The notes under the pieces are model-generated. The model saw nothing but the letters and a program-made list of their open reading frames with translations. It searched no databases and was not told the DNA's origin. 64,000 bases of DNA from Antechinus flavipes. Its lineage: Eukaryota. Below, in pieces: positions 1 to 64,000 of the stretch. Position numbers and translations under genes: made by a program. The stretch spans positions 56,358,001 to 56,422,000 of the forward strand of contig NC_067404.1 of assembly GCF_016432865.1 (NCBI RefSeq), read 5' to 3'. Position 1 is the first letter of the stretch. Each line of letters opens with the position of its first letter.

Positions 1-387
1 GTGGGATCTGAGTTTAAGGAAGATAGCAAAGATAAAACAAGCCTAAATTTTTTTCTACTTATACTACAATAATGATCATCTTTTTTTACATGTCCCTTAC
101 CCAGTGCAGGTAAAAATGTGATTTTGAAATCCCATTTATGCCGCCATTCTGGTTTGGTCTTTAGTGGTATTATCCCAACAATAACTTAAAAATTTTAAAT
201 CCTGCAAAAACTTTTGGAATACTCTGTTTAAAACCAAGAGCCATTGCTCAATAGATAAACAGAACAAACTTTTCAGATGAAGAAATGCAAATTATTGACA
301 ATGGTGTAAAATAATATATCAAATGATTAATAATAAAGATATTCAAATCAAAAGCACTAGGTCTTCATTTTATTTCTCTTCCTTTTG

Positions 388-522
388 TTTAAGGTAACAG
401 GGATTAAGTGACATGTCCAAGGTCACACAGCTAGGAAGTGTTACGGCCTGAGGACAAATTTGAACTCGGGTCCTCTTGACTCCAGGGTGGGTGCTTCGTC
501 CACTGCACCATCTAGCTGCCCC
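388..522 (-). mobile_element. Marsupial CORE-SINE (Mar1/MIR-like)
   Basis: reverse of ggggcagctagatggtgcagtgga...gacccgagttcaaatttgtcctcagg. Confidence 0.8.
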
Positions 523-559
523 TGAGCCTTCATTTTATATCCCTAAAATTGGCAAAGAT

Positions 560-790
560 AAAAAAAAATTAAAATGATCAGTTTTGGAGGGTTGTAGGAA
601 GAAAAGCACCTCAATATTTTATGAACCTGTAAATTGTTGTAAATCATTCCTCAAAAGCAATATGGAATCATGGGAAATAAATCACCAAACTATTCATACA
701 CTTCCATACGAGGATTCCATTATTGGGTCTGTAACCCCAATAAAGTAAATGACAAAAAATCTGTTTCTAGCAAAATATTTATAGCAGTAC
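560..790 (+). mobile_element. Old L1 ORF2 3' fragment
   Basis: degenerate L1 C-terminal sequence (ttttggagggttgtagga...gattccattattgggtctgtaacccc...aatatttatagcag); boundaries approximate. Confidence 0.55.
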
Positions 791-1214
791 CCTTAGTGTT
801 GTCATTCTTCCACCAATTTTTCCTGAGGGCCCCTGGAGAGATTAAATGAGTTGACTGGAGCCAATGAGCAGAATTAGAATTTATATATCCTAATTTTCAG
901 TCTAGGAGCTCTTTCTGTTTGATGTATATTGACCTCAGCTAGGTATATTCTTTAAAACTTGTAAAAGAGGTCATTTTAATGCCAGTGAATGGAAGTACAT
1001 ACCCCATTATACAGTGGGGATAGGAACTAATCTATGACTAAATCTAGAAACCAAATAGAACATGATCTATAAATTCTGGCCCCTGACACCTATCCAGTTC
1101 ATTACTTTACATATAGATCTCATTGATTCTTGATGTCACCTAATACAATTTTTATACTTTCTTTCTCCTTTGATCTCCAACAACTAAGTGATCCGTAATC
1201 TTTGAGGCATGTGA

Positions 1215-1403
<189 letters not shown>

Positions 1404-1852
1404 TAGTAGGATGTAATCCCTGCGAGACCATGAGGTCTTTTGTTTTTGTCTATGTATTCCCACTACATCGCATAGCACCTTACACATAGTAAGCCTTTTA
1501 TAAATATTTATGGAATTGAATGGGATTAAAACAGTTCAGATTAGAGCACAGAAAGAGGTCAGTAATACAGCCTTGCTATGAGTTGAGAATTGAGAATATT
1601 CCTTTAATGATCATAAGATCATTAACTTTAAGCACATATAATGACCACTATTAGTGATAAACAAGGTTTTACCAAGTAGGACATTTGGTGAACTGACAAA
1701 TAATGACAAGTAATAAATAATAATAAATATAATAAGTAAATAATAAATAAATAACGACTGACAAATAATGAAGAATAATTTGTGATTAGAATTTTGCTTG
1801 TATGAATGTGGGTTCTGCAAAAATATTTGAAATGTTTATACTCTAAAGTTTC

Positions 1853-2095
1853 ACAGCTAGGTGGTGCAGTGGCTAGAGTCCTGAGCCTGGAGTCAAAAAA
1901 ACCTGCAATCAAAACTGGCCTCAAATGCTTATAAGCTATGAGACCCTGAGCAAGACTCTTAATCTTTGTCTCAGTTTCTTCATCTGTAAAATGGGGACAG
2001 TAATAACCTCTATCTCCTGGGATTGTAGTAAGGATCAAATGAGATAAGGATCATAAAGTGCATTGCACAGTATCTAGCACACAGTAGGCATTATG
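1853..2095 (+). mobile_element. MIR/Mar-type SINE
   Basis: cagctaggtggtgcagtgg head and cagtttcttcatctgtaaaatgggg core. Confidence 0.75.
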
Positions 2096-2147
2096 TTAGT
2101 TAACTGTTAACAGTATTAACTGTTATTATTATTGTTATCGTTAAACA

Positions 2148-2150
<3 letters not shown>

Positions 2151-2190
<40 letters not shown>
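2151..2190. repeat. (CA)n microsatellite
   Basis: direct; similar tracts at about 2581-2608, 45555-45588, 55263-55306 and 63246-63276. Confidence 0.95.
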
Positions 2191-2193
<3 letters not shown>

Positions 2194-2576
2194 ATATTAT
2201 TAACTAATTAAGCAAAGCGTTTCCCCAAATGTTGAGTGATAACAAAACATCCCTTCTCTTGTCCAGATGATCACTGATTCCAAATTAATGAGATAGGAAT
2301 TAAGGCAAAACTTCAATTAAGTGAAACCTAATTAGCTGGGGCCATTAATCAACCAGAGTCTTTGCTGCCCTCAAGTATAAATGAAATTAGCAACTCACAA
2401 AAAATAAGCTAGGATCAGAGACTGATTAAAAAAGTCATGGCCTAGGTTCAGTTACCATTTAACCAAATCTCGTATAATTCCATCTCCATCCAAGATTGTG
2501 CTGAACAGCCATATCAGTGACTCAGTTAGCAAATGGCAACTTTTGTGACCTCTGCACTATACTTTCTAATACAACA

Positions 2577-2612
<36 letters not shown>

Positions 2613-3107
2613 TGAGTTATTCAGACTCCTCCATTGCCTGAGCCATTGCTATTAAGGTTTTACTCTATATCTGTGTACAGCTTTTATTCATATCTCTGCT
2701 TTTACTTATATGTTTGTTTATTCATATCTTTTCCTCCCCTCTGTTACCCCAAATAATTTATTACAATGTTTTCTGTAAACATTGTTGGCTGATTCACTGA
2801 TTGTCTGAGAGACTTCCTCTCTCCCCAGAATCTTAAACTCTTCTAAGGCTAAAAAATCATGTTATTCTATATTGGGTAGTATATTCTTAGTAGCACCAAG
2901 TAAATCAATTATTTATAGAGGTGATAGCTTACATAGAATAGTCCACACTTTCTTGCCAATAATCCAGTGACATGTAAAACAGAATAACTAGAAGAGGTTC
3001 AGAACTTTGACACCTAATGATCAGGTAATGTAGCCAGATTATTGATTATATATTTAAGTTCATGTGTCCTCTTTCTCATGATGACAAAAATCTTAGCACT
3101 AGAAGGA

Positions 3108-3240
3108 NNNNNNNNNNNNNNNNNNNNNNNNNNNNNNNNNNNNNNNNNNNNNNNNNNNNNNNNNNNNNNNNNNNNNNNNNNNNNNNNNNNNNNNNNNNNN
3201 NNNNNNNNNNNNNNNNNNNNNNNNNNNNNNNNNNNNNNNN
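3108..3240. other. Assembly gap (N run)
   Basis: N bases; right edge abuts an antisense L1 3' end. Confidence 0.99.
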
Positions 3241-3712
3241 TTTTAATTTCTTTTTTCTGGTTATACATGTACATTAACTTTTTAATACACATTTCTTTAC
3301 GAATCATGTTGAGAGAGAAAAATCAGGATTAAAGGGGAAAAAACCACAAGAGAAAACAAAACCATAAAAAAAGAAATGAACATAGCATGTGTTGATTTCC
3401 ATTCAATCTCCACAGTTCATTTTCTGGATGCAGATGGTATTTTCTATCCAACATTTATTAGAATTGCTTTGGATCACTGAACCACTGAGAAGAACCAAGT
3501 CTTTCATAGTTGACCATCACACAATCTTGTTGTTATTGTGTACCATGTATTCTTGATTCTGCTTGTTTCTCTCAGCATCAGTTCGTGTAAATCTTTCCAG
3601 ATCTTTCTAAAAGCAGCTTGTTCGTCATTTTTATAGAACACTAATATTCCATTACCTTCATATATCACCAACATATATTCCTAAAAGAATCCTCATTACT
3701 TATACATAAAAA
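3241..3712 (-). mobile_element. L1 3' UTR fragment
   Basis: typical marsupial L1 3' end (ttctggatgcagatgg...ttagaattgctttggatcactgaaccactgagaagaacc). Confidence 0.75.
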
Positions 3713-5829
3713 AAGAGTCTGAGGCCATTTAGGTTCAGTGAAAAGAGCCCTGATTTTGGTGTCAGAGAACATAGGTTCAAACCTCAACTCTGCCTCTTCC
3801 TGCCTATGTGACCTTAATCACTCCCTGGGTCTCAGGTTCGTCACCCTGGAAAGAATGATGTTCACTAAACATCCTCCAGTGTCGCTACCAGCACAATTCT
3901 GTAAGTCTATAAATCGTAGCATTCCTGGAAAGTAGTCATCCAACCTCTTCTTGAAGACCTCCCCAAAATGGTAACCTACCTACCTCCCCAAGGGCAGATA
4001 TAAATGTTAGGAACCAAGCTAAAATTGGCCTCTTCATTATTCTTATCTATTTCTTCTGGCCCTGTTCTCTGGATTTAAACAAATCTAAACTTTTTTTCCC
4101 CATATGGTAGACCTTCAGGTACTTGAAGACCACTATCATGTCTCTCCTGAGTCTTCTCCAGGCTAAACCTCCATCCAGTTCCTTCAACTGATTGTCACAT
4201 TCTAGTTATTCTCCCCTGAACATTCTCAAGCTTATTATTCTGGTTCTTAATCTGTCCTGCCCAATGCTGAAGCCTACAGATGGGATCTGATAGCTGGATG
4301 ATCACCTCTCCATTCCCAGAAGCTAAGGTCACTCATAATACAGGCAAAGATCACATGAACTTTCTTGATTTCTTGATTTTCACATCGGTGAATCCTCTTG
4401 AGTTTGTGGTTTGCTTAAAAAAAAAACAAAACAACAACAAAACCCAGATCTTTTTCAGAGAAAGTGCTAGTCATATATTTATTGAATTTTACCTTGTTAA
4501 ATTTGAGCCTGCAAAGATCCTTTTTGGTTTTGACTTTGTCACCCAGGACAGGGATTCTTAAACTTTTTCCACTCACCCCCCTTTTTTGCCCAAGAAACCC
4601 AATCTCGAATCTAAGCTGAGGTGTTTCTGACGGCATCCGTGCATACACGATGCAAAGTGCTGATGTTGTATATTCAGAACCAAGGCTGCAGTAAAGTTAC
4701 TTGATGCAACACTGGCAAGCGCTTCCAGAAACACTGCAGATTCATTATGTTTTTGATTTGGAATTAATATTTTTTTTTACTGCTGCCAAATTTTTCATGG
4801 CTCCCTCACATGACCCTATATGGGGTCATGACCCACACAGTTTAAGAAATTTTGACATAGTATATTATCTATCCTTCCCAGTTCTGTGTCAGCTCCAAAT
4901 CTGATTCATCTATTCCTTTTGGCAAGTCATTGATAAGAAACTTAAACAGCCAAAGATCAAGCATAGATTCCCTACACTGAAGCCTTTCCTTCCAAGCTGA
5001 CACAAAACTATTAACAACTACTCTTTGAGCCTAAGCATGCAACCATTCCTTAATCCAATTTATTACTATCTTGCTGTTCAATCCACAGCTCTCCGTTTTT
5101 ATCCACAAGAATATTAAGAGATGTTTCGCTTTAAAAGTTGGATAAACTAACTCTGTAGCATTCTTCTGATCTTCCAGCTTTGTAACCCAAGAAGAAACAA
5201 ATTTATTCTGTCATGAGTTATCCTTGATAGAGCCCTGATGACTCTTTGTAATCACCCCCTTCCTTTTTCAGTTGTTCCTTAATTACCTTTTTAATGATCT
5301 AATCTAAGATTTTCCCTAGAAACTGAGTCAGGATCACTGATTTATAATTTGCAGACCATACTATCTTCTTCTTTTCGAAAATCAAAACATTTGTCCTTCT
5401 CTAATATTATGGTACCTTTCCCTTTCTTCCTGATTTTTAAAATATTACTGATAAGTAATCCACTAATGGCATCTTCTTTAAATACCATCTGGCCCAGGTG
5501 ACCTGAACTCCTCAAGGGCAGTTAGAGACTCTTCTACGATTTCCTTAAGTTGGTATGAACTCCTTATTAGCCAATTTGGAGATTAGTTCCTGCCCCTAGA
5601 TTCTGATCGTTGGGCACTATTTAAATTGAGCCACCCATTCTCTACGTTATCATGGTTGGGGATAGCTTGGAGCCACCACAGTGCTTATCTTCATAGAATG
5701 TTAAATTTTGATCTGCACATGACACTCAGAAAATTGAGGACATAGTATGGTCTGCCCTCAGGAAGTATTCATTTGGACCAAAATTGCTTCTTTTATTATT
5801 AGTGTGAACGAAGGATTTGAGGTGGTTGA

Positions 5830-6075
5830 TTTCAATGTGAGCTGAAAGGTAAGAATACCCTGAGAATAGTTAAAGTGTATACTATTCGTTGCCAAAGGAG
5901 AAGTAAAGAAATTCTATGAAGAACTCCACAAGAATCAGGTCAGTATAGTCCTTGATAATTACTGACTTCTATGCAAAGTTGAGGGCAAGTCAGGATCGTT
6001 AAAAAAAAAAAAAGTGTTGGAAACTATGGCTCGGGGTGGAGAAACGTACAAGATGAAAAGCTTAGAAGAGGACAA
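5830..6075 (+). mobile_element. RTE LINE endonuclease remnant
   Basis: degenerate EEVKKFYEELHK and D-F-x-A-K-V (GDFNAKVG-like) motifs. Confidence 0.5.
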
Positions 6076-7065
6076 CTAACAGACATAAAATGGAAAAGAA
6101 AAAACTTTGTCATCATCTTCATCATGGTCAGTGGCAGGGGAGCCACAACTACCTTTGGACCTTGATAATTTCACTGTGCCATATGTAGGAATGGCAGTTG
6201 AGAAAATGCAATTGGAAAGGACTAGCCTGTATGAAATACAAGTGGAGAAATCCATGGTGGATGCCCCACCATCTTTAATACATTTGCCCAGAAACAACCA
6301 AGAGAACATCACTAACTTCCCACCATGTCTACTTTTTCACCGCTCTGAACATAGCAATTATGCTTTTTTGTTTATTCATTCCTCTTTATGGGAATAATCC
6401 TTATGCTTAGCAAATATGAAAATAATACGAGAAGAGAACATAGGGGCTTTGATAAATGATTATAGCAGTTGCACCACTGACTGTAAAGTGAGAAAAATGT
6501 GAGATATATTTGTTGGTGGTTTATTACCAAAAAAAAAAAAAAGCAAGCGTGTTTGATTCAGTAGAGAAAAAAAAAAATGCAACTTAAAGGTTCTCTTCCA
6601 ACAAGGAGCTTCACAAGCATGTCCTAAGGTCAGCCGAGATTCTTTGATAAATGCAGTCACAGAGATGAATGGATTCAGTGGCCCTGTGAGTATTCATGTC
6701 AAGTGAGGCAAAGGTGCTGCTGTGTCATGGAAGATGGCTTGTGCAGGGTGCAAACGAAAGAATGATTCTGTGTCAGTCTTGGGGAGGTCCTTCAGATGTT
6801 CCTCTTTGTGTATGCTGACTCCAGCAAACCCCAGGATGATCTATTCTGAATGCATTAGTCCAACAGAAACTAAAAGGGTGAATGGTGCCTATTGTCCCCA
6901 CTAGGACATTCTTGCATTGGCTGACCAGTCCATTGATTTAGTTCATTAATACCTATATCTGGGACAGTGTATGCAGAAAGACAATGAGTTGGGTCCAGAA
7001 CTGAATAGAAAAAAGAGAGCAAACTCAATTGCATATGGGAAATTGTTCAGGGCTTTTTTCTTTTC

Positions 7066-7199
7066 CTGAGGCAGTTGGGGTTAAGTGACTTGCCCAGGGT
7101 CACACACCCAGGAAGTGTTAAGTGTCTGAGGTCAGATTTGAACTCAGGTCCTCATTACTTCAGGACTGATGCTCTATTCACTGTGCCACCTAGTTCCCC
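7066..7199 (-). mobile_element. WSINE1-type SINE
   Basis: full-length reverse copy with T-tail at 7054-7065. Confidence 0.85.
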
Positions 7200-7269
7200 A
7201 ATTGTCCAGCGCTTTTCATTGATTCCAAGCAGCTTCCCAACACAAAGATCCATCCTTTCAGCCCAGATG

Positions 7270-7660
7270 TTCTCCCAGTGCTTCTGTATGGATTCAAATC
7301 TTGGAATGCTTCATCCCAGGTTGCAACGGGTGATGGAGAAATATATGACGGGAACAAGCAGACTGTGCAGTATACTTTTGCCTTTCTTTTTATCTCTAGT
7401 TCCTAGCATGCTTAACATGTATTAAATATTTAATAAAAGCTTGCTGGTTGGTTGATAGTGACCTATACATAAGATATAATGGGTCATCATTAGACCAGAG
7501 AGTGAGCAAACAAATAGATGGCTCATAAACTCCACCATTACCCACAAAATCTAAAAAGAGCTAGAGTAAAGGCTCCAGTATGTTGGCTAGATCCTTTGTA
7601 GAGTACTTTTGGATGGATATGGACAAGAGTCCCAAAGGTTAGAAAGAGTTGGGTGAGTTG
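7270..7660 (+). mobile_element. RTE LINE 3' remnant, interrupted by an L2-like piece
   Basis: QRVMEKYMTG (QRAMER-like) and the ggctccagtatgttggctagatcc...atggacaagagtc end motif. Confidence 0.5.
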
Positions 7661-9009
7661 TGAGCTAGACCGATAGACTGATAGATGATAGATATCCACT
7701 TTCATGTGCTCATAGGTTCATTGAAAATTGACGTAAACTATTATTAGGAGAGTAAATGTGCTGGAAAACATTCGTTTAATATTCCAAAATTAAATAGGAA
7801 TGAGTTTTTGATTAGCCATTGTTTGTGGCTTATCCATGTATCTGTTCTCCTTCATTAGCATAAATAATCAAGGGTTGGCTATATTCTGAAAAGTCTAAGG
7901 TTTTTCATTGACAAAGTATTTAAATGGCATGAGCAATTAAGCATAAATATATGCTTTTCTCTTTATCTGAAATAACATCTGCTATTAAAATAAAGGTTGA
8001 CTAATATAACTCTATTCTCCTTCACATCGGTCAGGGCACTAGTTAGGGAATTTAGTGCCTGAGGATGAAAAACTAGCCAGCCATGCAGTCAATTCAGTGG
8101 TAGCAAAAATAGATTTCCTGAGAAATTGAGTTTATTAAGAAAATAAAATCTGAATGAGACACTATCAAGAGTTTTAAGGCCTAAAATGGACCCACTTTGG
8201 CAGCAGTCCCATTTGGAAGGACTCGCCCTGCAGGAATGCAATTGATTTTTTTTCCCAGAGTGAGTTTGCTAATCTCTTGGGAAAAATAACCAAGCAGTTG
8301 AAGGCCCCTTTTTCCTCTATCATAAAGTCAGACAAAGAAAAAACAAACAAACAAACAAACAAATACCTTAAGTATACAGCTCTAAGGTGGAATTTGAGAT
8401 TCCTTAGCCTGGTTTTCACTTATCACTCTTAATCTGGCTCACCTTCACTATACATGTTTATCTTCCAGTACTGCCCACCATATTCCTTCAATTCCAGTCA
8501 AACTGTTCTCCTCACTGTATTTCATTTTTGTCATATTCATTCTTGTCTCTCTACATTTGCTTATACCCTTTCCATCTTGAATGATTTTCTCATTTTTCTC
8601 TCAAATTATCTGAATTTTACCCATCCTTCAAGGCTCAGCTGTTCAAATTCCGTGTCTTACTCCTCTTACTCACACAGCTTCCTCCTTCTCTGAATTCTTG
8701 GTCTACTCAGAGTTACAACTACATGATTTCTAGCTTAATTGTCCTTTAAAGGTCTCATGTGTATTAGTTTCATCTCTCAACTAGACTGTCCATGTTTCAA
8801 GAACAGAAGGAAGGACAGAAGGAAACAAGCTTTTATTATTTATTTATTTAATTTATTAAATACCTACTATGTATCAAACTATGTACTCTGTCCACTGTGC
8901 CATCTAGACTTTTATGAAAAACTTTAAAAGTAGGCAGCTATTACAGGCCATGCCTAATAAAAGCCATACCTTTTGCATGTTTTGAATAGCAGCTCATAAA
9001 CTGTAGGCA

Positions 9010-11220
9010 TTTAAAATATTTTATCTTACTTTTATTGATGTCTTTATGTGGCTTTTATTTGTAAATATATCCCTTTCCCTTCTTAGCAAGTCTCTTGCCA
9101 CAAAGATTAAAAAAGAAAGTGAAGGGAAAGGTGCATTTTTTTTTTCAATTTCTTTTTGGAACCAAATTTGAGCATTGTAATTTTGCACCTTTCAATTTTG
9201 GTATTTTGTTCTTTTAAAGTTTTATAACTGTTGTGTGATTTTCCCCTATTTTGCATCAGTTCATAAAATTTTTCTTTGTTTTTCTGAATTTTTCATATTT
9301 TTATGGCACATGGATATTATATTACTTTTTAACCATAATTTATTTAACTATTACCCAGTAAATGGATTTTTTTTAGTTCTTTTTAAAAACTAGACATATG
9401 GGGGCAGCTAAGTGTCTCAGTGGATAGAACACCAGCCCTGAACTCAAAAGGACCTGAATTCAAATGTGACCTCAGACACTTAACATTTCCTAGCTGTGCA
9501 ACCTGGGGCAAGTCACTTAACTCCAATTACCTCAGGGGGAAAAAAACAACTAAACATATGATTTCATTATCATAGGGAACCCCTGATGAGGAAAGTTCCT
9601 TTGTCACTGCAAATTAACACTTAGTCTGCAAGTGATATTTTTATAGCGTTTCTCTTCCTAGATTTTTTTTCCTAACACAAAAAATGTGTTATGAACATTT
9701 TGTTATAGGGGACATTTTTCCATCATTAATCTCCTTTGAGGTTTATGATTAGCAGTGGGATCTTTGGGTCAAAAGTTATATGCGTCTTAGTCACATTTTT
9801 AGCATAATTCCAAATTGCTTTTCAGAATAACTGGACTGACAGCTCTACCAACATTGTGTTTATCTTTTTATGGTTCCTTCAACATTATTTCTATCTTTTG
9901 TCACTTTTGCCAGTTGTCTACATATGAGGTAAATAAAACTTCAGAATTGGTTTGATTAGCATTACTCTTATTACTAAAGATTTTAAAAAATCTTTCATAT
10001 GGTCATTAGCAATTGCAATGATTATTTTAGGAACTATTTATTCATATCTTTGAGCACATGCAAGATGATAAATAGTTCCTAAAATAATAATTGTTTATTT
10101 TATCTTTTATCATTTCTACTTTCTCTTGTTTAGTTATAAAGTCTCCCTCTAACCATATGTATAAAAAGTATCTGATCTTGTTTTCTTCTATTTTTTAAAA
10201 TAGTGTGACCTTTTATAATTCAGACTACATAGCTATTTTGAACATATGGTAATGTTATGTAAAATAAAATGTTGATTGTAACTTCATTTCTTTCAGATGA
10301 CTTTCCAGCATTCCCATCAGTTTTTGTCTAATATGGAGTTATTCCCCCAAGTGGGTTTAAGTTAGTGAGTTCCATTGTTTCTAGTGCAAGATCAGATCCT
10401 TTTTATACATATGGTTAGAGGGAGACTTTATAACTAAACAAGAGAAAGTAGAAATGATAAAAGATAAAATAAGTCTTTATCTGTTCTACTGATTAATTCA
10501 TATACTTTTTTTTAGCCAGTACTACTTTTTATGATTACTGCTTTATAGTTTATAATTACTTTGTCTAGCTCTATAAAGTATGCTCTTAATAGGGCATACT
10601 TTGGTTATTCGTTACTTGGTATCAAGCAAACTTTGTGGTTTGATTGATTTGGCAGTAAATTTGTAGATTCATTTAGTGCAGTATCATAATTTTTACTATA
10701 TTGAGATGACTCAACCCTGAGTGAAAACTATCCCTCCAATTTTTGATGTCATTCTTGATTTTTTAAAGAGTTAGTATAGTTATATTATATGGCTTGAATA
10801 TGCCTTGGCAGACTGACTCCCAGATAGTTTATACATTTTGTAGTTATTTTAGTGAAGAAATGCTAATGATCAGGGGATAGGAGTTCATTTTACATCCCAC
10901 TACTTCACTTGTTGTTAATTGCTATTAATTATTTCACTTAGTTCCCTTGAGGATTCTCTGAGGTTTACTAGATGATTGATCATATCATCTGAAAATAGAA
11001 CTATTTAGTCTTCTCTTTGTTGTTCTCTTCGCCTTTAAAGTCCTTCTTTTTCTTGCCTTACTTGTATCACTAGTATTTCTAGAACATGCAAAATAATGAC
11101 CTCTCCATTATCCTTCCTCTTCCCTCTCATCTTGTTCTGCTGCAAAACTTCTTATCCTTTTAATTCATCTTTTCTAGGTCTTTCTCTAGCTCCATACTAG
11201 CTAATGCTTATTAGACATAT
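9010..11220 (-). mobile_element. Old fragmented L1 (3' UTR/ORF2) with nested SINEs
   Basis: T-rich degenerate L1 antisense sequence; boundaries approximate. Confidence 0.55.
9401..9547 (+). mobile_element. WSINE1-type SINE with TSD
   Basis: ggggcagctaagtg...aattacctcag and A tail; 13-bp TSD aactagacatatg / aactaaacatatg (9388-9400, 9548-9560). Confidence 0.88.
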
Positions 11221-13633
11221 TTCCAAAATGCTGGTGATAGTAGTAAGAAAAGAAAAAATAAATAAAAGCATAAATATCAACAGAGGAGCCAAAACTACCT
11301 ATTTACAAATAACATGATAAATGACTTAGAAAACCACAAAGAATCAACAAAGAAGTTAGTTGACACAATTAGTAACTTAAATAATGTAATAGGATGAATC
11401 AGTAGTGTGTCAGGTTGAAATAGTGCCCTACTCTGTTTTTATACAGGAGTTATTTTGGAAGGTCCACAGAAAACAATTGAAAAGGGGAAATTAGATTTCC
11501 CCTAGCCTCATTCTTTTCTACATTTAGTTACAATCACCCTCAAAATTGATAATTTCTTAATAAACTAACCACCAGTTAAAAAACAGTTCACACCACAGAA
11601 TTTACGTCTCCTAATTAAGTTGATTGAAGAATATTCTTTATACTCATTATCTGGAGGACAGGAGGTGAGAGGAGATTTTATTTAAACATATGTTTGGAAT
11701 AGGGAAGTACAGAAGCTTAAGATCTCCAGTCAGCTCATAGGGAAGGAGGCAGGTAAAGTGGCAACTTCTAAAATGGCTGGGTTTGTAGCACCACATATTT
11801 GGTGGCGGCACCAAAAATCATTTTCTACTAGTTATCTGGACAATGAAGAGGACTATAATCCCAATTCATCTGGCAAGGAATTTGGGTGGCTATGCCTAAA
11901 TATCTTGGGAAGGCCCCCCAAAGTTCCTATTTTTAATGGATATTAGTAATGTTTCCATTTTCTAGTTCCTTGGCTAGTGATGGCTGAATAAGATGGCAAG
12001 GATAAGAACAGAAAATTCTCCTTTCTCTAGAACCTAGAGAAAACAATGGTTACATATGAATAAAAGTACTAAGTAAATAAATAAACTTAATTTATTTAGA
12101 CTGAGTTGGGTATTATCACAATTAGTTTAGGAATGTAATTTATGAGTGAAATTACATAGTAAATAGAAAACTGATGGTTTGCTACTGAGGTTTTATCTTT
12201 TAAATAGGTCAACTGCTTTAGAGAGGAGGATAATAGAGATTTTGGTCCAAAGAATTTGCACCTTTCTCTGGATAAGTTCCTAATAACCAATAGCAATTTG
12301 TCCACTAAAAAGAAAAGATCCCATTTGCCATTTTATGTCCTAAATCAAACACCAAACATTTGTTAATTGCCTACTGTGTGCCAGGTACTGTGTTAAGTAA
12401 TAACTTTACAAATATTATCTCATCTGATCCTTATAACAAGTCTGGGAGGGAGGGAGGTGCTATTATTATCTCCTCTCCCAAATGAGGAAATTGAAGCAGA
12501 GGTGAAGTGACTTGCCCGGGATTACACATCTATGTATTCAAATTCAGGTTTTCTTGATGCCAGGCTCAGCCCTCTATCTACTGTGCCAACCTAGAAGTAC
12601 ATGACAGACATTATGGGATATATTATAGTAGTCAAAGATTTATTTGCCCCAATACACACTTAAAAATTGTGATCTTAGGCAGCTTTAAATAAGATAAAGG
12701 GCATCTAGGTCTAAGGAGCTGACTGGGCCACTATACTCTGCCCTAGTTAGAACTGTTGTATTCTGGGCACCGAATTTTAGAGAGGACTATATCAAGGGAA
12801 GAGCATTCTGCATGGTGAAGTTAGTGCTGTAGGAGGTGGGATTGAAGGAACAAGGGATGTTTATAGCCTGGAGAAGGGAAGACTTAATGACTATAATTAG
12901 CCTTCATTTAAATTGGGCTTTAAGGATTGACAAAGTGCTTTACACACATTATCACATTTGATTAAGGGAGATAAGATTACTCTTTGCCTTCACTAGGTGG
13001 GAGGTCTGGTGGTTGAGGGATTAGTCTTGTTTTGCTAGAAGCAACTGTGTGGTAAGGCCAGGCTTTTGCAAATTTCCGGTCACTATCTAAAAGTAACGAT
13101 CATTTTTATATCCTAGTTTGGGGTAGCCCCAGTGGTTTTATGGCATTTTTTCTTACATCAAATCAGTTTTCACTCTTTTCTCCTAATTCTTCCGGGGAGG
13201 TGGAGGATGGACAAATAAAAACCCTCTAGTTAATAATAATAATAATAAATAATAATATACTAAAAATTTGATGTGGGGCTTATCATAGGCCATGCACTAT
13301 TATTATCCCATTTGATCTTCATAACCCTGGGAGATAGGTACTATTATTATGCCTTTTTTACAAATGAGGAAACTGCAGCTAACAGAGGTTAAATGACTTA
13401 CTTAGGTTCACACAGCTAATAAACACCTAAGGTAGGATTTGCTTAAACACAATTAAAAGGTTTTTCCGATTCTGGGAACTAGGAGCATCTTTCTTTTTGG
13501 ACACTCAGGCCTGTACTGGAGGTCCTAAGGAAAGGTCAATGTCTTTGACTTTGTTTCTCTGTGTTCAGCAGACTATCGTTACCTGAATGAAATGTCTTCC
13601 AGTGATGTTGAGGGAAGCGTTTGTGGCTTCTGA

Positions 13634-13804
<171 letters not shown>

Positions 13805-14803
13805 TAAAGGAGCCTGGGTAGAGGTTTTAAAAAGGCAAATATTCAATGAAGGAGGGAGGGTAGTGGGAGTAGAGGATGCTGGGAGGGAGCCTGGTAGGAG
13901 AGCTACAGGAAACACTAAAAGATTGTGAACTGGAACTTGAAGGAAGGGAGGAATGAGGGGGTTAAAAAGCCGAAGGGGACATGATCCCAGTCTGTAAAAT
14001 CACCATGGGCGTGCTAAGATGGAATGTGAACTTTAACAGCCAATCCTGGAAATGGAGTAGGGTGGCCTCTTCTTCCTGGTGTTTTTCAGAAAAGTCTGCA
14101 ACTGTCCCACTACCTCTTTGCAGATAGACAGCTAGTGATCCCACTCCCTTTTTCTTCATCTGAAAAAATAGTTGGACAAAGCAGCTGTACTCCATTCTAT
14201 TTTGAGTGCAGTACCTGACAGGGACTGGGTTAAACCCAAAGCCCTGGTTGACTCAATCTGTGCCCTAGGCAAATGGGAGCACCCAAAAATCAAGAATAGG
14301 AATTAGCCCTGAAGTCTGGAGAGAGCCGTCATCATCTCTCATAGTGCCCCCCCTGGAGTTTGGCGGAGCTTGGTAGAACGGCTTCAGTGTGGGGAGGAGA
14401 GAGCCATTCCACTAAGCCAATTCAAATTCAAGCCATTCTAAAACGAATCTCCATATTTCCCTAATTTCTCAGTCTTCAAAAACTGACCAAGAAATATTAG
14501 TAACTGGGCTCAAATGAGGTAAAACCATGGGATATCTGGACGGCCAATGAAGCCAGCCAACTTGTTCCCTTTTAGGGAGGAGAGAGGCACCATAGTCCAT
14601 GGAGGCAAATTTTCTTTGCTTTTTCTGGGTGTTTTCCTTGGTTTCCTTTGTCAAAAGTCCATCGAAGCATTTCTGAGAAGTTGTCACCTAAAGAATTCAT
14701 TCTGAAAAATCTAAGCTTTTCCCAAAACTTCCAACTTTGTATCAGGAGTTAGGGTTAGTTGCCCAAGTCAGATGGTCAGCTCAGTTCAAGTTAGTTCAGC
14801 TGA

Positions 14804-15148
<345 letters not shown>

Positions 15149-15425
15149 TAGCATGGGCCGCATAGTAGAGGGAAAAAAGATCTGTCCTTTGAGTCTGATG
15201 ACCTGGGTTCATCTTTATCTTCATCTCATTAGAGTTGGTAGAGACCAGTTTACTGCATCATCTTGTAAGTCCATCTGATCATCAGTTTCTTCATCTCTAA
15301 AATGGAGAGATTTGGCTAAATAATGACTTAGTGAGAGGAGTCAAGTGAGAGGGCTTTGTCACCATAAAGGGATTTTTTCCCCCTACTGAGACTAAATCAA
15401 CAAATTGTTTGATGTTATCTAGACC

Positions 15426-15596
15426 AGACCTGCTTAAACTTTTTCCATTTGAGATCCCATTTGGCCCAAGAAATTTTTGCATGACCCTACGTATATAATT
15501 ACATAAAATAGGTATACAGATCAAACATTTGCTGATAATAAATCATAATTTCATGACCCCAATATTGTTATGTGACCCACAATTTAATAAGCTTTG
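15426..15596. mobile_element. Old hAT-like MITE
   Basis: hAT-type ends (cagacctgcttaaact...cacaatttaataagctttg); 31-bp core at 15522-15552 shared (30/31) with 52806-52836; another remnant near 4790-4857. Confidence 0.5.
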
Positions 15597-18500
15597 ATGT
15601 AGACGATCAATTAATCAACAAATATACCTTAAGTGCCTTCTATGTACCTGCCTTCAGAGAGCTGGAAAGGACCTAAGAGACCCTCTAGTCTCATTTTAGA
15701 GAAGAAATTGAGGAAACTGAGGAAGTTGTGATTTGCCCACAGTCATGGAGGTAATAGGTATCCTAGGGAGAAGAATTTGAACCCGGTCCCTGGGGCTTGA
15801 GGCACAGTGTTTTCCTCCTGGATCGTACCATGTTTCTCAGTCACATCACCATTTGATTGGTGGTGTTTTTCACTAGTATCCGCTAGCCACGTGCCATTGT
15901 TGTCATGTTTGGGCAGAAAATGTTATGAGACTTAAAGCAGTAACCCTAACACCAGTGATTCACATTTATCTGGGGCTTTTACCAATCTTGCCTCATTTGA
16001 GCCTCATGGGCCTCTCTAGGGGATGAGTAGGTTGCAAAAATATTGCCATCACCACCGAAAGAGTACTAAGTAGAAAATGCAGTTCCGAGAAGGGCAGTGA
16101 TCTGCCTGAAGACACAGAGCTAGCAAGTGTTAGTGAGGACCCTTCTCTGCTTTCCTCACTACATATTCAGAAGGCGGGAGTCAGGGTGGGAGGACTTAAG
16201 GGGCCTTAAGTTTTAGGCAGCTTTATTTAATGCCAGCTAATGGCCTACAGACAAACATTAGAACAGCTACTGATCTCAGATCCTATCACTCCAGGGCCTC
16301 TCCCTATGGGTTTCCGTCACACACAGTCTTGATTTTCGGCTGCAGCTAAAAAAGTGTCCAATTAGCAGCAGAGCTGCATTTTATGCTCTCTTGTGAGCAC
16401 ATGCTCCATGGAGTTCTCACTGAGGAAGCAGAAGGTTCTATATGTTTGCCTTTTAAATAAATGACTCTAAATGTGTATCAGGTTCAAAAGTAATTCCAGG
16501 CAAATGTGTTATCTCCTGAAAGCCACAGTCTTTGGAAATTCAGTGTGGAAATTTGTGAAGGTTACCCAGATTCCACCAGCTCCCATGCTCTCCCATATCA
16601 AACCAAAGGGCACAGCCCTGTATTTTGAGCATATAGTAAGATCCCATTTATCCAGGGATTTCTGGCAACCTCAAACAACAGGAATACAACCAAGAACTAG
16701 GGTATCTAAAAGGGCTTCTGACATGCTGGGTGAATTGGTTTAAAAAAAAAAAAACAAGTAGAACCTCCCTAACATGAAGTAATAAGAGTGACAGGAGTCA
16801 GCAGATGCAAGTTCAAATCTCCACATGACCCGTTATGTGTTCTACCCTGTGTCATGTCACCAAGCTGGACTTCAGTTTCCATAACGAAATAAATGAGTAG
16901 GATGTATAGATTGAATTAGATGGTCTCTATGGTCCCTAAGATTTCTTACATGGAACTGGGAAACTGAACTCTACTCTAAGAGACTATGTTCCTATGAGCA
17001 AAGTCTAGGGCAGGACCCAGAAATGAGAGAGTAAGCATTCATCACAAAGCTGGGGTCCAAATTCAGAATAAGAGTCAGGTTTGGAGTGTCAATTTAATAG
17101 CAGCTCAGAACAGGTCAACAGGTCAGCAGGTGAGACTGGCTGCTTCTTTTTAGAGACCTGGTCCATTGTTTGGCTCTTGTGGAGGGGGGAGTGGCTGCTT
17201 GTTCTGGACACCGAACAATTGTTCGGTAGTCAATTATTGCCATTTAGCCCCTGAGCGTGGCCTTTTTATCATCCCCCTCCACTCTTTCAGGACCGACTTC
17301 GCGAAGTTGGGCCTTAACTGTTAAACTCCATAAAGATGACTACCGTCTAGTAGGAATCAAAGATTTTCCTGATGATTCCTAAAGCTTAGCAAAAATTGAT
17401 AACAGCACCATTTCCTTCTTCATCTTTGTCATTTCTGGCAAAGCAAAATTGCTGACAGAAAATAAGTCTGTCTCAGACTTTTTCATATGCTTTTCTGTGA
17501 CTGTCAGCACTATCGTGCCTTTATGTCACTGGCGGTGATTGGATTACAGATGAGGAAAGTGGAACCTGCCCAAGGAAGTCCCATACCCAAGAGGGCAGAG
17601 AAGTGAGCAAAGCACAAGGGATAGAGAGAGCAATCTAATCCCTTGTCTGCCTCTCAGACCAAACTATCTCACCAGTAATTGACAGAAGATAGTTCGGCAA
17701 CAGGAACACGGATGCCTGGATGGCTAGCGTCTGGCCCTCAGATTGGTTACTTTAAAATGAAGGGATTAGACTAAGTGGCCTTCAAGGTTTCCTTCTAGCT
17801 CTGAATCAATGATCCTGCTCAGGAGGTTGTCCAGCCCTGATCTAACCTACTTCAGAAACCTTCTAGAAAAGGACATTCTACAATGTCCAGTGGTAATGTT
17901 CCAACATCCCATAATCCTTGTGCTTGGCAAGAGCTCCCTAAACACAAACCTCAATCCCTCCTGCTTCCTCTTGGGTCCCTTCCCTCTCTTCTTAGTGCAG
18001 ATGGGAACATTTTTTCATCAACTTTCATATGCCTAAAACTGAAAAAGTTCTCAAAAGTTTTCCCCCTTCCCCTCCGCCTTCAGAAAAAGGTTGCCTTTTT
18101 TTCCGAGCCGAGGAGCCCAGACGTTGTCTCCGAGTCCGAGACCACCATGCCAAGCTCCTTCTAATGTATCCCACAGATGAATGTATCCCACAGTTGCTAA
18201 TGCCACTCTTTCCAAAGCATCCCACGATTAACTTTTAGAGCCAAAACTAAGATGTGGACATCACAGTAAATATTTACATCTGTTTCAACCTAGCTGTGGA
18301 AGACTTTCCTTTAAACTTGACCATGAAACTCATTTTTCTTCCCCATCACGATGGGACTTTCTCAAATTATTGGTGAAGCTTCCCAGTCCAGCCTGTTTTG
18401 TGTTTTTTCAGATGCTCTTTTCAATCCCTGTCCTTCTTCCAGGAAAGTGGCAAATCCAAACACTATTCAGGGTGTACTGATGGAGCTTAGTTTTAATATT

Positions 18501-18692
18501 CATGGTAAGCGTTCAGCCAAGCCAACCATAGATTTATTACAGTACTGCTGGGGCTCCTTCCAATGTAAACATCAGCAGAAGCCTCTTTCCCAGTGTTCCT
18601 GGAGCAGGCCCCATGTTCAACTTTCCCATGCTGGAGCTTCAATCTGTTCTCCATTGTGGCTTTCATATCTGCTTTCCAAGGGAAGGCAATAA

Positions 18693-18926
<234 letters not shown>

Positions 18927-21114
18927 TAAGCGGTGGTCTTTTCAGGGGCTGAGAGCAAAGATGGAAAGGTTCTCCCCAATGCCACTGTGCTATGTGAATG
19001 TATGAAAGCAAGGAGATGTGGAGAGTACTGCTCCCAGGTGCTTTGGGCCAATCTTGGGTTTGGGCAGGCTTTCTATCTGGCCGATCCCCGAGGTGTCTCT
19101 CGCTACTTTCTGATCCTCACCACCTCCAGAGTGAATAGGACAAAGAAATGCGGTCCCAGAAACAGCAGCTCCCAATCAAGGCACCTTCCCAAATGGACAC
19201 CCAGTTGGCTGAAGGACAACTGACTCCCCTTTGATTTGGGCTGGTGGTGGGTGGTAGCTACTTGGCAATGAATGGAAAGGAGTGCTGCTGACCTTCTCCA
19301 GCCAATGTGTGCTCATTTCTCTTCCCACAGCCTCCATTTCAAAAATCACCCCTTTCAATGAGTAGGTATTTATAGTCCTTCCTAACAGGTTTTTCTATGT
19401 CAGAAGCATCAGGGAGGAGAGGCTTAATGGTTTTCCTCCTGTGGTCTCAATAGACCCTAACTTAAGCACTCAAATGACTTCCTGCCATTTTTATCCCTGC
19501 TGAAAAGGCTTCTGGAGCCTTAGTTTTCTCTTTCTTTTCCCAGCTCTTAAGCAGCTGCCTTTTAATTCCACCTCTTAAGGAGTTGCCTTTAGCTGGGTGA
19601 ATAATGTACCTTATCTAGAGGGGAGAGACACACCTTGCTTTGTCTCGCTAATCTGGCTACCTGGCCTTTTTCCTCCCTGGAATGTGGGAAACCCCTCCTC
19701 TCCACCCTTCCTTCCTCATCCTTTGTCTGGGGCTGCCCTTAGCTAGGACTTCCCAAAGGGATGATGGACACAGGGGCATCGAGATTAATACTCTTGTATT
19801 TACTAGGACAGAAAGGCCTCGGTATGGAGGCCATTCCATCGCAGGCTGCTATTTTGCACCATTCATTTCCAAAGAGGAAATGATTCTGAAGTCTGAGGAC
19901 ATTTGGGGGGCCATTTCCTGTAGCAAAGACTGCTTGATTCTTCATCAGAGCCATAGCTAGGAATCTGGACACTTGAGAAGAAATCGGGGGGAGAGGAGGG
20001 CTGGGGAAAAACCTCAGATTTCAGAACACAGGGCCACAGGGGTGGAGAGGCAGAAAATCTGGAACGCTGCTGCTGTTCCAGTGGCCGAGGCCACTGGAGA
20101 AGGGAGCACTGCAAGGCTGGAAAAGTGCACTAGAAAGTGGGGCCAGCCTTGGGATCGGGATCCAACCTCAGGTAGCTCCCCCTACATCACTGATGATCCC
20201 AGGTCCTCCCATGAAAAGTATGGTATGGGACCATCTTGATCAGTTGCAGATATGGTAGAGAGGGAGCGAGCCATCCCCACAAAGAGGCTGAATTTCCTCC
20301 CACAGGATGGCCAAAGAGCCCAGCCCTGAGAAAAAGGTCAAGGGGAAGAGTCAGAAGGAACGATGGTAGTGGGGAAAGGTGGGTCTTAGGAAAGGGGCAC
20401 CTCAGAAATGAGGCTCAGAAGGTTAGAGACCTGGGCCCAGACAAGAGAAGTGAAAGAGGAGTGACTGTGACTGTTGAGGACCAACACTTAGGTCTGAAGC
20501 ACGCTCCTTTCCCTAAAATTGGCACTCAGGAACAATGCCCTAGTCTCTATGGGTGACTATCTACCCTGAGCTAGGGCCTTTCCTATCAGTAACTCAACTC
20601 TTGGGATCAGCATACAAAATGGACCCTCCTCCTACTGAATTCTTATATTCCTGCTAAACATCCTTAGAGAAAGGTAGACGTCGGTAGCTAAGATAGCACA
20701 TGGCCCACCTCGGGAGTACCCCAGGTCCTCTGAGCCAAAGGGCCGACCTCGGATGCAAACTGTAACTGTGGCTGACTTGGGAAGTAGCTTATATTCATGG
20801 AGGGGTGACCAACTATGAAAAGCCAGTGCTCATCAGTCCTCCCCCAAAGAGTATTCCCAACTGCTGACTCCTCTGCTCCAAGTACTAAGCTCTGATGCCT
20901 CTGCCTAGATGAACTGGGAGGGGGGGGTCCCTTCTAGCACTAAACTGGGCCCTTCTGATACTTTTCTCACAACACTCTGAGGCACCATCACGTGGATGGT
21001 GACCTGGAAGACCAAGAAGAGAAGCAGCTCACCTGGAATCGGAGAGCAGCTGGAGGGAGCCAAGGCCGGCGCTGTCTCCAAAGCAACCTGCTGAATTTAT
21101 TTATCTCTTTCCAG

Positions 21115-21169
21115 AGCGACTTGTGGTCCCTTGGAATCACCGCCATGGAAATGGCCGAGGGCGCTCCGC
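21115..21169 (+). CDS. NRK: Kinase exon (alphaF): SDLWSLGITAMEMAEGAP
   Basis: ctttccag acceptor, C|gtgagt donor, 55 nt, phase 0-1. Confidence 0.97.
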
Positions 21170-24100
21170 GTGAGTAACTGTTTGGTCTTTGGTGAGACAC
21201 GGGTGAGGGAGTTGCATATGCCCCTTCGGAGCTTCCACTAGTGGCCTCGTAGATGCCGCACTCGGAGCAAAGTGCCTGGCAGATATTCCGCAGGGCCACG
21301 CGGGTGCCCCAGACTACTCTGAATCAGGATGTCTGTGGACAAACCCCTGCCGAGAGCAGCATGCCGTTCGCTCTCACAAACTACTCTAGCAGGCTGACCA
21401 AATGTTCCTTCAGCTTGGTTTCCTGGTAATAGCTTTTGACAGTACTGAGTCACCAGGAGCCCAGTGGAGTCCTAAGCCACGTGGACTAATGGTGAAGTTA
21501 GGCTTCTGAGCCGTAAGGAGGCAGTCCTTGCGGCAACTCCTCCAAGGCCTGGCTGGCTTCTGGGAGCCTGAGAGCCTAAATGACCTGGCCCAAAGGCAGG
21601 ACCAGAAGAAAAGCTCACATTCTGTTCCATCCCCTTTTTAAAACCACAAGCTCTTTTTCTTCATCAGCTCAAGATTTCTTTTTATATATGAAATAAACTT
21701 AGGTGAACTCCAGCCCCTTTTTCCTTTGAATTTTGACAACAGAGTCAATATTGTCTGCTACCTGGGCCTTCATTTGGGTGGTAGGGCATTGACTTGTTCA
21801 TGAAGCATGGCTGCTAGGCAGCTAAGCGGCACGGCAGTGGGTAGAATTTGGGGCCTAGGTTCAGAAAGACTCATCTTCAAGAGTTAAAAAATTTGGCTTC
21901 AGATAATTACTAGCTGTGCGACCCTGGGCAAGTCACTTCCCTCTATTTGCCTCAGTTTCCTCCTCTGTAAAATGTACTGGAGAAGGAAAGTGTACCTCTC
22001 CAGAATCTTTGCCAAGAAAACCCCGAATGAGATCAAGGAGAGTTGGACATGACTGAAAAATGACTCAACAACAATAAAAAATTTAATCCCAATTGCCTCA
22101 AAACAAAGAAGCATGGCTACTTCAAAGTTTGTGACTTTATTCTGTCTTTTTTCTGCTCCTAATTTGTTTCTGGAACCCTTGCACCACATTGGCACTTCTT
22201 ACAGTTTCCAATTTGCTTTCACTGGGATTATCCCATGACTTTTGCCTCGATGCCTCATCTTCAGCATGGCAACCAGGAAAGCCACAGATTTTGCCCTTTG
22301 AGCGGAGTTTTTGTGGTATACCATTGCTCACCCACAGGGAGCTGCTGTGTGGAACCAAGCAGACCTCAGCCTCAGCCAGGGCATGCCCCTAGCTAAAGAG
22401 AGGGCAGAAGAGAACAAGGTCATTCTGTAGCCTATTCCGTGAGGGACCCGGATGCCCACCAAGAGGACCACGACCCTGACCAGCAAGGCTCAGGGCTGTC
22501 CCCAAAAGCCACTTGTAGAGAATGATTCCTTTGTGTTGAAGTTTTCTTTCTAAGAGTCTATTAAAATGTAAATTCCCTTAGAGAGGTTAACTAGTCAAAT
22601 TAATAACAATAATGATAATAATCACATCGTTATGATGACTATACCTGTGATGTCATTGATATAGCAGCTTCTGAGTACTTGAAAACAAGCTCCTTCTACT
22701 TGTGTAGGTTAGCACCTTCTCTGCAACTTAAGAGTCTTGGGACAGTTGCCTAGAACACTGAGTAACTTGAATGACTTTCCTAGGGACATATAGCCAGCTT
22801 TTGTCAGAGACACGACTCGAACTTTGGTTTTCTTGGCTCTCTGTGTACCACATGACATTGCCTAGAATCATAATCACAGTAGTTTAAGTCCTTTGAAGAC
22901 TTGATCTTATTTCATCTTCACAGTGATCTTGTGAGAGAGGTGCTATTATCATCTCCACTTACAGGTGAGAAAACTGAGGCAAACAGGTTAATTGACTTGT
23001 CCAGGATGCTGCAGCCAACAGGCATCTGAGGCAGGATTTGAACTCAGGACTCTGTAATTCTGCTCAGCACTTTGAACCGTTGTATCCTCTTGGCTGTCGC
23101 CTTATGGGCAGTTGTTTTCCAGAATGATAGCGACATCTGGTAAACTGGAATGTGGAGTCACCAGAGAATGGATATAGCAGACAACAGGAATATTCAAAAT
23201 AAGCAAAAGAAGGGTTAGAGCCCTGAGGTCAAAGGTGGGCTGATCATGTGAGAAGGAGAGATGAGTACCACATATTGTCCATGTCCAACGTAGATTCACA
23301 GATTTGGAGCTGGAAGCCTTTGAAGTCATCTTCATTCTGTAAATAAGCCAAAGGGGACCTAAAGAAGGAAAGAGACTTGTCCAAAGTATTCCATATAATC
23401 ACAATTGGGTAGCCGAGAGGATGCTTCGGAGCCATCTTTTAGGCTTTCATTTGTGGCAGGGCACCAACTAGCTTATGGAGCATGGCTGCTGGGCAATTAG
23501 GTGGCAGTGCATCAGTCCAACCTCATTTTACTAAGAAGGAAACTGAATCCAAGGGAGGGAAAATGATTCGTTCAAGATTGCCCAGGATCAGAAGAGCTGG
23601 AATACACTTCCGAAGTCATCCAGTCTAGTCCCTCTAACTTTACAGAAAAACAAACTAAGGCCCAGAAAGGGAAAGTGACACCCAAGGTAGCAGTCGGTCA
23701 CTGACCGAACATCAGGCATTAAGGATTGTGAGCTTTTGAGCCTTGGCCTAACTCTGCCTTCAGTTTGAGATGGGTCCCTTCCTTCTGTCAGTGTATATAT
23801 GTAAGTAAGAGGACAAAATTTGCCCCCTGACCTGCTCCATTCATTTAGTATTAGCTGGATAAGTACAGGGCTTGCTTCTGCCTGCCTGTCTGGGAAAGGC
23901 CCATGAAACTTTCCTGTTCCTCTCGAGATGTGTTTGGGGGAGAGGGAAGATTGGAAGGGACCATCCCTAGCAAACGGTCTTAACATTGAAAGGAATTCAA
24001 AGGCCCTTGGGAAGAGAGTAGGCAGGCTCTCTGTGCAAGGGCCTTTTGCCTTGTCAGCTTTCTTTGACCAAAGCTCAAGAGGAAATAAGTGGGGTGAGAC

Positions 24101-24775
24101 ACATATTTTAATGCTTACAGACAAACCCAACATTCTCAAACCAGTGAGGTAATGAGCTTGGGAAGCTCAGATCAAGTTGTTGGTTTGTTGGGGGTTTTTT
24201 CACATTTATAAAAACAAAAATGAAGCCTAATAATTAGACTCAGAATCCGAAATATCAAAGGTAGCTGAAGTATACTGTACCTAGGAAGTGCAGCCCCCCC
24301 CCCCCCAAACCATTTTCCTGTGGTTTTTGAGAATGCTAGTCTTCTTTCTTTTGTTTATTGTTGTGTAGAGTGAGCTGGGAGCCTGGATGACTTGTCCAAC
24401 TTATAATTACTTCTCCCAGCTGGAGATCCCTGCCAAACAAAAACACAAGCGGAAGCCCACCCTTGCCTCAGAATTTGATTTCCACATTTAGGTGCAATTC
24501 GCCTATCATGCTTCACCGCGGAGAAGTTGTGCAGTGTCCAATTTACCATTGATTTGTCGATTGTATTTTTATACACCTGGAGAGGATGAAGCTTTAGAAT
24601 CTCTTGGGACTGTGCTGATTATGTTCAAATGAGTCTTTAATTATATTCTCTTAGTTATGAGAAGAAAATGCCTAGTTACTACTACATGGCATGTTTTTAA
24701 GCAGAGCAAAATGTATCATCGATAGGCAAGGGCCGGTATGCTATATAGGCAGCTTTGTTTCAGTGCTTCTAATGA

Positions 24776-24874
<99 letters not shown>

Positions 24875-25499
24875 TAAGATTAGACATCTTAATCTGTCTC
24901 ATGATTTGGCTCAGCCCTTCCCCATAACAATATAACAATAACAATAAATGTTTATTGACTGACTGACCGTCTAGCCAAGGAGAAAATTCTGTCCATTTGG
25001 GCAATTAGTCTCATTTCCCTATTGCTATTAGCTTGTGTCTTAGCTAAAAGGTCCAACTCGCCAGTTGGTGTTGAGTTGGCCAACTAGTAATAATATTCAG
25101 CCCCTCAGTATGTTACGATCACTACATTACTGCATAACATCAGCAGGTACTTTTTTTTCCACCCTCATTTCTGGGTATCATCTTCTTCTTTTACTCCCTT
25201 CCTTCCCTCCCCCCCCCAAAAAAAATGGAACCTGGTGGAAACAGATGAGATGGCCAACTGGAGTTAGAGGTATAGTCATTGGCTGTGGAACAGAAACATC
25301 TCCCTAATCCACATAGGGATGGAAACCCTAAATTTGGCCTCATTTGCAATCAGAAGGGAGCTTATCAGGACTGGTACTAGAGCTCTCCCAGAGAAAACAG
25401 TACCAATGATTTAATGATTGGTTTTCTTCCTTTTGAATCATTGTTACTCTTCCCATAGATTTGATTTCTCTCTGAATGAGCTAGCTACAAGACTCATTT

Positions 25500-25812
25500 C
25501 CCTTTTAAAAATTTATTTGTTTTTAACATTCATTTAAAAATTTTGAATTCCAAATTCTCTCCCTCTCTCCCACCCTCCCCCCACTCATTGAGAAGGCAAG
25601 TGATATATCCATTATACATGTGAAATCATGCAAAACATTTCAGTATTAGCCATGATTAAAAAATAAACAGCAAGAAAAATAAAGTGAAAAGGTTACGTTT
25701 CAGTTTTCACTCAGAGTTCAGAAGCCACATCTCTGGAGGTGGATGACCTTTCTTCAGCATGAGTCCTTCATAATTGTCTTGGATCATTGTATGGATCAGA
25801 GTAGCTAAATCT
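25500..25812 (-). mobile_element. L1 3' end fragment
   Basis: marsupial L1 3' UTR pattern; related fragments at about 35450-35810 and 63560-64000. Confidence 0.7.
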
Positions 25813-26265
25813 ATAAGACCTGATTCTTAACCTTGATTATAAGCAGCCTTATGACCCTTCTTGTGAGCACAGGAAGCTCTAGTGCCTCCGTTATCCTCTC
25901 TTTGGAACATACAGTTTAGGGTCTGTACCTTAAAAGTATAGTGTAATAATTTAATCAAATCCATGTTGACAGTCAAACAGGATCCCTCAAAGCGAAAGAG
26001 TAAATTCACTGTGCTCTGAACTGTCTAGTGGGGCTGCCTATATAGATTTGATTAACCAGACTATTTCCAACTCTCTTCTTTATACTGTGGAGACAAAGCA
26101 ACCAGCTTGTTTGCTTTGAAAATGTCACTGGGCCTTGCCACTCTTCCTGAGAAGCTCAATGGTGTTGTTGACCCTTAGCCATTAGGCCACACAGCAATTT
26201 AAGTTAGGAAATATAAGACTTGGGAGCTCCTTTCAAAAACCTGTCATACATATCCTTCTGTTTGA

Positions 26266-26484
<219 letters not shown>

Positions 26485-27853
26485 TAATTAAATGGGTACT
26501 CAGCGGCAATGGATGATTCACGTATCTGTCGCCTTTGATGAAAAGCAACAATGTTCACATTAAAGAAGATGAAAGAGAGAAAAACTATGGTTATCTCAAG
26601 TATCATTGAATAAGAATTTGAGCACAACACCAAATTGTAGTATTTATATTTTTACATTTATAGAATAGAATTGTAGAGCTGGAAAAGACCTCAGAAACCA
26701 TCAAAGGTCCAACCTACATACATCCCCTCGTTTTTCAAAGGGGGGAACTGAGTTCTAAAAAGAGGAAGGGACTTGCCTAAAATTACATAATGGAACCCAA
26801 TTGGCAGGAAAGAAAGAAGAGGCTTACATTAAGTGCAGTTAGGATCTCAACGGGGACAGAGCAGGATCCAAGGACATTGGAGGGACCCAGTGTAAGGTGG
26901 GGGGAGAGAATAGAGTCTTGGAGCTGCCTCTCCCTCTAACTCTCTTTGGCCAAAAAAAGAGGCACACAATTCATTTTACAATGTAAAAAAATAGATTTGA
27001 GGACTCCAAGTAAATGCAGACTTTAAGATACAGTTTGTAGAAACACTTCTAATAGAAGGTACCATTCATTCATTCAACAAATATTTACTGAGAGCTGACC
27101 GTTACATTAGTTGGCACAAACTCCAAATTCTCTTCCTTCCTTAAGTCAAAGAAGGTTAGTCTGAAGGGAATTGCTGCCCAGACAGGAGAGTGATTAACTG
27201 GAAGCCACTAGACTAACTGAGCCTGCCCCTGGGCCCAATGGTGAGGGAAGCTCTTTGGTCTGCCCTTTAACATTCTGATGTGGGTCTCCCCAATGTTAGT
27301 CAACGGAAGGCTAAGCTCTTCCTCCGAGAGCTGAGGATGCTGGCCCCAAGCAGGAAAGAAATTATTTCTCCAATGCTAGAAGAGCACAGGACTCCCAATC
27401 AATACTACATCTGGGGTCCTGGAAATTACCTCCCCCTCCTTTGAACCTGGTTTGTAGGCCTAGAAAGAGCAAATGAATTTGATTTCAAAAGAGCTGTGTT
27501 CAGGTCCTAACTGTTTGACCTGCTTCCTGTTTTTGTGGCTTTGGGCAAGTTTTCCCTCTGAATTTTGCTCCCTCATACATAAAAATGAGGTTATTAGAAG
27601 GCAAGTGATTTCAAAGATGCCCTCCATCTCCCACATCCTCTAATCATTAGATTTGCTGGATGAAGCCATACTTTGGATGTGAATCATTAAATTAATTAAT
27701 CATTAAATAAATAAATATAATATTATTAAAATGATAATAATAAAAATAATAAATAAATAAATAATGGATTAAAAGCTATACTTCATCCATCCTGGATGAA
27801 GGAACATACTTCCCTCCCCCCCAAACCCATTGACACCTTTTCTCTCTTTTCAG

Positions 27854-27950
27854 ATGAAACTGAATATGAATACAGTGGAAGTGAAGGTGAAGAGGAGGAA
27901 GAAGAAGAGGAAGAGGAAGAAGAGTTAAATGAAGACCAAGGAGAGCCCAG
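27854..27950 (+). CDS. NRK: Acidic exon: (D)ETEYEYSGSEGEEEEEEEEEEEELNEDQGEP(S)
   Basis: ttttcag acceptor, AG|gtgagc donor, 97 nt, phase 1-2; family ETEYEYSGSE and GEPS motifs; 12-Glu run. Confidence 0.95.
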
Positions 27951-28079
27951 GTGAGCTTGACCACTCAAATACTGCATGGGATAATTCTGTGTGTAGAACT
28001 TCCTAAGCAGCAGTGGGTCTAGGCCTAGGAGTGAGCAAACCGCAGCCCTCAGAGTTAGTAGGACAGTTAGCAGTCACTT

Positions 28080-28137
28080 CTTTCTTTTTTTTCTGAGGCA
28101 ATTGGGGTTAAGTGATTTGCTCAGGGCCACACAGCTA
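28080..28137 (-). mobile_element. 5'-truncated WSINE1-type SINE with TSD
   Basis: T tail then gaggcaattggggttaagtga...cacagcta, flanked by agcagtcactt at 28069-28079 and 28138-28148. Confidence 0.8.
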
Positions 28138-28355
28138 AGCAGTCACTTTCTTTACATAATCTTTGAGGAGGGTACTCCCTTACTCCTTAAGTAAGATGGC
28201 AAAGGAATATGGAAGAATAAGATCTCTCCAATGAAAGATGATTGGGGATCAGCAATCAAGAGCATGAACTAGGAAATTCTGACATTTCTAGAGATAGTTT
28301 TAGCTTGGTTGCTGCAGAGGAATATCCCCTAAAAGACCCGATCATGCTCAGTTTT

Positions 28356-28617
28356 TTTTTTTTTTTTTTGTTTGTTTGTTTGTTTGTTTGTTTTTTTAAA
28401 TTTAAATTTTATTTTATTTAATAATAACTTTGTATTGACAGAATCCATGCCAGGGTAATTTTTTACAACATTATCCCTTGCACTCGCTTTTGTTTCGTTT
28501 TTCCCCTCCCTCCCTCCACCCCCCCCCTCAAGATGGCAAGCAGTCCTATATATGTTAAATATGTTGCAGTATATCCTAGATACAATACATATTTGCAGAA
28601 CCGAACAGTTCTCCTGT
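28356..28617 (-). mobile_element. Young 5'-truncated L1 with 14-bp TSD
   Basis: TSD tcatgctcagtttt at 28342-28355 and 28618-28631; T/GTTT tail; TT|AAAA endonuclease site on the minus strand. Confidence 0.9.
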
Positions 28618-28679
28618 TCATGCTCAGTTTTAATTATATGAGTGTTCCATTACTCATTGGGCTATGTCTTCTCCTTTAG

Positions 28680-30552
28680 CTCCATAGTGAATCTTCCTGG
28701 TGAATCTACCCTCCGAAGAGAGTTTCTCAGGCTGCAGCAGGAAAACAAGAAAAGCCCACTTTCCAAGGAGCAACAACTGAAACGAGAACAGCAGCAGCAA
28801 CAGCAACTGATGTGGCAACGTTTGGAGAAGGAGCAGAGAGAACTACAGCAGAAACAGCAAGATCTGCAGCAGAAGCAGCAAAATCTGCAGCAGAAGCAGC
28901 AAGATCTAAAGCAGAAGCAGCACGATCTGCAACAGGAGCAGGAAGCTCTTCAGCAGGAGCAGCAAGCTCTTCAGCAGGAGCAGCAAGCTCTGCAGCAAGG
29001 CCAGCAAGTTTTGCAACAAGAAAAGCAAACTCTGCAGCAGAGCCAGCAAAACCTGAAACAGGACCAGCAAGCTTTACAGCTGGACCAGAAAGATCTGCAG
29101 CTGGACCAGGAAGCTCTGCAGAAGGACCAGGAAGCCCTGCAGCAGGACCAAAAAGCCCTGCAACAGGACCAGATAGCCCTGCAGCTGGACCAGAAAGCCC
29201 TGCAGACGGACCAGCAAGCTCTGCAGCCAGACCAGAAAGCTCTGCAGCAGGAGAAACAGGCACCAGAGCTACTGCCTAAGCCTCAGAAACCTCCGCTATT
29301 GCCAAAGCTGCAACTACCACAGCAATCAGAGCCTCATCAGGAACAGCAGCCACCAAAACAGGAGCAGCAGCTACCAAAGCAGGGGCAGCAGCCACCAAAG
29401 CAGGGACTGCAGCCACCAAAGCAAGAACAGCAGCCACCAAAGCAAGAGCAGCAGCCACCAAAGCAGGAGCAGCAGCCACCAAAGCAGGAGCAGCAGCCAC
29501 CAAAGCAGGAGCAGCAGCCACCAAAGCAGGGGCTGCAGCCACCAAAACAAGAGCAGCAGCCACCAAAGCAAGAGCAGCAGCCACCAAAGCAAGAACAGCA
29601 GCCACCAAAGCAGGGGCAGCAGCCACCAAAACAGAGCCAGCAGCCACCAAAGCAGGGGCTGCAGCCACCAAAGCAGGAGCAGCAGCCGCCAAAGCCAGGG
29701 CAGCAGCTGCCAAAGCCGGGGCAGCAGCCACCAAAGCCGGGACAGCAGCTGCCAAAGCCGGCATCCCGACAGCAGGTACAACAAGCTCCAGACCATCACT
29801 GGTTGCATTTTCCACCAAAGCCCAACCATCACCACACACAGCTGCTACCAAAGCATCTAGCCTATTTCCAGATACAGCAGTCATCACATATGTCAACCCA
29901 TCACCACACACAGCTGCTGTCGAAACATCACCTACAGCAACCATCAAAGGTGTCGGTCCATTACCAGGTACAGCATCCACCAAAAGTGCTAGTCCATCAC
30001 CAGACGCAGCAGCCACCAAAGGTGCCACCTCATCACCAGGCCCAGCAGCCACCAAAGGTGCCGCTCCATTACCAGTCCCAGCAGCCACCAAAGGTGCCAC
30101 CCCATCAGCAGGCCCAGCAGCCACCAAAGGTGCCACCACATCTCCAGATGCAGCAGCCACCAAAGGTGGTGCTCCACCATGTTCCTCAGCCACTAAAGGT
30201 GACGGTCCATAACCTGACTCAGCCATCACCAAAGTCTCTCCAGCTGCCAGCTTATCACCAGGGAAAGCAACTATCTCATCACCAGTCGCCACAGCAATCA
30301 GCTCAGCAGCTGACCCATAACCAGTTGAGGCAGCCATATCACCAGCCCCAACAACCAACTCAGCAGCTTTCACAGCAAGCAGCCCAGGTGAAACAGCGTC
30401 CACAGCAGACACAACTGCAACCAAAGCAACAACAGCAACCACAGCAGCAGCAACAGCAATTCAAAGACCAGGATAAGACCAAGGATCCAGTCCTGACTGA
30501 GTGGCAGAAATGCAAGGAGCAACAGAAAGAGCAGAAAAAGAAACCTGAGGAT
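28680..30552 (+). CDS. NRK: Giant 1873-bp exon: [23 protein letters not shown], then Q/P/K/H tandem repeats, then LTEWQKCKEQQKEQKKKPED
   Basis: ctttag acceptor; lies inside the 648-aa ORF 28642-30588; GAT|gtaaga donor; phase 2-0. The two ends match the two ends of a single ~70-aa MAP4K4/TNIK exon. Confidence 0.9.
28840..29259 (+). repeat. Coding tandem repeat block 1: 20 x 21 bp, xLQQ[K/E/D]Qx heptads
   Basis: ELQQKQQ DLQQKQQ ... ALQPDQK ALQQEKQ, Leu every 7th residue with no indels. Confidence 0.95.
29344..29763 (+). repeat. Coding tandem repeat block 2: 20 x 21 bp, QQPPKQ[E/G]
   Basis: cagcagccaccaaagcaggag consensus, counted directly. Confidence 0.95.
29926..30234 (+). repeat. Coding tandem repeat block 3: about 9 x 33-36 bp, HHQxQQPPKVxx
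   Basis: HYQVQHPPKVLV HHQTQQPPKVPP HHQAQQPPKVPL HYQSQQPPKVPP HQQAQQPPKVPP HLQMQQPPKVVL, with degenerate flanking units. Confidence 0.9.
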
Positions 30553-31878
30553 GTAAGAGTTAATATCTATTCCCCATGTCAAATCTAGCTGCCTTTGATG
30601 CATGTTAGTCTCATAATTGTTGTTTTTTTTTTTACACATGACAAAAGTACACATAGGAATTAGAATTTTTTTACAATTGCTTTTTTTTTTTTTGGTGAAA
30701 AAGCTTCCCACCCCTCAGAGCTTTTATGTCTTCCACTTTTTCCAATAAATATTCCCTGACATTGTGTCACCTCCACCACAGACCTCCTTTGTATGTATCT
30801 TTGGTCCAGTATAGCCGTTCTTTCCATTTCTTTCTTTAGTGCCATTTCTTATTGCCCCATGTTTAGGATTGTAATGTAATTAATGTCTAAATGCTGTGGC
30901 TCCCCAGTCAATGATAAGGAAAAGTTTGTTATAAAAATGCTTACAGATCTTTTCTATTTTTTTGTTTGTTTTGTTCCCGCTAGCTTTATCATTAAATACC
31001 CTAAGGATGATGTTTTGTAATTAATTTTCTCAACAAGCCCTCTCTAATTTTTTTTGCTCTGTCTTTAAAAGACACTTATTATTAGAAAGCTATTCAAGAT
31101 GGCTACCATATAATAAATATACAAAATATGCTATATTCTCTTCTCTAGGTTAAGCATCCTTCAACCCATCCCTATATACTATGAATCTGAGGCTCTTTAC
31201 CGTCTTGGTTGCCCTTCTGTGGACACTCTCCAGTTTGTCAATGTCTTTCCTAAAACTATATAGAGTACCTTAATCATGGTCTGACCAGATCAAGAACATA
31301 CAGTACGGTGAGAGTTTCTCCACTTTGGTCATCATGCCTCTCTGAAGGTAGCCTAAGCTCACATTGTCTTTTCTGGCTACCATATCACACTCATGACCAA
31401 GACAATAGCTATAATCCAAGAGAAGTAGAATGTAGGCAAAAGAATGAGAGTAGGTAAATGTTGGGAACTTTAAGCCCAGGTAGCCTATTTAAGTGACGTG
31501 TTTCACAAGCCGTTATCATGAATCTAGCACAAATACCTATATTGTTGTCACTCACAACCCTTGTGCTAGATTTCCTTGGGCCCTTCCAGTCATTCATTCT
31601 TCCCTTATAGAGACTCTAGGAAGTTCAGGAACTTACCGTGCAGATATGCTGTGCAACACAGAATCTGAGCAGACTCCTCATCACAGGTCCCCAGTACCAG
31701 CCTTATTATATAAGTGGGCTACTGAGAAATAAAACAGAATCCTCTGCTGCATGTACTCACAGTATTTCCAGGGGGACAAACTTTAATATCCAGTGTACAA
31801 TGAAATGGGTTAACTACAGGGTCCAGACTGAAAAGAATAAAGTGAGACCAGATCAAAGGGATGTCTCCCTATAAATAG

Positions 31879-32169
31879 GGAGGTAAGGAATGATGGGAGT
31901 TTTCAGTTAGAAGGAAGAGGAGGTTTAAAGGGAATAAAGGAGGTAAGTAATGATGGAAGTTTTCAATTAGAAGGAAGAGGTTTAAAGGGAATGAGGAAGT
32001 AAGGAACCATGGGAGTTTTCATTTAGAAGGAAGAGGAGGTTTAAAAGGAATGAAGGAGGTAAGGAACAATAGTTTTCAGTTAGAAAGAAGAGGTTTAAAG
32101 GGAATGAAGGAGGTAAGGAACGATGGGAGTTTTCAGTTAGAAGGAAGAGAAGGTTTAAAGGAAATGAGG
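31879..32169. repeat. Minisatellite, 5 units of 54-60 bp
   Basis: unit ggaggtaaggaa(t/c)gatgggagttttcagttagaaggaagaggaggtttaaagggaatgaa. Confidence 0.92.
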
Positions 32170-34739
32170 CACTCAGAACATATGGAAAGATAGGAGACCA
32201 TGAACAGAGAGCTTGAGGGAAACGTTTAAAGCTACAGTTTGTTCCAGTGACTGAAGGGATGTGTCTTACACAACCAGAGCATCCAATTTAAAGGATACGT
32301 TTCATGGTTTTAGTTGACCGTGTGTACAAAATAAATTATTGCTCGTATTCGGTATACCATAAACCCTACTTAACTCCGCCACTAGGCAACAAAGAATCTA
32401 GCAGTTCTAGGTAATGGCATTTCCTAAAGGTGAACCCCATAAAGATCTGTTTCATTTTCATTGTCAAAAATCTTTTTTAAAAAGTGTGTTCCCCATACTC
32501 TGCCTCAATAAGTCTAGTATATATCAATATTTAAAGAAAGTGAGTTTGTGGACAATTATCTAACCTTTGCTGATGGAGGTTTTTTGCATGACCCTGGAGT
32601 TATAACTCTGGATGTTGCCAACAATACAATATTGTTGGCCGTTGGCCTGAACCTGTGCTCAACCTAGGCCATTCCTTGAAAGATGCTTTATGATGAAATC
32701 CTTGATGTGAGCTAGCATTCTGTTTGTGTGGATAGTTTTCTTTCAAAATTCAAATCAGAAACAAATTCCCTTCTAATTCCGGATCTAGGATCCTATGTGT
32801 ATGGATAAGTCATTTGCCCTTCCTGGGCCTCAGAAGTGACTTATCCATACTCACACATAGGATTCTAGATCCAGAATTAGAAGGCATCTCAGTGGCTATT
32901 GAGTCTAACTTTCTCATTTTACAGAGGAGAAGATGGAGATGAAATAATTTGTCCAACATGAGACAGCTAGCCAGCAAGTGTCTAGTGGCAGTGTTCAACC
33001 TCAAATCTTCCTGACCCTAACTCAAACACTCTGTCTACTATACCATTTAACTGCCTCCTTGACTTGCAGAAGCTAACTTTTTCTGAGTTCTTGTAATGTG
33101 TGATCCATTTCTTTGGTGACACTAAAAAGGCAGACCTCCTGCTGAGACTTTACAGGGGACTTGGTATTTTTCACAGCCACTGACAAGCCACAGAAAACAG
33201 GAAAATGACTAAAGCAATGCATAAAAGAATCACTCAGAAAATAATACCAGCTGAAATTGGAGACAGTCAATACAAACTGTGTGCTCTAGACATAAACATA
33301 GTGACTTGTACTTAGGAAGGTAGATATAATAATAAACCCAAATAAACTATTGAATTCTGGGAAGATCATTGTACAAAAGAAGCTATATGTCAGGATGGAA
33401 AAATCTCCTTAAAATGGAAATTATAGCTGATAATTACCTCTAGCAGTTGTAGAGAGGGGAGCTCAGATAGCCGATATTTCTGTAGTCCTTGGTAACAGAT
33501 CAGTTTACTTACTTGCTCTCATTGGTCATTTGATCTTCACGATAACTCTAGGAAGTAGAAATTGGTTCAGTCTGGTTTGGTTTTTGAAATCTGGTTATTT
33601 CATATTGCAATAGGCCTTTAAAGGTCGGCTTCTTAACCAGGAGTCCATAAACTTGGTTGTTTGTTTGGGGTTTTTAATTTTTATTTTGACAACTATGTTC
33701 CAGTATAATTGGTTTCATTGTTTGATCTTACTTATTTTTTATGTTTTCTAACATTATTCTGAGAAAGAATCTGTAGACTTCTTCAGACTATCAAAGCAGT
33801 TTATCACTCCAAAAAGATTAAGACTCTCTACTTTGAGGCAATGTAGGGACTTTCCAATGGGGAACACTCTCTACCAATGCAAGTTAGCTTTTGAGGGATG
33901 CTTAGGATGCTGAGAGTCAGCCAGTATGAGTCAGAAGTAAAAAGGAGCATGGTAGATAGAGAGCCTGCCTTAACTTCAAGAGACCATCACAAGTATTATT
34001 TCTTATATTTACAGATGAGAAAACAAATTCAGAGAGAGGTGATTTGACCAAGACCATGCAGCTAGATCTCAAAACCAGGTCTTCAGAATTTAGATTGTCC
34101 ATTTAAATCAAGTCTGTACCCACTAGGATGAGTAGAGAGCTGTTCATAAGAAACTGGTGAACTCCAGCTCTCTCTCCGGCAGTTTCTCTAGCTATTTAGG
34201 GAAGTGTCATCCTGGTACAAGGAGCAGGAATAACTGATGGAGAGCCCCAAGGCAGGAATTTGGGGCCACATCTCCAAGTTCAAGCTCTGACCATTAGTAC
34301 ATCCTTTCTCCCTCTTTCCCTTCCCCACCTTGTTTCCATCAATGCAGTAGATCACTCCAATCTTGTTTCCCAGAGTTGATCTTCAAGTTATTTATATTAA
34401 AAAGGCAAACAATTGCCTGATTCATACGGGCAAGTAGAAATTCTCCCAAACTCCTATATTCAGTTAAGTCTCTCGTTTAGGAGAAAGTAGAAAATTTTGT
34501 AACATAATCTTAGAGAGCTCTCGATGCAGCTATAAAACCAAACTTAAGAAAAAGATGAAAACTTATTAAATAGCACAGGAAGTTGGGGTTTATGAGAAAC
34601 ACAGAGAACGATTTTTCATACTTGAAAAGTATTTAAAGGATTGAAATACATTACCTCTATGGATGGAGGAGTTATCATTGATACTTGCTTTTAGAATTGT
34701 TAATTCACTTTATTAATTTTATCTTTTTTTCTTTTAAAG

Positions 34740-34904
34740 AAAAAACCAGAAGATGCTCCACAGGTTAAAAGATTTCATCGGACCCTTCCCAAAGATCAAG
34801 CTCAGCTCTTATTTCTACAATATGATCACAAGCCACAGAGCAAAGAAACTTCAAAGGCTTTGAAAAAGACTCCGACTTCTTCCCCAAGCACCTCAAAGAA
34901 AGAG
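34740..34904 (+). CDS. NRK: Exon: KKPEDAPQVKRFHRTLPKDQAQLLFLQYDHKPQSKETSKALKKTPTSSPSTSKKE
   Basis: long pyrimidine tract then taaag acceptor, GAG|gtaaaa donor, 165 nt, phase 0-0; DQAQLLFLQYDH resembles MAP4K4 EQAYLLSLQHDH. Confidence 0.85.
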
Positions 34905-37900
34905 GTAAAATTTATTCTAGATAATGTGGTACAATTTTCCCAGCAACTTAAGATGTATAGATAAGGCGACACATCTAGTTATTCATACATTGTCTCCTGA
35001 AATAATACCACACTTGAACTTCCTCTCTGATAGCCAATAGCCACATGTGTCTTCTCTGACCCTGTGGGTTTGGTCCACTTCACCATGGAGCTGCTGTAGG
35101 ATACAAGCATGGGGTTAGAATTCAGGAGCACTCATTCTATGGTTCACACTACATTAAGAGAGTTCATGATCAATCAAGCAAGCATCATTTTTCAGTCTCC
35201 TCACCAGTTTTCTGCTCTCATTAAAAAAAAAAAAAACCTCACACTGATTCTCCAGTCTCCTGATTAACTTTTTCATGGCAGCAAAAAGTTACAAAGGTCT
35301 GTTCTTCTGTCAAGCATTGCCAAGATCTTCCTGGCTCCCCTTGGTTCATTTGTTTTACTGGTCCTCTTAGAAGTTATTCTTTAGAATTTTTTAACTGAAA
35401 CTGGGATAGGGAATGGTCTGTCAGTGCTTTGCTTTCACTTAAAAAAAATGTTTTATTGATACTCTTTTAAAAATAATAGCCTTTTATTTTCAAAATACAT
35501 GTAAAGATAGTTTTTAACATTCACCCTTGAAAACCTTGTGTTCCTAAATTTCGTCTCCCTCCCTTTCCCCTATCCTATTCCTCTAGATGACAAAGTAATC
35601 CAATATATATTAAACATGTGCAGTTCTTCTACACGTATTTTCACGATTATCATGCTGCATAAGAAAAATCAGATCAAAAAGGGGAAAAAATGAGAAAGAA
35701 AACAAAAAGCAAGCAACAACAAAAAGGTGAAAATGCTATGTTGTGATTCACATTCAGTCCCCACAGTTCTCGCAGATGGCTCTCTCCATCACAAGTCTAA
35801 GTAGTCATTGTGGTAAGCAATCATGACATAATGAAACATTTAAATTGGCAACAGAGGAAGAGTTCCTAGGGAAACTGGGTTACTAAACTCATTACTCCAA
35901 GCTTGAAATTCCTCTGCCTCTCCTTTCCCTTCTCCACTCCAGGATTCCCAGCAGAGGAAGGGGCTTTATGTCTCCTTCGATAAAGCCACTTTTGTGACCC
36001 TACTTATGCTAAATCTGAAGGCACAGCTGGGGCAGAAGCAAGACAAGGTTCATGGAGTTTCATGGCTCACTCTTTAAGAATCACTATTGTAAGGCCTAAG
36101 TAATAGCCAATTCTAACTATGTTTTTTTCTTGTCTGTAGTAATAGATTTATGCAAGGAAGGAAAAAAGGAAGGAAGAAGGAGAGAGGGAGAGAGGAAACA
36201 AGCATTTATTAACTCTTTGGCATATTCCAACATATTCCAGACACTGTGCTACAAATACAATAAATAAATAAACAGCAACAACAACAAAAGAAAAAAACTT
36301 GAGACAGTCCCTTTCATTAGGTAGTTTGCATTTTAATAAGGGAAGGTAATTCATATAGGACAGTGATGACCAGAAAACATCAGAAAAAGCAAATAGAGCC
36401 ATCAGGTTGAATACTCTTTCTAGGAGAGTGTTTATATGATTTGAATAGGGAGGAGGTATGTGTCTGGAAGACAGATGGCGAGAATGTAGTGTGACAGATC
36501 TGAGGGCATCTAGATATGGTAAACTCTCAGCAATTGTAATTTCAGGACCCCAAGTTGGGTGCTAGATCAGAGGAGAGGGCAGAGCTCAGTAGCACAGAAG
36601 GAAGATGAAATCTAAAGTTCAAAATTCTATTAACCCAGTCAATTAGATCGTGATGTTAATGGCAACTTCTATTCGTGTGCAAGAAATATAGCATGGCCAC
36701 GGCCTGAACTTCTAATCCCAGATAACCATTTATTAAAAGTATCCTAAGGACAATGGAGCGGCTGAGAGTATGTGAATTCTGTGTGCACAGCCCTCCCCAT
36801 GTACAAATACGAGTCCCATGTTGATGATGTATCAGAAGACTTGTTTTCATCTTGTTATTACTGATCAACATCAGGACCCCAGGTCATTGCCTTCTTTTCC
36901 TTAATCACTGTTGCTGTGAAACCTCCCAGTGGCAAATCTCCATTCCATACTTGCCCAATGATACTAAAAGAGTCCTTTAAAGTGAATGATGTTTATTGCT
37001 CTATAAATCCTAACCACTGGCAGAAGAGTTTGTTTTACCAAGGGGGGACACTGCATCTTCACTGAAGTCTTGCTCAATAATGTGTTGCTCTTGGTCTCAA
37101 GGAATAATACTTAGGTCATCACCTCATTCTGAGAGTTAATAGTAGATCACCCAGATCTGATCACTCAGCTATGCAATCTGTACCTGCTTGTTCGATCACC
37201 TGTGTTTTACATAACATTACTTATTGTTATTCTTGTATTTTTTCTGACTGTTAACTATTTCTCAGAGAAGGTAGGAATGAATGTGGAGGGAAAAGAAACC
37301 CAAAATTTTCAAGGCCTCTGTACATATGGTCAGTGTATTCATTTATATATATATGTATGTATGCATGTATATATACATATACACACATCATATACATATA
37401 TGTATTTTTTTTATTTATAAGATAAAATACTGCCTGTCCAAAATAGGGATTATCTTTCTCATTTCTATCTGTAATCTTTTCTGGGAATTTTGTAACCAGT
37501 TGAGTTCATCACATAACATCTCTGCCTTTATAAATTTATTTTGCATCCACTTCCCAGGGTCAACAATTTTCTGAGAAATCAACTCCCTGAACATAAATAA
37601 AGAGGCTTAGGCTGGGACTATCTGATGCCAAACACCAGGATGAAAAGTGAAAAATGCAGGCAGCCATCCAGATGTTTGATGGCTAAACATCTGGATAGGT
37701 TTAGAGATAAGTGGTTGCCAAAACATCTGCATGATTAGCTGCATTATTTTGTTTCTCATTCAGCTGTTTCCTGACATGTCCAGAAGTTGTATGGTGCAGT
37801 AGAAAGAGAGAGCTAACTTTGGATTCTGAGGGCCTGGGTTTGAATCCTGGCTCTTACCACTTCCAACCTGTGTGACCTTGTGTTTCACTTCACTTCTCTG

Positions 37901-39049
37901 GGTTTCAGTTTCCTCCAATGTAAAAAAAAAAAAAAAAGGGAGGGGGTGTTGGGCTCAATGATCTTTAAGATATCTTCCAACTGTATGATGCTGTATACAA
38001 ATTGGACATGTTGGTGCCTGGAAAAAAGCAGCATCTTACAGCCAGCAACTTTTCTGCAAGACAGGAGTGATCACACTTTTGTGGTTATCAGAATATAAGC
38101 CTAAGGTTTTTTTTTTTTTAATTGCTAATGTTGAACTTTTCTTTGTCAAAGATTTAAATGCAACTAATAAGTCATACTATAGAAATTATGGTTTTGTTCA
38201 TCAGCTCACAAAAATAGCTTGAACTCAAAATAGATGAAAGAATTGAGGAAAAAAATCTGAATTTTCTCATTTAGAAATCAATATTTATTTCCAAAACATT
38301 GCCTATGATTTTATGAGTTGGCTCCAAAGTAGGTGGAGTCAGGAACAGAGATGGTCTCTCTTAAACCTCAGAATGAGCTAATCAGTATCGATGAGATAAG
38401 GATGGTTTGACTTTTTGAGACTTTTATTATGTTTTTAAGGGGGAAATGTTCAGTTTATTCACTCCTCTTGAAGTGACAAAGCCTGAGGATAAATGGCTAG
38501 TAGCAAACTGTCAGGCTAATTATCCATCTTGGTTTCCAGGCCCATGTTTTATAAATATCCACTTTGAAGAGAAAGTAGAATATAGTGCAAAATTTCATTT
38601 GTGCATAAAGTCATTCACAGAATGTCAAAAGGATTCCAAATTGAAATGCTATAAGGAGCCTCAGAGGCCATCTCATCAACCCCTTCATTTTGCAGAGGAG
38701 GAAACCAAGACACAGAGGGGTGAAGTGACTTGTCTAGAGTCACACTAGTAGTAGACATCATAGGCGAGATTTGAACCCAAGCATTCTAACTCCGGAGTTA
38801 GTGATCTTTCCACTGCACTACAGACAGTTCTAGGATCCCTCATCGCTTATCACTTTGCCCCCAACAACTGAAAACATATCCTGTTTGGGTCTAGTTGTTA
38901 AAATTCACTTAGATCTTTGATCATAGATGTGCAAAGCACATTCAGTTGAGGGGAGGGGGGATTGCAAGGATGGTCATATTACAGAACATTGTAATAATTG
39001 ACATCTTCCCAGTAACTATAATTGTCATTCCCTACCTCTCAGCAGGGTG

Positions 39050-39500
39050 AACTTTAGTCTATGTGTCCCTCATTTTGATATTCTGTATGTCTTTACTTTT
39101 TAAGTTGTGTTCTTTGTATGTGATATATTGTTGAAGTGTTTTTTTTTTCTTATCCATTCTATCATTTTTCCATTTTATTGGATAGTTTAATCCATTTATA
39201 CTTAAATTTACACAGGTTATGCTTGTGTTTTCCTCCATTTGTTTCATTAATGATGCTTTTTATGGAATCCCCTTCCTATTAAGGTCAATACTTTGTCCTT
39301 GTGATTAGTTTCTTTTGATCTACTTCAATGTTGATCTCTTCCCATAGTGTTTTTCCCTCCCCCACTCCTATTTGCTTATCCTTTCCCTAGTTCCTGGATT
39401 TTATTTAAAGTATTCATTTTTTTCTTTCTTTTTTTTATTTAGTCATTTTTTCCACTTCTTTCTATCTTTTCTCTTTCCCCAGTCAGTTAAATGGTTAGTT
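39050..39500 (-). mobile_element. L1 ORF2 endonuclease N-terminus remnant
   Basis: minus ORF 39059-39247 ITCVNLSINGLNYPIK...EHNLKSKD resembles L1 EN ITLNVNGLNSPIK...ETHL. Confidence 0.75.
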
Positions 39501-39949
39501 CAAAATCCTCCATCTCCAGAAGATATGTATAACTGCTTTAAATTATTTCTTCATCCAAGTTGCTTCTTTCCTTGTTTGTGGAGAATTGTTGTCATGTTAA
39601 GTTTCCAAAAAATAGCAGTGGCCTAGTACAATAAAATTTCAAGTGCCAACAAACTGCTGGCCACGGTGCTGACAAAACTAAAGAACCCAGATATTGCATG
39701 AAAGAAAATTGCTTCTCCTCAGTCTACATGATGACTATATCTCTCCTGGAACAAGATTCATTGGGAAAACCTGACTCTCTTGCTAGGTGTCATGTTCAAT
39801 TGCACTAATGTGACAGTTTCAGAACACTGATTATAAGAATGCTTTTGGAAGATTTAGATTGGTATAGAGCCCTGCCTTTTCAGTATCTGGTTTGTAGCCT
39901 CCAAATCCCCGTTGACATGAGTTGTATACATGCTATTCATAGCTCAAAC

Positions 39950-40690
39950 TGCTCTACATTCTCAGTGTCATTCTCAACTTCTCATAAGTTCATTTCTCAT
40001 CATTCACTCACCAAATCTTGTCATTTCTAACTCCATGCTATCTTTTATATGTTCCCTTTTTTTCTCCACTCACAGTCACCACCCTGGTGCTGGCCCTTAT
40101 TGACTAATTCCTTTTCTAAGGAAATAGCTTCCTAATTGGTTTCCCTGATGTAAGTCTCTCCTCCACTCAGCTGCCAAAATGATTTTCTGAAAGTTCAGGT
40201 TTGACCATATTATCTCCTCCCTCTTATTCAATGAACTCCAAATAGGTATTATCTTTCTCATTTCTATCTGTAATCTTTTTTGGGAATTTTATAACCAGAT
40301 ACTGACATCCTTCAAATGCTCCAGTGCAATCATGCTGGTTTTCTTGCTGTAGCTTCCACACAGTATTCTATCTCATATCTTCATGTCTTTGCACTAGATT
40401 GAGCCTAGAATGCATTCCCTATTTCCAACTCTCATCACCACCTCTCGAGAGCCCTAATTTCTTTCAAAATAAAACTCAAGAACAACCTTCTTCATGAAAC
40501 CTTTCTTGGTCTTCTTAACCTGTCGGTATTTTCTACTTGTATCTGTTTTATATATCCAAATGCATGCATGAATATTTTCTTCATCTCTAGAATATAAGCT
40601 CCTTTATCATCTTTGTCTTTATGTTTCCAACACTTAGCACAGCATGTGGCACAGAGTATTCCCCTAATGAATGTTTATTGATTGATTCTG
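39950..40690 (+). mobile_element. L2 LINE 3' fragment
   Basis: cactcagctgccaaaatgattttc and cttagcacagcatgtggcacagag...aatgtttattgattga end motifs. Confidence 0.7.
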
Positions 40691-41497
40691 ATGGCATAGG
40701 AGTGATGTTTCCTTTATTCCATGAGTTTTAAATCCTTTCTGGCATTTGATTGTGAGGGGGCAAGGACATTACAATGTGGTCCTCAGCTAAACCCCTGGCG
40801 TTTTCCATGGCACTAAATAAGAATCTGGTCTTAGGCTGTCCTTACGCTTGATTCCTATCTTAAGATAAAACATTTGGGGGCTTAGCATTTTTCCATCAAT
40901 AGTAGAGAGATCCAAACTGGAGAAAACTACTATATCAAGGAAGGCTGAAGTCTATTTTGTTGTTTTGTTTTCTGAGTAGCTTCAGAACACAGTTTGGGAC
41001 ATCATGTGTTATCTTCCTGATATGGACTTTAGGGGGCAGATAGAATTTCACATTGATAGATGACAATTCCCATCAGCCACCTAAAATGTGTCATGTAGAG
41101 CTTGCTGGGATTTGGCTATTAAACATATTTTTAATAGAATACTGAATTACCTTTCTTCTTAGGGAGGAGGGCACTGTGTCTGACCTTGAGCAGAGAGACC
41201 CCATTGTTTCCATGGCCACATCAGAGGCCCATACCAGAAACCCTATTTTCTGATCAATATCATCTGTATACTCACAAACGTCCTGGTTCAGGGAGGAACC
41301 CAAGCGTCTAATTCAGAGTATATGTTTAATACCAACATACCTCATCTTGTAGGGCATCTTATTTCAGTTATAATTTAATTCTTTGAATTTCCGAATAAGA
41401 AAAGTAAGAGAAACCAATATTAGAAGAATGGTAAAAAATATATATTTTGAACATCATGTCTTTACCCTCATTCCCACTTTCCTATTTTGTTTTTCAG

Positions 41498-41650
41498 ATG
41501 AACACTAAGACAAAGAAATCTGATGGTGCCCAGACACCTTTCAATTGGACCCTTGCTCTTGCCCATGACTCTGCTCCCCAAATTCGAGTGATTTCTGGCA
41601 GTAGCTCTAGTCCTTGTACACCAGCTTTGCAGAGGACAGGAATAACAAAG
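41498..41650 (+). CDS. NRK: Exon: MNTKTKKSDGAQTPFNWTLALAHDSAPQIRVISGSSSSPCTPALQRTGITK
   Basis: tgtttttcag acceptor, AAG|gtaaga donor, 153 nt, phase 0-0; PALQR matches MAP4K4 PALQRP. Confidence 0.8.
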
Positions 41651-42129
41651 GTAAGATGACCTTTCCTTATCAGTAAGATGATGGACATTCCTCAATTACT
41701 TAAGGAAGGGCTTTGAAGATGCAAAAGGGAAATGTCTGTTTCCAAACATCTGGAGGATCATATGAATTTATCACTTTGGATTTAGATGTTTTGGTGTCAC
41801 AGAAACAAAAGTAGTCAACACAAAATCTGCCTACCGACTCTTCTTTCATCTCCTCCCACCAAAAACAAAAATAATCCTGCCGCCATTATCAACATAGAAA
41901 AAAAGAAAAGAAACAACAAACATTATTTTAGGAGTTCAAATGAACTCACGCTCTAGGAGAAAAGGGAAGGGATTTTTTAAATGGACTTGATCCTATCAAG
42001 AAAATTCATGCTATGGAAACCAAGAAAGATTTCTGACCTACCCTATTACTGTTGTCAATATGGTATAGATTTCCTTGTGTAACACATAAACAATTTGTCC
42101 AGATTGAGTTCCTTGAAATTAATCTTTGA

Positions 42130-43800
42130 TACTGGCTTTTATATGTTAAATTTTCTATTAAGTTCAGGAATCTGCAAGTCTGTTGAATGTCTATTTTTTT
42201 CATTCAATATTATGTATAATTTTGCTGTATATGATATTTTTGGCTGCAGGTCTAGTTCTTTTGATTGCTGATATATATTATTCTAGAACCTGTGGTCTTT
42301 TATTGTAGCTGCCAATGAGTCCTGTACAATTCTAATTATACGTCCAACATATTTGAATTGCTTTTTTTTGTTTCTTGCAAAATTTTCTCTTCAACCTGGG
42401 GGTTTCAAAATTTGGCAGTGATATGCCTACGTGTTTTCCACAAAGGATCTCTTTGAGGTGGTGATCAATGGATTTTTTTTTCTATTTCTACTTTACTCTT
42501 GTGTTCTATCACTCCGGGACAATTTTCTTTTTTTTTTTTTTTTTTAAATGTTTTTAATAGATTTTTATTTAGAAGTTACATGCATGGGTAATTTTCTAGC
42601 ATTGACAATTGCCAAACCTTTTGTTACAATTTTTCCCCTCCTTTCCCCCACCCCCTCCCCCAGATGGCAGGTTGACCAATACATGTTAAATATGTTAAAG
42701 TATAAATTAAATGCAAAATAAGTATACATAGGACAATTTTCTTTAATTATTTCTTACACTATTGTGTTAAGGTCCTTTTTTTTTGTCATAGTTTTCAGGT
42801 AGTCCAATTATTCTTATATTTTCTCTTCCTGACCTATTCTCCAGATCTATTGTTTTTCTAATAAGATGTTTAGCATTCTGGTCTATTTTTTCATTCTTTA
42901 TATTGTGTTTTGTTATTTCTTGGTTTCTTATAGCTTCACTGGATTCCCCTTGCCCAATTCTAATTTTCAAAGAATTATTGTCTTCTTTAGGACTCTATCT
43001 CCTTTTCTAGTTGGTTAAATTTTTTTCATAATCTTGTTTTTCTTGAATGGTTTTTATTTTTTATTTTTAAAAAATTTTCCCTCAATCTCTCTCACTTGAT
43101 TTTAAACGTGTTTTTTGAGTTCTTCTATAAATTCCTTGGGGAAAGGTAGCCATTTAACGTTATTCTTTGGGGTAGAAGAGGATTTTTTTTTAATTTCACT
43201 GCCCTCCTCTGAAGATGAACCCCAATTTTCCTTATTCCCATACTGTTTCTATAGTTGGGTTCTTTTTTCTTTGCCTATTAATTAAAAATAAATAAAAACT
43301 GTTAGTGTAAGCACCTCTTATTGTGGGGGGGTGCCTCTAACTTCCCTTTAGTGATCTGAATCTGGAACCCCAAACCAAGAGCTCCATTCTCCTGCAAGTT
43401 CTGAGAGTCATCAGTCCCTGCCCCCCTCCCCTGCTTCTGCACTTACCAGGTGTGCTGGCTCCTTCTAGCCCAGGGCGGCATCTCAGCAGCATAGCTGGGC
43501 CTGGCTTTCCTGATCAGTAGAGGATCCTCAGTTTTCCTGGACTTAGATCTCTGACTCTCTACACTGTTCAGGAGGTGAAAGTCCCTGTGGTTTGACATGA
43601 GGCTCCCTCCTAACCCAGCTAGTCCCAGGGCTTTCACTGGATGTTTCTGTGGAGCTAGCCTGGAGGTGTTTGTATTTCATCCTGGTAAATCCCAGGCCTG
43701 GGATCTTTCATTTTCTTGGGTTATCCTAGAAGGCCTTCTTTCTGTCCCAAGTCATCTTTGTTTTGCACCAATCTTTGTTCACCCCGACTTTTATGCTTTT
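42130..43800 (-). mobile_element. L1 5'UTR/ORF1 remnant (3'-truncated)
   Basis: minus ORF 42767-42970 contains DLENRSGRENIRIIGLPE (L1 ORF1p motif); GC-richer 5'UTR-like sequence at 43330-43800; boundaries approximate. Confidence 0.75.
42531..42730 (-). mobile_element. Young ~200-bp L1 3' end nested in an older L1, with 14-bp TSD
   Basis: TSD ggacaattttcttt at 42517-42530 and 42731-42744; poly-T tail. Confidence 0.9.
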
Positions 43801-44519
43801 AGACCTACTACTGCACTATCTTCCCAGTATCCTCTCCACAGCTTCTAATCTTGAACAAGCAACCTGGAGCACTGGGAGGAAGTTAGGTAATTTGCTCAGG
43901 ATGACACAGCCTGGGCCTTGCAATTCAGTCTTTTTAGCTGTAAAGCCCGCTCACTACGCCACTATGCTATATTTTCCTTGGCTATAGTCATCAGAAATAT
44001 TCAATTCTGTGTAGAGTGCTAATTTTTTCCATCAGCCTAAATCTTTCAATCTTTGAGACTCAAATGAGGAGTCAAATTCTAATCAGAAGGCCTAGCTCAA
44101 AATTTGAATGACTGGACTGCTCACTCCTTGCCTTGGCTTGTCCTTAGGTAAAACAGGAGCTGTCCCCATTCGACTTGTTTTCCATCTTATTTCTATGTTT
44201 ATCTTCCAGGGCCTAACTGTAAAGCGATTTGAAAATGTGCCATGCAAAAGCCAGTATTGATAGTTCAGTGTCAAGAGAATCTCAGTTTCACTAGGGTGCT
44301 CATGTTGGAATTTAATTCATTTCCTTCAAAGAAACATCTTCTTGGGATTAGGAACTAAGTATTTTGTTATATATTAAAAAGTAACATGTTTGTTTTCAGA
44401 GCTTTTAAAAAAGTACCATAAGATATATGACATGATGTTAAACTAATGAGGTTACAGTATAGCCACTGAGTCTGTGATAACATTGTATATATGTCTCCTT
44501 TCTTTCGATGTATTTGAAG

Positions 44520-44651
44520 AATGAGAACCTTCGACTGAGTAAAGAAAACCAGCACAGCTACTCCCTCTCAGACATGGCCATCAGACCTAAAACCGCGGCG
44601 CAAGATGATGTCTTTAGCAGCATTTCCCCAGCTGAAGATCAGCCTCCAAAG
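44520..44651 (+). CDS. NRK: Exon: NENLRLSKENQHSYSLSDMAIRPKTAAQDDVFSSISPAEDQPPK
   Basis: pyrimidine tract then gaag acceptor, AAG|gtacca donor, 132 nt, phase 0-0; ends EDQPPK like TNIK EDIPPK. Confidence 0.8.
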
Positions 44652-45215
44652 GTACCATCCCTTCCCAGTGATTATTTAATTTCCTTTCATATTAATTTGG
44701 ATGACAGAGAAAGCGAAGAAAGACATCCAGTTCTGCTTTAGCTTCTGGGGATGGGGGAGAAGTACTATAGATATCTGGGCATTTTCATAACATCCCAGAT
44801 TATGGTCGATTCCATTCAACACACTTTTTTGGGGAGGAAACAAATGCTGCTTTAAAAAAAAAAAAAAAAAAGCTTCATTGATTCTTAATTACTCCAATGA
44901 CCTTGTTAAAGCTGCAATTCAGGGATTCCTTCCTAGTGACATAAATCTTACCTCATTCCATGTCTGTCCATTCTAGGCCACATTTGTCCATAATCCTTCC
45001 ACAGTCCAACCAATACACCAGGGCTTTCCTCACTTTCTCCTGACATCACGGGGGTACCACTGGAACATTCCAGTTTGTGGATCTTCAGTGATAGCTTTTG
45101 TCTTTTATTTTTAATACACCACATTAGTTTACTTATAGAACTATCCCTTATAACCAAGAAAAGATAGTTAAGCAAAACACTCCATCTCCCATTTCTTAAC
45201 AGGCAACACTTATAG

Positions 45216-45407
45216 CAGGGGTCCTCAAACTTTTAAAATAGGGAGCTTGTTCACTGTCCCTCAGACTGTTGGAGGTCCAGACTATAATAAAAACAAAAAC
45301 TTTGTTTTGCGGGCCTTTAAATAAAGAAATTTCATAGTCCTGGGTGAGGGGGATAAATGTCCTCAACTGCTGCATCTGGCCCGCGGGCCATAGTTTGAGG
45401 ACCCCTG
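45216..45407. mobile_element. 192-bp non-autonomous hAT (Charlie/OC1-like) MITE
   Basis: perfect 16-bp TIRs CAGGGGTCCTCAAACT / AGTTTGAGGACCCCTG; perfect 8-bp TSD ACTTATAG at 45208-45215 and 45408-45415. Confidence 0.95.
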
Positions 45408-45550
45408 ACTTATAGTCTCCCTCCTCTACTGAAGAACAGGGAAGTATCCATGAGAATTTCTTGAGGGTCCATCAGTATTGTACTGTGCTAGATGCCATGG
45501 GGTTTGTGGAACAAGTACAGAACCTCCAGTGTTGTTGGGAAGAGAAAATT

Positions 45551-45592
<42 letters not shown>

Positions 45593-46607
45593 TTGACCCA
45601 AAAGATTCAAAGACTCACTGGCCCAGGTCCCAAGCCCTATAGGACATCAATTAAAGGAGTGTATGGGTTGGAGCTAGTGAACTAGACTTTATTCATGAAT
45701 CACACATTGTTGGAACTGGAATGTTCTTTCAAAAGCATGAAGCCCCTTGTCATAGAGGAGAGGAGATTTCATGGAGAGGAGAAATAGTATGAACAGAGGT
45801 ACAGAACAAAGAACTAGGGGAGAATGGCCTGACATGAGCCAAGAGTCCCACAACAAGTAGAATTAGCTGAGGTTAGAGAATAAGACGAGGACTTGAAAGT
45901 CAACTGAGGTATAGAGTAGATGTGAAGGCCCAGGCTCTGGGTTTGAGTGCTGGCTTCACTTTTTGAGTGAGCCTAAGTAATTCAATCCCCTCTACAACAA
46001 TTTTTTTTCCTTTTTTATTAAAGCTTTTTTTTTTTTCAAAACATATTTGTGGAATTTTTTTTTAATGAGAGAATTTAATAGGAAGCGTCCTAAAGCCCCT
46101 TTCAGCTCTGTATGCCATAATATCCACTCCCTGGAGCAGGACTTTTGGTCTTGACCGAGAGACAGTACTGTGTAATGAAAAGATACTGAATGGGAAATCA
46201 ACATCATGGACTCGTAACTCCAGAGTAGGAAGAGACCTCAAACTCCTTAAATTTACAAAGGAGGAAACTGAGACCAGACAGGAGAATGGATTTGCCTGAG
46301 GTCACCCTAGCCCTAGAGCTGGAAGGGACTTCCAAGACTGCTTAGCCCACCTCTCTTATTTTAAGTAGGAGGAAAGAGGCCCTGGGAAAGGAGAAATGAT
46401 TTGTGCAAGGGTATACAGGGAGTAATGGAGATGAGATTTGAACCCAGATCCTCCTAGTCCAAGTCTAGCCTTCTTTCCATCGTACCATTCTTCCTCTCAT
46501 CTGATTTATACTCCACATGTATTTTAGTTTACCAGTCATCCTGAAATCAATGCCTTGGATTCCCAATGCTAGAGAATTGCACTGAAATATTTGGTTATAT
46601 CTTTAAG

Positions 46608-46675
46608 GTCCCAGAAAGAACGACCTCAAGATTCCGCAGCAAGGATATCATCAACCAGGCCCGTCGCCACCCAAT
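46608..46675 (+). CDS. NRK: Exon: VPERTTSRFRSKDIINQARRHP
   Basis: ctttaag acceptor, AT|gtaagt donor, 68 nt, phase 0-2; VPERTTS is a family motif. Confidence 0.88.
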
Positions 46676-49578
46676 GTAAGTACCTCTGCGCTCTGTGTTC
46701 AAGCCCATAGTGATTTATTTATGGCCTTTTGGAGAAATAAAGCCAGCCTCAGTGGTTCCAGACTCTCTCCGATTGAAGTCAAACCCAGAATGTTCGGAAT
46801 GCCCCCAATCTTCTTTGGTCTGTATACTGTAACCACAGTTGAAATGATTTCCTTTGAAATTATTTTTTAATCCGTTTTGCCCACATCTGAGGCAGCCAAA
46901 TTTCCAAACTTGAGCTAGTTGACAGTTTGGCCCCAAAGTCTTCCCCTTTCACCAATGACCATGTGACTTGGAAGCCCAGGCTGACTCCCACGTTGCCTTG
47001 GTTTGCTGTGATCGTGGTTGACCAGAATAAAGCATTTTTAAAAAGACTGCAGTAATAGGGGGCCATCTTGTAACAAATGTCCCCCACGTAAAGACACAGG
47101 TAAATCTTCCAAATGGATTGATTGGCAAACACCCATTCGACACACACGGCACGCCCTCTCACATCAGGAATTAATGTCAAAGAGACAGGGAAGACACGCG
47201 GGCAAAAATCAGGCCCAAAGCTCCAAGGGAACATTCCGAGATTTGAGATGATATCCCAATAATGGCTCTAATGACTGTATGCTTCATTTTTCTCCCAGCC
47301 TAGCTTTCTTTGCATCATTTTGGGGACTGTATACTTGGCTGTACTATACTATACTTTACTATAAGACAAATCCTCCCATTGGATTTTGTCTCGGAGCCAT
47401 AGATCCCCTTTTGGACAGGGAGCAAACGTGGAGGGCAGGAGCTATAGAGCCTAGGGGAGGGAACCAAGCTAAAGAGACTTTTCTTAACCACTCCTAGTTA
47501 GATAATAGTCCTTAAGCCCTTGTTTCTTTCCTTTCCCCAAACTTGAGCTGGGGCTCAACCCCACCAGAAGCATCTAAAAGTAATATTGCCAGTTCTCTCC
47601 TCCTCCACCCCGAGAAATGGTTAGCTGTGGCAGAAAGCCACAAGGTCAAAGGGAAGAAAACACCTTAGAAATCAGTAGCTGTTACATAGCTGAGCCATAC
47701 CGCTTAAACAACCACCAATCAGCTTTCCAGACTGAGAGGGGGCTAGTGCTCCAGGATAACAAAGCAGAGGTCCCAGGGGCCTTTCGACAGAGAATTCCTC
47801 TATTCTGTTCCATCTAATTCAATGTAGACACATTTAGTAGGTGTCTACTATGTGCTAGAACCCCAGTTTATCCTTGTCCCTTTTCTCAAGGAGCCTCCAG
47901 GCTAGGGACACAAGTAACTACTGCATAATAGAATTGGAAAGGGCCAAAGGAGAAACCAGCACAGAATCCTTTGAGAAAGCCAAAGAGAAAACCCTTAGGC
48001 CAGTTTTAATAGTCTCCAGTTTACAGAAGTTATTATACAAATAACTTTTTAGGAAATCAGCTATTGCACAAAGTGAGATTATAAACAAAAGTTTTCAGAA
48101 AAACTGGCATGTGGGCTTCTGATGTATCCAAGGTCTACATGAGACAATTGCTATCCCTGCAACAAAGGAGATGTTGGACTACTAGGCAGCTTGGAAGCAC
48201 TGGCCTGTCCTGGTAATTCCTCAGTGTTCCCATGGTTCTTTGATCTCATAGATCTTTGATCTCTGGCCTTCTAGTCAGGAAGACTGAAACTTTAAGACCT
48301 GCCTTAAACACTTAATAGGTGTGTAACCCCCAAACCAATCATTTAACCTTTCTGTGCCTCAGTTTCCTCAGTTGTAAAAGAGGGATGATAGTATCCACCC
48401 CACAGAGTTGTTGTAGGGATTAAAGTGCTTTGCAAACTATAAAGCACTATGAAAATATTAGCTCTTTATACATGGACACTCCCTTCAAGAAAGCCCTTTC
48501 AGGTTTCACTTTCCATTGATAATTTTAGAAGATTCTTAGAATAAATATGAGAAGTGGAAACTATATATAGATAATATCCTTTTTTTGGACAAATGAGAAA
48601 ATTGATACTCTGAGAGATGATAGGATTTGCCAGTGATCCTAAGAAAGTGCAAGAGACAGCTCTTCCCAAATCTGGGTCCAACCTCTATCTGCTAGGCCCC
48701 ACTGCCTTTCCATTGCTAGAGGGCTCACTCTCTCTATAGTAACTGTATTGGCTTTTTGTGGGCTAGGGATGAAGCAGAGCTTGGAATTCATTTGTGTGGG
48801 AATTTCCCAGTGTAAAAATTCTCTCTACTAAAACAATTTTACAACTCAAAGTTTTATAGATAAAGAGAATTGCCTGGGACCCATAAAAAAGTGTGAGGAT
48901 TCAGGGTCACACAAGGTGGCAGTAGCCACAGGCAATACTTAAACTGAGATCATCATCCCGACACCAAGGCCAACCTTCCATCTTGTTGGGCCACACTGCC
49001 CCCAAACCTCAAACTATCTTTCCTTAAGAGGAATATCTCCTATAAAATCAGAACAAAATCTTTATTATGTTACTTTTTTTTCATTCACTCATACATTCAG
49101 TATGATACTAGGCACTATTACTTAGGTAATCAAATTGTCTAAATATTACATTCAGAGAAATGGCCTTGGGTTTTCTAAAACTAAATACATTTGTAGGCTG
49201 TGGGGGGTAAGCTGTAACTAGCCACCTCTTCTCACAGGCCCCAATCAAGAAACTCGATTCTAAATAAGGTGAAATATTTGGGACAAAAATCTGAAGTTTA
49301 GGAATGTTGCCTTGGATTGGAAATGCAAGCCAGCAGTGTCTTTAGTGATATATCTATGATGTGATATGATATCTGTACACACATGTAAGATACACGTACA
49401 CACCTACCTGTATAATATTCCCAAGCTCACACACACGCTTCTCCACCATGAACACGTATGCTCATCTTTATCAATCTGTGATGTGCTGATTTCCTTTACT
49501 GGTCATTGACCAGTAAGTTAAGTTGTTGTCTCTCTTACTGAATGCCAGTGAGTGGCAAGTGATTTTCTGTCGTTTCAG

Positions 49579-49694
49579 TAGTTCACAGCAGCCGTCCTCT
49601 GGGGGATGGGCTCAGAAGCCAAAGAGTGGCAGTAAAGTCACTGGCAACAGACAGTGGGCAATGGAATGTCGTGTGACCAACAGACCAACATCAG
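49579..49694 (+). CDS. NRK: Exon: SSQQPSSGGWAQKPKSGSKVTGNRQWAMECRVTNRPTS
   Basis: ttttctgtcgtttcag acceptor, CAG|gtgaat donor, 116 nt; phase 2-1 fits both neighbours and the paralogue phase pattern; sequence similarity is weak. Confidence 0.62.
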
Positions 49695-50772
49695 GTGAAT
49701 CTTCGAGCCGAGCTTCTCTAGTCTAATGCGTAATATCTAACAGCCCGTGTGGTCGACACAAGTGAGACTGGTTCACTAAAACTACTAAACCTCCTTTATA
49801 TTTCAACAGTTGCCAGTGAGTGGGAAACCATTCTACTGCCATAGTCTCGTTTCCTGGGATGTTTTCCTTTCAACAGTTCATACCTGAGTAAGATTGCTTT
49901 TGGAGGCGATAGAAGGCTTTCATTGTTTCAGTTGGACCTGGCGAACTTTAGGGAATAAATATCTTGGCCATAAATGAAATTACTGTCCAAACAGCTCCTC
50001 TGAAGCTGCAGAGAAGCTATGGAAAGAGGAGATCCCACCTTCACCCTCCTATTCCCATTCTTCCAGAGCAAGAAATGAAGATAGATCCTTGGTAGTAGTG
50101 AGCCAGACGGATGGTGAAACCTAGGCCAGGTTTTGTTGGCCACCCAACCCTTTGACTTTGTCCCTGTGTTCTATCACTATGACTGTTATAATAATAAATG
50201 ACAAAATTATAATGATGCACCTTTGCTTAGTGAATTGAGAACAGGCCTTGAAATCAGGAAGACTTGTCCCTGATACATGTGTGATCCTGGGCAAGTCACT
50301 TAAACTCTCAGTATCCCAGGGAATTCTCTAAGACTGTAAGTTCAAGAGATCGTACCAATCTATATGGTGGAGGGAGCCTCCTCTCATCAGGGGCTTCCTC
50401 TACCAATAAAATCATAAATCTGGTATAATAATAACAACTAGAAAAAGTAGTTATTTTATTCCATCTGTGCGATAAGCCATAGAATATGAAATATGAAAGA
50501 ATAAAAGCAAGATAGTGGCTTGTCCCAGAACTTTTTGAACCACTGAAAAAGATGAGATACATGAAATTTCAAAAAAAAGAACAATAAATCCTATTGCAAA
50601 GTATGAAAACCCAAGACAATAACAATAAACTTGCATTTCTAGAGTGTTTAAAGTCTGCAAAGTGTTTTCCTCGAAACTAACTTCTGATATCTTTATTATC
50701 GACCTGTTACCAGAGAAAGAAACTGAAGCTCCTAGCAAGATTTGCCCAGGTTCACCCAGTTTGAAAGGAGCA

Positions 50773-50990
50773 NNNNNNNNNNNNNNNNNNNNNNNNNNNN
50801 NNNNNNNNNNNNNNNNNNNNNNNNNNNNNNNNNNNNNNNNNNNNNNNNNNNNNNNNNNNNNNNNNNNNNNNNNNNNNNNNNNNNNNNNNNNNNNNNNNNN
50901 NNNNNNNNNNNNNNNNNNNNNNNNNNNNNNNNNNNNNNNNNNNNNNNNNNNNNNNNNNNNNNNNNNNNNNNNNNNNNNNNNNNNNNNNNN
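50773..50990. other. Assembly gap (N run)
   Basis: N bases. Confidence 0.99.
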
Positions 50991-53875
50991 TCTTCCTTCA
51001 GCACCACTTTGAGACTGTCACCAGTTTCTTGCCGGGGTGCTCCAGCTAGAAGTTTCCCAGGATAGCTGGTACTGGTTTCCCATACTCCTTTGGAAAAAAC
51101 CCTCTTTTCTTTAGGTCACTACCCACCCAAGGTTCTGTCTTCCATAGCACACCTGAAGAAGTATGTATCACACTGCAACATTTTCTCCTGAACATCAGAT
51201 AGGACAAGACTTGGAGGTGACTTCCCTGTTTGCTTCTCGGCTCAGTTAAGATCAGTGGTTGCCATCTTTTAGAATGTTTATCATCTGAATTTCACCATTT
51301 GAATGCATAAGAATATCTAGATAGATAGCTAGATTTTTTTTCAGTTTTCACTCTAATATGTAAACACAGCCAAAACGACATGGACAAATAAAATAGAGGT
51401 GCTTTGTTTTGGAGGTAACTGGGTTAAAGTGAATTGTCCGAGGTCACACAATTACTAAGTATCTGAAGTCAGGATTTGAACACAGGTCCTTTTGACTCCA
51501 GAACTGTTGCTCTTCATTGCACTGCCACATAGCAGTCTTGAGTTGTTTTTGAGAGGCAGCATGCCTTAGTGGAAAAATAGCTAGCCTTGATTCAGAAAGC
51601 TCTGGGTTCAAATTTCACTTCTGAAACATGCTGGCTGTGTGACCATAGACAACTCACTTAACCAACCATTCATTGAATCTGGCAACTCTCTAAGACTAGA
51701 AGCTGCAGGACAGATACTAGTCTGCTTTGATAGAGGGCATTCTTCTTTGTCAGTGAATCCACAGGTCTAATTTTTTTGAAAAACTAACTTTCCTATTAAT
51801 CCTTTATGCCGTTTTCACTTATTACTAATGTAACGAAATCCTATACCTGAGTAACTGCCACACATAAATATTATTGTCCTGTGTCTGCACTATAACTGAA
51901 ATGAACTAACAGAAGACAAGGTTGGAAATGAGCCTTTTAAATGAGCAATCAATGAAAAGTCTCCAGTGAAATTTAATTGAACAACCAAGCAAAAGATTCC
52001 AGTAGAAATAAGTAGAGCACACATTGAAGCATTTGGGGGGGGGAGATTGGCAGTCTAATTTTGAAATGCACCTGGGGTGCCTCTAGCAGGACTGTGGGTG
52101 CTTAGGAAGATTAGAGGGCATTTGCACAAGACTGTTGTATAATTGCAAATTTTTCCCTTCCCATATACAAGTCACTGGCGTATGGAATAAGAAAGGGAGC
52201 GACACTTTCAAAGCTGAGATGACCGTTATCCAAGCCTGATTGCAGATGCTATCAGTGGAAGGATGGTGTTTCAAGGGCTATTCCAATCACAGCTTTTGGT
52301 CAGACCGATCGGAGTCTGGATCTATTTGTCTGGCCTTCAGCTAACCAACACTCATTTCTTAAGTGTGCTAGGTACTGGAGATACAGAGACAAAATTAGAC
52401 TGTCCCCATCCCCAAGGACCTTATCTTCTAGCCATCAGCAAAATCAACCATTTCTAGATGGTCATGCAGACACCCAGTGCTGACTAGTTTGACTAGAAGT
52501 CATACATAGCATTTCTCGTGGCCCTTGAGCTCTTAACCACGGCCCTTAACCACGGGAACTTTCTGAGGTAAAAACTCGGACCTCCTTCTCTCAAGGAGGC
52601 CTGCACAGAATGCATGCTGGGACTCACTCTCTGGTACTAACGGGTTAAATAAGATCACTAAGTTACAGACCTGACTTTCTCCTAGCTCTACCTAACACTT
52701 GGAAGTGGTGATGGTATAGAATAGGGCTTGAGAAATCTTTTCTGCTCGTGATCCCTTTTCACCTGAGAAGTTTTTATGTAATCCCAGGTATATAGGTTTA
52801 CAAATCAAACATTTACTGATAATAAATCATAATTTCGCGACCCCCACATTCAGGTACGAGATCCAATATGGGATTGTGAACCACAGTGTAAAAAGATGGG
52901 GTACGGGAGAGGGAAAGAAAGCTGGTAGGTAACCTTTAAATTTGATAAGGCCTCAGGAGTGATCTCAAAGAAGTGGGAATAATAGAAAGGGATCAGGTGT
53001 TTTCGAAACACACACTCAAAGGTTAATGTAAACTCTTGCAAAGAGTGAATTCTGCCTCTCAGCTTCTATACCAATCAGAAGAAAAACATGGAAAGTAGGC
53101 TTATGGCTCTCCAAAAGACTAAGTCCTACAAGTGTTTTGGTTTTTAGGAATACTAATAATAACATCACCATGCCAAATTACTCAAACTCACCAAACTACT
53201 TAGATTGAAAAGCTCTCAAAATACAGCTATCTAATGGAAGAAATTCAAACCACGTGGGAATAGGATGAGGTATATATCATCTCCGCCATCTTGTCTGCTA
53301 CTAGAATTGTCCCAAAGATGCTTTTAGTGAGTGTACAAACATTTCTTATTCAAGTATAAAAAAATAGGTAGTTGACCCAACTGTAAAACAGTTCGTAGAG
53401 CATTAAAGATAAAAGACTAATAGTGTGGCAAGTATTTCTTTTACCACATCAAGGAAGGGGGGCAAGAAGATGAGTTCTGTTGACTTGTGAATCCTATGTG
53501 GAGTTTATGATGCCTAGAATACAACCGCGTGACAAGGCCTAGAAAGTGGTTGGATATTGGAATTAGAGTTTGGGAGAGAGATGAAAGCTGGAAGTTATTT
53601 AAATAGAGATGATTTTCAACCCAGTAAAGCTGATGATGTCACAATTAGAATATAAAAGTCAAAGAGAAGAGAACCCAGGACAGAAGCCTGAAGGTGAGAT
53701 ATAGATGATGACTGAGGAAGGTGTGAGAACCAGAAGAGCTAAGTGTCATAAAAGTCCAAAGAGAGAGTTCTCCTAAAGAGGAGGGGCCAAACAGTATTGA
53801 ACACTAATTGCAAAGAAGTCGATCAAGACGAAGATTGAGAGGCCATTGGAGTTATCATTAAAAAATTAGCTTTGA

Positions 53876-54028
53876 GGGACAGCTAGGTGGTTCAGTGGAT
53901 AGAGCCACAGCCCTGAAGTCAGGAGGACCTGAGTTCAAATGTAGCCTCAGACATTTAATACTTCCTGGCTGTGTGACTCTGGGCAAGTCACTTAACCTCA
54001 ATTGCCTCAGCAAAAAATAAAAAATAAG
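53876..54028 (+). mobile_element. WSINE1-type SINE
   Basis: gggacagctaggtggttcagtgg...aattgcctcagc and A tail; flanking aaattagctttg / aaatcagctttg TSD-like repeats. Confidence 0.87.
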
Positions 54029-55259
54029 AAATCAGCTTTGTAGTGCTTTTAGAGAGCACAATTCCATTAGGATGATGAGAATAGAAACCAGGTTGCAGGA
54101 GACTGAGAAGGGAGTGGGGATGAGAGAAAGCAGAGGCAAGACAGAATTTTTTAATTGTCTTGGCTATAAAAGGAATAAAAGATATGGAAAGATAATTTGA
54201 GGGGATGGTAGATTCAGATCTGGTCCCAAAGTCAATGAACCAAATATATATTTTGTGGTCTCAAATATATGACTATATTTATATGACATAGATGTGGATA
54301 TGCATATACATATACGTGCATGCATATATTTCCAAAATTACATATAAATAATGATCTTGATATTAATCAAATAATAGACTGTCATAACTAGAGGAAGCAT
54401 TATAAAAGAAACTATTTGGAGAGTCTTTGAGATCTAGATTTCAATTTATAGGTAAAGATTCTCATTGCAAAAAATATAATCTATCTATATTATTTATAAG
54501 GATTCACTGGACAACATTCTTTCAAAGAGCAAATCTCTTTATTAAGTTTAAAATCAAATTACATTTAGAAATAGTTTGTTGATCCAAAACGTTTCAGAAC
54601 CTAAGGCAGACAGTATGATCCAATAGAAAGACTGTAGTTCAAACCGCGCTCCTGCTACTTGCTTGCCATATGACCTTGGGAAAGTTACTTTCCGCTCCGT
54701 GACCTTGGCTAGAAGGCTTCACAACCGCTTTCTGTTTCTAGATAAGGAGCTTTTAACAAGGAAAGAGGAGTTCTCTGACTCACGGATCCCTTGAACAGCC
54801 AATCTGATGAAGTTAATTGCTCCTTTGTGGAATCGTGCTTATAAATGTAATAATTAAATTACATTAAGATTAAAAAGGAAGCCAATTACATTGAGATATA
54901 ATATCTATACATCTCCCAAGTTTATAAACCCCAGCTTAAGAACCTCTGCTTTAGACACATAATTTTGTGATCTGTTCTCTATGGCCCTTATTTGTTTTGT
55001 AACATAAGGTATCGCGAGATGTTAAGTGGAAAGTAACATCTCTGGTTTCATCTGGGGATGTCATTGTTCTTCCACACGGTGAATCAATCCAAATACCTGC
55101 CCCGTGAAGTGTTCTTTTTATTTTCTAGCCATGTAGCCACTATTAGGGAGTATGGTCTCTCAGGGACTGGTTTTGTATCTGGAGTCAAAACCCCCAAATG
55201 AGCAACCCCCCTACCACCCACAGTCAGAGTGCAACCTCCTCCAAACTCTCTCCCCTCTC

Positions 55260-55310
<51 letters not shown>

Positions 55311-57388
55311 GATCTCCTTCCTTCTTTTTTCAGCACAGCTGGGAAGCTCTTTCTAAGTTCAAATGACCTTAGACAACTACTCCTAGAGTAAATGCTGGGT
55401 ATAATTCAATTCTACTTTCCATGCTTTTCCACAGTACTCAAAGGTTGTAGGAAAGAACAGAGAAACAAAAAACCCCACTAGGGTGGGGGTGGAGGGAAAA
55501 GGAAAGGATGCATAGGAAAATACCATATTAGCTGCTGGCTGTGTGTCTGTGGGTGTGGACAGACTGGATAATTCCTTGCCTCTCTCCTGCATTCTGTGGG
55601 CTTCATAGACCAGGAGCTTCCCCTGGGACTGCATGCTTCCTTGTGCAGGAAATCAGAGAAACTTGCTACAAATTTGCCTTCCAACCTCAAGCACTAACCC
55701 AAACCTCCTACTTGGGCCGAGGCCACACCAAGGAACTTGGGGGAAAATGAGCCATTCTCAGCAGAGGACAAAGGGGCAGCAAGCAAGTCAGGAGACTCAA
55801 AGTATCCGACTGAGGAGGGGATGGTTTTGTTGCACACTGGCCCCCCTGTAAAGCACCTGCACCTTGATGTGACAAAGTAGGCATCTCGCCAGGGATTTCC
55901 AAGCACCCTGATATAAGGCTGCGAAACAATGACAAAAGGGCGGTGCTATTCATTTTCAAAATCCAGATGCACCAGGGGCCATAATAATGACCTCTATTTG
56001 ACCTCTTTTCCAAGGAGAAGAGAAAGATTAGGGCTCTTCACAAACTTTAAAACTTGTTCTAATTGAGGATTTAACAAGAGGTGAGCCCAGCTTTACAGAA
56101 AAACCCATAATTATAGCAAGATAATGTTAACTTACAAAGCAGAAATTCCTATCATAGATTCAAGATTACAAAGAAAAAAAAGATCATCTAGGGGAAAAAA
56201 ATCTCCCCAGTTCTTTTAAGTTGCTCCTTCTCCATTCATTAAAGGAGGTGCGGTATCAAAAAAATGGGGAGAGTTCTTGGCAACTCATCCTAAAGCCGTT
56301 AGGTGGCACAGGGTCTGGAGTCAGGAAGCTGTTTTGTCATTTCAGTCATGACCCCATTTGAGTTGTTTTGTTCTGGGTTTTTGGCAGAGATTCTGGAGTA
56401 GTTTGCCATTTCCTTCTCCACCTTATTTTACAGATGAGGAAACTGAAGCAAATAGAGTTAAATAAATGACTTTCCTGGGCTCACACAGTTAGTGTCTTTG
56501 AACTTAAGAAAGATGAGACTTCCCAGTATTCTATCCCTCGAGCCACCTAGCTGCCCTGGAGTCAGGAAAACGAGTTCAAATTCAGCTTTGGACACTGTGT
56601 GACTCTGGGAAAATGTCTTATCTTCTGTTAGCCTCAGTTTCTAAAGTGGAGATAATAATAGCACCTATTCCATTAGGTGAGTTAACACGTGAAACCCTTT
56701 GCAATCCTTCAAGTCCTAAATAAATGCTGCATGTCCCACTCCTGCTAAACCCTTTCTCTTTGAGGTAGTAGATAATAGTGAGAGGGAAACCCAAAGCCAA
56801 CAGCTCCCCTCAAGCCCCCCCATGTTCTCCAAACCACCATTCCCCTGCTGCAAAGCAACCTGATGCCCTGTTAGGTCAGAAAGCAGCTTTCCCAGAGCCA
56901 AATCTTTGCTCCACAACAAAAAAAAACAGACACCTCATTTTGTACCCCTGGGTGCCAGTTTATCTTACCTCTCGGTAGTTCACAAAACCGCAGTAAACAT
57001 TCAACGGGTAGAAACTATCAAAAATTGAAACTGTTGCAGCCAAAACATGGTGTCCAATCATTCTAGATTAGATTTCTTTTTACCCATTTAGCAGCAACTA
57101 GTTCTGGGTTCCGTTGGGTGCTTGGGTTTTCTTGGGAGGGGGGAGAGGCAAAAGTCAGAAGTCATTGCTTTCTTGGGTCCCCCTTTTCCTGCTCAGTGGT
57201 CTGAAAGAGGACCCGCATCCCTACCTTCTCAGGTAGCAGGAAGTAGTCGTTACAGAAGTGTTCACTGTTGCTGCAGCTCCTGAGAACTTATTCTGGTGAT
57301 ATGCCCTGTGTGCTGTGGGGACAATTGAATGGGTACAAAGGACATTGGGATCAGCATTTTCACTCATTCTCTTTTGGACAATCTGTAG

Positions 57389-57477
57389 GCTCTTCCAGGC
57401 GTGAACTTCCCCTGACCAGAGTCCTGGAGCCACTGTACAAAAATGGTGAACGTCCCCCTCCACCGGTACAGATCCTA
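57389..57477 (+). CDS. NRK: Exon: (G)SSRRELPLTRVLEPLYKNGERPPPPVQIL
   Basis: ctgtag acceptor, CTA|gtaagt donor, 89 nt; phase 1-0 fits the chain; position matches the SSKSEGSP exon of paralogues. Confidence 0.62.
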
Positions 57478-58836
57478 GTAAGTTTTCTTTGCCTTTGTTT
57501 CTTGATTGATTTTTACTTGTCATAATCATTTTGGTTTATTCATTACTTCCATGGTTTGGGATTTCATTGTCCCAGTGAACTCTTCCTGACAGCCTAGATT
57601 ATGGTCCCCATCCCCACCATGATTTAGAAGATGAATGTCATGAATGGCCATGGCTAAAAAGATGCATTACTCTGTAGTTAGCCTGGTGGTGAGCACTCTT
57701 AGGTACATAGAAGAGACATAGTCCTCTTCCAGGTCCACTGGAGTGAAAGTGCTCCACTGATATAACCTTTGAAAATCCAAAGTCACCTTACTACCTGTGT
57801 GATTTTGGAGTGGTCACCTCAGTTCTCCACATGGGTCTCAGTTTTTTCCTCCTCTGTCCAATAAAGGAGTTGGACTGGCCAGCCTCTGAAGTCCCTTGCA
57901 GCTTGACTTGTGTGACTATTTGATCCTATGACTTAAATACAAATTATGTGTCCATTATGACACTGCTTCCATAACCCTTAGCAATTAACCTCCCTGGGTC
58001 TCATTTTCCTCCTCCATTCAATAAGACAGGTAGACTTGATGGTTTCTGAGGTCTCTTCAAGTTCTAGATTTATTATCTTATATGAAACTTCACAGCAAGG
58101 GAGGCAGCATGGTATCAGAGAAAGATATGAAGTCAGGAATTGAATCCTGATTTTATTGCTTGCTGGGTATATGAGTTTGTCTAAGTCCTTTTCTCTGGAC
58201 CTCATTTTCCTCATCCCTAAAATAACCAAGTTGGACCAAAGGCTCTTTTCTTACTCATAATTCTATGATCTTATGAATCACTGAAATCTTAAAGTTGAAA
58301 AGGGAATCCAAGGCCATATGGATCCAAGCCCACTTAAACAGGATTCCCCTCTACATAATCCCAATAAGCGATTCATCTCTACTTGAAAATTTTGAACAAT
58401 GAAGAGCTAGCTCATCAGATCCTAAGGCGGCCCACTTTTGTGCAGCTCAAATGGTGAGAAAGTTCTTCCTTTCATTGAGCCTAAATTTATTTCTCTTGAG
58501 CTTTCCCTTTTTCTCCTAGTTCTCCCCCCTGAGTCCAACCAATCACTTGATCCTCCAGCATTCATTAATCTCTACTGCATGCCAGATCCTGGATTCAGTG
58601 TAATGAAGAAATATAAATTGAATCCCCATTCCCCATAACTACCCTTTGAAAAAGGTTAACTTAATTTTTTCAGATGAGGAAACTGAGGCCCAGAGAGATT
58701 GTGATTTGTCTGAGATCACACAGCTGCTAAAGAGCAGAGCAGAGACTTTCTCTCTCCACTGTACCATATTGCCACTTCCCTGGCAGCAGGTAGCAATGAA
58801 AGAACCTTGTTTATCCAAAAAAAACATAAATTCTTT

Positions 58837-59018
58837 TTTTTTTAATTATAGCTTTTTATTTACAAGTTATATGCATGGGTAATTTTTTAGCATTGACAAT
58901 TGCCAAACCTTTTGTTCCAATTTTTCCCCTCCTTCCCCCAACCCCCTCCCTCAGATGCCAGGTTGACTAATACATGCTAAATATGTTAAAGTATAAATTA
59001 AGTATAAAATAAGTATAC
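58837..59018 (-). mobile_element. Young ~180-bp L1 3' end with 17-bp TSD
   Basis: TSD aaaaacataaattcttt at 58820-58836 and 59019-59035; same subfamily as 42531-42730. Confidence 0.9.
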
Positions 59019-60376
59019 AAAAACATAAATTCTTTAAGAAAAATGACATTTCTAGGTTACACTGGGAGATGAAAGATTTACAATTAAAACTGAAATAGAA
59101 AACAAACAACAAGACTTCACAAACCCATCCAAGATTAGAGCCAGAAAGACTCCTAAAGATGTTCTTATCTCAGCCCCTCATTTTGTTTTACTTTCCATGT
59201 TCTCCTGTTCAATAGAACATATTTGTGGGTAAGGATAGATCACTTTAGTATTAGAAGCCAACCCTCAGATACTTCCTAGGTTAACCTCAAAGACTAGAGT
59301 AGAAGAAGTTAGATACTTAGAAACCATTAAAGGGACCTTTATGTCTATAAATCCAAGGTTACCCAATCTTTGGAGAGTTCTGACACCCTATTATTTTTGG
59401 TTTTTGCAATAACCTTTCCTGAGCCCAGAAAGTACAGTGGGGCATGTATTCATTTTTTAACCTAACGGGAATTTTTTGGAGAACTTTTTTGAGATATTCA
59501 GGATACCCCTTCATGTTACTAGATGCAATGTGCAAAGTGGCCAGACTAGACAGGGGAAATCGTTAAGAGAGAGAGCCATTCCTGTACCTCAAATGAAGGT
59601 TTTGACTTCATTTTATCTGGGAACCAAACAGAAAGTCAAATGGGGCTGCATATAAGGCCCTGCCCAAAGTACCTACTTAGCTGTGTCAGTCCACACAAAT
59701 CACTCTAATTCACTTCCCTGAGAAAGACCAACTGGAAGGCACCTTAGATCTAAAGCTTGAAGGAAAGTTAGAAGTCATTTAGTCATAGGACACTAGCTCT
59801 AGAGCTTGATGGGATCTCAGGGGCCATTTGTCCAACACTCTCATTTACAAATGGAGAAATTAAAACCACAAGAGATTAAATGAATGGCCCAAGCTCACAT
59901 AGCGGATTTGATGAGCTCTAGAGCTGGAAGGGACCTCGCATGTCCTCTCGTCCAAGCCCTTCATTTTACAGAGGAGGAAACTGAGGCCCAGGAGGGGAAG
60001 GGATTTGCTCAAGGTCACCTATTACATCCTAATTTTAAGCTTGGAGGGACTTGCCCAAAGTGTCTTGGTGAATCAGTGTCAAAGCCGGGACTAATATCCT
60101 GCTGGATGGAGCTCTGCCTTGGACTGCCTGTGTAGACAATGTTCCTTTCCAGCAAGGGCCACCAGGCACAAAACGGCTGAATAAATGATGACTTCCCAAA
60201 CTTGGGGCCATGTAGGCTTGCTTTAATGTTTATGATCCTCAGTCAAATATTGACTGTCCAGGGAGGTAGAATTTACATTTGAGTGAGAAATATTTTGAAT
60301 GGACTTTTTAAGCTTGTACAGTTTCTCCTACTTCTGAAGCAAAGAGCAACTTCAGTGATTCTACTTGTTCCCACAG

Positions 60377-60492
60377 ACTCCTGGTTTCTTTAGGGGAAAA
60401 GATAATATCAGACTGTTCTTAAAAGCCTCTGAATTTTCATCCTCCAGTGATGAGATTTTTAGCAGTGATGAGGAAGAATACGGTTATCCAAG
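60377..60492 (+). CDS. NRK: Exon: TPGFFRGKDNIRLFLKASEFSSSSDEIFSSDEEEYGYP
   Basis: ttcccacag acceptor, AG|gttggt donor, 116 nt, phase 0-2; KASEFSSSSDE resembles family KVTDYSSSSEE. Confidence 0.8.
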
Positions 60493-60658
60493 GTTGGTTG
60501 TCTTGCTTTTCAGTATTATCTGCATCCTAACACAACTAGAGACTAACCGACTGCCTAGTGATACACTAACAGAAGCTCTATTTATTACATGTGACTTGTG
60601 CACATTTGCAGTTTGACTCTAGGTTTCAGATATGTGCCTCTTCTCTTTCTTCTGACAG

Positions 60659-60715
60659 TATTGGTGTTGGCCAGCCCCAACAGGCATGTGTTCGGGATGT
60701 CCTAGGATGCCCTCA
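60659..60715 (+). CDS. Candidate exon (S)IGVGQPQQACVRDVLGCP
   Basis: strong pyrimidine tract then gacag; open only as a phase-2 start, which fits the previous exon; donor CA|gtgaga; no recognisable homology. Confidence 0.4.
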
Positions 60716-62164
60716 GTGAGAATAGTTCCATTAGCTTTCAAGGGCCACATTTTATGAGGCATTCTGGGAAGCTAAAATGCAAGAGGGCAACAAGCATGGA
60801 GATGGGACTGTTTTACCTGAGGAGACAAGAGCTAGGAGGGATAAATATAAGGATTTAGAGCTGGGATGTACCCCTCCATTTGATAGGGGAAGAATTCCCT
60901 CAAAGTGGTATGACCTGTCCAAAGTTACATGCTGCTAACAAATCACAAGAGCTGAAATGGGAATCCAGATTTGGAACTTTACAAATTCAGTGCTCTTTTC
61001 ACCATACCTCTGTTCCCAACAACTGTCCTCAAATATCTGAAGTCCTGTCATGAAAAGGAGTAGGGCATTCTGATTGGCACGAGAGAACCAAACCAGGAGC
61101 AAGGAGTGAAAATGGCAGGAAATCAGATTTCAGCTCAATACAAAGACCAAATTCCAAGGAAATAGAATTGGCTAAATAGGCATGTATTGTCTTAGTAGTT
61201 AACAAGTTTAATAAGTTAATAATATTATTAATAGCAATAATAAGTTAATAAGACACTTGAGGTATTCAGTAATATCTAAAAAAGCCCTTTTCTACATCAG
61301 ACAGGTGGTTGGGCTCTCTCAAATCTCCACTTTCTTCTATGGTCCATACTGTGATAAATTGCTTCCCCTTCACTGGGTTTGTATTTACTCACAATTCTCA
61401 GGGCCCATTTTTCCATATAAGACTCTCTTCCCTTAAGTAACTGATATTAAACGCATAATATACATTGTAGTGTATCCGCTGAGCTAGGTGGATAAACAAA
61501 CTGCTTTGTTTGACAAACTGCTCCAGTATGGTTGTTAAGAAAGTCCCATGCTCAGAAGAGGTGTGCTCCAGCTCACAGAGTCAGATACAACTGAATTACT
61601 GAACAACAACAATTAAAAAAGAACACTTTATTTAAAATAACGTAGGGGGAGTTGTTGATCAATGGAGTCTTGTTTCACCTTGATGAGATTACAAGGTACA
61701 ACTGTTTGTTCAGAAGCATCTAAGAGACAACTTTCCAAAAAGTTAGGTGTGCCCAATGGCATCTTATTAGGACACAAGAGTGATGAACTCTTGTTAGGGG
61801 AATCACACTCCTCTGTGGCAAGCTGAAAAATGAGCTCACTCCCTCTTTGCTTTTTCCCTTCTACCTGACTCCAGAGTGGAGCCCGGGGTCTAGCAGAGTT
61901 TTTATATTCCACCACTTTCCCCATTCCCACAAACACCAATTAATGGTCACTTGCCACACAGGTACATGGCATACTACCTGCATTTGCTCAGATGACTAGA
62001 GAGGAGAGTTCCTGGCCTCCCTCTGGCTTCAGTTTGCTATTCTAAACACAAACCAGAGACCAGAGGGCTGAAAGTAGATTTTTCCAGCCCAAGACATGAG
62101 AACAGAAGCATACCAATAGGTATTTTCCTCTTCCCATGAATCACTGACTGAATCCTCTCTACAG

Positions 62165-62263
62165 GAGCCATCCTCTAACTGTCATAATCCATGTCCAAAT
62201 GAGGAAAAAGTCTGCTTTCTTCCTAGCCATCACAGTGCCCAACCAGTTCCCAGTGAGCATTAG
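62165..62263 (+). CDS. Candidate exon; frame and donor ambiguous (ends 62252 or 62263)
   Basis: ctctctacag acceptor; open in phase 0 (EPSSNCHNPCPNEEKVCFLPSHHSAQPVP) or phase 2; donors gtgagc and gtagtt. Confidence 0.3.
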   Translation, partial: EPSSNCHNPCPNEEKVCFLPSHHSAQPVPSEH

Positions 62264-62917
62264 GTAGTTGCAATGTATTATCTTTGTAGGGTCCTGACCA
62301 TTTTCTGGGGGCATTTTTCTTAATGGCAGATCACCCATTATTTCAACTACTCGATATGGGGTGCCCATTCTTACACAAGCACAACCAATCAGGTACCCCA
62401 ACCACAGTTGTTACCACAGGATTGTGGAACAAGTATTTCTCCAATTATGGCTTCTTTGCCAGGAACCTTTTTTTGACCAAGGTTGAGACTTGGAAAACAT
62501 GCTACTCAAGGCAGTATTTGCTTGAGCGGGAATCATTAAGTCTGAAACTGCATCTTACTATCCTTAAGGAGATGCACACCCTGAGTATTGTAATCACGTG
62601 CTACCGAGTGTGATGGAATGAGTCCAAAGCCCGAGTAGAAGGCAGAGTAGAAGACAAATGGGGCCTTTTTAGTACTCAAGTGGTAGCAAGAGTGGTGCTC
62701 CCAACTTTCTTCCATATCCTCCCTATCCCAATGTTTGGATAAGAGCCATTTTTACCTGCTAACTTGTACTCTGAAGTCTTAGAAGATTTGGGGTTGGAGA
62801 AGACATGGCAACACTGTGGTTCTCTGAAATGAATACAGTAACAAGAAAAAGGTGCTATTTTTAGTTTGAAAAACAAATTCCCCATATCCATGAACAGAAC
62901 TTCTCATTTTGCTTCAG

Positions 62918-63004
62918 ACAAGTTAATTGCAAAATATACTGTCACCACGAGATATTTCTGGAGCTCGGGATATGCCCACAGAGCCCCTCTTGGGGTTCCA
63001 CACA
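62918..63004 (+). CDS. Candidate exon QVNCKIYCHHEIFLELGICPQSPSWGST
   Basis: ttctcattttgcttcag acceptor; FLELGICPQSPSWGST aligns without gaps to MAP4K4 FIDPRLLQISPSSGTT (recalled); donor uncertain. Confidence 0.4.
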
Positions 63005-63236
63005 GTACTAGGCCTGTCCTGCTCTGCCTGTTTGTCTGTCCCACTTTGAACATTTGTCAGTTTAGTGCTCTGGGCACATCACCAGCTCTCTGGAGCTCGT
63101 AGAGGCCCTCTTCTTTTAGTCTAAACACACACTATTTTCATATTTATATTTGTTCATGGCCATTGGTATTTAAAATATTTTAAAAGAACATTAGAAACCA
63201 TTTAAAGTCTCTCCCTTTTTAACAGTAGATTTGTTC

Positions 63237-63279
<43 letters not shown>

Positions 63280-64000
63280 ACTCACTCACATATTTATGAA
63301 GAAATCCTCTACCGTTACTAATTTTGGATTCATTCACCAGAAATTTACAAAGGCCTTTTTTAGGTCCTACAGAGTTTTTATACAGAGTTGCTTATTTGCT
63401 CTCCTCATAACCCCTACGAGTTTAGGACAGAGATTATCATCCCAGAAAATTGCTCATGGTCGTATTAAGTGGCACAGGTGCGATTTGGACCTACGTCTCA
63501 TCTTGCAGTTTGTCTTTCTTCCTTCTCTGAGATTTCTCAGGAAAGGTTTATTTAAAAAAAAAAGGGAGGCATGGAGAGAAATAGATTTTATTATTTTTAC
63601 ATTTTTACTGATGTATTTTGTTTTTATATCATCATCGTTTCTGATATATCTCTCCCCATCCCTCTCCCCCATCTCTTAGGACAAGTCTTCCTAATAAATT
63701 TCAAAACTAGATTGCTTTCTTTTGTAATCCTATGTATTTTATTTTATGCATCTAAAAATCTTATTCTGAGAGAGAGAATCCATAAAATCTACCTGACACT
63801 ACCCAAAGGGATCCAGAACACCAAAAAAAGAGTTTAAAAATTTTGCCTTAAATATATAAAACAGGCATTTAAAAAAAGTTGGGGAAAAAAATTTCAGTCA
63901 AACAAACCAAGCCATCAACAAAATGTAATGATATAATGAGATGTTCCATACCCAGCTCTCCATCCCTAGCTATCTCCACCTCCTCCTTCAGCAAAGAAGG

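What the first reader, a model, noticed from the sequence alone, without database searches (positions are those of the whole stretch)
28680..30552. One kinase exon expanded about 9-fold by a three-block Gln/Pro/His repeat domain
Seen: a single 1873-bp exon with no stop codons. It starts [23 protein letters not shown] and ends LTEWQKCKEQQKEQKKKPED. Known (recalled): in MAP4K4/TNIK these two ends belong to one ~70-aa exon ([23 protein letters not shown]...[20 protein letters not shown]). Inference: about 550 aa of repeats grew inside that exon, giving a coiled-coil rod, then a polyproline/Gln spacer, then His-rich Pro motifs, all right after an intact kinase. This could be a lineage-specific scaffold or condensate module. 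Eutherian NRK, a placental growth regulator, also carries a large diverged middle exon as I recall, so this may be an independent marsupial remodelling of the same region.
Basis: partly seen in the sequence, partly recalled or inferred. Interest (0 to 1): 0.8.

Follow-up and report, generated by a model that had tools for sequence, protein, structure and literature searches.

The report
Marsupial NRK long repeat exon
This is a real 1.9-kb coding exon of the kinase gene NRK, swollen about nine-fold by three blocks of Gln/Pro/His repeats, but every marsupial examined has the same exon in public gene models, so it is an old marsupial-wide feature and not a new one.

Summary
Window 28680-30552 (+) is a stop-free, AG/GT-bounded exon of 624 codons. 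It holds three tandem coding arrays: 21 bp x19, 21 bp x20 and 36 bp x6.5.

The gene is NRK. Its marsupial orthologues sit inside the tetrapod NRK clade with 100/99 support. The exon's two ends align to the single 65-68-aa exon of bird, lizard and frog NRK, so about 550 aa were added inside it.

The expansion is not peculiar to this genome. The same three blocks, in the same order and with the same unique linkers, occur in NRK models of nine marsupials (428-735 aa). They cover Didelphimorphia, Microbiotheria, Diprotodontia and Dasyuromorphia. The window is closest to the Tasmanian devil. Lestari et al. 2022 already state that "therian exon 13" is longer than in platypus and non-mammals.

RNA contigs from a devil-like animal support the 27950|28680 splice. 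Related DNA runs show only in-frame indels (+21, -3 nt).

AlphaFold gives one long helix (residues 26-180) and about 420 disordered residues. The heptad has one Leu with Gln at i+4, which fits a Gln-based single helix better than a coiled coil. No SH3 or WW consensus motif is present.

I could not test whether the eutherian long exon shares this origin. An earlier scan note (s1-189943) covers the 12-mer array of this same window.

The parts
28680..30552 (+). Long NRK exon. By exon count it corresponds to eutherian exon 13. It is 1873 bp: 624 codons plus one leading base of a split Ser codon.
   Evidence: Open frame and AG/GT boundaries. Orthologous exon in 9 marsupial proteins. RNA contigs start at its acceptor.
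28681..28752 (+). Conserved N flank [24 protein letters not shown], the ancestral 5' part of the exon.
   Evidence: Identical or nearly identical in marsupial, bird, lizard and frog NRK.
28843..29262 (+). Block 1: 20 heptads L-Q-Q-(D/E/K)-Q-Q-(A/D/N). It lies within a predicted continuous alpha-helix (exon residues 26-180, window 28756-29220).
   Evidence: TRF 28846-29252. Heptad column counts: L 20/20, Q at i+4 18/20. AlphaFold helix with pLDDT 84-96.
29263..29337 (+). Linker 1 (PELLPKPQKPPLLPKLQLPQQSEPH), unique sequence conserved among marsupials.
   Evidence: Alignment A1.
29338..29758 (+). Block 2: 20 units of Q-(E/G)-Q-Q-P-P-K, predicted disordered.
   Evidence: TRF. Unit listing. pLDDT below 50.
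29788..29856 (+). Most conserved island inside the insert: PDHHWLHFPPKPNHHHTQLLPKH (exon residues 370-392).
   Evidence: Identical in at least 7 of 9 marsupials. Only marsupial NRKs match this region in the word search.
29917..30204 (+). Block 3: about 7 units of 12 aa, Q-Q-P-P-K-V-P-x-H-x-Q-x. Its first 15 bases are the same 15-mer as the core of the block 2 unit.
   Evidence: TRF 29935-30168. Exact CAGCAGCCACCAAAG occurs 11 times in block 2 and 5 times in block 3.
30451..30552 (+). Conserved C flank (QQQQQFKDQDKTKDPVLTEWQKCKEQQKEQKKKPED), the ancestral 3' part of the exon, with a short predicted helix.
   Evidence: Local alignment to ostrich NRK scores 109 against 45+-6 for shuffles. Helix 605-618.
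27854..27950 (+). Upstream acidic exon (DETEYEYSGSEGE(13)LNEDQGEP), spliced to 28680.
   Evidence: Sequence. RNA contigs carry 57 extra 5' letters, 18 of which lie in bin 27908-28011.
34740..34906 (+). Next exon (KKPEDAPQVKRFHRTLPKDQ...SKKE).
   Evidence: AG/GT boundaries and phase 0. tblastn matches to devil (93%), wombat, koala, wallaby, opossum and ostrich. Skipped in the Gracilinanus and Trichosurus models.
1251..26457 (+). Kinase-domain exons of the same gene. tblastn limits: 1251-1388, 13661-13771, 14885-14983, 18747-18878, 21109-21168, 24797-24874, 26293-26457.
   Evidence: 90-100% identical to marsupial NRK kinase domains. Kinase motifs. Best solved-structure match is MAP4K4, then TNIK, then MINK1.
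41495..60493 (+). Further middle-region exons. tblastn limits: 41495-41650, 44517-44657, 46605-46676, 49607-49702, 57382-57480, 60377-60493.
   Evidence: The CNH-domain exons lie beyond the window.

Best explanation
This is the marsupial form of the long middle exon of NRK (Nik-related kinase, GCK-IV subfamily of STE20 kinases).

Shown:
- In the stem lineage of living marsupials, the short exon that follows the kinase domain grew from about 66 aa to several hundred aa. That short exon is still seen in bird, lizard and frog NRK.
- The growth happened between ...LQQENK and its Gln run. The added sequence is made of in-frame 21-bp and 36-bp tandem units.
- The arrays still gain and lose whole units between species and individuals.

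Inferred:
- Block 3's unit was built on the QQPPK core of block 2.
- The mechanism of growth was replication slippage or unequal exchange.

Predicted or inferred:
- The product is a Gln/Leu helix of about 155 residues, most likely a monomeric Gln-stabilised single alpha-helix.
- It is followed by about 420 residues of disordered Pro/Gln/Lys/His chain.
[quoted passage not shown] - Selection keeps the frame, the composition, the block order and the linkers. It does not keep the exact repeat number.
For: Gene identity:
- The kinase exons are 90-100% identical to marsupial NRK.
- Orthologue P0001 has Pkinase and CNH domains.
- The marsupial proteins nest in tetrapod NRK with 100/99 support.

Ancestral short exon and insertion point.

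Pan-marsupial three-block architecture: exon lengths are 428-735 aa and composition is stable (Q 29-37%, P 13-15.5%, H 5-7.5%).

Conserved islands.

Frame maintenance:
- There are 0 stops against 18.4 expected, and 332 of 624 codons are one step from a stop.
- The frame is open in all nine species.
- Indels in related DNA runs are +21 nt and -3 nt, both in frame.

Transcription and splicing:
- 343- and 340-nt contigs in two RNA-labelled runs begin at the acceptor.
- Each carries 54-57 upstream letters, 18 of which map to 27931-27948.
- Their K77R and H81Q differences match the devil protein.

Structure:
- AlphaFold gives a helix at 26-180 with pLDDT 84-96, and the rest scores below 50.
- Leu is invariant at heptad position 1, Gln is at i+4 in 18 of 20 heptads, and position 4 is polar.
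- Gln(i+4)->Leu(i) side-chain to main-chain bonds stabilise single helices (PMC9674830).

Shared 15-mer between blocks 2 and 3.

Against: - No functional data exist for any non-eutherian NRK (PMC8857918).
- RNA contigs cover only about 20% of the exon (28678-28963, 29385-29477 and a trace near 30404-30507). Full inclusion of the repeats in mature mRNA is therefore not shown.
- Those RNA contigs come from a relative, not from the window's species.
- The helix is a monomer prediction from a 12-row alignment. The heptad Leu is replaced by Pro in much of the Trichosurus array and by Val in Notamacropus, so a helical block 1 is not conserved in all marsupials.
- Two UniRef models (koala, 1200 aa; opossum, 935 aa) splice out most of the repeats.
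- The docking role of the conserved motif rests on conservation alone.
Confidence: 0.6

Rival explanations
1. Tolerated junk. The repeats are neutral slippage products in a disordered linker. Only the reading frame matters, so that the CNH domain is still made. Repeat sequence, helix and motifs have no role of their own.
For: Exon length varies 428-735 aa among species, and unit number differs even between close relatives and individuals. The heptad Leu is not conserved in Trichosurus or Notamacropus. The exon has no Pfam family and no SH3 or WW consensus motif. Disordered middle regions of NRK are said to evolve fast (PMC8857918).
Against: Block order, composition and unique linkers have been kept since the didelphid-australidelphian split. 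A 23-aa island is identical in at least 7 of 9 species. No lineage has lost the insert, although deletions inside tandem arrays arise easily.
Confidence: 0.25
2. Block 1 is a dimerising coiled-coil rod, and the Pro/Gln/His part is a scaffold or condensate-forming module built on its own in marsupials.
For: AlphaFold predicts a long confident helix. The region is 32% Gln and low in complexity. The equivalent region of MAP4K4/TNIK is a charged helical segment (established knowledge). No eutherian protein matched the marsupial repeats in either search.
Against: The heptad has only one hydrophobic position, and position 4 is D/E/K. Pro sits at the Leu position in Trichosurus. The insert has no canonical SH3 class I or II, PPxY or PPLP motifs. 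PMC8857918 attributes the lengthening of this exon to therians, not to marsupials alone. The search blanks are weak evidence, because even bird NRK with identical flanks did not reach the top 150.
Confidence: 0.1
3. Exitron or annotation artefact. Most of the repeat tract is removed as an internal intron, so the mature protein resembles the short non-mammalian form.
For: UniRef models P0159 (koala) and P0154 (opossum) jump over most of the repeats. RNA contigs leave most of the exon uncovered.
Against: RefSeq models in seven species keep the whole exon. An RNA-run contig lies inside block 2 at 29385-29477. The frame is kept open over 1.3-2.2 kb in all nine species, which an intron would not need. 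The short models look like projections from short-exon templates.
Confidence: 0.05

Closest known systems
NRK (Nik-related kinase) of other marsupials, e.g. Sarcophilus harrisii, Monodelphis domestica, Dromiciops gliroides, Vombatus ursinus (RefSeq/UniRef models)
   Same: Same gene, same exon, same three blocks in the same order, and the same unique linkers and flanks. The devil protein is 83-98% identical per exon.
   Different: The number of units differs in each array. The window has about 20 heptads, Gracilinanus about 6 and Notamacropus more than 35. Wombat and koala have extra EKQAPELLPK linkers inside block 1. The heptad Leu is replaced by Pro or Val in some diprotodonts.
NRK of birds, reptiles and amphibians (and the same exon of MAP4K4/TNIK/MINK1)
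   Same: Orthologous exon. The N flank is identical over 23-24 aa, and the C flank aligns with score 109 against 45+-6 for shuffles. The domain plan is the same: kinase, middle region, CNH.
   Different: The exon is only 65-68 aa, has no PPK or His-rich repeats, and is 18-24% Gln.
Eutherian NRK exon 13 and the CK2-inhibitory region (Lestari et al. 2022, PMC8857918)
   Same: By exon count it is the same exon, and it is also lengthened relative to platypus and non-mammals. It lies in the disordered middle region of a placental growth regulator.
   Different: The paper found no non-eutherian homologue of the CK2-inhibitory region. No eutherian protein matched the marsupial repeats here. The eutherian sequence itself could not be fetched, so homology of the two expansions is untested.
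Gln-based single alpha-helices / polyQ helices with Leu at i-4 (androgen receptor, designed (P3-7)n peptides; PMC9674830)
   Same: Concatenated Leu(i)...Gln(i+4) pairs occur in 18 of 20 heptads, and a long helix is predicted without a hydrophobic a/d seam.
   Different: This is a natural tract of about 155 residues inside a kinase. Its monomeric state and stability have not been measured.

Membership tests
NRK orthologue (GCK-IV STE20 kinase) | N-terminal STE20/GCK-IV type kinase domain | tested here: met
   Kinase exons carry [17 protein letters not shown] and GTPYWMAPE. The best solved relatives are MAP4K4, TNIK and MINK1. The exons are 90-100% identical to marsupial NRK.
NRK orthologue (GCK-IV STE20 kinase) | C-terminal CNH domain | not testable with these tools
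   The window ends before these exons. The orthologues that match the window exon by exon do have CNH (P0001: PF00780, E=4e-55).
NRK orthologue (GCK-IV STE20 kinase) | Groups with NRK and not with MAP4K4, TNIK or MINK1 in a tree | tested here: met
   Seven marsupial orthologues fall inside a clade with amphibian, squamate and bird NRK, support 100/99. The window itself was placed through its near-identity to these proteins.
NRK orthologue (GCK-IV STE20 kinase) | Conserved synteny (for example next to IL1RAPL2, as in PMC8857918) | not testable with these tools
   The 64-kb window lies wholly inside the gene.
Canonical two-stranded coiled coil | Hydrophobic residues at both a and d positions of the heptad | tested here: not met
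   Only position 1 is hydrophobic (L 20/20). Position 4 is D/E/K/G/S and position 5 is Q.
Gln-based single alpha-helix | Repeated Gln at i+4 from Leu or another bulky acceptor, within a helical tract | tested here: met
   18 of 20 heptads have L(i)/Q(i+4), and 21 of 27 Leu in residues 26-194 do. AlphaFold predicts a helix at 26-180. The design rule is taken from PMC9674830.
Gln-based single alpha-helix | Monomeric, cooperatively folded helix in solution | not testable with these tools
   This needs CD, NMR or SEC-MALS on the peptide.
SH3 / WW ligand repeats | [RK]xxPxxP, PxxPx[RK], PPxY or PPLP consensus | tested here: not met
   There are 0 matches in the 624-aa exon. The repeated QPPKVP lacks the Arg of the downstream QPPKVPER site.

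The most novel reading that the evidence does not exclude
Marsupials and eutherians may each have built a different new module in the same NRK exon. Eutherians went on to gain a CK2-inhibitory middle region. Marsupials fixed a Gln single-helix spacer plus a His/Trp-rich docking motif (PDHHWLHFPPKPNHHHTQLLPKH). That motif could give marsupial NRK its own regulatory partner, possibly in the yolk-sac placenta.
Probability: 0.12. Interest if true: 0.6.

Novelty: already known. Interest (0 to 1): 0.3.

Why it matters
NRK restrains placental growth in eutherians, and its rapid change in early mammals is an active research topic. Three facts here give context to that story:
- The marsupial long exon is an old repeat-built domain kept in frame.
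- Its array lengths still vary.
- It contains a strictly conserved 23-aa island.

They also point to one concrete test: does eutherian exon 13 descend from the same expansion? As it stands, the feature is already in public gene models and is noted in one sentence of the literature. The gain is descriptive. It is a clean natural example of a kinase linker growing nine-fold by in-frame tandem duplication, and of a long natural Leu/Gln(i+4) helix.

Tried and rejected
1. Pfam scan of the exon found no family.
2. The exhaustive phmmer search with the exon gave only one true relative among the top 150, P0001. The other hits were unrelated low-complexity proteins such as NACHT and Mab-21 proteins, and none had the kinase domain.
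3. I could not reach eutherian or platypus NRK sequences. The hit lists are capped at 120-150 rows and were filled by non-mammalian GCK-IV kinases. A region-only search with the devil His-rich part returned seven marsupial proteins and nothing else. The word filter makes that blank weak evidence.
4. I tested whether the N part of the insert is a duplicate of the ancestral C part. The score was 57 against 54+-6 for shuffles, so I rejected it.
5. I tested SH3 and WW ligand readings of the PPK and PPKVP repeats and found no consensus match.
6. The supplementary files of PMC8857918, which hold the exon-structure figure, are not held in the library.
7. The minus-strand ORFs across the exon are a by-product of the repeat composition and have no support as genes.

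Full report
**Observation**

Translating 28681-30552 gives 624 codons without a stop. It begins [23 protein letters not shown] and ends LTEWQKCKEQQKEQKKKPED. The first base, 28680, completes a split Ser codon. An AG precedes the exon at 28678-79 and a GT follows at 30553-54.

Tandem Repeats Finder reports three arrays:
- 28846-29252, 21 bp x19.4, 80% matches.
- 29338-29758, 21 bp x20, 88% matches.
- 29935-30168, 36 bp x6.5, 82% matches.

In protein terms these are 20 heptads L-Q-Q-(D/E/K)-Q-Q-(A/D/N), 20 heptads Q-(E/G)-Q-Q-P-P-K, and about seven 12-mers Q-Q-P-P-K-V-P-x-H-x-Q-x. The exon is 32% Gln, 15% Pro, 10% Lys, 10% Leu and 5% His.

The coding frame has no stop, while 5000 shuffles average 18.4 stops and never fall below 4. 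In addition, 332 of the 624 codons are one substitution from a stop.

**Gene and exon context**

Kinase-domain exons lie upstream on the same strand, with [17 protein letters not shown] and GTPYWMAPE motifs. The last kinase exon matches solved MAP4K4, then TNIK, then MINK1.

An exhaustive HMMER search with the exon gave a single strong relative, P0001 (E=1.5e-54). It is a 1441-aa Gracilinanus protein with Pkinase and CNH domains. The other listed hits were unrelated low-complexity proteins.

Searching with P0001's exon region returned marsupial proteins named 'nik-related protein kinase' or 'MAP4K4-like'. They come from Monodelphis, Trichosurus, Dromiciops, Notamacropus, Vombatus, Phascolarctos and Sarcophilus. 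NRK of birds, reptiles and amphibians followed.

In a maximum-likelihood tree of kinase plus CNH, the marsupial proteins sit inside the tetrapod NRK clade with 100/99 support. The MAP4K4, TNIK and MINK1 representatives fall outside it.

tblastn of these proteins on the window maps the exons:
- Kinase exons at 1251-26457.
- The acidic exon at 27854-27950.
- The long exon.
- The next exon at 34740-34906.
- Six further middle-region exons up to 60493.

The devil protein is closest, at 83-98% identity per exon, but it is not identical. The window therefore comes from a dasyuromorph relative.

Counting exons, and allowing for the eutherian-only exons 4 and 12, makes this exon the counterpart of eutherian exon 13. 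This correspondence is an inference.

**How the exon grew**

In ostrich, owlet-nightjar, bearded dragon and fire-bellied toad NRK the exon is 65-68 aa. The ostrich version reads [65 protein letters not shown].

The window's first 23-24 residues are identical to it. Its last 41 residues align with score 109, against 45+-6 for shuffled queries. The extra sequence of about 550 aa therefore lies between ...QQENK and the ancestral Gln run.

The idea that the start of the insert duplicates the ancestral C part was not supported (57 against 54+-6).

The exact 15-mer CAGCAGCCACCAAAG (QQPPK) occurs 11 times in block 2 and 5 times in block 3. The 36-bp unit therefore looks like a block 2 core with 21 new bases added. 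This is an inference.

PMC8857918 reports that no transposable element matched the inserted sequences of therian NRK.

**Distribution**

All nine marsupial sequences carry the same three blocks in the same order. They are separated by the same unique linkers:
- EKQAPELLPKPQ...LPKLQL.
- SPDHHWLHFPPKPNHHHTQLLPKHLA.
- QVKQRPQQ...LKDQDKTKDPVLTEWQK.

Exon length ranges from 428 aa (Gracilinanus) to 735 aa (Notamacropus), and the window's 624 aa is ordinary. Composition is nearly constant across species.

The species span American and Australasian marsupials. The domain therefore predates the split of living marsupials, and the arrays have kept changing since.

Related DNA runs show a +21-nt unit gain at 29199 and a 3-nt loss at 30030. 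Both are in frame.

Within the insert the best conserved island is residues 370-392, PDHHWLHFPPKPNHHHTQLLPKH. It is identical in at least 7 of 9 species. A word-based search with the devil's His-rich part found only the seven marsupial NRKs.

**Literature**

Lestari et al. [quoted passage not shown]' They class marsupial exon structure as its own type.

Neither that paper nor Liu et al. 2021 describes the repeat blocks. The function of non-eutherian NRK is called unclear.

It is met for marsupials.

**Transcription**

Two RNA-labelled runs from a devil-like organism each hold a contig of about 340 nt that aligns to 28678-28963. Their K77R and H81Q differences match the devil protein.

Each contig has 54-57 further letters at its 5' end. 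In both runs the depth in bin 27908-28011 equals the contig's depth times 18/104. So 18 of those letters lie at 27931-27948, just inside the upstream exon. The poly-Glu part of that exon was skipped as repeat, and the last AG is ambiguous with the intron's AG. This supports the 27950|28680 splice.

Another RNA-run contig lies in block 2 (29385-29477). The rest of the exon is uncovered, so full inclusion is likely but not shown. Two UniRef models that skip most repeats keep a small exitron possibility alive.

**Structure and mechanism**

AlphaFold2 on the 12-row alignment gives:
- One continuous helix over residues 26-180, with pLDDT 84-96.
- No structure for residues 181-604, with pLDDT below 50.
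- A short helix at 605-618.

The heptad has Leu at position 1 in 20 of 20 units and Gln at position 5 in 18 of 20. Position 4 is polar. That does not fit an a/d coiled-coil seam. [quoted passage not shown]

In Trichosurus many heptads carry Pro at the Leu position, and in Notamacropus Val. Helicity of block 1 is therefore not a marsupial-wide constant.

The insert has no SH3 class I or II, PPxY or PPLP consensus. The repeated QPPKVP noted earlier by the scan (s1-189943) resembles the downstream QPPKVPER site but lacks its Arg.

My best reading is a frame-constrained, mostly disordered tether that starts with a long single helix. It has a few conserved short motifs as probable docking sites. 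The repeat number appears nearly neutral. Function remains untested.

**Open point**

I could not obtain any eutherian or platypus NRK sequence with the tools. Whether the eutherian long exon descends from the same expansion or grew separately therefore remains undecided. The paper's wording implies a therian-stem event.

**Verdict**

- The feature is real, old and already present in public models and the literature, so interest is modest.

Noticed in passing
window 31879-32167: Intronic tandem repeat, 60 bp x5 (83% matches), which gives a spurious open frame (EVRNDGSFQLEGRGGLKG...).
   Followed up: partly
window 28012-28219 and 28428-28635: Two stretches of the intron just upstream of the long exon have read-word depths of 10^4-10^6 in all four runs. 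They are high-copy interspersed repeats.
   Followed up: no
window 27886-27926: The acidic exon before the long exon carries a run of 13 Glu in a row (GEEEEEEEEEEEEEL). The run is 10 Glu in Gracilinanus.
   Followed up: no
window 34740-34906: The exon after the long exon starts KKPED, repeating the KKKPED that ends the long exon. It is conserved as far as birds but is skipped in the Gracilinanus and Trichosurus RefSeq models. It is a possible cassette exon.
   Followed up: partly
window 44640-44657 / 46605-46676: The conserved QPPKVP|ERTTS(R/K)F site (PxxPxR type) is split across two exons. It is kept from frogs to marsupials.
   Followed up: partly
P0159 (koala, 1200 aa) and P0154 (opossum, 935 aa): UniRef models of NRK jump over most of the repeat exon. 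They are likely projection artefacts, but they would mimic an exitron.
   Followed up: partly
window 3108-3240 and 50773-50990: Two N runs (133 and 218 bases) in introns. They were left as they are.
   Followed up: no
window ~45560, ~55270, ~63230: (CA)n microsatellites, seen as THTHTH frames in the ORF listing.
   Followed up: no
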